Source of the DNA: a virus
Virus genome (UHGV): UHGV-0286155
Strand: one strand, 5' to 3'
Length of the DNA: 16,183 nt
Shown here: piece after piece, positions 1 to 16,183 of the stretch
How the letters are laid out: the number at the start of each line of letters is the position of its first letter
How positions within the stretch are numbered: position 1 is the first letter of the stretch
The notes under the pieces: generated by a model
Seen by the model: only the letters and a program-made list of their open reading frames with translations
Database searches by the model: none
What the model was told of the DNA's origin: nothing
Translations under genes and position numbers: made by a program

Positions 1-37
1 AGTCATCTGGGGCGGAGTAACAGTATTTAAACGGTTC

Positions 38-601
38 TTGGACAACCGTAAAGATATTCGCCTTGCAGAAATTGCTAAGGATGGAGAGAAAGAACATCTC
101 CGGACTATGCAGATCATGAGCGAGCAAGAAACTAAACGCCTGCGGGTTATTTCAGAAATGATTGCGGAAAAACCACTTCTCGATAACATGGACCGTATGT
201 CGTATGACGCTAAAACCCAAATGGTCAAATCCTTTGTGCGTTCAGATAACGCTCAAATTGATGGCGTTACTATTGATTCTGAAATGGCGAAAGAGTTGGT
301 TACGAATGCTCGTAGACGTTCATCAGAAATGAGGATTGATGGTATTTACCGAATTGAAGAAGTCAATAATACTGACCCAGAGAGTTTCAAAGTTAAGGTC
401 CGACGCGTAGATACCGACCAACGTCTAACCTGCGTAGTTCAGGATGTTTTCCTTGATGAATCCGGAAACAAAGAAGCATTGCAGCGAGCTGAGTGGGAAA
501 GAAAGCCTGTACATTTGAGCATTAACGCAAAACACGTCGATGGTGACATTAAGTCAGCAGTAATTCTCTATGTTCGAGATGTGGAACAAAAGCCCGAGTA
601 A
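38..601 (+). CDS. hypothetical protein, possibly 5'-truncated by the window edge
   Basis: 187-codon ORF. The track start is a TTG and the frame stays open back to nt 2, so the true start may lie upstream of the window. Convergent with the Q gene. No family recognised. Confidence 0.4.
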   Translation: MDNRKDIRLAEIAKDGEKEHLRTMQIMSEQETKRLRVISEMIAEKPLLDNMDRMSYDAKTQMVKSFVRSDNAQIDGVTIDSEMAKELVTNARRRSSEMRIDGIYRIEEVNNTDPESFKVKVRRVDTDQRLTCVVQDVFLDESGNKEALQRAEWERKPVHLSINAKHVDGDIKSAVILYVRDVEQKPE

Positions 602-608
602 TCGGGCT
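589..608. terminator. hairpin between convergent genes, possible bidirectional terminator
   Basis: AAGCCCGA-GTAA-TCGGGCTT stem-loop overlapping the stop codon of the 38..601 ORF and lying 8 nt beyond the Q stop. Read on the minus strand, the 6-bp GC core is followed by UUUUGUU. The U-tract on the plus strand is poor. Confidence 0.3.
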
Positions 609-615
609 TCAATAA

Positions 616-993
616 TCAATCTTTAATTTCGGGGTCCATCTCTAGACTAATTTCCAGCATCGATAGGCAGCCATCAATAAACCCCTCAGCCATCTGTATC
701 TCAATGCGTATTAGTTTCTCATCCTTTTTACGAGCCTTGGCGAGCTTTCTTTTAGAGATACCGTATAGGTAATGGGCAACAAGAAGCGAATGTTCGTCCG
801 GCCTTTTTTGCCTTAGACGAGCAAGACAACCTTCAATAATTAATGCATCACTATCTGAACATGCCTGACGTGTTTTGCTTGTATAGGGAAGAAGCCCTTT
901 AAACCCAGCAGCTATAGGAGAATAGTCTACTCCTGAACTATCACTCGCCGCCCATGCTCCCCAACGATCCAGAACCATTTGAATATCACGCAT
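616..993 (-). CDS. late-gene antiterminator Q, short QuuD-like type (Phage_antitermQ family)
   Basis: N-terminal MRDIQMVLDRWGAWAA and a size of about 125 aa match, from memory, the short Q antiterminators of E. coli lambdoid prophages. The ATG at 993 has a GGAGAAAG RBS 5 nt upstream; the track start at 1008 is a TTG. It is the last gene of the leftward early operon, the expected position for Q. Confidence 0.6.
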   Translation of the reverse strand: MRDIQMVLDRWGAWAASDSSGVDYSPIAAGFKGLLPYTSKTRQACSDSDALIIEGCLARLRQKRPDEHSLLVAHYLYGISKRKLAKARKKDEKLIRIEIQMAEGFIDGCLSMLEISLEMDPEIKD

Positions 994-1010
994 CAACTTT
1001 CTCCACAAAA

Positions 1011-2006
1011 TCAGGCCAGCACGCCAATTGCCAGCGCACGATCGATAAAACGAAATATCAGCTCCAGCTGAGAGCCATACTTTTCTTCAAATACCACGGT
1101 ATCCGCATGCAGCTCGTCGTGATGCTTTCTGCACAAAGGCAGCACGAAGAGGTCATGCGCTTTTGTACCCATTCCACCCTGACCGTGGCCTATCAGGTGG
1201 TGGGGATCATCTGCAGGCTTTCCACAACATGCACACGGCTGCGTCTTAACCCAGCGCGTGTACTTTTCGTTAACCCAGCGGCGACGTTTGGGACGTAACA
1301 TAAAAGACTCCGGCGACTCCGGATCCACTTTCAGCGCCAGCACCTTTTTCGCCTTATCCTGGATGATGCTGGTGGCAGGAACCGAAGGCACAAGGTCACT
1401 TTCCCGGGTAACAGACGGCACAACAGGCTTCGGTAATCTCAGTGCCTTACGGGCTGCACTTTCCGGTAAGGCATCCGCCAGATCATTACGAATCAGCCAC
1501 CAGCACAGTTCCGGCATTGTCACAACGTGACTGTCATCAAAACCGAGATCCCGACGCACAACAGACAACACCCAGCGGGCACAGTTATCCGTTGCCATTG
1601 ATTCCAGCCGTTCCGTGAACTGATCGCGCAGCTGGTTATCGCAGTGCCAGCACAGACGGATTGCACCCGGAGCGTGTCGCATTGTGGTCATGTTCTCGCT
1701 GTGCCAGTCGGAATGAGGCCACTGGCAGCCTTTTTCACGAAGTAACCAGCTTTCAAGACATTCCACGCCACCAGCACGACGGATCACTGCCTCATTGCGG
1801 AACACGGCCCGAACAGCAGGATCATCCGCCAGCGGTTGTGATGCCGCGGGAACGGCACCACTGGCGAAAGATGAATAACGTTCCGGCTCAGGCTCCAGCA
1901 GTACACGCCCCTGCATAAACAGGGGCATCAGCTCTGAACCTGGTCTGAACAATACGATCCCCATACGCGGGGCAATTTCAGGGGTCAGTAGTGCTCTCAC
2001 GGTCAC
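1011..2006 (-). CDS. DUF968/YdfU-like prophage protein with C-terminal Cys/His cluster
   Basis: 331-aa ORF directly upstream of Q, as ydfU is in the Qin prophage. The C-terminus carries CACCGKPADDPHHLIGHG...CRKHHDELH, a zinc-finger/HNH-like Cys-His motif. Tightly packed with its neighbours. Confidence 0.5.
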   Translation of the reverse strand: MTVRALLTPEIAPRMGIVLFRPGSELMPLFMQGRVLLEPEPERYSSFASGAVPAASQPLADDPAVRAVFRNEAVIRRAGGVECLESWLLREKGCQWPHSDWHSENMTTMRHAPGAIRLCWHCDNQLRDQFTERLESMATDNCARWVLSVVRRDLGFDDSHVVTMPELCWWLIRNDLADALPESAARKALRLPKPVVPSVTRESDLVPSVPATSIIQDKAKKVLALKVDPESPESFMLRPKRRRWVNEKYTRWVKTQPCACCGKPADDPHHLIGHGQGGMGTKAHDLFVLPLCRKHHDELHADTVVFEEKYGSQLELIFRFIDRALAIGVLA

Positions 2007-2007
2007 C

Positions 2008-2805
2008 TCAATGAACGGTATCGAGCAGCTTTAACAGCTCAGGGAATCGGGATTCGAAGAAATGCGGCTGCGTCTCGCGCGGATTTGCAGGACTGGTAAT
2101 GTTCTTGCCGAACATGCAGCCTTTCGCCGTCAGCGACCAGAATTTTTTGATGTTGTTAATCGCGGTACGGCTGTATCGTTCGCGCTGCTCGACGATCCCC
2201 AGCTTCACCATCTGGTGATATGCCTGATTAGCTGTCAGGCGGATACCATACTGCTTCAGCAATGCACTCAGTGACAGCGTGGGGCGGCTTGAGCCATCAG
2301 GCGCGTCAGCAGGAGCATCAATGGCATAGCGCGGTGCCAGATTCGGTAAGCCAACAGCCTCCTGAAGTTTCTGACAGGCTCCAAGCACTGAAGAGTTAGA
2401 CAGATTTAACTCCCGGCGCATAAAGTCCAGCAGAATCACGCCAGCCTGCATCTTGTCAGCAGCCTGTCCGGATAATTTTTCAGGTGCGCTGGTTACCATG
2501 TCGAAAGTACGGATCACCTTCAGATGGAATGACGGGCTGATCCACATTGCATAGGCATACACCAGTTCTTTGCAGACATACGTCCCCTGGTTATTTCCGC
2601 CACGAATAACGTTAACTGGCTCTATATTGACCGAGTTGCAAATCTGCAACTCGCTTATTAAACGTTCAGTTTGCTCATTGCGGAGCCAGAATGCAGGCTT
2701 ATGCTTATCCAGAGAACCGGCAGCCCTGTGCAGATCGTTCAGGCTGTAACGACCATAAGCATCACGACGAACTTCAATACCATCAATGACCATCAGATTA
2801 TTCAT
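2008..2805 (-). CDS. KilA-N domain protein (antirepressor-like)
   Basis: The N-terminus MVIDGIEVRRDAYGRYSLNDLHRAAG...PAFWLRNEQ fits the KilA-N DNA-binding domain signature. Strong RBS GAGGAGAAA upstream of the ATG at 2805. Confidence 0.6.
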   Translation of the reverse strand: MNNLMVIDGIEVRRDAYGRYSLNDLHRAAGSLDKHKPAFWLRNEQTERLISELQICNSVNIEPVNVIRGGNNQGTYVCKELVYAYAMWISPSFHLKVIRTFDMVTSAPEKLSGQAADKMQAGVILLDFMRRELNLSNSSVLGACQKLQEAVGLPNLAPRYAIDAPADAPDGSSRPTLSLSALLKQYGIRLTANQAYHQMVKLGIVEQRERYSRTAINNIKKFWSLTAKGCMFGKNITSPANPRETQPHFFESRFPELLKLLDTVH

Positions 2806-2824
2806 ACTTCGTTTCTCCTCTTAA

Positions 2825-3214
2825 TCAGGCGGCTGCACCCGCCGGTTTCTCGTACTTACTGATAGTGATCTCGACCTTCCCTTCCGGGATAACCGGTCCC
2901 CACTCCACCAGCATTCTTTTCACCTGACTGTCGTCTTCCCACACACCCGCGTGGGTCAGGGCGTCAAACAGCGCCTTGTTATAGTTGTCCAGATCGCGGA
3001 TCCGGTTATCCGGAGGAAACAACACGATCTCCACTGAAGCTGGTGCCGACGTTGGTTTCGGCAGACGGCGTAACTGCTCAATGATGGCGGCACACGCCGC
3101 GCCCTGGAATTTACGCCCCGCCGCGCTTATCAGGCTCTTACCTGCAAAAGCCCCTTTGTTGGGGTGTCGCCAGTACGTGTTCACGCTGGGGGGAAACGGC
3201 AGGATCAGCTTCAT
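2825..3214 (-). CDS. rusA: Holliday junction resolvase RusA
   Basis: 129 aa. N-terminal LPFPPSVNTYWRH and the central DLDNYNKALFDALTHAGVWEDD acidic motif are characteristic of the RusA family. The start overlaps the upstream stop as ATGA. Confidence 0.8.
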   Translation of the reverse strand: MKLILPFPPSVNTYWRHPNKGAFAGKSLISAAGRKFQGAACAAIIEQLRRLPKPTSAPASVEIVLFPPDNRIRDLDNYNKALFDALTHAGVWEDDSQVKRMLVEWGPVIPEGKVEITISKYEKPAGAAA

Positions 3215-3537
3215 ACTTTCAGCCCCCTCTCATGTAACCAGTGGGCTGCACGCAGCCTGCCGTTTTCCTCACCGGCAAGCAGTGCGCGGATAATCCCGAC
3301 CGCCTCGCTGTCGTCGTCCTTCACCGCGGTATGAAGCGTTATCCCCCGGGCCACGCCACGCTTTATCGTGATGACGCCTTTTTTCTCCAGTGCGCGAAGA
3401 TGCTCTACCGCTGCATTCACTGAACGGTATCCCAGCATGGTTGCCACCTCCTGATTGGTTGGCGGGAAGCCACGTTCTTGCTGGTAAGAAATCAGCATAT
3501 CCAGCACCTGCTGCTGGCATTGAGTTAACGTCGTCAT
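3211..3537 (-). CDS. LexA N-terminal DNA-binding-domain-like protein lacking the S24 peptidase domain
   Basis: The first ~70 aa align from memory with the LexA winged-helix domain: QQQVLDMLISYQQERGFPPTNQEVATMLGYRSVNAAVEHLRALEKKGVI against LexA [49 protein letters not shown]. No Ala-Gly/Ser-Lys protease module follows. ATGA overlaps with both neighbours. Confidence 0.55.
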   Translation of the reverse strand: MTTLTQCQQQVLDMLISYQQERGFPPTNQEVATMLGYRSVNAAVEHLRALEKKGVITIKRGVARGITLHTAVKDDDSEAVGIIRALLAGEENGRLRAAHWLHERGLKV

Positions 3538-4187
3538 GCCGCCATCTCCCTGACCAGTTTTTCCGCCTGCTGGCGAACCTGCACCAGAAACGCCTCACCA
3601 CATGCCTCAAGTTCATCGCGCCCGATGTAGCTGATTGCCGGTCCCTTCCAGGTCTTGTCGAAAACAGCAATAGCACCAGCGAAGAAAGCACCTGTCGGCA
3701 CCTGCTTCTCGTCCTTCGGGATAAACCAGGCAGGCAGTTCAAAACCAATACGCCCGCGAATAAAAGCAATATGGTCCGCATCTTCCGGCCACCACACTTC
3801 ACTGGTGGCAGCTTTGATCAGGAAAACATAGCGCCCGCCTTTATCACGCATGGCACTGGCATGTTTCATGATGTAACGCATGCCGGTGATGTATTGCCCC
3901 TCATGCTGACTGGCGCGGCTGTATGGGGGATTACCAAAGGCAGCACCTTTAAGCTCCGCAAGGCGTTCTGACCAGTCATGCGCCAGCGCGTTGTCTTCCG
4001 CCGTGTAATACGCGGCACATTTGGCGTTATCACCGTCAGTGAACAGATCCAGAACAAACGGGCCAAACAGGGTGTTAATTCCCCAGAAAATGTTGTCCGG
4101 CGTGCGCCACTGATCGCCCACTTCCTTCAGTTCATGGGCTGGTTTGTTCCGCAGTTCCACCAGTGCCTGACAATATTTATTACTCAT
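3534..4187 (-). CDS. phage-type DNA N6-adenine methyltransferase (Dam-like)
   Basis: NPPY catalytic motif (AAFGNPPYSRA) and overall phage Dam-family resemblance. The preferred start is the ATG at 4187 (MSNKYCQ...), which overlaps the upstream stop as TAATG; the track start at 4220 would overlap the upstream gene by 34 nt. Confidence 0.7.
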   Translation of the reverse strand: MSNKYCQALVELRNKPAHELKEVGDQWRTPDNIFWGINTLFGPFVLDLFTDGDNAKCAAYYTAEDNALAHDWSERLAELKGAAFGNPPYSRASQHEGQYITGMRYIMKHASAMRDKGGRYVFLIKAATSEVWWPEDADHIAFIRGRIGFELPAWFIPKDEKQVPTGAFFAGAIAVFDKTWKGPAISYIGRDELEACGEAFLVQVRQQAEKLVREMAA

Positions 4188-4675
4188 TAAGCCCCCACGT
4201 AATTCCCTGACAGATACCACTCTTCACCCGATGCAGCGCGCTTGCTGCTTTTCTGTAAGCACTGCTCACGACGCGCCAGAAAATTGTTTCGTTCTGGCTG
4301 GGAGTGGCTTTCACGGAATACCGCCATCCACACGGTTGCAGCACGACGGTATAAGCCCCTGGACTCCAGTTCTTCAGCCTGGCGGGTCAGGCACAAAATC
4401 ACCCGTGGATCGTTAGTGCCGACATAGAAATTGCGCACAGGTCTGGTTTCTCGAACTGGTTGTGGTTCCGGTTCCTGCGCTCTCTCAGTCAGGCGCGGGA
4501 AATGTCTGCGTGTATCTCCTTCACAACGGTGAGCCACACGCCCACTCTGACGTAACTTGCTTGCTGACTGCAGAACGCGCTGCCGTGAGTAACCTGCAAA
4601 AGCATCCGCAATGTCTCCGGAAGTACATCCCGGATGGGCTTCAATGAATTTCTGAACTTCATTCAAAAGACTCAT
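4187..4675 (-). CDS. hypothetical protein with PerC/Pch-like C-terminal motif
   Basis: The C-terminal AEELESRGLYRRAATVWMAV resembles, from memory, the AE-LE--G-(W/Y)RRAA--W signature of PerC/Pch activators. The ATG at 4675 has an AGGGGG RBS; the track start at 4681 is a GTG. Confidence 0.4.
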   Translation of the reverse strand: MSLLNEVQKFIEAHPGCTSGDIADAFAGYSRQRVLQSASKLRQSGRVAHRCEGDTRRHFPRLTERAQEPEPQPVRETRPVRNFYVGTNDPRVILCLTRQAEELESRGLYRRAATVWMAVFRESHSQPERNNFLARREQCLQKSSKRAASGEEWYLSGNYVGA

Positions 4676-4677
4676 GA

Positions 4678-5619
4678 TCACCCCCTGAATCCTGCCGGGA
4701 TCTGGCTGTAGTCCACGTTGTCGTAACTGGATTTGAAGTACGGGTCTTCGCGTTTTTCGGTGTACGTGCTGACGGACGGTGATAAGCGCAGGGAAAGCTC
4801 ATCCCATTTTTCCCGCAACTTCGACGGGCTGAGCACGTTACGGCACCAGAACGGATCGCGGCTGACGCGGCTGTACATCTCGCAGATTTGTTTGTGAGTA
4901 CGACCATCCTGCACACACATCAGGCGAATTTCGTTTGCCCAGGCTGTCCAGTTCGGTTCTTTGGGACGAACCACCTCGCCGTCACATTCGGCGGCTTGCT
5001 CGTACAGGGCGATGATTTTTTTCCAGAGCCACTGTGCGCAGGTCAAATCATCCTGCGTTCCCCACTGGCGCTTTTTAGGGCTGAATACAACCGCATCAGG
5101 ATGGCGAGTTAAAAAATCCTGTTCATCCGTCTGCGTGTCCGGTTGCGAAGCGTCCGGACGAGAAGGTTTTTTATCTGACGGATCATGTTTTGATTTTACT
5201 GACGGATCCCCGCCAGATTCTGACGGGTGAAAACCCGCTTTTTTGCCAGATTTCGACGCATCAAATTTTGACGGGTCAGATTTTGATGCGTCAGATTTTG
5301 ACGGGTCAGAATCTGACAGTTGAGAAAATGCCGCTGCCTGAAGCTTCGCAACGTTAAGCTGATAAACATTCGACGCATTGCGGTTACCCTGGCGACGCGC
5401 CTTACGCGTTAACCAGCCTTCTGCTTCCAGCCGTGCGATAGCCGTCCTGACGGTACTCATCCCCGCGCCAATCTGACGGGCAATAGTTTCAATTGATGGC
5501 CAGCACACACCTTCGTCATTACTGAAATCAGCCAGGCGGGCCATAATTGCCACGCTGGATAATTTCATGCCTGATGCAGCGCAACCATCCCATACATAGC
5601 CGGTTAATTTAGTGCTCAT
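4678..5619 (-). CDS. replication initiator, lambda O-like architecture (N-terminal HTH, iteron-encoded linker)
   Basis: N-terminal HTH-type domain (WPSIETIARQIGAGMSTVRTAIARLEAEGWL), then a low-complexity linker SDSDPSKSDASKSDPSKFDASKSGKK encoded by the tandem DNA repeats at 5214-5321, then a C-terminal domain. It sits where lambda O sits, downstream of cro and the CII-position gene. GAGGT RBS before the ATG at 5619. Confidence 0.6.
   Translation of the reverse strand: MSTKLTGYVWDGCAASGMKLSSVAIMARLADFSNDEGVCWPSIETIARQIGAGMSTVRTAIARLEAEGWLTRKARRQGNRNASNVYQLNVAKLQAAAFSQLSDSDPSKSDASKSDPSKFDASKSGKKAGFHPSESGGDPSVKSKHDPSDKKPSRPDASQPDTQTDEQDFLTRHPDAVVFSPKKRQWGTQDDLTCAQWLWKKIIALYEQAAECDGEVVRPKEPNWTAWANEIRLMCVQDGRTHKQICEMYSRVSRDPFWCRNVLSPSKLREKWDELSLRLSPSVSTYTEKREDPYFKSSYDNVDYSQIPAGFRG
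5214..5321. repeat. iteron array, candidate replication origin inside the initiator gene
   Basis: Five tandem 15-bp units at 5247-5321 (CAGATTTCGACGCAT, CAAATTTTGACGGGT, CAGATTTTGATGCGT, CAGATTTTGACGGGT, CAGAATCTGACAGTT) plus a further copy at 5214-5228 and degenerate copies at about 5170-5207. Each unit has a TGACG..GTCA-type internal dyad. Confidence 0.55.
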
Positions 5620-5628
5620 GACCGACCT

Positions 5629-5967
5629 CTATTTCCCTGAATTTACGACGAAACTGTTCGAGCGGGCTGAAGCACTCATGCTCATAGCCTTCGCGGAGGT
5701 AGATAACTCGTTGTGTTTCCGGCTCCCAACGAATGACTCTGACGGGCACTCCGTAGTGATCTTTGAACCAGCGGTTAACTTGTCGCAAAGGACTGTCTCC
5801 TTCTGCCGGTTGAAATCACCCACAGCCCACTCAGCAAAGCTGTGGGTTACAATTTCCCTGTCACCTGGTACATTAACTGCATAGCAATACTCCACCTTCG
5901 CTTTTCCACCCGGTACAGGAAGCGCAATCAGTTGCGAGCGACGGTAGTGTGTTGTTAAACTGTTCAT
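5629..5967 (-). CDS. hypothetical protein
   Basis: 112-aa ORF in the operon orientation. Its ATG overlaps the upstream stop as ATGA and it ends 10 nt before the initiator gene's RBS. No family recognised. A plus-strand 90-aa ORF (5612..5884, GTG start) overlaps it and cannot be excluded. Confidence 0.35.
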
Positions 5968-6572
5968 GCGTTAGTTTCTCCACAGTCACGACACGCCACG
6001 GCGCCCGGAGCTGCACACTCGCGGGCGTCATTACTTTCTGAAATGCAAAAGATTTTGTAGACCAGTGCTGCATGCTCCTGCAGCTTCGAAATTGAGAGAT
6101 ACAGCTCGTCGTTAATTGCTGTCTTCTCATGCGGTTCCACCACACCGTCTTCGATTGCCGAACGAATCTGTCTGGAATAACTGCCAATCTGTTCAATGAC
6201 TTCCAGCAGGCGCTGGTTAATATCGGCGTTGTCCACATCCTCGACGTCAGGAAGAGACACAAAGACGCCATTTGCAGACTGCGCCACAGCGTCAGCAATG
6301 AAGTGAGTTCCACCAGCACGTTGCAAAATCATTGCCCATCCCAGCGGGAAAATCTGATCGCCATCGGCACGAAGGCGGTTAAATAATGCGTTTTCTGTTA
6401 CATCCAGCCAGTCAGCTGCTTCAGCGTAACCACCCGGCAACGCTGCGATAGTTTTTCTGACAGCTTTCACGTACCACTCAGGCTGTTTTTCTACTTTCCA
6501 GTGATGCTTACCCACGGTTAGCCTCATCGTTCTGTGGTTTCTGTTAATCGATTTATCCATTAGATTTTTCAT
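5964..6572 (-). CDS. CII-position regulatory protein (putative)
   Basis: ORF directly downstream of the cro-like gene. Preferred start is the ATG at 6572 (MKNLMDK...), which slightly overlaps the cro stop; the track start at 6629 would overlap cro by 77 nt. Cys cluster at the C-terminus ([14 protein letters not shown]). Function assigned by synteny only. Confidence 0.4.
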
Positions 6573-6753
6573 AAAGCTCAGGTTTAAATGGCAACCGTCC
6601 GCAAGTTCTATATGCAGCTTCTGCTGCACGTCCTTTTGGAATTAACTGGCCCGGACGGTTTCGCCACTGATAAACGGCTTCAGTTGTTATGCCGAAAAAA
6701 GCAGCAACTTTCTCAATACTGCCGAAGTAGCTTTCGATATCGTCAGTTGTCAT
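6553..6753 (-). CDS. Cro-like HTH repressor (YdaS/Cro family)
   Basis: 66 aa. HTH segment VAAFFGITTEAVYQWRN..IPKGRAAE. Divergent from the CI-like gene across a 97-bp operator region. GGAGGG RBS. Confidence 0.6.
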   Translation of the reverse strand: MTTDDIESYFGSIEKVAAFFGITTEAVYQWRNRPGQLIPKGRAAEAAYRTCGRLPFKPELYEKSNG

Positions 6754-6850
6754 ACGCCCTCCAAGCTAAGTTTTATTAGATGCTAATTACAAATCTATCT
6801 TTGGTCAATAAAAACTAAGATTACTTAGCAATTCAAGAAATGGTGCTCCT
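6754..6850. promoter_or_regulatory. divergent immunity promoter/operator region (PR/PRM-like)
   Basis: Intergenic region between the cro-like and cI-like genes. Palindromes ATTAGATGCTAAT (6775-6787) and CTAAGATTACTTAG (6815-6828). On the minus strand TTGACC-N17-TAGCAT is a candidate PR, with the first palindrome overlapping its -10. Confidence 0.5.
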
Positions 6851-7477
6851 ATGGAAACGGTTGGTCAGCGTATAAAAGCTCTGAGAAGAGTTACCGGAAC
6901 GTCCCAGAAAGAATTGGGTAAATTTTGTGGAGTAAGCGACGTTGCTGTGGGGTACTGGGAGAAAGACATCAATACCCCTGGTGGGGAGGCACTTTCGAAA
7001 TTAGCGAAGTTCTTCAATACGTCAATAGATTACATTCTTTATGGTGCTGAGTTTGAAGGCAAACTCGTCACAAACATGCGCAGAGTTCCTGTAATATCGT
7101 GGGTTCAGGCTGGGCAGTTTACTGAGTGCAGGGCAGCAGAAGTGTTTAGTGAAGTGGACAAGTGGGTAGATACATCATTAAAGATTGGTGATAACTCATT
7201 TGCATTAGAGGTTAAAGGTGACTCCATGACTAACCCTAATGGCCTCCCAACAATACCAGAAGGCGCAACAGTGATTGTAGATCCAGATGCAGAACCTCGT
7301 CATGGAAAAATAGTCATCGCTCGACTTGATGGAACAAACGAAGCTACAGTAAAAAAATTAGTCATCGATGGCCCTCAAAAGTTTTTAGTGCCATTAAATC
7401 CTCGGTATCCCAACATCCCTATCAATGGTAATTGCCTTATCATTGGTGTAGTCAAAGGAGTTCAATACGAACTCTAA
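6851..7477 (+). CDS. CI-like prophage repressor (HTH_XRE + S24 LexA-type peptidase domain)
   Basis: N-terminal HTH (QRIKALRRVTGTSQKELGKFCGVSDVAVGYWE), an Ala-Gly candidate autocleavage site (VQAGQF), the Ser motif KGDSMTNP and a downstream Lys (ATVKKLV) typical of the S24 family. Confidence 0.8.
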   Translation: METVGQRIKALRRVTGTSQKELGKFCGVSDVAVGYWEKDINTPGGEALSKLAKFFNTSIDYILYGAEFEGKLVTNMRRVPVISWVQAGQFTECRAAEVFSEVDKWVDTSLKIGDNSFALEVKGDSMTNPNGLPTIPEGATVIVDPDAEPRHGKIVIARLDGTNEATVKKLVIDGPQKFLVPLNPRYPNIPINGNCLIIGVVKGVQYEL

Positions 7478-7661
7478 GACCTCTCTTCTCTAACTAAGGC
7501 ACCGAACTAAGAAAAGTTTGGTGTTTTCTCTTGCCACAATAACTAAGTTAAGTTAGATTTTATATCAAAGATAACGAACAGGCAGGACGCCCACGAAGTA
7601 GCCGCCGGTGGCGTATGAATGACCGGATGATTCGTTAAATACTATGTGTAAGAGAGCGCAA

Positions 7662-7865
7662 ATGAACCGTTATTTCACATGCTCGTTTTGTGGCGCAAAC
7701 GAGCTGCAGGCAAAAAAAATCATCGCCAAAGGCGGAAAAGATGAAGTTGCTATCTGCTCTGAGTGCGTAGTCTTGTGTGTCGGGGCATTAATCAATATCA
7801 GCACAACTATTCAGTTCACACCAAATGAGAATGCGCCTTTAGATGCGAGGAAATCTGGAGGTTAA
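7662..7865 (+). CDS. small protein with ClpX-type C4 zinc-binding domain
   Basis: YFTCSFCGANELQAKKIIAKGGKDEVAICSECVVLCVGAL aligns from memory with the ClpX N-domain [37 protein letters not shown], including both Cys pairs. Start chosen at the ATG at 7662; the track start is 7644. Confidence 0.55.
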   Translation: MNRYFTCSFCGANELQAKKIIAKGGKDEVAICSECVVLCVGALINISTTIQFTPNENAPLDARKSGG

Positions 7866-7924
7866 AGAACAAAATGAAAGTCCAGATTTTAAACAATAAC
7901 TGTGAAGTCGTTTGGGCGTAAAAC

Positions 7925-8131
7925 ATGACCGCGCGTAGACCAAGGGAGGAAAAAGTGGGAATAGTTAGAAATCAAGCAGATATATTGAAAATCAGCTCTG
8001 AATTGCTTGGAGTTTTGAAAAGTGAGCTCACCGCACATGGCATCGAGCCCACTGACGAAAATTTAAGTTGGGTTTTGTCGATTATTCAACAATCACTCAA
8101 GCCCAGCCTCAGCAAACTTTTTATCGAGTAG
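7925..8131 (+). CDS. hypothetical small protein
   Basis: 68-aa ORF in the operon orientation. No recognisable family; not N-like, as it lacks an Arg-rich motif. Confidence 0.25.
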   Translation: MTARRPREEKVGIVRNQADILKISSELLGVLKSELTAHGIEPTDENLSWVLSIIQQSLKPSLSKLFIE

Positions 8132-8284
8132 TGCTTCGAACTTATCGTAAAGCTTGCTTATGTCGTCTATCGGGTTTTCTGACGTACTGTAATTTTTATC
8201 TGATGTCATGGCAGCAGTCTGATATGCAGTGTGAGTCTTAACCGATAGTTGGAATAAATAAAGAATTTTTTCTTCTTTGGTCAT
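8093..8284 (-). CDS. hypothetical small protein, antisense to the operon
   Basis: The ATG at 8284 is preceded by an AAGGAAA RBS. 63 aa. Its 3' end overlaps the 7925..8131 ORF by 39 nt. Confidence 0.3.
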   Translation of the reverse strand: MTKEEKILYLFQLSVKTHTAYQTAAMTSDKNYSTSENPIDDISKLYDKFEALLDKKFAEAGLE

Positions 8285-8394
8285 AACTATTTCCTTCTTG
8301 GCTATATGAAAACACCAAGATACCACCGAGCCTGAAGTGGTGAAAAGACAGGCACATAACAGCTAAGTATTTTCAACCAGAGAGAATCCTTAGC

Positions 8395-8710
8395 GTTGTG
8401 GTGAATGCGGCTCAGCGCACGCGGGTTAAGGTTGAGGCTGACAGTCGACCTTCTGTGGATACCCACCCGCCTGGTGTGCAACCTTCGCCAGGCACCGGGA
8501 GGCACCCGGCACCACAACTTTATGCTGTGTGTAGTCTTGGCGGTACCAGCTTGTACCCTTGCTTCCGGCTGGTACCGTCCTTTTTACAAAACAGAGAAGA
8601 GCATCACCGGACGACGGGCTCATAACCCAATCCATCCGGGCGGCTGCCACCGCAGGTGTTCTTCTCTGTTTTGTGGAGAAACTAACCGCCCCTACGGGGG
8701 CATTTATGGA
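8395..8710. ncRNA. candidate structured non-coding RNA locus, strand undetermined
   Basis: GC-rich stretch carrying only mutually overlapping ORFs in several frames with implausible Arg/Cys/Pro-rich products. Nested inverted repeats: GGTACCAGC/GCTGGTACC (8542-8576), a 14-bp long-range stem ACAAAACAGAGAAG/CTTCTCTGTTTTGT (8586-8599 with 8661-8674), CCGGG-AGGCA-CCCGG (8495-8509), and GCCCC-UACG-GGGGC (8688-8701) followed by AUUUAU. Confidence 0.3.
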
Positions 8711-8798
8711 AATGTAATTGACTCAATAATCGCCGGACGGTGAGGGCCTCCTTTTACCCGAATTCAGCGCGGTGCAGCGCATATACGTGGAGAACAAA

Positions 8799-9335
8799 AT
8801 GTCATTTATTAAAACTTTTTCCGGGAAGCATTTTTATTATGACAGGATAAATAAAGACGACATCGTTATTAACGATATCGCGGTTTCCCTTTCAAATATC
8901 TGTCGCTTTGCAGGACATCTTTCACACTTCTACAGTGTCGCCCAACATGCGGTGCTTTGCAGCCAGCTAGTGCCACAGGAATTTGCTTTTGAAGCTTTAA
9001 TGCATGATGCAACAGAAGCATATTGCCAGGACATCCCCGCACCACTGAAACGACTTCTTCCTGACTATAAACGGATGGAAGAAAAAATAGACGCCGTAAT
9101 CCGTGAGAAATACGGGTTACCTCCTGTTATGAGCACGCCAGTGAAATATGCCGATCTCATTATGCTGGCAACCGAACGCCGCGATCTCGGGCTTGATGAT
9201 GGCTCTTTCTGGCCTGTACTGGAAGGTATCCCGGCAACAGAGATGTTCAAAGTGATTCCACAGGCACCGGGCCATGCCTACGGGATGTTTATGGAACGTT
9301 TTAACGAGTTATCGGAGTTACGCAAATGCGCATGA
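8799..9335 (+). CDS. HD-domain phosphohydrolase (YfdR-like)
   Basis: H...HD...D metal-binding pattern (SVAQHAVL, ALMHDATEA, CQDIPAPLKRLL). GGAGAA RBS before the ATG at 8799 gives a 178-aa product, matching from memory the length of E. coli YfdR. Confidence 0.7.
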   Translation: MSFIKTFSGKHFYYDRINKDDIVINDIAVSLSNICRFAGHLSHFYSVAQHAVLCSQLVPQEFAFEALMHDATEAYCQDIPAPLKRLLPDYKRMEEKIDAVIREKYGLPPVMSTPVKYADLIMLATERRDLGLDDGSFWPVLEGIPATEMFKVIPQAPGHAYGMFMERFNELSELRKCA

Positions 9336-9688
9336 ATGTTTTCGAAATGGAAGGGTTTCTTCGTGGGAGATGTGTACCGCGAGATCTGAAAGTGAATGAA
9401 ACAGATGCTGAATACCTGGTGCGTAAATTCGATGCGCTTGAAGCTAAATGTGCAGCACAGGAAAACAAAGTAATACCAGTGTCAACTGAACTGCCACCAG
9501 CAAATGAAAGTGTTTTGTTATTCGATGCTAACGGAGAAGGCTGGCTAATTGGCTGGCGTTCTCTCTGGTACACCTGGGGACAAAAAGAAACCGGAGAATG
9601 GCAGTGGACATTTCAGGTCGGGAGCCTTGAAAACGTCAATATCACTCACTGGGCAGTAATGCCAAAAGCACCGGAGGCTGGAGCATAA
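9326..9688 (+). CDS. small Trp-rich prophage protein (DUF551/YfdS-like)
   Basis: 120 aa with a Trp-rich C-terminal half (GWLIGWRSLWYTWGQKETGEWQWTF). Start overlaps the HD gene stop. Size and position after the HD gene parallel yfdS from memory. Confidence 0.4.
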   Translation: MRMNVFEMEGFLRGRCVPRDLKVNETDAEYLVRKFDALEAKCAAQENKVIPVSTELPPANESVLLFDANGEGWLIGWRSLWYTWGQKETGEWQWTFQVGSLENVNITHWAVMPKAPEAGA

Positions 9689-9993
9689 TGACCACTTTTA
9701 CCGACAAAGAACTGATTAAAGAAATTAAAGAGCGTATCAGCAGCCTTGACGTGCGAGACGATATTGAGCGCCGTGCTTATGAAATCGCACTCCTATCTCT
9801 GGAAGTAGAACCAGATGAACGCGAAGCTTATGAATTATTCATGGAAAAGCGTTTCGGTGACTTAGTAGATCGTCGGAGAGCAAAAAACGGCGATAACGAA
9901 TACATGGCATGGGATATGACTCTCGGTTGGATCGTCTGGCAGCAACGAGCAGGTCTCCATTTTTCAACAATGTCACAACAAGAGGTGAAATAA
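9688..9993 (+). CDS. hypothetical protein (YfdT-like by position)
   Basis: 101-aa ORF. The ATG overlaps the upstream stop as TAATG with a GGAG RBS. Acidic and helical in composition. Confidence 0.4.
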   Translation: MTTFTDKELIKEIKERISSLDVRDDIERRAYEIALLSLEVEPDEREAYELFMEKRFGDLVDRRRAKNGDNEYMAWDMTLGWIVWQQRAGLHFSTMSQQEVK

Positions 9994-10343
9994 TGGAGCC
10001 ATACAGCCTCACACTCGATGAGGCCTGTCATTTTCTCAAGATATCCAGACCGACTGCCATTAACTGGATACGCACAGGGCGTCTTCAGGCAACACGCAAA
10101 GATCCCACTAAGAATAAATCTCCTTACCTCACAACACGACAAGCCTGCATTGCGGCTCTTCAGTCTCCGCTGCATACTGTCCAGGTGAGCGCGGGTGATG
10201 GCATAACAGAGGAAAGAAAATGTCACTCTTCCGCAGAGGTGAAATATGGTACGCCAGTTTCACATTGCCGAACGGTAAAAGATTTAAACAGTCTCTTGGA
10301 ACAAAGGACAAAAGGCAGGCGACAGAACTCCATGACAAGCTAA
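9993..10343 (+). CDS. xis: excisionase (Xis), P22-like long form
   Basis: Start at the ATG at 9993 (GAGGTG RBS, TAATG overlap with the upstream stop). HTH-like [26 protein letters not shown]. 116 codons. Directly upstream of int, overlapping its 5' end by about 124 nt. Confidence 0.5.
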
Positions 10344-11383
10344 AGGCTGAAGCATGGCGGGTCAGCAAACTTGGTGAAATACCTGATATAACGTTCGAGG
10401 AAGCGTGTGTCAGGTGGCTTGAAGAGAAAGCACATAAAAAATCACTGGACGATGACAAAAGCCGGATCGGATTCTGGCTTCAACATTTCGCAGGAATGCA
10501 ACTAAGAGACATTACTGAATCAAAAATTTATTCAGCAATGCAGAAAATGACGAACCGGCGTCATGAGGAAAACTGGAAACTCAGGGCAGAAGCATGCAGA
10601 AAAAAAGGGAAACCTGTTCCAGAATACACGCCAAAACCAGCGTCCGTTGCAACGAAGGCTACGCATCTTTCATTTATAAAGGCCCTACTAAGAGCCGCAG
10701 AGCGTGAATGGAAAATGCTGGATAAGGCACCAATTATTAAAGTGCCCCAACCAAAGAATAAACGGATCCGCTGGCTGGAGCCCCATGAAGCACAAAGGCT
10801 GATTGATGAATGTCCGGAGCCATTAAAGTCTGTTGTTGAATTTGCACTGGCAACAGGCTTAAGACGCTCGAACATCATCAACCTTGAATGGCAACAAATA
10901 GATATGCAGCGCCGGGTGGCATGGATAAACCCGGAAGAGAGTAAATCAAACCGCGCAATTGGCGTTGCGCTGAATGATACTGCATGTCGCGTATTGAAAA
11001 AACAAATCGGGAATCATCACCGTTGGGTATTTGTGTACAAGGAAAGCTGTACCAAACCAGACGGAACGAAAGCGCCAACAGTCAGGAAGATGCGGTATGA
11101 CGCAAACACAGCCTGGAAAGCGGCGCTGAGACGGGCTGGTATTGATGATTTCAGATTTCACGACTTGAGACACACATGGGCAAGTTGGCTGGTTCAAGCC
11201 GGAGTCCCGTTGTCAGTGTTACAGGAAATGGGAGGCTGGGAGTCTATCGAAATGGTTCGTCGATATGCTCACCTTGCACCTAATCACCTTACCGAACACG
11301 CACGGCAAATAGACTCGATCCTAAACCCATCGGTCCCAAATTTGTCCCAGTCAAAAAATAAGGAAGGTACTAATGATGTGTAA
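10220..11383 (+). CDS. int: tyrosine integrase, lambda/P22 family
   Basis: 387 aa. N-terminal arm-binding domain [27 protein letters not shown]. Catalytic signature residues in GLRRSN, HDLRHT and the Tyr in VRRYAHL. The gene ends 14 nt before the tRNA-Thr 3' segment. Confidence 0.9.
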
Positions 11384-11397
11384 CTTATTGATTTAAA

Positions 11398-11446
11398 TGG
11401 TGCCGATAATAGGAGTCGAACCTACGACCTTCGCATTACGAATGCG
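11398..11446 (-). tRNA. partial tRNA-Thr(CGU): 3' 49 nt only, att core
   Basis: The reverse complement CGCATTCGTAATGCGAAGGTCGTAGGTTCGACTCCTATTATCGGCACCA matches the anticodon arm through the 3' CCA of enterobacterial thrW as I recall it. The D-arm and 5' acceptor strand are absent; sequence beyond 11446 is unrelated. Confidence 0.75.
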
Positions 11447-11629
11447 AAGTTTTTATATTTTAACTGCTTGAACAACCATCAGAAATCACAAATTTATCAT
11501 TTTAAATCATAATATTAAAACAAAAAACCTGTTGATGTAAATTGATGAGTGTTGATGTTTATCCTTTCAATTTACTTACACCAGCCGTTACATTACTGTA
11601 AACCGTAATCCCCAACAGGAACCCTAAAA

Positions 11630-12949
11630 ATGGCGCTTTCAAGACAAAAACTAACCTTCGAACGAATTCGAAGATTTACTTTACCTGAAGGGAAAAACCA
11701 AGTTTTCCTTTGGGATACGGACGTAACAAGCTTGGCATGTCGAGCAACTCGTGGAGCAAAAGCCTTTGTATTCCAAAGCCTGTATGCGGGAAAAACCCTT
11801 CGCATGACCATTGGCAACATTAACGATTGGAGGATTGATGATGCGAGGGCCGAAGCCAGGCGACTGCAAACATTAATCGATACTGGGATAGATCCGCGTA
11901 TAGCTAAGGCGGAAAAAATTGCTGAAGCGGAATCACAGCAGGCTGAATCTCGTAAAACGAAGGCAACCTTTTCAAGCGCTTGGGAAGATTATCTTGATGA
12001 ATTGAGAACCGGAATCAGCGCAAAAACTAAACGCCCCTACTCTGCACGCTACATTGCCGATCACGTTAACTTGTCCAGTCGTGGAGGCGAAAGTAAAAAA
12101 AGAGGCCGGGGCTCAACCTCACCTGGGCCACTGGCTAGCCTGCTCGACCGACCATTATCAGAACTAACACCAGAGAACATTGCCGAATGGCTAAGTACAG
12201 AGAGACAAAATCGGCCTACCGTCACTGCTCATGCCTACCGTCTGTTGCGTGCATTCATCAAATGGGCTAATTACCAGAAAAAATATCAGGGAATAATCCA
12301 TGGCGATCTTGCACAAGATCATAACGTGAGAAAAATGGTTCCAATATCAGCGAGCAAAGCGGGAGATTGCTTACAAAAAGAACAGCTCAAAAGCTGGTTC
12401 AGTGCCGTGCGTAGCCTCAATAATCCCATTGCATCAGCCTATCTCCAAGTGCTTTTGCTCACCGGTGCACGGCGTGAAGAAATTTCCTCACTTCGCTGGT
12501 CTGACATAGATTTCAAATGGTCAAGCATGAGAATTAAAGACAAGATCGAAGGCGAGCGAATTATCCCCCTCACTCCCTATGTTTCTTACTTGTTACGCTC
12601 ACTGATGGAGATCCCTAATCGTGGTACAAACGAGGAGAATTGGGTTTTCAGAAGTAACAGCAAAAGTGGCAAAATTATTGAACCGCGTTCAGCACATAAT
12701 AGAGCATTAACTCGCGCGGAGTTACCACATATCAGCTTGCACGGATTGCGCCGTAGTTTTGGGACCCTCGCTGAATGGGTCGAAGTACCAACAGGTATTG
12801 TTGCGCAGATTATGGGCCATAAGCCTAGCGCTCTTGCTGAAAAGCACTATCGCCGCCGTCCATTAGATTTGCTAAGAAAATGGCATGAAAAAGTTGAATT
12901 ATGGATCTTAGAAGAAGCAAAAATAAAAAACAACGTTGATAAGCGTTGA
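11630..12949 (+). CDS. tyrosine integrase, P4/CP4-type
   Basis: 439 aa. The N-terminal pattern (LTFERIRRFTLPEGKNQVFLWDTDVTSLACR...GIDPR) is typical of P4-like integrases. Catalytic motifs LTGARREE, HGLRRSFGT and the Tyr in AEKHYRR. Begins about 180 nt from the tRNA fragment. Confidence 0.85.
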   Translation: MALSRQKLTFERIRRFTLPEGKNQVFLWDTDVTSLACRATRGAKAFVFQSLYAGKTLRMTIGNINDWRIDDARAEARRLQTLIDTGIDPRIAKAEKIAEAESQQAESRKTKATFSSAWEDYLDELRTGISAKTKRPYSARYIADHVNLSSRGGESKKRGRGSTSPGPLASLLDRPLSELTPENIAEWLSTERQNRPTVTAHAYRLLRAFIKWANYQKKYQGIIHGDLAQDHNVRKMVPISASKAGDCLQKEQLKSWFSAVRSLNNPIASAYLQVLLLTGARREEISSLRWSDIDFKWSSMRIKDKIEGERIIPLTPYVSYLLRSLMEIPNRGTNEENWVFRSNSKSGKIIEPRSAHNRALTRAELPHISLHGLRRSFGTLAEWVEVPTGIVAQIMGHKPSALAEKHYRRRPLDLLRKWHEKVELWILEEAKIKNNVDKR

Positions 12950-12985
12950 TTTTATCAAATATCAACAACTTACATAAAATCACAT

Positions 12986-13489
12986 GTGTTGACAGAAATT
13001 TTTTTTCAGTTATCTTTTATTACTGCTAACTACATTCACTCACTAAGCAGGAGATTAACTACAGTGACTAACCCAATAACTGTATCAAGAGAAGACCGAA
13101 GTGCGGAAATCAGAGCGAGATGGGGTTTACATCCGACTAAAAACAAAAGTTCTAATTTTTGGGAAACAACAATTCAGCGTTTTAATAATAGTAGTACTGA
13201 CCGAATACTACCTCTTTGGCACCGTGTTTCAAAACTTTTAGTTGCTATTAGGAATGTAGTCAATACTATAACATGCCCTTTTCCACCAAAGGGGAATACT
13301 TCCCGCTCACGCCGAGGTTCAACAACGTCATCAAAAAACTCATCATCATCTTCATCGGATGGTAGTAGTAGCGACCCCGATCCCGATAGAGACCCCATAT
13401 TCACCCCTTTTCATTTCATTCTTTCATCTCTTTTAAAAACAATGATCGTTTTATTTGCCCACATATCAAATGTTGGGGTGATGAAATGA
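12986..13489 (+). CDS. hypothetical low-complexity protein (doubtful)
   Basis: ORF with a GTG start whose stop overlaps the alpA-like ATG as ATGA. An alternative in-frame GTG at 13064 follows an AGGAGA RBS. The product is Ser/Asp-rich and of low complexity, and a 76-aa acidic ORF lies on the opposite strand (13174..13404). The coding strand is unresolved. Confidence 0.2.
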   Translation: MLTEIFFQLSFITANYIHSLSRRLTTVTNPITVSREDRSAEIRARWGLHPTKNKSSNFWETTIQRFNNSSTDRILPLWHRVSKLLVAIRNVVNTITCPFPPKGNTSRSRRGSTTSSKNSSSSSSDGSSSDPDPDRDPIFTPFHFILSSLLKTMIVLFAHISNVGVMK

Positions 13490-13707
13490 GCGATATCAAA
13501 CATCAAAAACCCTCTCAGTCACAACTAATTTCTACCCGCGAGTTAGCTAATATTATTGGCTATGAAGTACAAACTATTCGAGCTTGGCTTTGCAAAGACA
13601 AACTGCCTAATGGTTTACCGCGACCGAAGAAAATTAAAAACCGACATTATTGGTCACGTAAAGACATTGATAGATACCTATTAACCTTCTCAGTATATAG
13701 TAACTAA
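13486..13707 (+). CDS. AlpA-family HTH regulator/excisionase-like protein
   Basis: 73 aa. LISTRELANIIGYEVQTIRAWLCKDKLP matches the AlpA/phage-excisionase HTH pattern. Sits downstream of a P4-like integrase as in CP4-type islands. Confidence 0.6.
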   Translation: MSDIKHQKPSQSQLISTRELANIIGYEVQTIRAWLCKDKLPNGLPRPKKIKNRHYWSRKDIDRYLLTFSVYSN

Positions 13708-13720
13708 TAGAGGCCTCCCC

Positions 13721-13752
13721 CGGCTATTCTAAAGAATAGCCGGGTTAGTTAA
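13721..13752 (+). terminator. candidate intrinsic terminator after the alpA-like gene
   Basis: Perfect 11-bp stem CCCGGCTATTC/GAATAGCCGGG with a TAAA loop, followed by TTAGTT. Confidence 0.45.
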
Positions 13753-13829
13753 TACAAACCATCCATTAACAATGGGGGGAGATTAATACTATTTATCACA
13801 TCTCACATTAACAAAATTCAAGGTCACAT

Positions 13830-14594
13830 ATGAAAAAACGCATCACTTTCAGCGTAAACAATAGTTCTACTATTGATGCAATTGACGACTATAGCAATGC
13901 AAAAGGATACTCCAGGTCAGAGGTGATATCATTTTTATTAAACGCCACAGTCCCAGCATTGAATAAAATAACATCGCAATATCATATAGCTCAAACTTTG
14001 GAGTCAACATTAGGCTGTATTTTTGAAGAGAAGGCCCCGTCAATAGCACGGGGGGAGCCAAAATTAACTTACGAAGAGTTTTTTCATTCCGTCTGGAACA
14101 CTCACATTCGACACCGGAACGAGGTTATCGACCAGAATTTTTATGCACACAAAATATCTCATGATAAGATGGGGAAGAGTGAAAAAAAATTAATTCATGA
14201 AAAGCTCACATACATTATAAAAAGCTTCAATGTAAAAAAAGCAATTTTTATTTACACAGATCGGCGCGTGAACCACAAACATCTAATTGCAGGAGGGTTG
14301 TCAAATATCATACTGATAAAGGAAACAGTTTACGATGGTTGTTTTTTTGATTTGAGCAGCATTGTGATTATGCCAATCTTTGAACTTATTACATTTGGAA
14401 TTGAAGAGGTATTGAAAAGAAATAAAATCCACCATAAACAATCATGCTATTGCTGGATACCAATTTATTACACAAATGATCTAGCGGTAATGGTCCCGGT
14501 GATTGCCGAAGGCGATACACCTCAAAAGGCGATGAAAGGAGGAGATGCCATCATTATTAACCCCTTTAACGGTGAAGTAAACCATACTTTCTGA
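13830..14594 (+). CDS. RHH (ribbon-helix-helix) domain fusion protein, C-terminal domain unknown
   Basis: 254 aa. The N-terminus KRITFSVNNSSTIDAIDDYSNAKGYSRSEVISFLLN fits the CopG/Arc-type RHH pattern. The ~210-aa C-terminal region has no family I can recognise. Gene is visibly AT-rich relative to its neighbours. Confidence 0.5.
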   Translation: MKKRITFSVNNSSTIDAIDDYSNAKGYSRSEVISFLLNATVPALNKITSQYHIAQTLESTLGCIFEEKAPSIARGEPKLTYEEFFHSVWNTHIRHRNEVIDQNFYAHKISHDKMGKSEKKLIHEKLTYIIKSFNVKKAIFIYTDRRVNHKHLIAGGLSNIILIKETVYDGCFFDLSSIVIMPIFELITFGIEEVLKRNKIHHKQSCYCWIPIYYTNDLAVMVPVIAEGDTPQKAMKGGDAIIINPFNGEVNHTF

Positions 14595-14676
14595 TACCAA
14601 TGTTAAGCATAACCACTTAGTTGCATACATCTCGACAGTATGGAGTTAGTACCTAATAGCTTGATGAGGGTAAAAG

Positions 14677-14853
14677 ATGCCTACTAACAAAGCAAAATCA
14701 AAGAAAATTCTAGGAAGACCTGAAGGAAGTAAATATTACCATTTAATTCAGAGTGAGAAGGCTAAGCATTACTCTCAATCCAAGGTGGCAAAGATCTTAG
14801 GAATAAGTATTTCCACGGTAAAAAGACACTGGGATAACGGCATCTTTGGGTGA
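14677..14853 (+). CDS. small HTH protein (58 aa), not in the supplied ORF track
   Basis: ATG at 14677 with a GAGGG RBS, TGA at 14851. My own translation, MPTNKAKSKKILGRPEGSKYYHLIQSEKAKHYSQSKVAKILGISISTVKRHWDNGIFG, contains an HTH-like segment SKVAKILGISISTVKRHW. Confidence 0.3.
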   Translation: MPTNKAKSKKILGRPEGSKYYHLIQSEKAKHYSQSKVAKILGISISTVKRHWDNGIFG

Positions 14854-15055
14854 TTATAATTGCAGAGTTGCTTTTTAAGTATTTTACTGCATGGGTAATG
14901 GGTTGATAACAAGTTTTATTGTTGGAAAGGTATTATATAACAGTCATTACTATTAATAGTTAATTAATATAACTAACCACAGACATTCAGCTATGTCTGA
15001 TCATTTTACTGTATACGGCTATCATAAGCCGTAGGGCTAACTACAGGATCGAAGC

Positions 15056-15676
15056 ATGGAATTATATCATGGTTCCCATGGTGAGCATGTGCTCGCCTAT
15101 AAAAAACATATTGAACGAGTCGTCAATGATGCTATCAGTGAATTCCCTAGAACGATGGCGTTACGTGTTGATGTTCATTATCCACCCATTTTAGACAGAG
15201 GTGACACTGTTTGCTGTTTTCCTAATCTAGAGCCTGGTGCTATATCCCGTTTCCGTAATGCGTTAAATGCAATGCTGGAGGCCAATGAGAAAGCCAGAGC
15301 AGCTAACGGTAAACGAATTTATCCAAACCGTGTTCGTCACGTTTGGGTACGTGAGTTTTCCGAAGAGGGAAAATGCCACTTTCATCTTGGTCTTTTTTTT
15401 AATAAAGATGCTTATTACCATTTGGGTGATTATGAGACTGAAAGCAATTTACGAATGATGATTGTAAGAGCATGGTATAGCGCACTGGGATTGGAACTGG
15501 ATGATTATCCGGGATTGGTTCACTACCCTGAAAATTGTCGTTATATATTAGACGTCAATGATTTTAACTTTGAAGGAGAATACAATAAATTACTGAATCG
15601 TCTCGACTACCTAGCTAAACTCGATACAAAAGCTTATGGAGATGGCGACCGTAGCTTCGGCTGCAGTCGCGGGTAA
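15056..15676 (+). CDS. YagK/YfjJ-family protein (Inovirus Gp2-like)
   Basis: 206 aa. Resembles from memory the YagK/YfjJ proteins of CP4-type prophage islands. Contains HFHLGLFF, an H-hydrophobic-H motif. Confidence 0.6.
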   Translation: MELYHGSHGEHVLAYKKHIERVVNDAISEFPRTMALRVDVHYPPILDRGDTVCCFPNLEPGAISRFRNALNAMLEANEKARAANGKRIYPNRVRHVWVREFSEEGKCHFHLGLFFNKDAYYHLGDYETESNLRMMIVRAWYSALGLELDDYPGLVHYPENCRYILDVNDFNFEGEYNKLLNRLDYLAKLDTKAYGDGDRSFGCSRG

Positions 15677-15817
15677 TTTATTTTTTTCAGCAATGGCCTT
15701 TCTTATGGATGGAAAGGCCAGACCTTATATATCAAGACGATGGTGAGCGATAAAGTATTGTTTTCAAATAATCATCTGTTGCAGTAAACTCAGGGTGTTG
15801 GCCACTCATGGCCTGTG

Positions 15818-16180
15818 TTAGTGGAATAATCTTTGTCCTGACTCCCATCCCCTGAAATCAACGTAACCATAATCACGTAAGACTTCCATGATAATCGTAT
15901 TACGTGGTGAACGCTGACCTGCAACCATCTTTTCAACCGACATCGAATTATTCAGCGCCCCTGGGCTAATAACTTCAAATCGATTGCTATACAAGCCAAT
16001 CTCTATCTCAACAAAGCGTGTCCAGTCGCGATGAGCCAGTGCAGTCACTGCGAACTGTCGCTCAAGGCGATTCGGGATAACTATGTGTTCATGACCACCA
16101 CGTTTATATCGGTGGGTAGGCTGCTGATAACTCACCAGACCCAGTTCTTTCATGAGCTTTCCGGCAAGCCAGCGTCCCAT
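15818..16180 (-). mobile_element. possible IS-family transposase remnant, 5' part beyond window end
   Basis: The minus-strand ORF runs off the right edge. The segment [13 protein letters not shown]...[16 protein letters not shown]...RDWT resembles the region preceding the catalytic core of IS3-like transposases, but the downstream sequence does not continue into a recognisable DDE core, suggesting truncation or frameshift. Confidence 0.3.
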
Positions 16181-16183
16181 TTT

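Follow-up and report, generated by a model that had tools for sequence, protein, structure and literature searches.

A candidate defence gene carried as prophage cargo between a QuuD-type Q gene and a putative late cassette

The gene converging on the late-gene antiterminator gene Q at the left edge of a 16,183-nt viral sequence (UHGV virus genome UHGV-0286155, the whole of which is termed the window here) appears, from the comparison of related prophages, to be an autonomous single-gene moron occupying a hotspot between a QuuD-type Q and the late cassette. On balance, and with little more than even confidence, its product is predicted to be an anti-phage defence or exclusion factor produced in the lysogen, because the family recurs at prophage cargo positions, shares its slot with defence-type companions, has been picked out by machine learning and has an accessory distribution. 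It is therefore presented as an uncharacterised candidate defence gene within an ordinary layout.

Extent of the gene and its junction with Q

The plus strand reading frame is open from base 2 of the window to the stop codon, a total of 200 codons including the stop, and the start listed at position 38 is simply the first in-frame TTG within the window. The first 1100 bases are 100% identical to several complete Escherichia coli chromosomes, and the sequence was extended leftward through NZ_AP022098 (locus L001, in which the position minus 20000 gives the position in the window). Here RefSeq annotates a hypothetical protein of 339 aa, WP_000357056.1, encoded by L001 19582-20601, equivalent to window positions -418 to 601. 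The window therefore contains only the C-terminal 199 codons, which encode the end of a central hydrophobic helix, a helical linker and a C-terminal OB-fold. The sequence-only reading had suspected that the gene might exceed 187 aa and had proposed extending it leftward; 187 was indeed an underestimate, and the extension revealed the true start, a ribosome-binding site and the neighbouring genes. The TTG start lies 418 bp to the left of the window edge, with a GAGGA ribosome-binding site 7 nt and an in-frame TAG 15 nt upstream, and the same non-ATG start is common to the E. coli, Enterobacter, Klebsiella and Salmonella genes of the family. A scan of the upstream region for the gene's own promoter yielded weak consensus matches only, no more than in shuffled sequences, and no convincing sigma-70 promoter.

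These observations establish the WP_000357056.1 ORF as a real, complete gene. The same reading had named two outcomes that would count against it, namely that the ORF was part of a standard late gene broken by a frameshift, or that its frame closed just upstream without a promoter or ribosome-binding site; the frame instead runs intact for 339 codons behind a ribosome-binding site, and is conserved. A chance ORF, or the decayed or frameshifted remnant of a late gene, finds nothing in its favour beyond the truncation at the window edge. It is refuted by the intact frame, by homologues of constant length in many genera, by a confident structure model, by Pfam and PHROG searches that found no similarity to late-gene families, and by the pattern of substitution; its probability is regarded as negligible. 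Between the E. coli and Klebsiella copies pN is 0.063 and pS is 0.83, and across the E. coli, Enterobacter and Klebsiella copies pN is 0.06-0.08 while pS is approximately 0.8 (saturated), values that point to strong purifying selection on the family.

The Q protein (Table 1) aligns with the full length of PF06530 (positions 1-118 of 118; 176.6 bits against a cut-off of 26), and its gene is labelled in RefSeq as 'antiterminator Q family protein'. Its relationship to the solved Q21 is distant only (E = 7e-4), and the transfer of Q21 binding-site rules to the window Q was dropped for this reason. As had been read from the sequence alone, the cargo gene is convergent on Q, with 14 nt between the two stop codons, and a hairpin covers its own stop. 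Predicted folds of this hairpin have energies of -18.4 and -17.3 kcal/mol. The stem is followed on the minus strand, that of Q, by UUUUGUU, and the hairpin therefore resembles an intrinsic terminator for the Q transcript; the U-tract on the plus strand is poor. It represents a candidate bidirectional terminator, and the corresponding site in phage mEp390 carries annotated terminators for either strand.

Table 1. Positions of the features at the Q-cargo-late cassette junctions (window coordinates unless L001 is given)
Feature	Position	Strand	Remarks
Cargo gene, 3' part, 199 codons + TAA	2..601	+	Part of 339-codon WP_000357056.1 gene, PHROG 6191
8-bp GC-rich hairpin, AAGCCCGA-GTAA-TCGGGCTT	590..609		Cargo-gene stop codon 599-601 in loop
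Late-gene antiterminator Q, QuuD-type, 126 aa	616..996	-	PF06530, E = 1.9e-52; right-hand boundary of slot
Conserved leader block	L001 19417-19440	-	Alignment
Putative late-cassette terminator stem	L001 19391-19403	-	T-run at 19384-19390

The displaced late cassette and the cargo slot

To the left of the cargo gene in L001 there are 319 bp of intergenic DNA, followed by minus strand genes for a 67-aa protein, a DNA methyltransferase, a holin, a lysozyme and Rz/Rz1; further left are two plus strand hypothetical genes, and then minus strand genes for an HNH endonuclease, terminase, head and tail proteins. The prophage thus has its late genes, which run in the direction of Q and are separated from it by one opposite-strand gene, that of WP_000357056.1. 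The Q cassette, as described in 10.1101/651190, consists of a promoter, a Q-binding element, a pause element and a terminator, which canonically lie directly downstream of Q. A minus strand alignment was made of the DNA upstream of the 5' end of the gene, including the L001 prophage, Enterobacter and Klebsiella prophages with the same gene, and phages cdtI, mEp460_4F5 and PhiR40_1. All the aligned sequences share the block TGTTAAGAGTGGTTACTTCGCCACAC without variation, and after it a rho-independent terminator of which the stem sequence varies between lineages; the motif TGTTAAGAGTGGTnnCTnCGnCAC and the terminator are kept in all three phages as well as in the prophages of E. coli, Enterobacter and Klebsiella. 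The leader motif was not found within the window, and in the L001 prophage the candidate late cassette lies outside it, 1178 bp past Q. After the cassette come the gene for the 67-aa protein, that for the DNA methyltransferase and the lysis genes.

An exact-pattern scan of IMG/VR for this motif found at least 120 loci, and a census was conducted on the matches listed. Among these, a Q homologue is found upstream on the same strand at 68 of the 69 loci with more than 3.5 kb of sequence upstream of the motif. The end of the Q homologue could be placed at 95 of the listed loci: at nine of them the motif occurs 58-59 bp after Q, the canonical layout with an empty slot, and at the other 86 it occurs 629-3052 bp after Q. 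A hexamer of the form xAnnnT (TACTGT in L001), of which the last base is also the first of the motif, is present in all 95 of these listed loci, and a run of at least four T is present within 76 nt after the motif in 92. The 15-30 nt that precede the hexamer can be sorted, among the matches listed, into discrete classes that are partitioned exactly by Q subtype. Within this same set, the element GCGGTCCGC is found only with Q proteins 72-100% identical to that of the window (32 loci), and the other elements only with Q proteins at most 58% identical to it: GCGTACGC with those of 45-58% identity (22 loci), TTTACGTACGTAAAA and its relatives with those of approximately 39-52% (37 loci), and TTGTGTTATAACAAAA with those of approximately 50% (four loci). 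From this conservation, we infer that the block and its flanks constitute a pR'-like late promoter with an embedded Q-binding element, an early-transcribed leader and a terminator, and that the late promoter is displaced rather than missing. The -35 region of the candidate is weak, and nothing in the region scored above threshold against Rfam. Mapping by similarity to QuuD-type phages, which had been suggested earlier, has thereby supplied a candidate cassette with a Q-subtype-specific element, in which Q binding is deduced from conservation.

The DLP12 prophage of E. coli K-12 has the same arrangement, with a PF06530-type quuD, the opposite-strand nmpC, the leader motif (an exact pattern match at 6223-6246 of locus L147) and then the essD-rrrD-rzpD lysis genes. 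It differs in that its cargo encodes an outer membrane porin, interrupted by IS5 in K-12, whereas that of the window encodes an unrelated 339-aa protein without a signal peptide; furthermore, DLP12-type Q is only approximately 50% identical to the window Q, and the upstream element that accompanies it is a different one. To judge from these comparisons, the succession of Q, cargo and late cassette is the ordinary layout for QuuD-type lambdoid phages and represents no anomaly.

The DNA between Q and the cassette encodes, among the matches listed, at least 49 protein clusters at 30% identity, of which 40 are on the strand opposite to Q. Cargo at such positions had been assumed to share the orientation of its surroundings; this census, like the layout of DLP12, contradicts that assumption for this Q family. 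Again among the matches listed, the slot is empty at nine loci, holds the WP_000357056.1 family at eight (as it also does in a Pantoea prophage), and holds 48 other protein clusters elsewhere, the commonest cargo being an OmpC/NmpC-like porin (31 loci). This mixture of empty and filled states with diverse, unrelated cargo implies that the slot is a recombination hotspot, filled mostly by opposite-strand genes. The stretch containing the WP_000357056.1 gene is present in 87 of 5426 complete E. coli genomes, against 1443 with part of the adjacent late-module DNA.

Present in some close relatives and absent from others at the same position, the gene is a moron in the sense of Hendrix and colleagues. 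Of the features associated with morons, there is a hairpin at the stop codon, with a poor U-tract in the sense direction, and no convincing promoter match was found; the GC content of the gene is approximately 0.42, compared with 0.50-0.57 in most of the flanking DNA outside the Q-cargo region, and that of Q is similarly low at approximately 0.43. The earlier suggestion that this is a position for morons holds in that the site is a prophage cargo slot, but it is situated between Q and the cassette and is not the stx-type site downstream of the late promoter.

Part of the slot cargo appears, on the basis of profile matches, to be defence-like. Phage mEp390 carries a TIR-TM protein (mEp390_047; PADLOC 1.6e-57; Pfam TIR_2), and other occupants are a KAP-type NTPase matching PDC-S20 and PifA (PADLOC 3.5e-176), an OLD/Gabija/HEC-04-like ATPase paired with a cytosine methyltransferase-like ORF (the latter recognised by eye), and proteins matching the PADLOC models PDC-S42 and PDC-M53A. 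The porin that is the commonest cargo is a lysogenic-conversion gene rather than a classical immune system, so guilt by association is imperfect. In cdtI, the slot holds a DUF6731 protein and a small ORF; related pairs at other loci include a small hydrophobic protein.

The protein family and its predicted architecture

A word-indexed search identified 101 full-length homologues of WP_000357056.1, nearly all of 330-345 aa, in Enterobacterales, Pseudomonas, Acinetobacter and Burkholderiales. An exhaustive profile search extended this to 1513 clusters at 50% identity with E ≤ 1e-3, of which 586 have E ≤ 1e-30; these are uniform in length at approximately 335 aa, and match in a single stretch. 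The protein belongs to PHROG 6191, a phage family of unknown function (E = 1.6e-152; residues 3-337 on profile positions 2-337 of 338), and scans against Pfam, NCBIfam and PADLOC gave no significant match, in keeping with the original description of the gene as one of unknown function. No PADLOC-DB v2.0.0 family matches the protein, and 41 diverse family members gave scattered weak matches, with no more than three members per model. When all 41 members were scanned, a sub-threshold match to DUF7947 was detected on the OB domain of seven. A profile search of PDB sequences returned noise only, and no main-text mention of DUF7947, phrog_6191 or WP_000357056.1 was found in the papers searched. The homology and structure search of the full protein, as had been recommended, thus yielded a phage family and an OB-fold, but no named family. 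Other slot occupants were also considered as distant relatives of WP_000357056.1, and this was rejected with hhalign probabilities below 1%.

Homologues are found in three kinds of genomic location. In prophages of Salmonella (including Typhi), Morganella, Acinetobacter and Moraxella, they lie directly downstream of a cI-like repressor gene on the same strand; in Pseudomonas aeruginosa prophages they lie between tail genes I and J; and in Enterobacter, Klebsiella and Pantoea they occupy the Q slot. No conserved partner gene was found across the contexts compared. As the neighbours differ between these contexts, the gene appears to stand alone and to be mobile among classical prophage cargo positions. 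Two of the three positions suggest that the family may be expressed in the lysogen. A two-gene system involving a 100-aa neighbour was also entertained and discarded, the ORFs of the two clades having no convincing relationship.

The same distribution bears on the possibility that the protein serves the phage's own cycle, for example as an OB-fold DNA binder with a part in replication, recombination or the timing of lysis, and is simply encoded on the other strand. The resemblance of the OB-fold to ssDNA-binding proteins is consistent with such a role, as is the proximity of the gene to regulatory and lysis modules. It is, however, very unlikely given that close phage relatives lack the gene or have unrelated genes instead, that different prophages carry it at three unrelated positions, and that it is so much rarer among E. 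coli genomes than the late-module DNA adjoining it.

An AlphaFold2 model built on the 41 diverse members (pLDDT 83, pTM 0.69) predicts an alpha/beta N-terminal domain at approximately residues 8-125, then a helical region from 129 to 218 that starts with a hydrophobic helix and is followed by a small beta element, and, at the C-terminus (approximately residues 245-339), a barrel of five strands in which a helix separates strands 3 and 4. The topology of this barrel and its structural match to OB-fold proteins identify it as an OB-fold; the matches cover 75-85 residues at 7-14% identity, with SSB, PriB and RPA-type folds scoring nearly equally. Invariant or near-invariant residues are G48, T56, P57, Q67, Y74, G104 and S105 in the N-terminal domain and R251, D253, G254, Y256, Q301, E304 and W305 in the OB domain, and no catalytic motif was recognised among them. 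Hydropathy peaks at the hydrophobic helix, EIMFTVLGAAVIWGGVTVFK at residues 131-150, and does so at one and the same position in 41 of 41 members. Its 19-residue Kyte-Doolittle maximum is 1.77 in WP_000357056.1 and ranges from 1.2 to 2.3 across the members; the hydrophobic segment is just 14-15 residues long in some of them, which is marginal for a single-pass membrane helix. Lys and Arg residues average 3.6 on the C-terminal flank of the helix and 2.2 on the N-terminal flank, a mild bias that would mildly favour a cytoplasmic location for the C-terminal part. The N-terminus is acidic and non-hydrophobic, with no signal peptide or lipobox.

Two further roles may be weighed against this architecture. 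Lysogenic conversion, in the sense of a host benefit unrelated to phages (in the envelope, under stress or in virulence, as for nmpC/lc, bor and lom), is brought to mind by the porin being the slot's commonest cargo among the matches listed. It is nonetheless distinctly unlikely, as the protein carries neither of the export signals sought, no A-subunit or other partner gene lies nearby, and the short, low-identity OB matches extend almost equally to the SSB, PriB and RPA-type folds; moreover, a model trained on defence proteins scored the protein as defensive, and other cargo of the slot is of defence type. The more specific idea of an AB5 toxin B subunit was rejected, since the protein has no signal peptide and no adjacent A-subunit gene, and its OB-fold is the C-terminal third of 339 aa, whereas a B subunit is a stand-alone OB domain of approximately 100 aa.

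The second is superinfection exclusion, in which the protein would block the entry of phage DNA at the inner membrane, in the manner of HK97 gp15 or lactococcal Sie2009, by acting on the ejection machinery while the cell survives. The single hydrophobic helix conserved throughout the family, the putatively lysogen-expressed positions adjoining the repressor, and an acidic N-terminal domain that could be exported would all suit such a protein. The P. aeruginosa homologue lies inside a tail operon, and HK97 gp15 sits in a place of that kind. The entry blockers known to us are small and phage-specific; by contrast, this family retains a constant three-module architecture of approximately 335 aa at approximately 30% identity across Gamma- and Betaproteobacteria and varied tail types. 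Furthermore, the N-terminal domain has no signal peptide, and the charge bias would place the OB-fold, with its resemblance to nucleic acid binders, in the cytoplasm. Entry blocking is consequently thought quite unlikely.

A possible role in anti-phage defence

In the DefensePredictor study (DeWeirdt, Mahoney, Laub, Science 2026, PMC13092281), Table S10 classes the protein as a 'Predicted novel defense gene', with a mean log-odds of 6.55 (range 4.51-9.74) against a cut-off of 4 and no defence homologue. That table contains 1,041 unvalidated clusters, and the overall experimental validation rate of the method was 45% (PMC13092281). WP_000357056.1 appears among these predictions only and is not listed among the validated systems DS-1 to DS-42; likewise, none of the supplementary tables of that study, the sequences of validated proteins included, contains any of five peptide motifs conserved in the family.

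A conceptual precedent for an opposite-orientation prophage gene in a Q-controlled region is taiEcA of phi80 (Tai, tail-assembly inhibition), a defence gene placed antisense inside the late operon that Q controls, described as a 'noncontiguous operon' (PMC11364771). In the proposal made there, taiEcA is active in the lysogen and is silenced when late transcription runs against it (PMC11364771). However, taiEcA interrupts the operon downstream of the late promoter, whereas the WP_000357056.1 gene lies upstream of the putative late cassette, so that late transcripts should not cross it. A Tai-type arrangement was therefore rejected, the leader and terminator lying past the 5' end of the gene (L001 19384-19440). 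The two proteins are unrelated in sequence, and no anti-defence partner was found for WP_000357056.1.

Homologues that directly follow a cI-like repressor gene on the same strand, as observed in four genera, occupy the position of lambda rexAB. BstA of Salmonella prophage BTP1 is a prophage-encoded abortive infection protein (PMC8585504). The family shows no sequence or domain similarity to these proteins (Pfam, PADLOC) and consists of a single gene rather than a sensor and channel pair, and the window gene itself is not beside a repressor. The TIR-TM protein of mEp390, of which the membrane segment is implied by the PADLOC model name alone, is also the product of a single gene in the same slot and orientation; WP_000357056.1 differs from it in lacking a TIR or other known effector domain, the OB-fold being its sole recognisable fold. 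Lactococcal AbiP is an abortive infection protein that is anchored in the membrane and binds nucleic acid, and so is similar in concept as a single protein, but its anchor is N-terminal whereas the hydrophobic helix of the window protein is central.

If the predicted defence role is correct, the domains might be combined as follows. The central hydrophobic helix (approximately residues 131-150) would anchor the protein at the inner membrane, and the C-terminal OB-fold, probably cytoplasmic, would recognise a phage-derived ligand, for instance ssDNA or a phage protein. Recognition would then activate the highly conserved N-terminal domain together with the helix, which would damage the membrane or some other essential process and so abort the infection. 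This combination of a membrane-anchored OB-fold sensor with an abortive response through the N-terminal domain and helix, which draws on the structure model, is put forward tentatively and is on the unlikely side. The gene would lie outside the early-right and late transcription units and is convergent on Q, so expression in the lysogen from its own promoter is possible; during lytic growth, antisense read-through from the early operon would oppose it.

A broader proposal is that the family, spread across Proteobacteria and their prophages, represents a new single-protein immune system of the inner membrane, composed of the N-terminal domain, membrane helix and OB-fold sensor, and that in QuuD-type lambdoid phages the interval from Q to the late promoter serves as a dedicated defence hotspot, which is transcriptionally insulated and keeps its cargo antisense to early read-through. 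This is considered to fall somewhat short of an even chance. Such a combination of domains has not been seen in characterised defence proteins.

Should the family prove defensive, a widespread, single-gene and domain-less family would be added to the prophage immune repertoire, and the linking of an OB-fold to a hydrophobic helix could reveal a new coupling of phage sensing to a membrane effector. Whatever the function of the cargo, the putative late cassette of QuuD-type phages can be 0.6-3 kb from Q, which should caution annotators against assuming that the late promoter comes immediately behind it. The slot between Q and the cassette is also a practical place in which to mine for new defence genes.

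Composition and right end of the prophage

In the window's prophage, an early region of lambdoid type occurs together with genes for a P27-type small terminase and a sheathed tail. Its integrase abuts a tRNA-Thr gene (see table), and this junction is presumably the thrW site, the one used by CP4-6 in K-12.

Features of the prophage and of related loci. Window positions equal those of the NZ_AP022098 locus (L001) minus 20000; negative values lie left of the window.
Feature	Window	Locus position	Strand	Remark
Tyrosine integrase	10348-11466		+	prophage end
tRNA-Thr gene	11481-11556		-	adjoins integrase; beside proA/proB
Hypothetical gene	8481-8800			frameshifted per RefSeq; between ECs1072-family gene and yfdR
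67-aa gene, phrog_331	-941 to -738	L001 19059-19262	-	next after late terminator
Late-leader region with upstream element	-616 to -530	L001 19384-19470	-	also in L002, L012 and L017-L146
STnc130-like match		L001 19281-19417	+	sub-threshold
ATPase and 308-aa ORF		L153 6617-9000		Pantoea prophage
Repressor-operon cargo		L014 4308-8193; L148 4550-7700		Acinetobacter-type prophages
Cas1-domain ORF, then AcrVA2-like ORF		L024 and L026 1-1234		Klebsiella prophages

Cargo in the Q-to-late-promoter gap and elsewhere

In a sample of approximately 95 phages (IMG/VR loci and the K-12 prophage DLP12), the gap between Q and the putative late promoter was found to hold 49 unrelated protein clusters, 40 of them encoded on the opposite strand, both counts being among the matches listed. 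Several of the large gap proteins (391, 379, 427, 355, 317 and 323 aa) had no match in PADLOC, and may represent further unrecognised defence candidates.

On the other side of Q, a Pantoea prophage carries an AAA_15/AAA_21 ATPase (485 aa) and a 308-aa ORF directly upstream of Q, in the place held by DUF968/KilA-N genes in the window's prophage; these look like another defence-type pair. Several cargo genes also stand in a row within the repressor operons of two Acinetobacter-type prophages, which share a conserved 100-aa ORF, a homologue of the WP_000357056.1 family and a GGDEF protein; one of the two operons (L014) additionally encodes an HSDR_N-domain protein.

The late-gene side

The 67-aa phrog_331 protein weakly resembles a Ren-like exclusion protein (E = 0.043), and its gene forms, with a DNA methyltransferase, a module that moves together and is common to mEp460, cdtI, Stx2c phages and others. 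On the strand opposite the late leader and terminator region, the Rfam model of STnc130, an enterobacterial sRNA, matched with 25 bits, below its gathering score of 55 (E = 0.57), and this match probably arose by chance. In the Klebsiella prophages that carry the homologue, a Cas1-domain ORF is followed by an AcrVA2-like ORF a few kb past the late-gene side of the gap, an unusual pairing within a prophage.

Late-leader elements and Q subtypes

Sequences of the short element that lies 5' of the conserved motif in the late leader sort into discrete classes, and among the matches listed these are partitioned exactly by Q protein subtype. Within that same set, for instance, GCGGTCCGC is paired with Q proteins 72-100% identical to that of the window, and GCGTACGC with those 45-58% identical. 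The literature searched yielded no experimental data on pairs of Q and candidate binding site in the QuuD branch of PF06530. The element classes and Q subtypes look like natural specificity pairs of Q and Q-binding site within this branch.

Follow-up and report, generated by a model that had tools for sequence, protein, structure and literature searches.

Does a phage gene that encodes the DNA-binding domain of LexA without its autoprotease specify a functional protein, and if so, which sites would that protein occupy? The question is raised by a 108-aa ORF at positions 3211–3537 on the minus strand (stop codon at 3211–3213, read with its translation) of the 16,183-nucleotide stretch of viral DNA that we analyzed, hereafter the window. 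An earlier note on this DNA had described the product as a LexA winged helix lacking the S24 peptidase module, and profile searches bore out this description. Residues 1–65 aligned to positions 1–65 of the 65-position Pfam profile LexA_DNA_bind (PF01726) with an E-value of 2.5e-19 and a score of 69.2 bits against a cut-off of 23.7, and no unrelated winged-helix family was found, while Peptidase_S24 (PF00717) did not match the 108-aa protein in the same search in which it matched the cI encoded in the window. The NCBIfam lexA equivalog profile TIGR00498 gave 69.8 bits, with profile positions 1–91 of 203 aligned, which is below its cut-off of 110.95, and phrog_362 matched over the whole protein (residues 1–108 to profile positions 1–106 of 106, E 1.7e-58).

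We modeled the protein with AF2 from an 18-sequence alignment, which gave a pLDDT of 82.7 with values of ~80–89 over residues 1–69; a model built from the single sequence (pLDDT 56.6) was discarded. The accepted model contains helices at residues 6–22, 28–35, and 40–52 and strands at 56–58 and 66–68, forming a winged helix-turn-helix, followed by a short linker of lower confidence and a two-helix hairpin (residues 75–88 and 91–103). The top Foldseek matches were DNA-bound structures of E. coli LexA (3jso and 3jsp, rmsd 1.0–1.1 Å, 49–51% identity). The rmsd to 3jso was 1.1 Å over 68 columns at 50% identity, and 3jso, 1lea, and 1jhh together, which include an NMR structure of the LexA N-terminal domain, superposed at 1.0–1.3 Å over 67–70 columns; phmmer also aligned the protein with 1lea/1jhh (E about 1e-15). 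AF2, Foldseek, and phmmer all place the DNA-binding domain at residues 1–69 (3331–3537, minus strand), with alignment to LexA putting the recognition helix at residues 40–52 (VNAAVEHLRALEK; 3382–3420, minus strand) immediately after Ser39. The linker (residues 70–74) and the C-terminal hairpin, delimited by the AF2 secondary structure, occupy 3214–3330 on the minus strand, and the hairpin matched neither a Pfam family nor, by Foldseek, a PDB structure. The protein consists of a LexA winged helix of gamma-proteobacterial type, a short flexible linker, and a conserved two-helix hairpin.

The earlier note had further proposed that RecA cannot inactivate this protein, and we agree, since everything needed for RecA-stimulated autocleavage is absent: there is no S24 domain, the Ser119/Lys156 dyad is missing because the protein ends at residue 108, and there is no conserved Ala-Gly. 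On this last point, HMMER carries the alignment to LexA residue 86, setting LLAGE opposite the VAAGE cleavage site, with A88–G89 aligned to LexA A84–G85 at low posterior probability. The corresponding position in homologs is AN, VG, RK, ER, GG, DD, CS, or DT, and because the pair varies in this way within the family, we conclude that the window protein has no cleavage site. The idea that it might serve as a trans-cleavage substrate through a retained Ala-Gly was ruled out, as the pair is not conserved. The alignment suggests that the gene derives from a 5′ portion of lexA, roughly the first 270 nt.

The window contains the regulatory half of an SfII/SfV-like lambdoid prophage, in which the genes behind a pR-like promoter are tightly packed. 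This candidate promoter (TTGACC-17-TAGCAT, 6780–6808, minus strand), recognized by its match to the consensus, lies opposite cI, whose product has HTH and S24 domains by Pfam (6851–7477, plus strand). Downstream of it on the minus strand are a CII-like gene (5964–6629), a replication protein gene (4678–5619), PerC/YfdN (4187–4681), the phage N6-adenine methyltransferase gene dam (3534–4187; PF05869, E 1e-45; TIGR01712, E 2e-76), the LexA-like gene, the RusA Holliday-junction resolvase gene (2825–3214; PF05866), and, as identified with Pfam, KilA-N (2008–2805), DUF968/HNH (1011–2006), and antiterminator Q (616–1008). The start of dam is the ATG at 4187 and not the upstream GTG at 4220 given by the ORF lister. 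Positions 2000–5700 of the window are 97.3–97.7% identical to Shigella phage SfII and several Escherichia phages, and KilA-N, DUF968/HNH, and Q follow in the same order in SfII, SfV, cdtI, and FORC_081.

The ATGA overlaps with both neighbors that the earlier note reported can be read directly from the sequence. TCAT at 3534–3537 (minus strand) is ATGA on the coding strand, so that the TGA stop of dam overlaps the ATG of the LexA-like gene, and at TCAT 3211–3214 (minus strand) the TGA stop of the LexA-like gene likewise overlaps the ATG of rusA. Shine-Dalgarno-like GGGAG and GAGGGGG lie 9–10 nt ahead of the LexA-like and rusA ATGs. By its arrangement, the gene is translationally coupled to rusA and is part of the early-right operon. 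The only sigma-70-like match on the minus strand between the pR position and the LexA-like gene is the pR-like site itself, and because we found no promoter-like site directly upstream of the gene, it is probably transcribed from pR and most simply regarded as delayed-early. We also considered whether the dam promoter annotated in SfV could give the gene its own promoter, but this candidate was weak, and both hexamers differ in the window (TTGCGC/TACGGA in SfV versus TGGCGC/TACAGA).

The neighboring dam gene (3534–4187) appears in RefSeq phage records as "phosphoadenosine phosphosulfate reductase," a name that matches that of PHROG 33262. Since Pfam and NCBIfam both identify a phage N6-adenine methyltransferase, this looks like a propagated misannotation.

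The LexA-like gene is widespread, with copies in 2233 of 5426 complete E. coli genomes. It is the same gene as SfV orf42 and SfII_44 ("LexA DNA binding domain protein"), belongs to PHROG 362, and is named "LexA family transcriptional regulator" in RefSeq (e.g., WP_000210164.1), "repressor, lexA family" in Stx2a phages, and "LexA-like protein" in several Escherichia phages. These annotated SfV/SfII/RefSeq members share 94–99% amino acid identity with the window protein and have the same neighbors and length. Having been annotated for years as a LexA DNA-binding-domain protein, the gene is not new as a sequence, and in the full-text literature we found no experiment on this enterobacterial family.

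Among 169 close relatives drawn from a 5.8-billion-protein collection, nearly all were 102–108 aa long and none carried S24; the longer ones were visibly mis-called fusions with neighboring genes or out-of-frame sequence. An exhaustive search of representatives added further full-length relatives of 106–118 aa at 42–53% identity (P0123, P0125, P0126, P0132, P0156, P0210, and two with N-terminal extensions). Every full-length homolog, at identities as low as about 40%, had the hairpin, and A97 and L101 did not vary. The gene is, to judge from its substitution pattern, under purifying selection, with dN/dS of 0.03–0.38 against close copies and 0.19–0.24 against distant copies, where synonymous sites are saturated. 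On IMG/VR contig L021, the LexA-like protein was 100% identical to that of the window and the DNA 97% identical, with a different region past Q.

The same representative search returned five proteins with two tandem LexA DNA-binding domains and no S24 (P0128, P0134, P0145, P0154, and P0162), in effect single-chain pseudo-dimers.

LexA contacts DNA through Ser39, Asn41, Ala42, Glu44, and Glu45 (PMC3091678). In the window protein (RSVNAAVEHLRAL), four of the five contacts remain (S39, N41, A42, and E45), and Val takes the place of E44. S39 and N41 were invariant across 18 family members, as was the wing R64-G65-I66, while the acidic residue at position 44 was consistently lost in the family. Variation was seen at the adjoining positions in some members: the Citrobacter homolog P0087 has NTIAGH at positions 41–46, P0181 and P0210 also differ within residues 42–45, and position 45 is L or I in two distant members. 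Since the contact residues of the window protein carry the gamma-proteobacterial LexA signature, a CTGT-type half-site is a fair inference, and recognition of CTGT-type sites by this protein is plausible.

The suggestion in the earlier note that CTGT-N8-ACAG boxes be sought in the window led to no SOS box. No exact match was present; there were nine one-mismatch matches against 5.25 expected by chance. We also scored sites with a position weight matrix built from 21 E. coli sites, on which genuine E. coli LexA sites score 12–27, and took scores of at least 20 as strong boxes. The best site in the window scored 13.2 and lay within an ORF (15495–15514). No CTGT-N0–14-ACAG palindrome occurred within 6 kb of the LexA-like gene, and a search of window positions 1–7700 for operator-like palindromes gave chance-level matches, none of them both conspicuous and conserved.

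Strong SOS boxes were found in 43 of 80 IMG/VR loci carrying the LexA-like gene and in none of 80 control loci around HK75-type rusA. However, in a second control, PPompW-type rusA loci without the LexA-like gene, 28 of 80 had a strong box, mostly a sister allele (…ATATCCAGTT) of the methyltransferase-start box described below, at the same place. Viewed from the boxes, the LexA-like gene was upstream of the boxed methyltransferase in 65 of 66 loci and near the boxed cI in 50 of 56. Given the boxes in the second control, we treat the co-occurrence of box and gene as linkage of neighboring modules, and SOS-box enrichment was dropped as evidence of function. SOS boxes are nonetheless on hand as candidate phage targets in many carriers, and probably also just outside the window.

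One such site is a perfect consensus SOS box (TACTGTATATAAAAACAGTA on the coding strand) inside cI, at 29167–29186 in SfII (L006) and at 765–784 in L016 and L017. It falls in the part of the gene that encodes the linker between the HTH and S24 domains, was present in all 80 IMG/VR loci with SfII-type cI, and is kept in 93%-identical alleles (mEp460 and Stx2a_1447) though the flanking bases vary. These features suggest that cI is controlled by LexA from within, that it contains a roadblock, or that it houses an internal promoter.

A second box (TACTGTAAAAATAAACAGTG, score 22.7) spans codons 3–9 of a late-region N6/N4 DNA methyltransferase gene in the interval between Q and the holin gene. It was located at 34170–34189 in SfV (L018) and at 35010–35029 in E. 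coli FORC_081 (L019), and it occurred in all 80 IMG/VR loci with the late-region methyltransferase. It is preceded by about 100 nt of non-coding DNA that is conserved and contains a stem-loop, and cdtI has a methyltransferase of the SfV/FORC_081 type at the same place. Among E. coli sequences, FORC_081 matches window positions 1–11446 best (98.7%), and its box lies ~1.1 kb beyond window position 1.

At the P0210 locus (L013, AP025685.1), positions 4476–4580 contain a terminator, the promoter-like pair TTGCAT-17-AATACT, and, 3 nt on, a consensus SOS box. Behind this box come a small ORF, the LexA-like gene, rusA, DUF968, and Q, and in this prophage the whole Q-containing operon looks to be under direct repression by LexA. 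In Klebsiella phage ST846-OXA48phi9.1 (L015), a dinI-like gene (1–234) lies close to the LexA-like gene, and a divergent gene that lies between Q and the holin gene has an SOS box (score 22.4) at 3994–4013, 16 nt upstream of it.

We compared the surroundings of the gene in nine diverged loci: those of the window, SfII, a Citrobacter prophage (64% identity), P0132 (43%), P0125 (48%), P0156 (45%), P0210 (42%), phage mEp390 (46%), and a Klebsiella phage. In eight of the nine, rusA was directly downstream, overlapping the LexA-like gene by 4 nt in seven (window, SfII, P0087, P0132, P0125, P0156, and mEp390) and starting 3 nt past its stop at the P0210 locus (L013); in the Klebsiella phage, the LexA-like gene was followed by a 67-aa ORF and no full-length rusA. 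The upstream gene varied among Dam, a C5-methyltransferase, PerC, a replication protein, and a small ORF, with Dam absent or replaced in the Citrobacter, SfIV, mEp390, L007, L011, and L013 loci, and the gene after rusA was KilA-N, pRha/ANT, or DUF968. The LexA-like gene moves among mosaic phages whose modules for immunity, replication, and Q differ, without any non-coding element that accompanies it across the diverged loci. This pattern is consistent with a target found in all hosts.

Within the literature, the closest counterpart is gp6 of the Bacillus tectivirus GIL01, a truncated LexA homologue that consists primarily of the DNA-binding domain, is encoded by an early gene, and is 44% identical to the host LexA domain (Fornelos et al. 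2018, PMC6182141). The site it recognizes is a palindrome of its own (GaCACA..TGTGaC) located at −43.5, through which it activates the late promoter (PMC6182141). The window gene falls into the same class of truncated LexA homologues, the likeness being to gp6 as described in that publication (PMC6182141), with 50% identity to the LexA domain in place of 44%. It differs from gp6 in its C-terminal hairpin, none being reported for gp6 (PMC6182141), in belonging to a lambdoid phage with Q, and in keeping the LexA contacts where gp6 has a palindrome of its own. With E. coli LexA, the window protein has in common the N-terminal winged helix-turn-helix, including S39, N41, A42, E45, and the wing R-G-I. 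Unlike LexA, it has no S24 domain, Ser119/Lys156, or conserved Ala84-Gly85, having a 35-aa helical hairpin instead of the dimerization domain, and its gene lies in a phage early operon beside rusA and scores below the TIGR00498 cut-off. Mycobacterium phage Wildcat, tectiviruses, and uncultured Caudovirales also encode stand-alone LexA_DNA_bind proteins without S24, although these share 16–42% identity with the window protein and infect other hosts; matches among BFVD structures were viral proteins of 65–150 aa, and stand-alone LexA domains are common in predicted viral structures. Phages are also known to rewire SOS-dependent regulation through GIL01 gp7 and the LexA-controlled antirepressors of the Gifsy prophages (PMC4551915, PMC3121763), but these bind LexA or phage repressors as proteins and are not LexA-like DNA binders.

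What, then, might the protein do? We tentatively favor its being a RecA-insensitive surrogate of LexA, dimerized by its hairpin, that binds CTGT-type boxes during lytic growth. Its synthesis would be confined to the time when the early-right operon is active, following induction or infection. The hairpin would supply dimerization in place of the S24 domain, and S39, N41, A42, and E45 would read CTGT-type half-sites as they do in LexA. With host LexA cleaved during lytic growth, the protein could bind SOS-type boxes anew, whether these belong to the host regulon or to phage modules, an example of a phage target being the methyltransferase-start box of the late region, and SOS-type targets would thereby be uncoupled from RecA signaling. 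This reading is favored by the LexA fold with its 50% identity to the E. coli LexA N-terminal domain, the retention of four of five contacts, and the invariant wing, by the lack of S24 in homologs, the conserved hairpin, and dN/dS below 0.4, and by the SOS boxes in 43 of 80 carrier loci and the L013 promoter-like pair overlapped by a consensus box. It is weakened by the lack of an SOS box in the window and the occurrence of boxes in loci without the gene, and by the loss of E44 and the alterations at residues 42–45 in P0087, P0181, and P0210; the SOS box of Citrobacter is the same as that of E. coli. It is weakened further because a dimer formed through a different element need not have a geometry that fits the 16-bp SOS spacing, and because gp6-like domains can drift to new sites, with gp6 activating transcription. 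A broader version, in which a prophage-encoded, RecA-proof surrogate would, in the lytic phase, re-repress the host SOS regulon together with the LexA-controlled genes of rival prophages, colicins, or toxins, and might lock phage boxes (for example, the cI-linker box and the one that opens the late methyltransferase gene), strikes us as doubtful.

Nearly as likely as a LexA surrogate is a gp6-like private regulator, a LexA-derived repressor or activator specific to the phage that would tune a phage promoter in lytic development through an operator of its own; taken by itself, we regard it as possible rather than probable. GIL01 gp6 provides a tested precedent, as an activator acting at a palindrome distinct from that of LexA (PMC6182141). 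The variation at recognition positions 42–45 is what protein/operator co-evolution would be expected to produce, the acidic residue at position 44 is consistently gone, and PHROGs labels the family "transcriptional repressor." However, the searches described above yielded neither a CTGT-N0–14-ACAG site within 6 kb nor a conspicuous conserved palindrome in positions 1–7700, and the sole constant neighbors are the coding sequences of rusA and DUF968, with almost no intergenic DNA. Moreover, the late genes are already served by the Q antiterminator, and the window protein keeps the LexA contact residues.

We consider it rather improbable that the protein has no role in transcription and instead assists the RusA resolvase as an accessory factor, for example by targeting RusA to DNA or restraining it there. 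The adjacency of rusA in eight of nine loci, while the LexA-like proteins range from 42 to 97% identity and the upstream gene varies, would be in keeping with such a partnership, but because overlapping genes leave no space for recombination, the linkage may be passive. RusA proteins 60–80% identical to that of the window occur in Salmonella F1055, Klebsiella Kp4872-1, and Yersinia YeP2, which were not among the listed tblastn matches of the LexA-like protein (all but one of 61), and the Klebsiella phage gene has a 67-aa ORF next to it rather than a full-length rusA. Furthermore, the invariant base-contact residues point to sequence-specific reading of DNA. As for a functionless, decaying remnant of a captured lexA gene, the LLAGE opposite VAAGE in the HMMER alignment is the kind of trace it might leave, but this explanation is effectively excluded: the length of 106–118 aa and the tail are conserved over about 40–97% identity, dN/dS is 0.03–0.38, 41% of complete E. 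coli genomes carry the gene, and the Ala-Gly pair varies. The conserved length and tail, the dN/dS values, and the lack of any S24-bearing close relative equally rule out a truncated pseudogene, so that the claim of a real gene rather than a fragment stands.

At present, this is a correctly read and already annotated gene for which a surrogate role for LexA is plausible. Should its product bind SOS boxes, the SOS response of an induced cell would be turned off again from within by a prophage gene that is very common, which would bear on prophage competition, Shiga-toxin release, and antibiotic-induced mutagenesis; carriers include Stx2a, Stx2c, cdt, and Shigella serotype-converting phages. If it instead has its own operator, it would be one more phage regulator of the kind described for GIL01.

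Two residues set the window protein apart from most other copies. Gly92 (codon 3262–3264), at the start of the last helix, is Ala in SfII, SfV, cdtI, FORC_081, and the close homologs read, and Gln20 (codon 3478–3480) is Lys in most copies, cdtI also having Gln.

Elsewhere in the window, PADLOC gave nothing meaningful in the way of known defense or anti-defense families, and ARAGORN found no tRNA, although tRNA-Thr borders the related prophage of FORC_081. A perfect 8-4-8 hairpin (AAGCCCGA-N4-TCGGGCTT) at 590–609, between the convergent ORF at 38–601 and Q, is probably a bidirectional terminator. The window also contains two tandem tyrosine integrases, the prophage's own at 10220–11383 and a P4-type enzyme with an Arm-DNA-binding domain at 11630–12949, followed by a YagK/YfjJ-family gene at 15056–15676. 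The P4-type integrase and the YagK/YfjJ-family gene suggest that a second integrated element abuts the prophage.

Follow-up and report, generated by a model that had tools for sequence, protein, structure and literature searches.

The replication region described here lies in a 16,183-nucleotide stretch of the virus genome UHGV-0286155 (the whole of this stretch is hereafter called the window) and is of the Shigella phage SfII/CPS-53 type, that of a lambdoid prophage. Its genes run in the order cI, cro, a cII-like gene, a gene for a DUF4222 protein and O, and the genes after O encode a PerC-family YfdN-like protein, a Dam methyltransferase, a protein with a LexA DBD, RusA, KilA-N, DUF968 and Q. 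No tRNA was found in the window. The features needed for what follows are listed below by window position, with the supporting evidence in parentheses.

10220–11383: integrase
6851–7477, plus strand: cI
6780–6808, minus strand: pR-like promoter match upstream of cro (found by consensus scan only, agreeing at 9 of 12 positions)
6553–6753, minus strand: cro
5964–6629, minus strand: cII-like gene
4678–5619, minus strand: O-like replication initiator gene, 313 amino acids (list of open reading frames and translation)
5326–5619, minus strand: N-terminal winged-helix domain of the initiator, aa 1–98, putative iteron binder (Pfam HTH_36)
5166–5212, minus strand: conserved block, candidate unwinding region (conservation, GC content, duplex stability)
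4789–5073, minus strand: lambda-O-type C-terminal domain of the initiator, aa 183–277 (BLASTP, tblastn, AF2)
4681–4773, minus strand: disordered C-terminal tail of the initiator, ending ...YDNVDYSQIPAGFRG, candidate host-factor docking peptide
4187–4681, minus strand: next gene, YfdN-like, with a PerC domain at aa 100–151 (Pfam PerC, 5e-10)
3534–4220, minus strand: phage Dam (N6-adenine) methyltransferase, two genes downstream of O (Pfam Dam, 1e-45)

The pR-like match, of a quality that occurs in the region at chance frequency, would, if it is a promoter, drive transcription from cro through the cII-like and DUF4222 genes to O and the proposed origin within it. The true start of the YfdN-like gene is probably the ATG at 4675.

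The region is 97.4–98.6 per cent identical to Shigella phages SfII and SfIV and to several Escherichia coli phages. The module itself is 97.6 per cent identical to that of SfII, a complete and viable phage, and 97–98 per cent identical to those of phages PhiR49_1, PhiR29_1 and mEp460_4F5, the last of which is the closest known relative of phage LLS by its CI and Cro proteins (PMC12315714). It is present in 2732 of 5426 complete E. coli genomes, about half of them, and also in prophages of many Enterobacterales genera.

The initiator gene and the repeats within it

The initiator consists of an N-terminal winged helix (HTH_36), a disordered linker, a lambda-O-type C-terminal domain and a disordered tail. 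Its identity as an O-like protein, proposed in an earlier note that was made from the sequence alone, is borne out by a full-length match to phrog_391, 'replication initiation O-like' (aa 1–313; 1.2e-135), and by a BLASTP match to lambda O (7e-26 overall), in which aa 183–277 align with lambda O aa 187–270. With tblastn, the C-terminal domain matched phages lambda, 21 and 933W at approximately 40 per cent identity, and a search for its homologues among proteins yielded little beyond fragments of close relatives at contig ends. The N-terminal domain matches Pfam HTH_36 at aa 23–70 (4e-11, above the cut-off) and has no match to Phage_rep_O (PF04492), the family that lambda O matches at 6e-36. 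The protein is therefore a chimera of a putative origin-binding domain of non-lambda type and a lambda-type C-terminal domain. Within its putative recognition helix (STVRTAIARLE), residues S55–A60 are invariant in five aligned relatives that are 60–87 per cent identical. In the AF2 model, the helical C-terminal domain is confident (pLDDT 80–90 for aa 190–280), whereas the linker (aa 100–164) and the tail (aa 283–313) have pLDDT below 50.

The linker is encoded by a repeat array. Tandem Repeats Finder, the kind of program by which the earlier note had suggested checking for repeats, detected an array with a 15-bp period at 5247–5310 (4.3 copies, 81 per cent matches) and also reported a 30-bp super-period; a repeat search extended the family to 5211–5326. 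The consensus CAGATTTTGACGGGT, allowing up to three mismatches, has six matches in the 16-kb window, all within 5214–5315, against 0.43 expected, and none of 200 shuffles gave six. In the orientation of the gene (minus strand), each repeat comprises a conserved 11-bp palindrome, TCAGA(W)TCTGA, and then 4 bp of variable spacer. Six copies of this palindrome occupy 5213–5316:

5306–5316, minus strand: iteron 1, TCAGATTCTGA
5291–5301, minus strand: iteron 2, TCAAAATCTGA
5276–5286, minus strand: iteron 3, TCAAAATCTGA
5261–5271, minus strand: iteron 4, TCAAAATTTGA
5246–5256, minus strand: iteron 5, degenerate, TCGAAATCTGG
5213–5223, minus strand: iteron 6, isolated, 33 bp from iteron 5, TCAGAATCTGG

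The array is translated as SDSDPSKSDASKSDPSKFDASKSGKK, a linker rich in Ser, Lys and Asp that is predicted to be disordered. The note had described six or more 15-bp direct repeats with internal dyad symmetry that encode an Asp/Ser/Lys-rich linker inside the O-like gene, and this description holds, with the refinement that only five of the six copies are contiguous (in exact 15-bp phasing), the sixth being offset by 33 bp. Two more half-site-like copies, TCTGACGGATC and ACTGACGGATC, lie at 5174–5184 and 5198–5208, respectively, and a window scan for the shorter motif TCTGACGGRTC found it clustered at 5174–5307 only. No second cluster of the iteron motif was found elsewhere in the 16-kb window.

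The centre-to-centre spacing of 15 bp, compared with roughly 20–24 bp in lambda and the other relatives examined, sets adjacent palindromes on almost opposite sides of the helix. With this spacing, the bound dyad has two possible readings, either TCAGA-N1-TCTGA within a unit or TCTGA-N4-TCAGA between units. The half-sites are 6 bp apart in the former case and 9 bp apart in the latter, and 9 bp is nearer to the half-site spacing of the relatives.

Next to iteron 6 lies the block at 5166–5212, which holds two GATCCGTCAG repeats 24 bp apart, and two invariant GATC sites (5181 and 5205); its positions are invariant in five relatives. Together with iteron 6 it forms the most conserved stretch of the cassette, from iteron 6 through CGGGGATCCGTCAGTAAAATCAAAACATGATCCGTCAGATAAAAAAC (roughly 5166–5233). 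The AT-richest DNA inside the gene is found here (GC 0.325 over the 40 bp at 5160–5199), as is the gene's least stable 30-mer (5169–5198). The duplex instability of this 30-mer ranks no higher than the 94th percentile of the window, which would make for a modest unwinding element. GATC is not enriched in the window as a whole (55 sites found, 60 expected), and only the two sites in the block are noteworthy. The single match to the DnaA box (TTWTNCACA) in the window is below expectation and far from the site, and none of the window's four matches to the IHF consensus is near it. An antisense hairpin with a T-run at 5224–5237 is not conserved among relatives and was therefore treated as a chance occurrence.

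The case for a replication origin

The earlier note had likened the arrangement to that of ori-lambda within gene O, and the likeness extends to nearly the same position in the gene (nt 349–433 of O as annotated in lambda, nt 303–406 of the 313-codon reading frame in the window). In both, dyad-symmetric iterons lie inside the initiator gene between the N-terminal domain (origin-binding in lambda, putatively so here) and the C-terminal domain, an AT-richer segment (only modestly so here) follows on the promoter-distal side, the C-terminal domains are homologous and the gene context is lambdoid, with cI, cro and cII (a cII-like gene here). The two systems differ in the N-terminal domain (Phage_rep_O in lambda, HTH_36 here), in the iterons (annotated 18-bp sites spaced 20–24 bp start to start in lambda, 11-bp palindromes spaced 15 bp here), in the end of the protein (...TDWIYGVDL in lambda O, ...IPxGFRG here) and in the P gene, which lambda has and this module lacks. 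We consider it likely that the array and the adjacent block are the replication origin of SfII/CPS-53-type lambdoid prophages, laid out like ori-lambda. Counting against this reading are the modest AT-rich element, the 15-bp spacing of the palindromes and the lack of a DnaA box or IHF consensus close by. The note's proposal of an initiator with the probable prophage origin in its gene is supported at the level of sequence, from which origin function is inferred. A search of the available literature library found no description of, or experiment on, this origin module.

The comparison with relatives comprises 80 related loci, one genome per species, from many Enterobacterales genera, to which annotated phages were added; their N-terminal domains are 61–100 per cent identical to that of the window, and 79 loci were usable for counting iterons. 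In 79 of the 79, the linker contains 4–10 copies of the palindromic core at 15-bp phasing. The core occurs at a density of 21.7 per kb in the linker and 0.44 per kb in 470 kb of flanking DNA, a difference of approximately 49-fold. In the position matrix, positions 2, 3, 5, 7, 9 and 10 of the core are near-invariant, third codon positions included, and the 4-bp spacer is free of constraint. Third codon positions carry 1.0–1.6 bits of information over the iterons and the GATC block (1.2–1.6 bits in the block itself), compared with 0.57 bits in the folded N-terminal domain and 0.2 bits directly beyond the block. The loci lack phylogenetic independence, which inflates the P-values and exaggerates the significance of the statistics; the effect sizes are nevertheless large and consistent.

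The repeats might instead bind the initiator mainly for regulation (autoregulation, handcuffing control of copy number or exclusion of homologous phages), with replication starting elsewhere or being primed by recombination or transcription. Plasmid iterons are known to have such dual roles, and the AT-rich element beside the array is weak. The module has no loader and SfII also has no Rec module among its annotated features, which makes an unconventional mode of initiation possible. Cloned lambda ori iterons are reported to inhibit rep-lambda phages (PMC3349717). We regard a mainly regulatory role as unlikely all the same, because the strongest constraint at the DNA level falls on the adjacent non-iteron block at 5166–5212, as fits a site of unwinding or assembly, because the window holds no second cluster of the motif, and because the arrangement is positionally the same as that of the proven ori-lambda.

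The N-terminal domain is the candidate for the protein that reads the repeats. The N-terminal domain, the iterons and the GATC block form one cassette, and in different prophages this cassette is combined with no fewer than three unrelated C-terminal domains (the lambda-O type, Phg_2220_C [PF09524] and the phiP27 type); the genes upstream and downstream of the cassette vary among relatives as well. Palindromic repeats also occupy the corresponding position in the genes of more distant HTH_36 initiators, with other sequences: GTGCA-N5-TGCAC in the mEp460/SfV type, GGGCAG-GAG-CTGCCC in Min27, GTGACA-N3-TGTCAC in Vibrio phage D62 and different palindromic repeats of its own in ZF40. HannyBb, which has a different, unclassified N-terminal domain with the same lambda-type C-terminal domain, has five 23-bp repeats in the same place. 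Such variety in the linker-coding DNA of distant initiators indicates that the arrangement is general and that the repeat sequence tracks the N-terminal domain. A variant, L093, is 64 per cent identical, carries the substitutions R58K and T59A in the putative recognition helix and has TCAA-N3-TTGA units in 15-bp phasing. The comparative pattern thus points to the N-terminal domain as the iteron binder.

Binding of the repeats by some other protein, such as a host factor, the cII-like protein or the DUF4222 product of the gene immediately upstream, would agree with the retention of the GATCCGTCAG block in L093, whose iterons differ, and the block may for this reason be read by a factor other than the N-terminal domain. 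The AF2 model of the N-terminal domain, which is of low confidence, has the N-terminal domain of DnaD as its best structural match; in DnaD, that domain is an oligomerisation module rather than a DNA-binding one, which counts against the N-terminal domain as the binder. A PDB sequence search gave only weak MarR matches. We nonetheless give a different binder little credence, because the iterons always accompany the N-terminal domain while the neighbouring genes and the C-terminal domain vary, and because the iteron sequence changes with the family or subfamily of that domain.

Every Ser, Lys and Asp codon of 70 distinct linkers was counted, with no selection by motif. The codons TCA and TCT make up 83 per cent of Ser codons inside the linker and 37 per cent elsewhere in the same genes, and AAA makes up 97 and 67 per cent, respectively, of Lys codons. 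That the repeats are merely a low-complexity linker of the protein, (S-K-S-D-A/P)n, generated by slippage and with no role of the DNA in cis, is hardly credible: the array does encode a pentapeptide repeat in a disordered linker and its copy number varies among relatives, as slippage predicts, but codon choice is fixed far beyond what the protein needs, third positions are conserved two to three times as strongly as in the folded DNA-binding domain, the units are palindromic, and the unrelated linkers of distant relatives, with quite different peptides, have palindromic repeats in the same place. The constraint acts on the DNA and not on the protein alone.

A module without a helicase loader

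No homologues of lambda P, phiP27 DnaC or phiP27 DnaB were found in the window with tblastn, and no helicase, loader or primase was found in its early region, from Q to int. The 66 annotated features of SfII likewise include no helicase, loader, primase or polymerase. The earlier note had remarked that the gene after O is not a recognisable P- or DnaC-type loader, and indeed its product is the PerC-family YfdN-like protein (phrog_1324, transcriptional activator, 1e-77), the N-terminal half of which is weakly MarR-like, and Dam comes next. The YfdN-like protein was considered as a cryptic loader and rejected, both as a PerC/MarR-like regulator and for being missing in many relatives that carry the cassette (for example, Klebsiella phage 1 LV-2017 and Flotzy). 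Large downstream open reading frames of relatives with O only were similarly rejected as hidden helicases; they encode Dam, Dcm, MT-A70, PAPS-reductase, DUF968 and ParB-like proteins. Among the related loci, a P homologue occurs in only two and DnaC, with or without DnaB, in nine (phiP27 itself, L005, included), and the remaining approximately 65 have O only.

The C-terminal domain of lambda O is the part that contacts P. In the relatives, the end of the protein varies with the presence of a loader. Of the 76 usable relatives, 45 end in ...IPxGFR(G/S), and no loader gene lies within 3 kb in any of these 45. The terminal motif is absent from all 10 relatives that are coupled to a loader, and the other 21 have a helical extension of roughly 45 amino acids in its place. 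The association of tail and loader gives P = 4.6e-5 in Fisher's test, uncorrected for phylogeny. Lambda, 21 and 933W, in which P is present, match the window initiator in the C-terminal domain alone and not in the tail, and the sole relative that combines a lambda-type C-terminal domain with a P gene (L080) has a lambda-like end, ...TDW..G... The tail occurs with at least three N-terminal domains (the window, mEp460/SfV and HannyBb types) and at least three C-terminal domains (lambda-O, Phg_2220_C and the phiP27-like domain of mEp460/SfV O), and it was found exclusively on initiators with no P, DnaC or DnaB gene after them. HannyBb and mEp460 are examples of phages whose O proteins combine the tail with other N- or C-terminal domains. 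The codons for Arg in the motif vary between the AGR and CGN families (AGG, AGA, CGG, CGC and CGT), which argues for selection on the peptide and not merely on an overlapping ribosome-binding site of the next gene.

We tentatively suggest, as a joint proposal that has less in its favour than the origin itself, that the tail, ...(D/N)YSxIPxGFR(G/S)-COOH, may be a portable docking peptide with which O-only initiators capture a host replication protein, and that the GATC sites and the methyltransferase may couple origin firing to methylation. The peptide would target DnaB-DnaC or another component of the primosome or replisome and would replace the contact between lambda O and P. The proposed link to methylation draws on the two invariant GATC sites of the block and on the methyltransferase gene that comes after O in nearly every case; 40 of the related loci encode a Dam homologue within 3 kb.

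Proposed initiation and relation to known systems

At the origin proposed here, dimers of the N-terminal winged helix would bind the palindromic iterons, five of them phased and one isolated. The complex of O and iterons, aided by transcription from the cro side, would destabilise the adjacent GATC-containing, AT-rich block (about 5166–5212). With no helicase, loader or primase encoded by the phage, the lambda-type C-terminal domain and/or the disordered tail would have to bring in host DnaB, probably as DnaB-DnaC, and the recruitment could be direct or pass through another host factor.

The window initiator is a member of the HTH_36 O-like initiators. Within this group, L17 of phiP27 (with DnaC and DnaB) has an N-terminal domain of the same family and the very same iteron core, and gp14 of ZF40 (with a DnaB-like helicase) and the initiator of Salmonella SF6 (with a primase/helicase) likewise have a domain of this family, and their genes carry palindromic repeats in the corresponding place. 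In contrast to the window module, all three systems encode a helicase and/or loader themselves, and their initiators do not end in the IPxGFRG tail.

Initiators of several iteron plasmids (RepA of pSC101, pi of R6K and TrfA of RK2) recruit host DnaB without a plasmid-encoded loader. The likeness of the window module to such plasmids is a functional analogy only and lies in a winged-helix initiator that (putatively, in the window) binds iterons, in AT-rich DNA next to them and in a presumed dependence on the helicase and loader of the host; homology to the window initiator is limited to a weak RP-C match (E 0.005, below the Pfam cut-off). The window site differs in being free of DnaA boxes and IHF sites and in having its iterons inside the coding sequence of the initiator itself.

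The module is also a member of the O-only lambdoid replication modules, such as that of phage LLS, with which it shares a single O homologue and the absence of a helicase or loader gene (PMC12315714). In that survey, 34 of 314 lambdoid phages encode an O homologue only (Genome Res 2025, PMC12315714); the survey states that no phage of this kind has been studied and that replication of the type 'is not yet understood', and iterons have no occurrence in its text. The SfIV genome paper mentions the replication module and describes no origin or repeats. To the account of O-only modules in PMC12315714, the present analysis adds the anatomy of the proposed origin and the tail motif.

To a specialist, the origin itself is unsurprising; its delimitation and the pattern of tail versus loader make loader-less lambdoid replication testable. 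The proposed origin (about 5166–5316) and its minimal cassette offer a concrete substrate for studies of O-only replication, and the natural domain swaps among relatives can be used for testing origin specificity. That the IPxGFRG tail may link the initiator to the helicase machinery of the host is a specific and cheap hypothesis drawn from comparative data. The module to which all of this applies resides in about half of complete E. coli genomes and in the serotype-converting Shigella phages SfII and SfIV.

The C-terminus of O

The 313-aa initiator O ends in a disordered segment that is conserved among relatives:
4681–4773, minus strand: disordered C-terminal tail (O residues 283–313, ending in DYSQIPAGFRG)

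Of 76 relatives, 45 share the terminal motif of this tail; in all 45 of them, the DNA downstream is devoid of P, DnaC and DnaB genes. The tail is absent from all ten of the loader-coupled relatives. The Arg codons of the motif switch among relatives, which indicates selection at the protein level. The same tail terminates the O proteins of HannyBb and mEp460, which have other N- or C-domains.

The tail is also missing in 21 relatives whose replication modules encode an O homolog without a helicase or loader gene. In these proteins (the related prophage loci L004, L020, L043, L056 and L065, among others), its place is taken by a C-terminal extension of about 45 aa, predicted to be helical (...F(A)xxxWNxIWK..QR..), which occurs on lambda-type and on Phg_2220_C-type C-domains alike.

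At positions 4675–4690, the O stop codon and the start of the next gene, the YfdN-like regulator, are crowded into GGATTCAGGGGGTGATCATG. Because the Shine–Dalgarno sequence of the YfdN-like gene falls within the final O codons, translational coupling of the two genes is suggested. In many relatives, the overlap between O and the next gene is ATGA.

Prophage surroundings and database copies

The SfII-type early-left region (whole genome of SfII [L092]; window 7644–10220) lacks a recombination module of the Red, ERF or RecT type. In this respect, the region is like that of phage LLS, for which the "no Rec module" condition has been discussed (PMC12315714). The prophage end seems to be adjoined by a CP4-like island:
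10220–11383: prophage integrase
11630–12949, plus strand: second integrase, P4-type (Arm-DNA-bind_3 + Phage_integrase), past the prophage integrase
15056–15676, plus strand: YagK/YfjJ-family gene, also past the prophage integrase

IHF-consensus sites are located at 10518 and 11381; tRNA genes were not detected anywhere in the window.

Database copies of O (P0001–P0114) are mostly "partial" fragments whose ends are contig edges, and the O gene region (4678–5619) occurs in up to six copies per Escherichia coli genome. Apparently, multi-copy prophage modules break short-read assemblies inside the O gene.

Probable origin repeats and GATC sites

In the related locus L093 (its positions 2100–2260), the iterons read TCAA-N3-TTGA and retain the 15-bp phasing. 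The L093 N-domain is a 64 per cent identical variant whose putative recognition helix carries the substitutions R58K and T59A. L093 keeps the block of two GATCCGTCAG copies unaltered.

5224–5237, plus strand (antisense to O): between iterons 5 and 6, a small hairpin (CGGGTGAAAACCCG) with a T-run after it
5181–5184 and 5205–5208: two GATC sites
3534–4220, minus strand: Dam gene

The hairpin and T-run look like a terminator, but relatives do not conserve them. The GATC sites lie within the most conserved origin block and are invariant in five aligned relatives. In at least 40 related loci, O is followed within one or two genes by a gene for a DNA methyltransferase (Dam, Dcm or MT-A70). Origin firing may possibly be linked to methylation.

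Follow-up and report, generated by a model that had tools for sequence, protein, structure and literature searches.

ClpX has an N-terminal zinc-binding domain (ZBD; residues 1-60 in E. coli; PDB 1OVX and 2DS5-2DS8) that forms very stable dimers. Purified ZBD added in trans is said to inhibit N-domain-dependent reactions, in work attributed to Wojtyra et al. in JBC in 2003. Lambda O, MuA and FtsZ are recognized, and adaptors dock, only with the help of the ClpX N-domain (PMC5415555; PMC7804408), and its hydrophobic pocket (F16, I46) is bound by TF and overlaps the sites for lambda O, SspB and RssB (PMC7804408). Phages encode several small, early-made proteins that act on other host proteases. 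T4 PinA and T7 gp4.5 act on Lon. Lambda cIII, encoded in the PL operon, modulates FtsH (PMC1838920), and SPO1 gp53 modulates ClpCP (PMC6873191). None of these four proteins copies a protease's own docking domain.

In lambda, rexAB lies between cI and OL/PL and is co-transcribed with cI. Lambda N and HK022 nun are the first genes 3' of PL and its nut or put site: each follows directly on a leftward promoter under operator control and an RNA leader, and shares the strand of xis and int. King et al. (J Bacteriol, 2000) reportedly found that nun is expressed in HK022 lysogens from its own promoter.

Here we analyze a 16,183-nucleotide stretch of DNA (the window) from a CPS-53/SfV/ST64B-like lambdoid prophage. 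An earlier note on this DNA had pointed to a 67-aa ORF resembling the ClpX ZBD, hereafter the zinc-finger (ZF) gene. The features around it are as follows.

6766-6828, no strand assigned: OR region; its two operator-like sites are CTAAGTTTTATTAG (6766-6779) and CTAAGATTACTTAG (6815-6828)
6851-7477, plus strand: CI-type repressor, 208 aa (Pfam Peptidase_S24, 96.7 bits; HTH_3, 41.8 bits)
7496-7532, plus strand: intrinsic terminator of the cI transcript, a 13-bp hairpin and then UUUUCUCUU
7531-7559, plus strand: PL-like, sigma-70-like promoter TTGCCA-17-TAGATT, from a consensus scan
7543-7556, within the PL-like promoter: operator OL, CTAAGTTAAGTTAG, covering the spacer and the -10
7572-7637, plus strand: conserved structured 66-nt leader RNA, from covariation and a covariance model
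7650-7656, plus strand: Shine-Dalgarno-like AAGAGAG, read off the sequence, 5 nt 5' of the ATG
7662-7865, plus strand: stand-alone ClpX zinc-binding-domain gene, 67 aa (Pfam, homologues, AF2 overlay, pN/pS)
7874-7921, plus strand: 15-codon remnant (MKVQILNNNCEVVWA, then stop) of an SfV orf33-type gene, matching SfV orf33 residues 8-21
7925-8131, plus strand: 68-aa ORF, phrog_15476, the next ORF on the early-left strand, unannotated by PGAP
8093-8284, minus strand: 63-aa gene, phrog_2605 (PGAP WP_000159356.1), convergent with the early-left operon

The ZF ORF runs from an ATG at 7662 to a TAA at 7863-7865. This predicted start is supported over one at 7644 because homologues keep the N-terminus MNxY(F/Y)TCSFCG and because AAGAGAG stands at 7650-7656; Salmonella homologues carry AGGAG at the same distance from their start. 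In the protein, CSFCG occupies residues 7-11 and ICSECVVLC residues 31-39, both within a ZBD core (residues 1-50) that is followed by a variable tail (51-67). The profile search suggested in the earlier note proved significant: Pfam zf-C4_ClpX (PF06689), whose gathering cut-off is 27 bits, matched residues 6-40 with 41.4 bits (E 1.3e-10). The top PDB sequence matches were the ClpX ZBD chains 2ds5 and 1ovx (E 2.5e-4 to 3.8e-4), and the HMMER alignment to these chains shows identity running beyond the Cys ligands, through CSFCG, K.IA and IC.ECV.LC. The AAA+ module is absent, the NCBIfam ClpX equivalogs (TIGR00382 and NF003745) reaching only 22.7-25.8 bits against cut-offs of 359-371, so the description of the ORF as a stand-alone ClpX zinc ribbon holds. 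RefSeq/PGAP lists an identical ORF as WP_001083098.1, 'ClpX C4-type zinc finger protein'.

Identity to the E. coli ClpX ZBD is only about 34-40%, and the nearest relatives outside the family are unrelated multi-ZBD proteins. The ZF gene is therefore no recent copy of host clpX, and we rejected its capture from there in recent times. The C4 signature, Phe16 and the predicted fold are common to the two proteins. The ZF protein differs from ClpX in having no linker or AAA+ motor, a three-residue insertion in the turn of its beta-hairpin, and Ala at the position of ClpX Tyr34, a change invariable in the phage family; it is also phage-encoded, under a repressor-controlled early promoter. The insertion and the Tyr34-to-Ala change suggest that partner specificity may differ from that of ClpX.

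Structure prediction of the protein alone, another proposal of the earlier note, pointed the same way. The AF2 model (pLDDT 62 overall, a moderate value, and 70-78 over the domain) overlays the solved ClpX ZBDs 2ds5, 2ds6 and 2ds8 with TM 0.77-0.82 (normalized to the ZBD chain), rmsd 1.5-1.7 A and probability 1.00; the overlay on 2ds8, a complex of the ZBD with the SspB tail, has an rmsd of 1.5 A. The predicted fold is of ZBD type, with a beta-hairpin and a C-terminal helix (beta-beta-alpha), and the roughly 17 tail residues are predicted to be disordered. ClpX F16 corresponds to F9, which is invariant throughout the phage family, and ClpX I46 to position 42, which is mostly hydrophobic (A, T, V, I or L, once K). 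Like the ClpX ZBD, the protein is probably dimeric.

A decaying or chance reading frame without function might explain some features of the family: in some E. coli lineages the gene is frameshifted or carries a 1-nt indel, such copies being unannotated by PGAP, and one plasmid copy (P0008) lacks the first CxxC. This explanation is effectively refuted. C7, C10, C32 and C35 are invariant in homologue alignments, with the degenerate plasmid copy as sole exception; the gene is conserved across genera at a fixed position; and the Pfam score lies well above threshold. Over codons 1-45 of divergent pairs, pN is 0.14-0.24 against a pS of 0.42-0.95, giving pN/pS of 0.17-0.33 with synonymous sites near saturation. 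The ZF core is under purifying selection, and the conservation in related prophages that the note had asked about, with paired Cys residues preserved, is clear. The gene is present in 131 of 5426 complete E. coli genomes and also in prophages of Salmonella, Enterobacter and Citrobacter. Judged by its sequence, the 67-aa protein is a real, selected zinc-ribbon protein and a homologue of the N-terminal docking domain of ClpX.

The ORF does lie immediately downstream of the CI repressor gene, as stated in the earlier note: 185 nt separate its start from the end of the HTH_3 and Peptidase_S24 gene, which PGAP names 'LexA family protein'. Upstream of cI, the OR sites flank a cro promoter, TTGACC-17-TAGCAT (6808-6780, minus strand). 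The motif CTAAG-N4-CTTAG, allowing at most one mismatch, occurs three times in the window against 0.28 expected, and all three sites adjoin cI. The cI terminator (7496-7527) has a predicted RNA fold of -15.1 kcal/mol (z -3.6); equivalent terminators follow cI in three further loci (L004, L134 and L008), and one is annotated in the SfV record. Homology common to heteroimmune prophages starts at about 7572, just 3' of the PL-like promoter, and a locus of the same immunity type as the window (L135) has an identical promoter and operator directly before its ZF gene.

This organization recurs. An operator-carrying promoter precedes the ZF gene in seven immunity types, the window's and six more, from E. 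coli, Salmonella and Enterobacter, each with its own operator repeats; the loci sharing the promoter/operator logic of the window with differing operators are L002, L003/L004, L134/L136, L137/L138, L007 and L008. The ZF gene is always on the strand of xis and int. Flanking modules vary, and across the compared loci we found no link of the gene to a particular replication or neighboring module. Because a terminator and an operator-covered promoter precede it, recurring with each phage's own operators, the ZF gene is, by this arrangement, the one that opens the early-left (PL) operon under repressor control, in the slot of lambda N and HK022 nun, although its product has no similarity to N or Nun. 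As first gene of a repressed PL operon, it is expected to give no product in the lysogen and to be switched on within minutes when the prophage is induced or the phage infects a cell.

The earlier note had instead assigned the ORF to the slot of lysogen-expressed exclusion genes such as rexAB and sieB. Like those genes, the ZF gene adjoins cI on the same strand, and a decoy or exclusion factor of the rexAB, sieB or HK022 nun type, made in the lysogen and altering ClpXP choice or blocking ClpX-dependent Mu or lambda, could draw on leaky intrinsic terminators. HK022 nun, also in the N slot, is said to be lysogen-expressed nonetheless, from its own promoter. The placement of the gene argues against such a factor: lambda rexAB lies upstream of OL/PL, whereas here the terminator at 7496-7527 and the operator-covered promoter at 7531-7559 intervene between cI and the ZF gene, as they do in the six other immunity types. 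A second constitutive promoter of the HK022 PNun type between PL and the ORF was also considered, and a consensus scan of 7560-7661 found no further promoter-like site, which is weak negative evidence. In L134-L138 the ZF start lies only about 35 nt after the promoter, leaving little room for one. The true rex-like slot, from cI to PL, holds different, opposite-strand genes in other relatives: in L002 one with a BRCT domain, in L137 one of 69 aa. For ST64B, high expression of the features downstream of cI was pointed out under the two inducing shock conditions, in which lytic genes were transcribed as well (PMC7067206). A lysogen-made decoy or exclusion factor is distinctly improbable, and the note's placement does not stand. 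Its decoy idea is plausible when recast as an early-lytic function, and the relevant state would be induced or newly infected cells rather than resting lysogens.

The slot behind PL is, from the loci compared, a hypervariable cassette site. Among 119 loci bearing the leader, the first ORF spans many unrelated families, and 16 of the 119 carry the ZF gene there; an SfV orf33-type gene is one alternative occupant. The close relatives SfV, ST64B and mEp460 have no ZF gene, which shows that the gene is dispensable and not an essential antiterminator. As an optional cassette in such a slot, it is likely to serve the phage in an accessory way, directed at the host, and not in a core function, and the slot is worth mining for host-directed effectors.

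What might that role be? We tentatively favor an immediate-early mimic of the ClpX N-domain that interferes with N-domain-dependent recognition by ClpXP, without giving this reading even chances. The mimic would compete for adaptors and substrates that dock on the ClpX N-domain, candidates being SspB, RssB, UmuD, lambda-O-type initiators, MuA, FtsZ and some antitoxins; alternatively, it could pair with the N-domains of ClpX. In both cases the branch of ClpXP proteolysis that depends on the N-domain would be transiently off or redirected during lytic growth. A phage initiator or regulator might thereby be stabilized, or ClpXP-dependent degradation of an antitoxin, and hence abortive infection, might be blocked. 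The ZF protein would then be to ClpX what lambda cIII is to FtsH. It resembles cIII, PinA, gp4.5 and gp53 in being small and early-made, with protection or redirection of protease substrates as the proposed outcome, and it shares the PL operon with cIII; it has no sequence relationship to any of them.

The wider distribution of the domain bears on this reading. ZBDs occur by themselves in many metagenomic proteins, and elsewhere in tandem arrays of two to four, fused to KH domains or fused to an XRE HTH (the HTH_3-ZBD protein P0232); one protein has 37 matched stretches. One paper reportedly mentions the zf-C4_ClpX domain in cyanobacterial sigma factors (PMC11119718). The domain-only proteins of genomes and metagenomes (PHROGs 5259, 20296 and 12435) share the architecture of the ZF protein, and the enterobacterial prophage subfamily differs from them in its own signature, MNxY(F/Y)TCSFCG...AKGGxDExAICSEC, and in its fixed position as first PL gene. 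Since the ZBD is a general module in many contexts, homology alone does not tie the ZF protein to ClpXP. It is a real, if somewhat doubtful, possibility that the zinc ribbon is only a small dimerization and binding scaffold whose target is unrelated to ClpXP, for example RNA polymerase, nucleic acid, a defense protein or the division machinery, and that the protein is an immediate-early host-takeover or counter-defense factor resembling ClpX by ancestry. Stand-alone, tandem and fused ZBDs in Clp-unrelated contexts would fit such a factor, as would the family-specific hairpin insertion, the loss of Tyr34 and a slot whose many small occupants are unrelated, the picture that diverse host-directed effectors should give. 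Against it, identity to ClpX exceeds what zinc binding needs and includes the pocket residue F16/F9, the protein has no basic or other obvious nucleic-acid-binding surface, and only the ZBD is conserved while the tails vary.

The tails raise a further alternative, in which the protein works as an adaptor and does not inhibit: the ZBD would pair with a ClpX N-domain or dock on ClpX in some other way, and the variable C-terminal tail would bring in a specific host or phage protein for degradation by ClpXP. A conserved ZBD with highly variable, modular tails (57-127 aa overall) would suit this function; several tails have a short motif in common, (I/V)-x-F-x-x-(A/S)-P, and SPO1 gp53 is an adaptor-like precedent for ClpCP (PMC6873191). 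Many tails, however, look less like conserved domains than like the outcome of frameshifts or mosaic junctions, and the 67-aa form has only its short tail, predicted to be disordered. The C-terminal extension of a 121-aa variant matched no Pfam domain. The stability of ClpX ZBD dimers also makes exchange with a free ZBD uncertain. On balance we regard an adaptor function as improbable.

The earlier note knew of no characterized system of this kind, and our searches agree. PHROGs 5259 and 20296, which hold the ZF family, are catalogued as 'unknown function'; neither the two forms of the protein, 67 aa and 121 aa, nor the two neighboring ORFs had a defense match in PADLOC-DB 2.0 at E <= 0.01; and we found no characterized homologue of the family. 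The literature on the family name gave incidental mentions only, a phrase search for the accession PF06689 had no match, and a search for ClpX decoys or phage-encoded ClpX inhibitors returned nothing relevant among the top results. If the ClpX mimic reading is true, the few protease modulators encoded by phages would include one directed at ClpX, and the protein would be a natural, genetically encoded tool that shuts only that branch of ClpXP which depends on adaptors and the N-domain. It would also add to the means by which temperate phages prepare their host in the first minutes that follow derepression.

What usually stands before the slot behind PL is a leader RNA with a wide distribution and strong covariation; it lies outside Rfam and may be the more novel item. 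It consists of a closing stem around two hairpins: P1 is formed by 7574-7578 and 7631-7635, an invariant hairpin by 7581-7583 and 7589-7591, and P2 by 7605-7609 and 7622-7626. We found it in 53 phage records and at least 120 IMG/VR stretches. In the alignment 97.4% of cells are paired, against 76% in shuffles, and of the 10 pairs that vary, 9 do so on both sides. In the window the covariance model reaches 91.5 bits, and it finds one copy per locus. Rfam at permissive thresholds over 7450-7950 gave noise only, with no match to the leader.

The put RNAs of HK022 and HK639 resemble the leader in being about 65-70 nt long, structured and directly 3' of PL. Conservation that does not depend on the protein is also common to them, as are the motifs CGAAC, at the 5' side, and GGAUGA (PMC9378689). 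Unlike the leader, with its closing stem, put has two side-by-side stem-loops. An HK022-type put RNA was considered as an identity for the leader and rejected: blastn against HK022 gave chance matches of 9-13 nt only, and the covariance model found no match in HK022 or HK639, the HK022 immunity and put region being searched with filters off as well. The combined claim, that the ZF protein is the first viral domain-mimic capping or out-competing ClpX N-domains and reprogramming ClpXP substrate choice, and that the leader is a new, put-analogous class of PL-proximal RNA, is rather less likely than not.

The two ORFs that follow the ZF gene match phrog_15476 and phrog_2605, to which PHROGs assigns no function. 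In two other loci it is the phrog_15476-type ORF that comes first behind the leader.

The window is a CPS-53/SfV/ST64B-like lambdoid prophage, with a cII-like gene, replication genes, RusA and Q on the cro side and yfdR, DUF551, xis and int on the cI side. The 185-nt gap between cI and the gene for a ClpX-type zinc finger protein (ZF gene) is occupied by a terminator, a promoter-like site and an operator copy:

6553-6753, minus strand: cro
6851-7477, plus strand: cI
7496-7532, plus strand: cI terminator, a 13-bp hairpin with U-tract (-15.1 kcal/mol, z -3.6)
7531-7559, plus strand: PL-like promoter TTGCCA-17-TAGATT, the sole plus-strand promoter-like site of the region
7543-7556: operator copy CTAAGTTAAGTTAG, overlying the spacer and -10 of the PL-like promoter
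7572-7637, plus strand: structured leader RNA, 66 nt, directly 3' of the PL-like promoter
7662-7865, plus strand: ZF gene, ATG at 7662, TAA at 7863-7865, 67 aa, MNRYFTCSFCGANELQAKKIIAKGGKDEVAICSECVVLCVGALINISTTIQFTPNENAPLDARKSGG
7874-7921, plus strand: orf33-type remnant directly 3' of the ZF gene, 15 codons and a stop, MKVQILNNNCEVVWA

The other two copies of the palindromic operator motif, at 6766-6779 and 6815-6828, lie on either side of the cro promoter. With at most one mismatch allowed, three occurrences were counted across the window, all adjoining cI, against an expectation of 0.28. Homology to heteroimmune prophages begins at about 7572, just 3' of the PL-like promoter. As read from sequence, the layout is that of a classical lambdoid immunity region bounded by OL/PL, the operator and promoter of the repressor-controlled early-left operon.

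If this site is OL/PL, heteroimmune relatives should carry operators of their own both between cI and cro and before the ZF gene. Such operators were present at both sites in the related phage and prophage loci:

L002: ACAACTT(TT/AA)AGGTGTT and ACATAAAGTTGT at both sites; promoter TTGACA-17-TAAATT
L003/L004, Salmonella: ACTTGCGCAA at both sites, downstream of a strong terminator
L134/L136, L137/L138 and L008: each with its own palindromic repeats around a consensus-like promoter
L135: the window's immunity type, with identical promoter and operator

A strong terminator also precedes the promoter in L134/L136 and L008, in L134-L138 the distance from promoter to ZF start codon is just about 35 nt, and at every locus the ZF gene shares the strand of the genes leading to xis and int. 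Because the promoter in the window is covered by an operator and the same logic recurs in heteroimmune relatives, we place the ZF gene at the predicted head of the repressed early-left operon, in the slot of lambda N and HK022 nun; by its position it is early-lytic, not lysogenic. HK022 nun, in the same slot, reportedly has its own constitutive promoter (King et al. 2000); a promoter scan of the region found no candidate constitutive promoter for the ZF gene.

The earlier note had assigned the gene to a lysogen-expressed slot like that of rexAB or sieB. This placement does not hold: the terminator and operator-covered PL that intervene argue against co-transcription with cI, and in some relatives the true rex-like slot, from cI to PL, is filled by other genes on the opposite strand, which are better candidates for lysogenic expression than the ZF gene:

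L002 4997-5887, minus strand: BRCT-domain gene
L137 3610-3819, minus strand: 69-aa gene

What the earlier note said of the protein itself was borne out. The 67-aa product matches the Pfam zf-C4_ClpX family with 41.4 bits (E 1.3e-10; cut-off 27), and the significant matches in a PDB sequence search are exclusively ClpX zinc-binding domain (ZBD) chains (2ds5, E 2.5e-4; 1ovx). The AAA+ module is absent, ClpX equivalog models scoring 23-26 bits where their cut-offs lie near 360; the protein is a stand-alone ZBD. An AF2 model of moderate confidence (mean pLDDT 62; 70-78 across residues 11-40) superimposes on the solved ZBD and on the ZBD-SspB-tail complex with TM 0.77-0.82 and rmsd 1.5-1.7 A. HMMER alignment identities with ClpX run through CSFCG, K.IA and IC.ECV.LC, a likeness well in excess of that expected from a generic zinc ribbon. 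An identical protein in RefSeq (WP_001083098.1) is named 'ClpX C4-type zinc finger protein'; the family is already catalogued, without an assigned function.

Close relatives are restricted to Enterobacteriaceae prophages and phages. Of 5426 complete E. coli genomes, 131 carry the gene; it is also present in Salmonella phages 118970_sal3 and F1055 and in genomes of Salmonella, Citrobacter and Enterobacter. Within residues 1-45 the four Cys and some 20 further positions show little or no variation; the C-terminal tails vary, giving forms of 57 to 127 aa (121 aa in E. coli Nissle 1917). In divergent pairs, 42-95% of the synonymous sites in codons 1-45 differ, compared with only 14-24% of the non-synonymous sites (pN/pS 0.17-0.33). 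The conserved N-terminus and a Shine-Dalgarno-like AAGAGAG at 7650-7656 support a start at 7662. A few E. coli lineages carry frameshifted copies. Judged by these comparisons, the ORF is a real gene. Among metagenomic proteins outside the window, P0016, P0024, P0176 and P0232 include tandem arrays of 2-4 ZBD copies, a single 2505-aa protein has 37 ZBD-matched stretches, and an XRE-HTH protein bears a C-terminal ZBD.

Downstream of PL, the window and most of its relatives carry the conserved 66-nt leader. With the leader core as probe, about 120 further viral contigs (at least 120) were recovered from IMG/VR. The first ORF after the leader belongs to many unrelated small-protein families across 119 loci, the ZF family accounting for 16 and the SfV orf33 type for 14. 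The slot holds an HTH_17-containing protein in mEp460, a different, uncharacterised protein in ZF40 and no annotated gene in ST64B. Families of 40 and 68 aa are also among the occupants (L009-L133; window equivalent 7640-7930). The orf33 remnant indicates probable cassette replacement or insertion at the slot, and together with the varied occupants it marks the ZF gene as optional and self-contained. Adjoining replication and downstream modules vary by locus. Host-directed accessory genes and counter-defence genes typically show this pattern, which suggests that the slot behind PL and leader receives accessory or host-directed genes as cassettes.

The PHROG database lists the ZF family (5259 and 20296) as of unknown function, and PADLOC gave no match for the protein. 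Phrase searches of the literature gave one incidental preprint for the family name, one paper on cyanobacterial sigma factors for the Pfam model name and no paper for the Pfam accession, and nothing relevant to ClpX decoys or phage-encoded ClpX inhibitors stood among the top matches listed. ClpX Phe16 is kept in the ZF family, and Wojtyra et al. in 2003 reportedly blocked N-domain-dependent reactions in vitro with isolated ZBD in trans. Phe16 is one of two residues defining a hydrophobic pocket of ClpX, and this pocket binds trigger factor and coincides in part with the sites for lambda O, SspB and RssB (PMC7804408); the N-domain is needed for lambda O, MuA, FtsZ and adaptors, not for ssrA tags (PMC5415555; PMC7804408). 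Precedents for early genes that modulate host AAA+ proteases are lambda cIII of the PL operon, which acts on FtsH (PMC1838920), and SPO1 gp53, which acts on ClpCP (PMC6873191). Given the ClpX likeness, Phe16, the N-domain roles, the ZBD in trans and these phage modulators, we tentatively propose that the ZF protein is an immediate-early ClpX N-domain mimic, which would titrate N-domain ligands or pair with ClpX N-domains; in a variant of this idea, the variable tail would turn it into an adaptor. The decoy proposal of the earlier note is plausible, homology being its sole evidence. However, identity to host ClpX is only 34-40%, the hairpin carries a 3-residue insertion, Ala replaces Tyr34, and the ZBD clearly recurs elsewhere as a general building block, in HTH-ZBD and KH-ZBD fusions, in tandem arrays and in hundreds of stand-alone forms. 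Action on a ClpX-independent target is a possibility we hold almost as likely as mimicry.

The leader was found in 53 phage records, unannotated in most, from phages of Escherichia, Salmonella, Shigella, Klebsiella, Yersinia, Pectobacterium, Pantoea, Citrobacter and Aeromonas and from T5-like Providencia phages; it occurs once per locus and lies on the early-left strand. Its helices vary in sequence (P1: ACGAA/UUCGU, GCGAA/UUCGC, CCACC/GGUGG, UCAUC/GAUGA; P2: CCGGU/ACCGG, CCUGG/CCAGG, CUACC/GGUAG, CCGAC/GUCGG, CCAGC/GCUGG and others). Among 36 distinct sequences, 97.4% of helix cells are paired (shuffles, 76%; slid controls, 24-46%), and both sides change in nine of ten variable pairs; P1 and P2 covary strongly. 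Wobble pairs favour the plus strand only mildly (7 G-U against 3 A-C). Rfam gave no match. The leader resembles HK022 putL/putR and the annotated HK639 putL-like RNA in position, size, 5' CGAAC and GGAUGA motif (PMC9378689), and a put-like antiterminator is a reasonable guess by analogy; neither blastn nor a covariance model linked it to the HK022/HK639-type put. We regard it as a candidate new PL-proximal regulatory RNA, possibly an antiterminator. Gene and leader are independent: the gene occurs without the leader in Enterobacter-type loci, and the leader without the gene at most of its loci. One immunity type carries a natural deletion variant that could help to probe leader function:

L008 3870-3968: leader 3' half only, 31.9 bits with the leader covariance model R1, fused to a different promoter/operator set

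Further features lie downstream in the window:

8093-8284, minus strand: 63-aa gene (phrog_2605, WP_000159356.1), convergent with the early-left operon
8365-8588, with 8526-8580, plus strand: GC-rich non-coding stretch between small ORFs and yfdR
11401-11473, minus strand: tRNA right after the prophage integrase (Rfam 36.3 bits; not called by ARAGORN)
11630-12949, plus strand: second integrase, P4-type, beyond the tRNA

The GC-rich stretch scores 43.4 bits against Rfam STnc100 (E 3.7e-8), just under the gathering score of 47, contains a weak DicF-like segment (19.4 bits) and is kept in SfII, SfV, SfIV, mEp460, ST64B and Stx2c phages; it is probably a prophage sRNA within the early-left operon. 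The 63-aa gene overlaps the end of a plus-strand 68-aa ORF and may be a lysogen-expressed moron. Among 5426 E. coli genomes, 1926 match a 1-kb query that includes it, a number far above that for the ZF gene; the matching part may lie elsewhere in the query. The tRNA and the two integrases suggest a tandem pair of elements sharing a single tRNA attachment site.

Follow-up and report, generated by a model that had tools for sequence, protein, structure and literature searches.

A structured locus at the head of a prophage excision operon joins an STnc100/PasD-family RNA to a tRNA-like module with an initiator anticodon arm

The window analyzed here is the whole 16,183-nucleotide stretch of the virus genome UHGV-0286155, in which the locus of interest is flanked by two divergently oriented protein-coding regions. 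On its 5′ side, a 63-aa gene at positions 8093-8284 of the minus strand, assigned to phrog_2605 (E = 1.4e-33) and annotated in both SfII and RefSeq, is transcribed away from the locus. On its 3′ side, the first protein gene is a plus-strand yfdR-type HD 5′-deoxynucleotidase (8799-9335; Pfam, PHROG, and RefSeq/SfII annotation), which is followed by Pfam/PHROG matches to DUF551, xis, and int (int at 10220-11383) and, at 11401-11473, by a thrW att remnant. The prophage is lambdoid and of the SfII/SfV/e14 type, and the locus heads its conserved leftward block, yfdR ... xis-int; in Escherichia coli K-12, the counterpart carries the annotation ymfH, a gene of e14, and opens the ymfH-xisE-intE operon as its first “gene”. 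A Q protein of the Phage_antitermQ family is also encoded in the window (616-1008, minus strand).

The original prediction, a GC-rich and highly structured locus, was confirmed on both counts. The GC content is 0.56 across 8350-8649 and 0.38 to 0.45 in both flanks, and minimum free energy (MFE) folding of 8360-8712 gave −156.9 kcal/mol on the plus strand, far below shuffled sequences (z = −7.3, matched by 0 of 100 shuffles), and −143.7 kcal/mol on the minus strand (z = −4.2). What has to be given up is the assumption of a single element: a non-coding structured RNA does lie on the plus strand, and it comprises at least two unrelated modules rather than one. The locus is a plus-strand mosaic of module A (8395-8585) followed by module B (8586-8674).

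Module A is preceded by the divergent intergenic region (8285-8394, plus strand), in which a weak candidate σ70-like promoter was read by eye (AAGACA at 8345-8350, a 17-nt spacer, and TATTTT at 8368-8373; 8 of 12 matches). A consensus promoter scan with a 9-of-12 cutoff found no site within 8285-8800; its sole rightward match lies at 7531-7559, 800 nt upstream, with a convergent gene in between. An inverted repeat formed by GCUAAG (8362-8367) and CUUAGC (8389-8394; −12.3 kcal/mol, z = −4.6) abuts the closing helix of A and could be either an RNA hairpin, in which case the transcript would start further upstream, or a DNA operator. In ST64B, a different inverted repeat is found at the same place. 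The block conserved with SfV, SfII, and e14 starts at about 8319-8323.

The core of module A is a five-hairpin domain (8395-8518, plus strand; MFE −56.6 kcal/mol, z = −3.1) that is closed by pairing of GUUGUGGUG (8395-8403) with CACCACAAC (8510-8518), a helix present in the MFE structure, and whose last hairpin is CCGGG-AGGCA-CCCGG (8495-8509). A covariance-model scan against Rfam returned a full-length match to STnc100 (RF02076) at 8365-8588, spanning model positions 1-206 of 206 with 43.4 bits (E = 4.7e-8 in a local search of 700 nt, 1.1e-6 over the whole window); this score is significant, yet lies 3.6 bits under the Rfam gathering score of 47, and at gathering thresholds the scan yielded the tRNA remnant only. 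Both motifs of the STnc100/PasD family are present, the 5′ motif as UGGUGAAU at 8398-8406 and the 3′ motif CACCGGGAGGCACCCGGCACCA at 8493-8514. The 20-mer CCGGGAGGCACCCGGCACCA recurs in more than 120 viral contigs, and the closing helix covaries, with one pair occurring among 82 unique cores as G-C in 40, A-U in 24, and G-U in 8. No second STnc100-like or GUUGUGGUGA...CACCACAAC element was found anywhere in the window.

The core is followed by a linker, UUUAUGCUGUGUGUAGUCUU (8519-8538, plus strand), which is single stranded in both the MFE and the centroid structures. Part of it, GCUGUGUGUAGUCUU, is kept in L242 and phiNP despite an entirely different interior of A, and also in L239, a relative without the A core; the linker may represent a seed-like segment of an sRNA. 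It leads into an intrinsic terminator (8539-8585, plus strand; ΔG −23 kcal/mol, z = −4.8) made up of a 13-bp stem (8539-8551/8567-8579), a 15-nt loop, and a C followed by U5 (8580-8585), which aligns to the terminator of the STnc100 model. The stem of 9 to 12 bp originally placed at 8542-8576 is thus real, with the correction that it has 13 bp and belongs to an intrinsic terminator. Relatives of A share this organization, since core, variable linker, and terminator follow in this order in almost all of them, their own terminator normally lies within 20 to 50 nt, and a hairpin with a U-run occupies the terminator position in almost all of 87 unique family members. These data show that A is a divergent STnc100/PasD-family prophage RNA with a multi-helix 5′ domain, an unpaired linker, and its own terminator. 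The idea of a prophage sRNA, raised earlier as an alternative, consequently fits the first half of the locus, with its full-length STnc100 match and terminator; the second half is another module.

STnc100 and PasD have been described as abundant, Hfq-associated sRNAs, validated by northern blot and discrete in lysogens, and trans-acting relatives from this family bind Hfq and many mRNAs (bioRxiv 10.64898/2026.05.13.724894). As for their genomic setting, the ORF upstream of promoter-proximal A relatives is a Q antiterminator gene, from three Pfam families, in 7 of the 10 relatives sampled and in 7 of the 8 whose upstream ORF had a family match; downstream holin and endolysin genes were confirmed for one Q-linked relative. 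The Q-linked members share a late-promoter layout, TTGACn-N5-GAATG...TAAATT with the +1 at GUGGUGAAU, which the window copy lacks. Because they follow Q genes, the sampled promoter-proximal relatives appear to be late-leader RNAs that extend from promoter to terminator, and the neighboring Q gene suggests that a protein antiterminator is on hand for read-through. The STnc100/PasD family is thereby placed genomically, its sampled promoter-proximal members being leaders of Q-controlled late operons, a status that would explain the abundance of STnc100/PasD sRNAs in lysogens; the window variant of A heads an excision operon rather than a late operon.

Module B (8586-8674, plus strand; MFE −45.5 kcal/mol, z = −7.3) is a tRNA-like three-way junction, in which a 20-bp duplex (8586-8605/8655-8674) closes two branches, a long arm at 8607-8639 and a short hairpin at 8640-8653. 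The long-range helix proposed to close 8586-8674 therefore exists, although it has 20 bp instead of the 14 first counted and closes a three-way junction. At its tip, the arm presents a 3-bp stem with a 7-nt loop, namely GGG (8616-8618), CUCAUAA (8619-8625), and CCC (8626-8628), with the anticodon CAU at 8621-8623, and this hairpin is present in the MFE structure. The corresponding segment, CGGGCUCAUAACCC at 8615-8628, is identical in 14 of 14 positions to the anticodon stem-loop of E. coli tRNA-fMet (metZ positions 28-41). Comparative folding revealed the compensatory changes expected of a structured RNA: pairing reaches 99% in alignment A1, where the long helix contains 3 compensatory pairs, and 97.6% in alignment A3, which compares type 1 with type 2 copies (see below) and contains 4 compensatory pairs; G·U pairs favor the plus strand. 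Among tRNA traits, the window copy has the initiator-type arm and lacks the cloverleaf, the acceptor helix, and NCCA. A permissive Rfam search of B, with the tRNA model included at E ≤ 10, gave no match in the window or at the type 2 copy, and ARAGORN found no tRNA at B in the window or at type 2 copies.

A search of 5426 complete E. coli genomes found B in 2490 of them (~46%), and a species scan with its arm returned six species, all Enterobacteriaceae, so that its covariation spans no deep phylogeny. In every type 1 copy, B begins 1 to 2 nt after the U-run of an upstream terminator, which leaves no room for a promoter of its own. Type 2 relatives, from Klebsiella/Enterobacter-type phages, begin 6 nt after a tRNA 3′ end, have an acceptor-like helix of 6 bp, end in NCCA, and form the last unit of Asn/Arg/Thr/Phe/Met tRNA arrays at 14 of the 16 loci. 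Since most homologues of B were found by searching with the arm itself, the invariance of the arm is partly circular; in a sample not chosen by arm sequence, the anticodon CAU and U33 were unchanged, and changes in the stem were mostly wobble compatible. The e14 copy carries the loop UUAAUAA, and thus an altered anticodon, in a preserved fold, meaning either that decay is tolerated or that the anticodon is not essential. Overall, these results show B to be a conserved three-way-junction RNA with an exact copy of the tRNA-fMet anticodon stem-loop, whose relatives in other enterobacterial phages resemble, in build and position, the final tRNA of an array. A separate candidate, in which B is an att-type fragment of the host tRNA-fMet gene, was rejected, as only the 14-nt arm matches and the flanks do not; the real att remnant is that of thrW.

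Between B and yfdR lies a junction segment (8675-8717, plus strand) with a Shine-Dalgarno-like GGAG (8675-8678), the hairpin GCCCC-UACG-GGGGC (8688-8701), and the mini-ORF AUG GAA AUG UAA (8706-8717). The hairpin and the AUUUAU that follows it, previously said to look like a transcript 3′ end, are both present; however, the terminator scan flagged the hairpin on the minus strand only, the plus-strand tail AUUUAUGG having no direct U-run. Its folding energy is not unusual (z = −1.5, 18 of 200 shuffles being as good). What comes after B in SfV, ST64B, and most relatives is GGAGAAAC, another hairpin, and the start of yfdP, and in K-12 CPS-53 the GCCCC hairpin, with AUUUAUGGAAA, follows yfdQ. The hairpin is a piece of the yfdQ/yfdR junction, a weak terminator outside both RNA modules, and from these alignments the segment as a whole looks like the scar of a yfdP-yfdQ deletion.

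Taken together, we interpret the locus as a compound non-coding unit in which A is an STnc100/PasD-type RNA with its terminator and B is an initiator anticodon-arm RNA with a predicted decoy or mimic role, a reading to which we assign a probability of about 0.6. Transcription from a promoter within 8285-8394 would mostly end at 8585 and yield an RNA of roughly 190 to 240 nt that may act in trans via its linker, like its Hfq-bound relatives, while the terminator would keep the downstream genes low, xis and int included. Transcripts that pass the terminator would run straight into B, and RNase III-type cleavage of the 20-bp duplex could then free B from the read-through transcript. Freed B would act as a mimic of the initiator-tRNA anticodon arm, most likely as a decoy or competitor for a factor that recognizes this arm, for example, a VapC-type nuclease cutting the tRNA-fMet anticodon loop, the 30S P site with IF3, or MetRS. 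Against this interpretation of the locus count the loop of the A terminator, which with 15 nt is unusually large, and the fact that B reproduces no more than 3 base pairs of the tRNA-fMet anticodon stem, which has 5.

The more specific proposal that B and its array-borne relatives are initiator-arm mimics, made early from the left operon or late from the arrays during lytic growth, which protect or re-program initiation, is put forward tentatively. Such a mimic would either absorb a defense nuclease that cuts tRNA-fMet (VapC-type PIN toxins) or engage the 30S P site and IF3, or MetRS; enterobacterial toxins are known to act on initiator tRNA. Another possibility, itself doubtful, is that B is a mere vestige of a phage tRNA-like gene, retained as a processing site, stabilizer, or insulator, and that the identity of the arm has no present function. 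Within type 1, the perfect 20-bp duplex has the best support and the most covariation, the acceptor-like end and NCCA of type 2 have been lost, and B always abuts an upstream terminator and precedes a Shine-Dalgarno sequence, all of which would suit such a remnant. However, conservation between types 1 and 2 is highest in the arm, with its internal and CUCAUAA loops, while the closing helix and the third hairpin are replaced or covary, and Pantoea phage PA-1 retains the arm alone. The e14 copy, in which the fold outlived the anticodon, likewise speaks for a vestige, but e14 is cryptic and decaying, and its A module is damaged as well. Whatever its role, B is a very common tRNA-like element with an initiator anticodon arm that has so far gone undescribed, and our literature search for initiator-tRNA mimics or decoys in phages found none. 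If the mimic proposal is true, B would represent a new class of RNA counter-defense or takeover element, present but unannotated in almost half of the complete E. coli genomes and found in K-12 itself (ymfH), and as a decoy or a ligand of ribosome or synthetase it would add an RNA-based layer to the phage-host conflict over translation initiation.

With regard to module A, it is rather unlikely that its terminator serves mainly as a cis attenuator of the excision and early-left genes, opened by phage Q or another induced factor, with the terminated RNA as a by-product devoid of trans function. This explanation draws on the association of the family with Q-dependent late promoters and on the Q protein encoded in the window, and it accords with the K-12 ymfH-xisE-intE unit, which is part of the YmfT regulon of e14 induction and stays silent under most conditions (PMC12133099). 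The earlier suggestion of a regulatory or processing leader is compatible with the position of the locus directly 5′ of yfdR...xis-int. Yet the window copy lacks the Q-linked late-promoter layout, the strong conservation of an RNA domain and linker across three unrelated Q families is hard to fit to a DNA-level Q site, and the binding of Hfq and many mRNAs by the relatives argues for activity in trans.

Less probable still, and in our view improbable altogether, is that A, B, or both constitute a cis-acting processive antiterminator, either HK022 put-like or of the nut/rrn boxA type, through which yfdR...xis-int would be expressed without N. The RNA would stay on the transcribing polymerase and cause read-through at 8585 and at later terminators. 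Such a role would make sense of the layout, in which A precedes a long operon on the same strand and is separated from its genes by a terminator, with no promoter-like site in 8586-8800 and no N-like gene; the latter point, already made in the original prediction, agrees with our Pfam and PHROG scans of the neighboring ORFs. Moreover, the A allele in L194 directly follows an operator-flanked TTGACA/TACATT promoter, which is the putL arrangement, and most A alleles away from late promoters have a boxA-like UGCUCU(U/C) directly 5′ of the closing helix. This motif hints at a role in transcription elongation that our main reading does not need. The put element measures ~70 nt, forms two stems and a triple helix, and occurs once per early operon; it binds the β′ zinc-binding domain and suppresses the next terminators. 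In a comparison against the HK022 genome itself, A showed a marginal match to the essential stem II of putL (AGCGC-GGCGGGUUCAGGAUGA versus AGCGCACGCGGGUUAAGGUUGA; 22 nt, reached in 3 of 300 shuffles), whereas its match to putR was not significant and none of the A or B motifs occurs in HK022. A put-like element is also at odds with the architecture, as A has five hairpins in 124 nt and B is a three-way junction, neither being a ~70-nt two-stem structure, and with the lack of a second, putR-like copy 3′ of the rightward promoter in the window. As for a nut site, which combines boxA (CGCUCUUA / UGCUCUUUA) with a boxB hairpin and an arginine-rich, N-like protein, the window has the degenerate AAUCCUUAGC and no N-like ORF in the operon. 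More generally, a terminator comes immediately after the family members, and STnc100 and PasD accumulate as discrete terminated sRNAs, the opposite of what is expected of an RNA that lets polymerase pass the terminator ahead; the Q genes preceding most sampled promoter-proximal members would in any case make a protein antiterminator available.

Finally, that the locus encodes a protein, namely, the product of its longest ORF (8405-8743, 112 aa), annotated as a CDS in several records (“hypothetical protein” SfII_35 in phage SfII and YmfH in K-12), is hardly tenable even though an overexpressed ymfH clone triggers the retron-Sen2 toxin (bioRxiv 10.1101/2020.06.22.160242), a phenotype that the RNA could equally cause, since the ORF has no match in Pfam or PHROG, straddles two RNA modules that recombine independently, and was called a frameshifted pseudogene by PGAP in one other strain. 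Its frame is not conserved among 57 unique homologues, in which ORFs from the homologous ATG range from 7 to >119 aa, and variable sites show no third-position excess (7/5/7 by codon position; 7 synonymous versus 14 non-synonymous changes). A conserved ORF with a coding-type pattern is thus absent from these homologues, the ORF was rejected as a gene, and the earlier judgment that the locus holds no credible ORF is upheld; what is annotated as a hypothetical protein is better described as two RNA modules.

Among known systems, A resembles STnc100, PasD1, and PasD2 of Salmonella, EPEC, and EHEC in its full-model alignment, its location on a prophage, its linker and Rho-independent terminator, the 5′ (U)GGUGAAU and 3′ CACCGGGAGGCACCCGGCACCA motifs, and the multi-hairpin core closed by both ends. 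It departs from the family consensus in the first hairpin (GCGGC...GC-CGC in A, CCCCU...AGGGG in the family) and in its setting within a leftward xis-int operon, while family members lie after Q, after stx, or before lysis genes; it also has no strong promoter placed at its +1 and is fused to module B. A second parallel is offered by lambda 6S RNA and StxS, which start at the late promoter pR′, end as short transcripts at tR′, and are read through with Q. Promoter-proximal A relatives fill the same slot, composed of Q gene, strong promoter, RNA, terminator, and lysis genes, which would explain constitutive expression in lysogens, and the StxS leader can reportedly act as a trans-acting sRNA. 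The window copy of A differs in not being at a late promoter, and a sequence relation to 6S or StxS is not expected. With HK022 putL and putR, the locus has in common that promoter-proximal structured RNAs lie 5′ of terminators in N-less lambdoid phages, as well as the one marginal patch in putL stem II; in contrast to put, A has five hairpins, is single copy, and belongs to a family whose members occur as terminated RNAs. The Qin prophage sRNA DicF likewise lies inside a prophage early operon, with a 3′ terminator hairpin starting GGCGGUA(U/C)CAG, but it lacks a large 5′ domain and is excised from a longer transcript. The Rfam match to DicF at 8526-8580 (19.4 bits, E = 0.13) was rejected, along with MIR1094, ar7, and other weak Rfam matches, all of them far below threshold.

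For module B, the E. coli thrS operator and viral tRNA-like structures are comparable in that a non-tRNA RNA presents an anticodon arm or a tRNA-like shape. B differs from these in copying the initiator arm and in existing both as an array form with a CCA end and as an operon form with a 20-bp clamp; to our knowledge, the arm of the initiator tRNA is not copied by any mimic described from bacteria or phages. Phage tRNA arrays, which have been proposed to offset host anticodon nucleases, are linked to B through type 2, the last array unit, although B differs from array tRNAs in having neither a D arm nor a T-loop motif and in being rejected by tRNA models. The hosts of B fit such a setting as well, for they are enterobacteria, in which tRNA-fMet-specific VapC toxins occur, and VapC of Shigella and Salmonella is said to cut tRNA-fMet within the anticodon loop.

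The locus at 8395-8710 (+) comprises two adjacent structured RNAs and a third hairpin. Module A (8395-8585, +) is a new divergent member of the STnc100/PasD family of sRNAs, and module B (8586-8674, +) is, as far as we could find, an undescribed tRNA-like element defined by an initiator tRNA anticodon arm. The observation behind the original prediction, a GC-rich and strongly structured stretch with no credible ORF, is confirmed: GC content is 0.56 in 8350-8649 against 0.38-0.45 around it, and 8360-8712 has a folding energy of −156.9 kcal/mol on the + strand (z −7.3, none of 100 shuffles as good) and a less favourable −143.7 kcal/mol (z −4.2) on the − strand. The three stems it named all exist but were under-measured, the first being a 13-bp stem with U5 and the "long-range helix" extending over 20 bp. 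A 112-aa ORF (8405-8743) is ruled out as a gene by its unkept frame, its lack of a Pfam or PHROG family and its substitution pattern (variable sites 7/5/7 by codon position; 7 synonymous and 14 non-synonymous changes). The SfII annotation lists it as a protein, another strain has it frameshifted, and among 57 unique sequences the homologous ATG gives ORFs of 7 to >119 aa.

The window represents a lambdoid prophage of the SfII/SfV type from E. coli or Shigella; Shigella phage SfII is 98.6% identical over 8300-8800, and thousands of E. coli chromosomes match this stretch. Genes for a Q antiterminator (616-1008, −), a cII-like protein (5964-6629, −), cro (6553-6753, −) and a cI-type repressor (6851-7477, +) are followed by small genes of PHROG families at 7644-7865 (+), 7955-8131 (+) and 8093-8284 (−, 63 aa), the RNA locus, yfdR (8799-9335, +), DUF551 (9326-9688, +), xis (9909-10343, +) and int (10220-11383, +), so that the RNA locus heads a conserved leftward block ending in xis-int. 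The 63-aa gene is divergent from the locus and convergent with 7955-8131, the two overlapping by 39 nt and belonging to separate PHROG families. A likely early-left promoter (TTGCCA-17-TAGATT, 7531-7559) is overlapped by AACTAAG repeats (7492, 7505, 7541); this half-site also makes up CTAAGATTACTTAG (6815-6828) between cro and cI, and 6500-8500 holds 9 of the window's 23 CTAAG/CTTAG sites. The repeat sites at 7492-7559 and 6766-6828 probably serve this immunity type as its OL and OR operators. Polymerase starting at the 7531 promoter would run head-on into the leftward gene 8093-8284 before it reached module A. The prophage end is marked by a thrW attachment remnant (11401-11473, −), where an Rfam "tRNA" match of 36 bits corresponds to the 3′ part of thrW, ARAGORN is negative and ATGCGAAGGTCGTAGGTTCGACT is the P22/SfV-type att core. 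Directly after it lies a second integrase gene (11630-12949), so another island sits at the same tRNA.

The original prediction had proposed an Rfam scan and a search for compensatory base changes. In a permissive scan, STnc100 (RF02076) matches full-length at 8365-8588 with 43.4 bits, below the gathering score of 47 bits (E = 4.7e-8 locally, 1.1e-6 for the whole window). The match rests on two invariant family blocks, 5′ UGGUGAAU and 3′ CACCGGGAGGCACCCGGCACCA, whose pairing closes a five-hairpin core; a 20-mer of the 3′ block is present in >120 viral contigs, the interiors differing greatly between them, and the closing helix covaries (for one pair, G-C 40, A-U 24 and G-U 8). Almost all of 87 unique members continue with a variable 20-50-nt linker and a hairpin with a U-run, represented here by an unpaired linker (8519-8538, +) and a terminator (8539-8585, +; ΔG −23 kcal/mol). 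The linker sequence GCUGUGUGUAGUCUU is retained across alleles, even in a relative without the core, a pattern that would be expected of an sRNA seed. Six of the sequences compared hold five alleles or more, whose unrelated interiors of 94-135 nt lie between the common boundaries GUUGUGGU(G/A)A and CCACCACAAC; this amounts to cassette-like exchange within a fixed closing helix. Besides its partner UCGACCUU (8445-8452), the 5′ strand of hairpin 2, AAGGUUGA (8428-8435), has a second complement in the hairpin 4 loop, CAACCUU (8479-8485), so that module A could form an alternative pairing or pseudoknot. STnc100 and PasD1/PasD2 are related prophage sRNAs, Hfq-associated, abundant, northern-confirmed and of unknown function (2026 preprint, bioRxiv 10.64898/2026.05.13.724894); a prophage sRNA, listed originally as an alternative, is what module A fits.

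Many family members carry a strong promoter, TTGACn-N5-GAATG...TAAATT, whose +1 is the G before UGGUGAAU. Ten promoter-bearing loci were sampled for neighbouring genes: seven have a Q antiterminator gene as the upstream ORF (three Pfam families, PF03589, PF06323 and PF06530/DUF1133), and for one locus Pfam confirmed holin and endolysin downstream; the 933W copy lies between stxB2, just upstream, and a sialate esterase gene. Strong promoter, upstream Q and terminator together indicate that the sampled RNAs are promoter-to-terminator leaders of late operons, and constitutive late-promoter transcription stopping at the terminator would explain the abundance in lysogens. Unlike these Q-linked members, the window copy is without their strong late promoter; a consensus promoter scan of 8285-8394 found none, and the best candidate upstream of module A, read by eye, is AAGACA-17-TATTTT (8345-8373, 8/12 matches). 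An inverted repeat at 8362-8394 adjoins the closing helix; in ST64B a different one takes this place. Some viral contigs carry two family RNAs in tandem on the same strand, spaced by ~484 nt in five contigs, ~920-950 nt in two and 267 nt in one.

Module B starts one nucleotide past the U-run of module A's terminator and folds as a three-way junction made up of a 20-bp closing duplex, a long arm (8607-8639) and a 4-bp hairpin. The tip of the arm reads GGG-CUCAUAA-CCC. Here the 14-mer CGGGCUCAUAACCC exactly matches the anticodon stem-loop of the initiator tRNA of E. coli (metZ), down to the run of three G-C pairs by which initiator tRNAs are distinguished. A 24-mer around the arm occurs in >120 viral contigs and, in a one-genome-per-species set, in six enterobacterial species; the whole module is found in 2490 of 5426 complete E. 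coli genomes, in up to five copies each, unannotated or under "hypothetical protein", a frequency that makes it worth testing. The operon-embedded form seen here (type 1) is always preceded by an A-type RNA with its terminator, and its long duplex shows three compensatory pairs, with G·U pairs on the + strand. Phages of the Klebsiella, Enterobacter and Raoultella type carry the tRNA-array form (type 2) 6 nt past a tRNA CCA. An acceptor-like helix of 6 bp closes it, with (A/G)CCA after the helix, and in 14/16 loci it ends an array of Asn/Arg(UCU)/Thr/Phe/Met tRNAs. Between the types the arm is nearly unchanged, and their alignment, 97.6% paired, contains four compensatory pairs, located in the closing helix and in sections of the arm stem. 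The invariance of the arm is partly circular, as most homologues were retrieved by the arm sequence itself; those retrieved via module A or BLAST have 19 exact arms and the variants A37U (twice), C39U, C40U and C39A, and in this subset the anticodon CAU and U33 never change. Neither type is recognized by ARAGORN or any Rfam model, and a search of the published literature found no description of such an element. A tail, CCCUCUACCUUGGGACCAUUACGGCUACCGCGCCGUC...CCCGCCUUGAGCGGGUUUUUUU, directly follows type 2 in Klebsiella phage GZ7 (L130, 2580-2665) and a module A allele in another compared sequence (L153, 6206-6290); the two modules thus look like interchangeable structured 5′ domains before one sRNA-like 3′ part.

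The third hairpin, GCCCC-UACG-GGGGC, had been taken for a transcript 3′ end, which is not convincing since its energy is not unusual and its U-run is poor. Followed by AUUUAUGGAAA, it is also found after yfdQ in K-12 CPS-53. SfV, ST64B and most relatives continue from module B with GGAGAAAC, another hairpin and the yfdP start; SfV, ST64B and CPS-53 carry yfdP-yfdQ between module B and yfdR, the window and SfII have lost both genes, and the hairpin came with the yfdR side of the junction. Left at the junction (8675-8717) are GGAG, a hairpin and AUG GAA AUG UAA, a mini-ORF of 3 codons; the full version in two relatives (L128, 3373-3410; L126, 8870-8900), with GGAG, a 16-nt hairpin and the yfdP AUG, looks like a split ribosome-binding site joined by a hairpin. 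In K-12 e14 the A-terminator-B unit is annotated as CDS ymfH (b1142), upstream of xisE-intE, with module A 92.7% identical. This copy (L246, 5570-5881) is degenerate, the last hairpin of module A being CCGGG-GGCA-CCCGA and the module B loop UUAAUAA; because module A is damaged there too, we attribute both changes, including this exception to the unchanged anticodon, to decay of a cryptic prophage. The gene is a member of the e14 induction (YmfT) regulon, and in a reporter survey its promoter was active under a single condition (PMC12133099); an over-expressed ymfH clone was reported to trigger the retron-Sen2 toxin (bioRxiv 10.1101/2020.06.22.160242). As the ORF almost certainly yields no conserved protein, it is tempting to speculate that the RNA may be the trigger.

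Within this non-coding region a terminator separates the two modules and leaves no room for a promoter of module B. Module A would be transcribed from a promoter within the divergent intergenic region, and transcription would mostly stop at 8585, giving an Hfq-type sRNA with the linker as pairing region, while the same terminator would restrain transcription into yfdR...xis-int. Module B would be carried on read-through transcripts, released at its 20-bp duplex as a natural RNase III site, and would work through its initiator-tRNA-like arm. With type 2 in late tRNA arrays and type 1 in the left operon, its timing fits lytic growth. The most concrete proposal is that it may act as a decoy for nucleases specific to tRNA-fMet, enteric VapC for example; a P-site/IF3 or MetRS ligand are putative alternatives.

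The original interpretation is supported in part, the region being non-coding RNA, with an sRNA and possibly a leader. An attenuator of the excision operon, opened by Q or another factor, is compatible with module A also acting in trans; we regard it as rather unlikely, albeit a more serious rival than antitermination in cis. The latter, the put analogy, is unsupported and improbable: the position of module A, the terminator downstream of it, the absent N gene and a relative (L194) with module A directly after an operator-flanked promoter would suit it, but the architecture differs, putR has no significant match, no second copy was found in the window, family members are seen as terminated RNAs, and Q proteins are available at most sampled promoter-proximal members. 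Also in its favour is a boxA-like UGCUCU(U/C)(U/A/C), which most alleles not at a late promoter have on the 5′ side of the closing helix at a distance of 2-4 nt (L244, 2570-2590; L153, ~6100; four others, upstream of GUUGUGG); its degenerate form in the window (AAUCCUUAGC) counts against the analogy. The motif reads UGCUCUUUCC in Pantoea phage PA-1 and L153, is partial in ST64B (ACUCUUAUC), and could recruit NusB/NusE, shielding a long untranslated leader from Rho.

Concerning known systems, a 22-nt patch of the window, AGCGCACGCGGGUUAAGGUUGA (8413-8435), resembles AGCGC-GGCGGGUUCAGGAUGA of HK022 putL (L123, 4265-4286, −), the essential GCGGG segment of stem II; the likeness, a further point for the put analogy, is marginal (3/300 shuffles as good) and the structural context different from putL. 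Other members of the module A family hold GCGGGUUCAGG exactly. DicF matches weakly at 8526-8580 (19.4 bits, E = 0.13), the terminator stem of module A starting GGCGGUACCAG and that of DicF GGCGGUAUCAG. Lambda 6S RNA, in turn, occupies the same slot as the promoter-proximal members of the family, that of a late-operon leader.

Follow-up and report, generated by a model that had tools for sequence, protein, structure and literature searches.

thrW belongs to the most heavily used tDNA hot spots of Escherichia coli (PMC7545054). Bacteriophages of the SfV family integrate at this gene, next to proA, and a tandem has been obtained there experimentally, with phage SfI integrating at an att site of a resident SfX (Sun et al. 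2011, PMC3306764). The prophages Sp1 and Sp2 of E. coli O157 Sakai are likewise both located at thrW, and an outbreak strain carries a so-called compound prophage at the same place. The distal boundary of the cryptic prophage CP4-6 of E. coli K-12, formed by the pseudo-tRNA ptwF and the integrase gene intF, has been described as having an “opposite-divergent” (“OD”) shape, and the K-12 intF promoter, assayed as the segment from -145 to +71 around the annotated ATG, is repressed approximately 23-fold by IntF (PMC2951348). More generally, site-specific accretion of integrative elements, leading to tandems of ICE, IME, and CIME, has been reviewed as a general model (PMC5704250), and phage-ICE tandems have been surveyed (PMC13651849).

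Here we analyzed a stretch of 16,183 nt of the virus genome UHGV-0286155, hereafter referred to as the window. Very probably, it contains two independent thrW-targeting elements, a temperate phage and a genomic island, lying back to back and having in common a 49-base att copy, the middle att of a tandem array. The tRNA sequence is on the minus strand, and the order along the plus strand is SfIV-like phage, xis, int, core, intF, and CP4-6-like island, followed by intact thrW and proA, the last two being placed from proxy genomes. The relevant features are as follows.

1-11383, no strand assigned: right-hand early/regulatory and xis-int part of an SfIV/SfV/SfII-like temperate phage, running off the left edge of the window.
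9909-10343, plus strand: open reading frame of the phage excisionase Xis, overlapping the start of int (Pfam HTH_17; co-linear with xis of SfI and SfIV).
10220-11383, plus strand: P22/SfV-type phage integrase, a tyrosine recombinase of 387 aa, apparently intact (Pfam Phage_integrase, 164 bits).
11381-11393, minus strand: candidate IHF site, AATCAATAAGTTA, fitting WATCAANNNNTTR, just past the CCA end of the tRNA; read from the sequence against the published consensus.
11398-11446, minus strand: pseudo-tRNA att repeat, the 3' segment of thrW tRNA-Thr(CGU) from the anticodon stem to CCA, 49/49 identical to thrW.
11398-11443, minus strand: common core of phage attP and thrW, 46 bp, delimited by the end of free-phage homology at 11443, the SfI annotation, and the junction alignment.
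11447-16183, no strand assigned: integrase-proximal end of a CP4-6-related genomic island, identified by synteny with K-12 and running off the right edge of the window.
11447-11629, plus strand: island arm between the core and intF, with a predicted intF promoter and predicted arm-type sites (homologous to K-12, where the autorepressed intF promoter is found in this arm; the function is inferred).
11571-11595, plus strand: 25-nt motif TTTACTTACACCAGCCGTTACATTA, present once in the window against a chance expectation of 0; candidate arm-type site of IntF.
11630-12949, plus strand: CP4-6/P4-like integrase IntF, an open reading frame of 439 aa starting with MALSRQK (Arm-DNA-bind_3 and Phage_integrase domains).
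13486-13707, plus strand: small HTH protein homologous to YkgV, a candidate factor for excision of the island or its regulation (Pfam HTH_17; 66% aa identity to K-12 YkgV).

On the plus strand, the att copy (11398-11446) has the sequence TGGTGCCGATAATAGGAGTCGAACCTACGACCTTCGCATTACGAATGCG, which, reverse-complemented, corresponds to the 49 nt at the 3' end of E. coli thrW. The match is exact at 49 of 49 positions, the stretch starting with the 5' strand of the anticodon stem and ending with CCA; only 10 of the following 27 nt, at the position of the 5' part of the tRNA, agree with thrW. The 49-mer occurs once in the window, compared to a chance expectation of 0. The aligned sequences show that both integrases recognize this same stretch of thrW from the anticodon stem to CCA, albeit over different lengths: the block of identity to the phage is 46 nt (11398-11443), whereas that to the island is 49 nt. 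Identity blocks that start at the anticodon stem are typical for this class of tRNA-targeting integrases. On the CCA side, the phage arm remains identical to the chromosomal attB flank for another 18 nt, back to 11380. The block GTAAC-N4-TGATTT beside the thrW core is kept in every core copy compared; the IHF assignment at 11381-11393 was made from the published consensus, and we treat it as a candidate site. At the opposite end of the core, the island arm extends the palindrome of the anticodon stem by three nucleotides (AAG); this extension was considered as a functional element and rejected, as it is not conserved in the K-12-type arm.

The left part of the window, up to position 11446, is 98-99% identical at the nucleotide level to prophages found in many E. 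coli genomes, and its gene order is that of the annotated prophages of ECONIH4 and FORC_081. Across positions 9300-11443, nucleotide identity reaches 99.4% with SfIV and ~99% with SfV and SfII, compared to ~80.6% with the int-xis region of P22. The integrase is identical to that of SfIV at all 387 residues and has the expected motifs, R215 and H314-x-x-R317. The start of xis annotated in SfI corresponds to window position 9993. The lineage and catalytic residues of Int, the 46-bp core downstream of int, and the overlapping xis upstream together define a P22/SfV-type module, in which int is separated from the tRNA fragment by 14 nt (11384-11397).

The right part of the window, 4.7 kb in length, is syntenic with the K-12 gene order intF-yagN-ykgV-yagM-yagK, with 88% aa identity for IntF and 29-66% for the other four proteins. 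At the nucleotide level, it is ~98-99% identical to islands of AW1.7 and ECONIH4, the continuation of which carries the scr sucrose genes. The protein encoded at 11630-12949 is 88% identical to residues 26-466 of K-12 IntF and has the IntF-type motifs R281, H371-x-x-R374, and the Y407 context; when PDB sequences were searched with this protein, no match was obtained at E ≤ 0.001. An arm-binding and catalytic integrase of the IntF lineage, reading divergently from a 49-bp thrW 3' repeat, identifies the island as CP4-6-type. Between the repeat and intF lies an arm of 183 nt (11447-11629), identical in AW1.7, where the island occurs alone, and homologous in K-12, with promoter-like hexamers at 11485-11513. 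Further along this arm, the 25-nt motif TTTACTTACACCAGCnGTTACATTA (11571-11595) is also carried by both arms of K-12 CP4-6, in the same orientation (positions 1502-1526 and 35557-35581 of locus L003). Because of this occurrence on both arms in one orientation, the motif suggests an arm-type site of the integrase rather than coding sequence.

The start and integrity of intF deserve comment. In ECONIH4 and AW1.7, PGAP reports an internal stop in the near-identical intF-type gene and labels it a pseudogene; going by this annotation, the island integrase may be non-functional. The 439-aa reading frame is nevertheless open, with all motifs present. In the window, a TAA at 11606-11608 closes the 25-codon N-terminal extension of the K-12 style, the upstream ATG equivalent being located at window position 11555, and this extension overlaps the 25-nt att-arm motif at 11571-11595. 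Since the K-12-style extension thus runs over a repeated att-arm motif, the shorter start, MALSRQK, is likely the real one. Probably, the 439-aa IntF is intact and the “pseudogene” label given to this intF allele is an error, an artefact of the long K-12 start.

To dissect the junction, we performed a four-way alignment of the window with attP of SfIV and SfI, AW1.7, ECONIH4, and FORC_081, with K-12 also compared. To the left of the core, the window corresponds to the left arm of SfIV/SfI attP, except for one base (A instead of T at 11395), and the GenBank record of SfI annotates the 46-bp attP core 14 nt after the int stop. Past 11443, the free phages SfIV and SfI run TATAAGAATCC toward gtrA and gtrB; the window runs GCG AAGTTTTTATATTTTAACTGC, identical to AW1.7, a phage-free E. 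coli in which the layout is paoD, yagP', core, and the intF-type gene. In FORC_081, the same phage arm joins a complete thrW, followed by proA. In K-12, the CP4-6 feature takes in the last 49 nt of thrW and extends to a second copy of these 49 nt, located between intF and yagP, the overall layout being thrW...intF-core-yagP with intF reading away from the core. A tRNA fragment followed by intF reading away is therefore the standard distal boundary of CP4-6 and not a consequence of the tandem. What is particular to the window is the pairing of arms: because the left arm is the phage attP arm and the right arm is that of the island-only strain, 11398-11446 is, on the alignment, a hybrid att site, phage on the left and island on the right, which is the signature of a tandem array. 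Consistently, there are other strains in which the phage or the island occupies this chromosomal site by itself.

These results bear on most of what the original prediction had read from the sequence. The tRNA-Thr 3' segment of 49 nt lacking its 5' half is borne out (49/49 identities with thrW, then 10/27), and so is the boundary common to two elements, each arm matching one element that occurs alone (SfIV/SfI and FORC_081 on one side; AW1.7 and K-12 on the other). The “P22-type” integrase lies exactly the predicted 14 nt before the segment, and the label is fair, although SfIV/SfV-type is the exact description; the P4/CP4-type integrase, placed ~180 nt beyond the segment and reading away, is IntF (88% identity) at 183 nt exactly (11447-11629). 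The 49-nt length assigned to the core, in turn, holds for the island block and fails for the phage block, which is 46 nt.

Given that the window is a metagenomic contig, the outer att copies and the intact thrW were inferred from complete genomes with the same junction. ECONIH4 is 99.3% identical to window positions 10200-13000, and its intact thrW-proA lies 44 kb rightward of the junction. Approximately 37 kb to the left of the junction, the 46-bp core recurs with the phage P' arm TATAAGAATCC behind it, and the flank on the far side of this core matches the thrW-proximal end of K-12 CP4-6 exactly; the phage of ECONIH4 is thus sandwiched between two islands. In PD7, the same phage resides beside a K-12-type CP4-6. 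The far end of this phage reads yagP', a K-12-type chromosomal flank, the 46-bp core, and then TATAAGAATCC, and on the far side of the island lies a third core, adjacent to a further prophage. As for direct copies of the core, there is one in the window, and there are three in ECONIH4 and three in the examined stretch of PD7. The intact tRNA-Thr and other att copies that the original prediction had proposed to locate are accordingly present in ECONIH4, with further core copies in PD7, both serving as proxy genomes.

We also determined how common these arrangements are among 5426 complete E. coli genomes, counting matches to at least 80% of a junction query of 650-680 nt. The commonest state is a phage-type int beside intact thrW-proA (1492 genomes), whereas the island boundary, yagP next to the core and intF, was found in 312. 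The tandem junction of the window type occurs in 8 genomes (~0.15%), the island being of the window type in two of them and of the K-12 type in the rest; 32 genomes have the reverse order, with the proximal end of CP4-6 beside the core and the phage P' arm. Evidently, it is normal for thrW to hold arrays of at least two elements. An exact match to the 112-nt junction was not found in contigs representing one genome per species (0 matches), and the exact IntF-type protein was present in a single metagenomic contig, ENA ERZ27298377, which is 99.993% identical to window positions 1630-16183, junction included.

The array would have been built by two site-specific integrations. Their order is not readable from the final structure, both histories giving an identical product. 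Accordingly, of the proposal that one element had integrated into the att repeat left by the other, the common boundary stands, whereas the proposed sequence of events is one of two equivalent histories. Nonetheless, we moderately favor the phage as the second arrival, entering the distal pseudo-tRNA repeat of a resident island, because it is nearly identical to active phages and occurs beside two diverged island types. The converse history, which we consider less probable but still well worth entertaining, is that the phage was already at thrW and a CP4-6-like island later entered the reconstituted intact thrW beside int, displacing the phage from the tRNA. Reasoning from the junction arms, this would yield the same product; the IntF-type open reading frame looks catalytically intact by sequence, and the phage beside intact thrW, as in the 1492 genomes counted above, would provide a frequent substrate. 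However, islands of the CP4-6 type are typically old and IS-ridden, and the 99-100% identity of the phage to active Shigella phages suggests its later arrival. Furthermore, the occurrence of the same phage arm next to two diverged types of islands is more simply accounted for by a mobile phage entering resident islands. The A/T difference in the spacer at 11395 was considered as a marker of order and discarded: it is a phage allele and uninformative in this respect. The A is common to AW1.7; in PD7, it is present at the phage-int junction, and the far-end core keeps the K-12-type flank.

Whichever element came second, the identification of two separate elements holds up well against the remaining explanations. 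The phage int and the island intF are co-directional and only 246 nt apart, as might be expected if the intF module were cargo of the phage, or the phage a part of the island, with the tRNA fragment an internal relic of one composite element. This is very unlikely, since the free phages SfIV and SfI continue past the 46-bp core into gtrA/gtrB and not into intF, the island exists without the phage in AW1.7 and K-12, and the phage exists without the island junction in FORC_081. Nor is there much to recommend an assembly chimera, in which two contigs from a metagenome would have been joined at a common repeat of 49-67 nt. The window does match a metagenomic contig, and the repeat is indeed common to phage-thrW and island boundaries, but eight finished E. 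coli chromosomes have the very same junction architecture and the 99.993% identity of another contig extends across the junction, leaving this explanation with a negligible share of the probability.

Finally, the Rfam tRNA model matches 11401-11473 on the minus strand with 36.3 bits, above the gathering cut-off of 29, but a functional divergent tRNA-Thr gene there is the least credible reading of all, given that ARAGORN calls no tRNA in the whole window (the same tool calls the intact thrW in the comparator loci), genuine thrW scores 71.8 bits, the 5' part agrees with thrW at 10/27 positions, the acceptor stem contains two non-standard pairs (NC line) and three of its other five pairs read as G-U, the GG of the D-loop is absent, and the sequence is the known pseudo-tRNA boundary of CP4-6. 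Only the anticodon and T arms, which are intact, account for the score of 36.3 bits, the alignment being poor in the acceptor stem and the D arm; the sequence at 11401-11473 does not form a complete tRNA-Thr cloverleaf, in which the acceptor stem would be paired and the D-arm residues conserved. For comparison, the K-12 pseudo-tRNA ptwF scores 45.5 bits. A residual full-length tRNA within the island arm, as Rfam matches of 36-45 bits might be taken to indicate, was likewise rejected, agreement of the 5' part being near chance. The repeat at 11398-11446 is thus the equivalent of K-12 ptwF, an att repeat and not a gene, as originally proposed, and an intact tRNA-Thr covering it, which would have spoken against that proposal, was looked for without success.

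The composition of the arms suggests how the two recombination systems might operate at the hybrid site. The P arm of the phage comprises int, the 14-nt spacer, and the candidate IHF site, and the arm of the island comprises the 183 nt with the predicted intF promoter and candidate arm sites. Strand exchange by both integrases is expected to occur in the region of the anticodon loop, with the symmetric anticodon stem on either side. Both strands of this stem (CGCA...TGCG) are retained in the 49-nt copy, and because of that the island repeat could still serve the phage integrase as a secondary attB. Phage Int together with Xis, acting on the hybrid site and the far-end core, would restore an island-only state resembling AW1.7, whereas IntF, acting on the hybrid site and thrW, would leave the phage beside thrW as in FORC_081. 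Joint excision by either enzyme would not be expected, judging from the arms, because the outermost sites lack a matched arm pair for either integrase. At the junction itself, a terminator-like hairpin with a T-run (11429-11459) is formed by the tRNA anticodon stem and the island arm and is specific to this junction. A speculative and improbable extension of these observations is that, with int and intF co-directional and 246 nt apart, transcription of the int operon of the induced phage crosses the hybrid att into intF, coupling excision of the island to prophage induction; were this so, the hairpin and T-run would act as a valve setting the amount of read-through.

Collectively, these results indicate that the array at thrW is real, ordinary, and already explained, every component having been described before. 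A phage and a CP4-6-type island in this order are uncommon, yet the combination is present in finished public genomes, and the window adds one more example to thrW as a stacking site for mobile elements. The practical value of the analysis lies mainly in annotation: it delimits two mobile elements of a metagenomic contig precisely and shows that the above-threshold match of the tRNA covariance model at 11401-11473 is a pseudo-tRNA. The locus opens no new question, and the only idea of interest, the transcriptional coupling of the two integrases, is speculative.

Comparison with the known systems places each half of the window precisely. The phage half resembles SfIV, SfV, SfII, and SfI of Shigella flexneri in its Int (100% identity to that of SfIV), the xis-int overlap, the 14-nt gap, the 46-bp attP core, and thrW as the target, and its attP spacer differs from that of SfIV and SfI by the single substitution at 11395 (A in the window, T in the phages). 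Where the window has the core followed by the island arm, the free phage has its gtr-side arm and an ordinary lysogen has the 5' half of the tRNA. The island half resembles the ptwF-intF boundary of K-12 CP4-6: a 49-bp thrW 3' repeat diverges from intF with ~110-180 nt of arm DNA in between, IntF is 88% identical, the gene order is syntenic, and the 25-nt motif lies upstream of intF. It differs in that the accessory proteins are only 29-66% identical and related complete islands carry scr rather than the K-12 cargo; furthermore, the N-terminal extension of IntF is stopped at 11606-11608 in the window, and the outer flank is phage DNA instead of the K-12 yagP. As an arrangement, the window is reminiscent of SfI/SfX, in which two elements occupy one tRNA att site with an att copy between them. 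However, in SfI/SfX both partners are phages and their integrases are closely related, whereas the window combines a phage with a non-phage island, the integrases of which belong to unrelated subfamilies (P22-type and P4/IntF-type). The same principle underlies the accretion of ICE, IME, and CIME as well as phage-ICE tandems, where an incoming element uses the att copy of the resident one, giving rise to arrays with complex excision. In those systems, co-transfer of the array by one integrase or by conjugation machinery has been demonstrated, whereas the window gives no sign of co-mobilization and its arm composition argues against joint excision.

The block GTAAC-N4-TGATTT(A/T)A adjoins the CCA end of the thrW core at window 11380-11397 and is kept at all thrW core copies examined, in the chromosomal flank and the phage arm as well as at the proximal ends of the islands. 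The attP/attB identity therefore reaches ~64-67 nt rather than 46-49 nt. The minus-strand segment AATCAATAAGTTA (11381-11393) matches the IHF consensus and represents a candidate IHF site. Further features lie between phage int and intF, one of them recurring in the CP4-6 locus of Escherichia coli K-12 (L003):

Window 11429-11459: terminator-like hairpin with a 9-bp stem and a 3-nt loop, followed by TTTTTATATT
Window 11571-11595: 25-nt motif TTTACTTACACCAGCnGTTACATTA, upstream of intF
L003 1502-1526 and 35557-35581: K-12 copies of the 25-nt motif

The hairpin, with phage int directly 5′ and intF 3′ of it, combines the tRNA anticodon stem-loop with the initial bases of the island arm; its T-run is absent from intact-thrW and K-12-type junctions. 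In K-12, the 25-nt motif is also present at the other end of CP4-6, ~55 nt past the CCA end of thrW and in unchanged orientation. L005, which spans the thrW-proximal end of the scr-type island of E. coli ECONIH4, yielded no exact match. We consider the motif a candidate arm-type binding site of IntF.

An in-frame TAA at window 11606-11608 closes the intF frame that would begin, as annotated in K-12, at the upstream ATG at 11555 (region 11555-11608). Near-identical intF-type genes of ECONIH4 and of strain AW1.7, which carries the island without the phage, are annotated as pseudogenes by PGAP because this codon closes the K-12-style extended frame. Given that the extension overlaps the repeated att-arm motif, the true K-12 start is probably located 25 codons downstream of the annotated one, and both pseudogene calls are probably false.

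The pseudo-tRNA att repeats at window 11401-11473 (minus strand) and L003 35679-35752 score 36.3 and 45.5 bits, respectively, with the Rfam tRNA model, both exceeding its gathering threshold of 29 bits; covariance-model pipelines could mislabel them as tRNA genes.

Within the phage region, a segment between the repressor and 5′-deoxynucleotidase genes (8365-8588, plus strand) matches the Rfam sRNA STnc100 with 43.4 bits (E = 1e-6), slightly below the family cut-off of 47 bits, and is probably a phage-borne homologue. The replication-initiator-like ORF 4678-5619 contains an extended, almost perfect inverted repeat or hairpin (5244-5318, minus strand), which gave a spurious mir-5880 hit and may correspond to phage origin repeats.

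E. coli PD7 has a third copy of the thrW core (L012 42927-42972, with identity ending at ...ACGAAT|CTGTAGC), which adjoins another prophage, carrying baseplate genes, past the CP4-6-type island; thrW itself is more distant. In ECONIH4 (L004 1-15620, L001), the far end of the phage adjoins a K-12-type CP4-6 proximal module (ykfA...ykfI), which is split by an IS66-family element and neighbored by the heat-resistance-island genes trx-GI, kefB-GI, and psiE-GI. At least three elements are therefore stacked at ECONIH4 thrW. The ECONIH4 phage differs from that of the window in carrying an ISSpu7 insertion.
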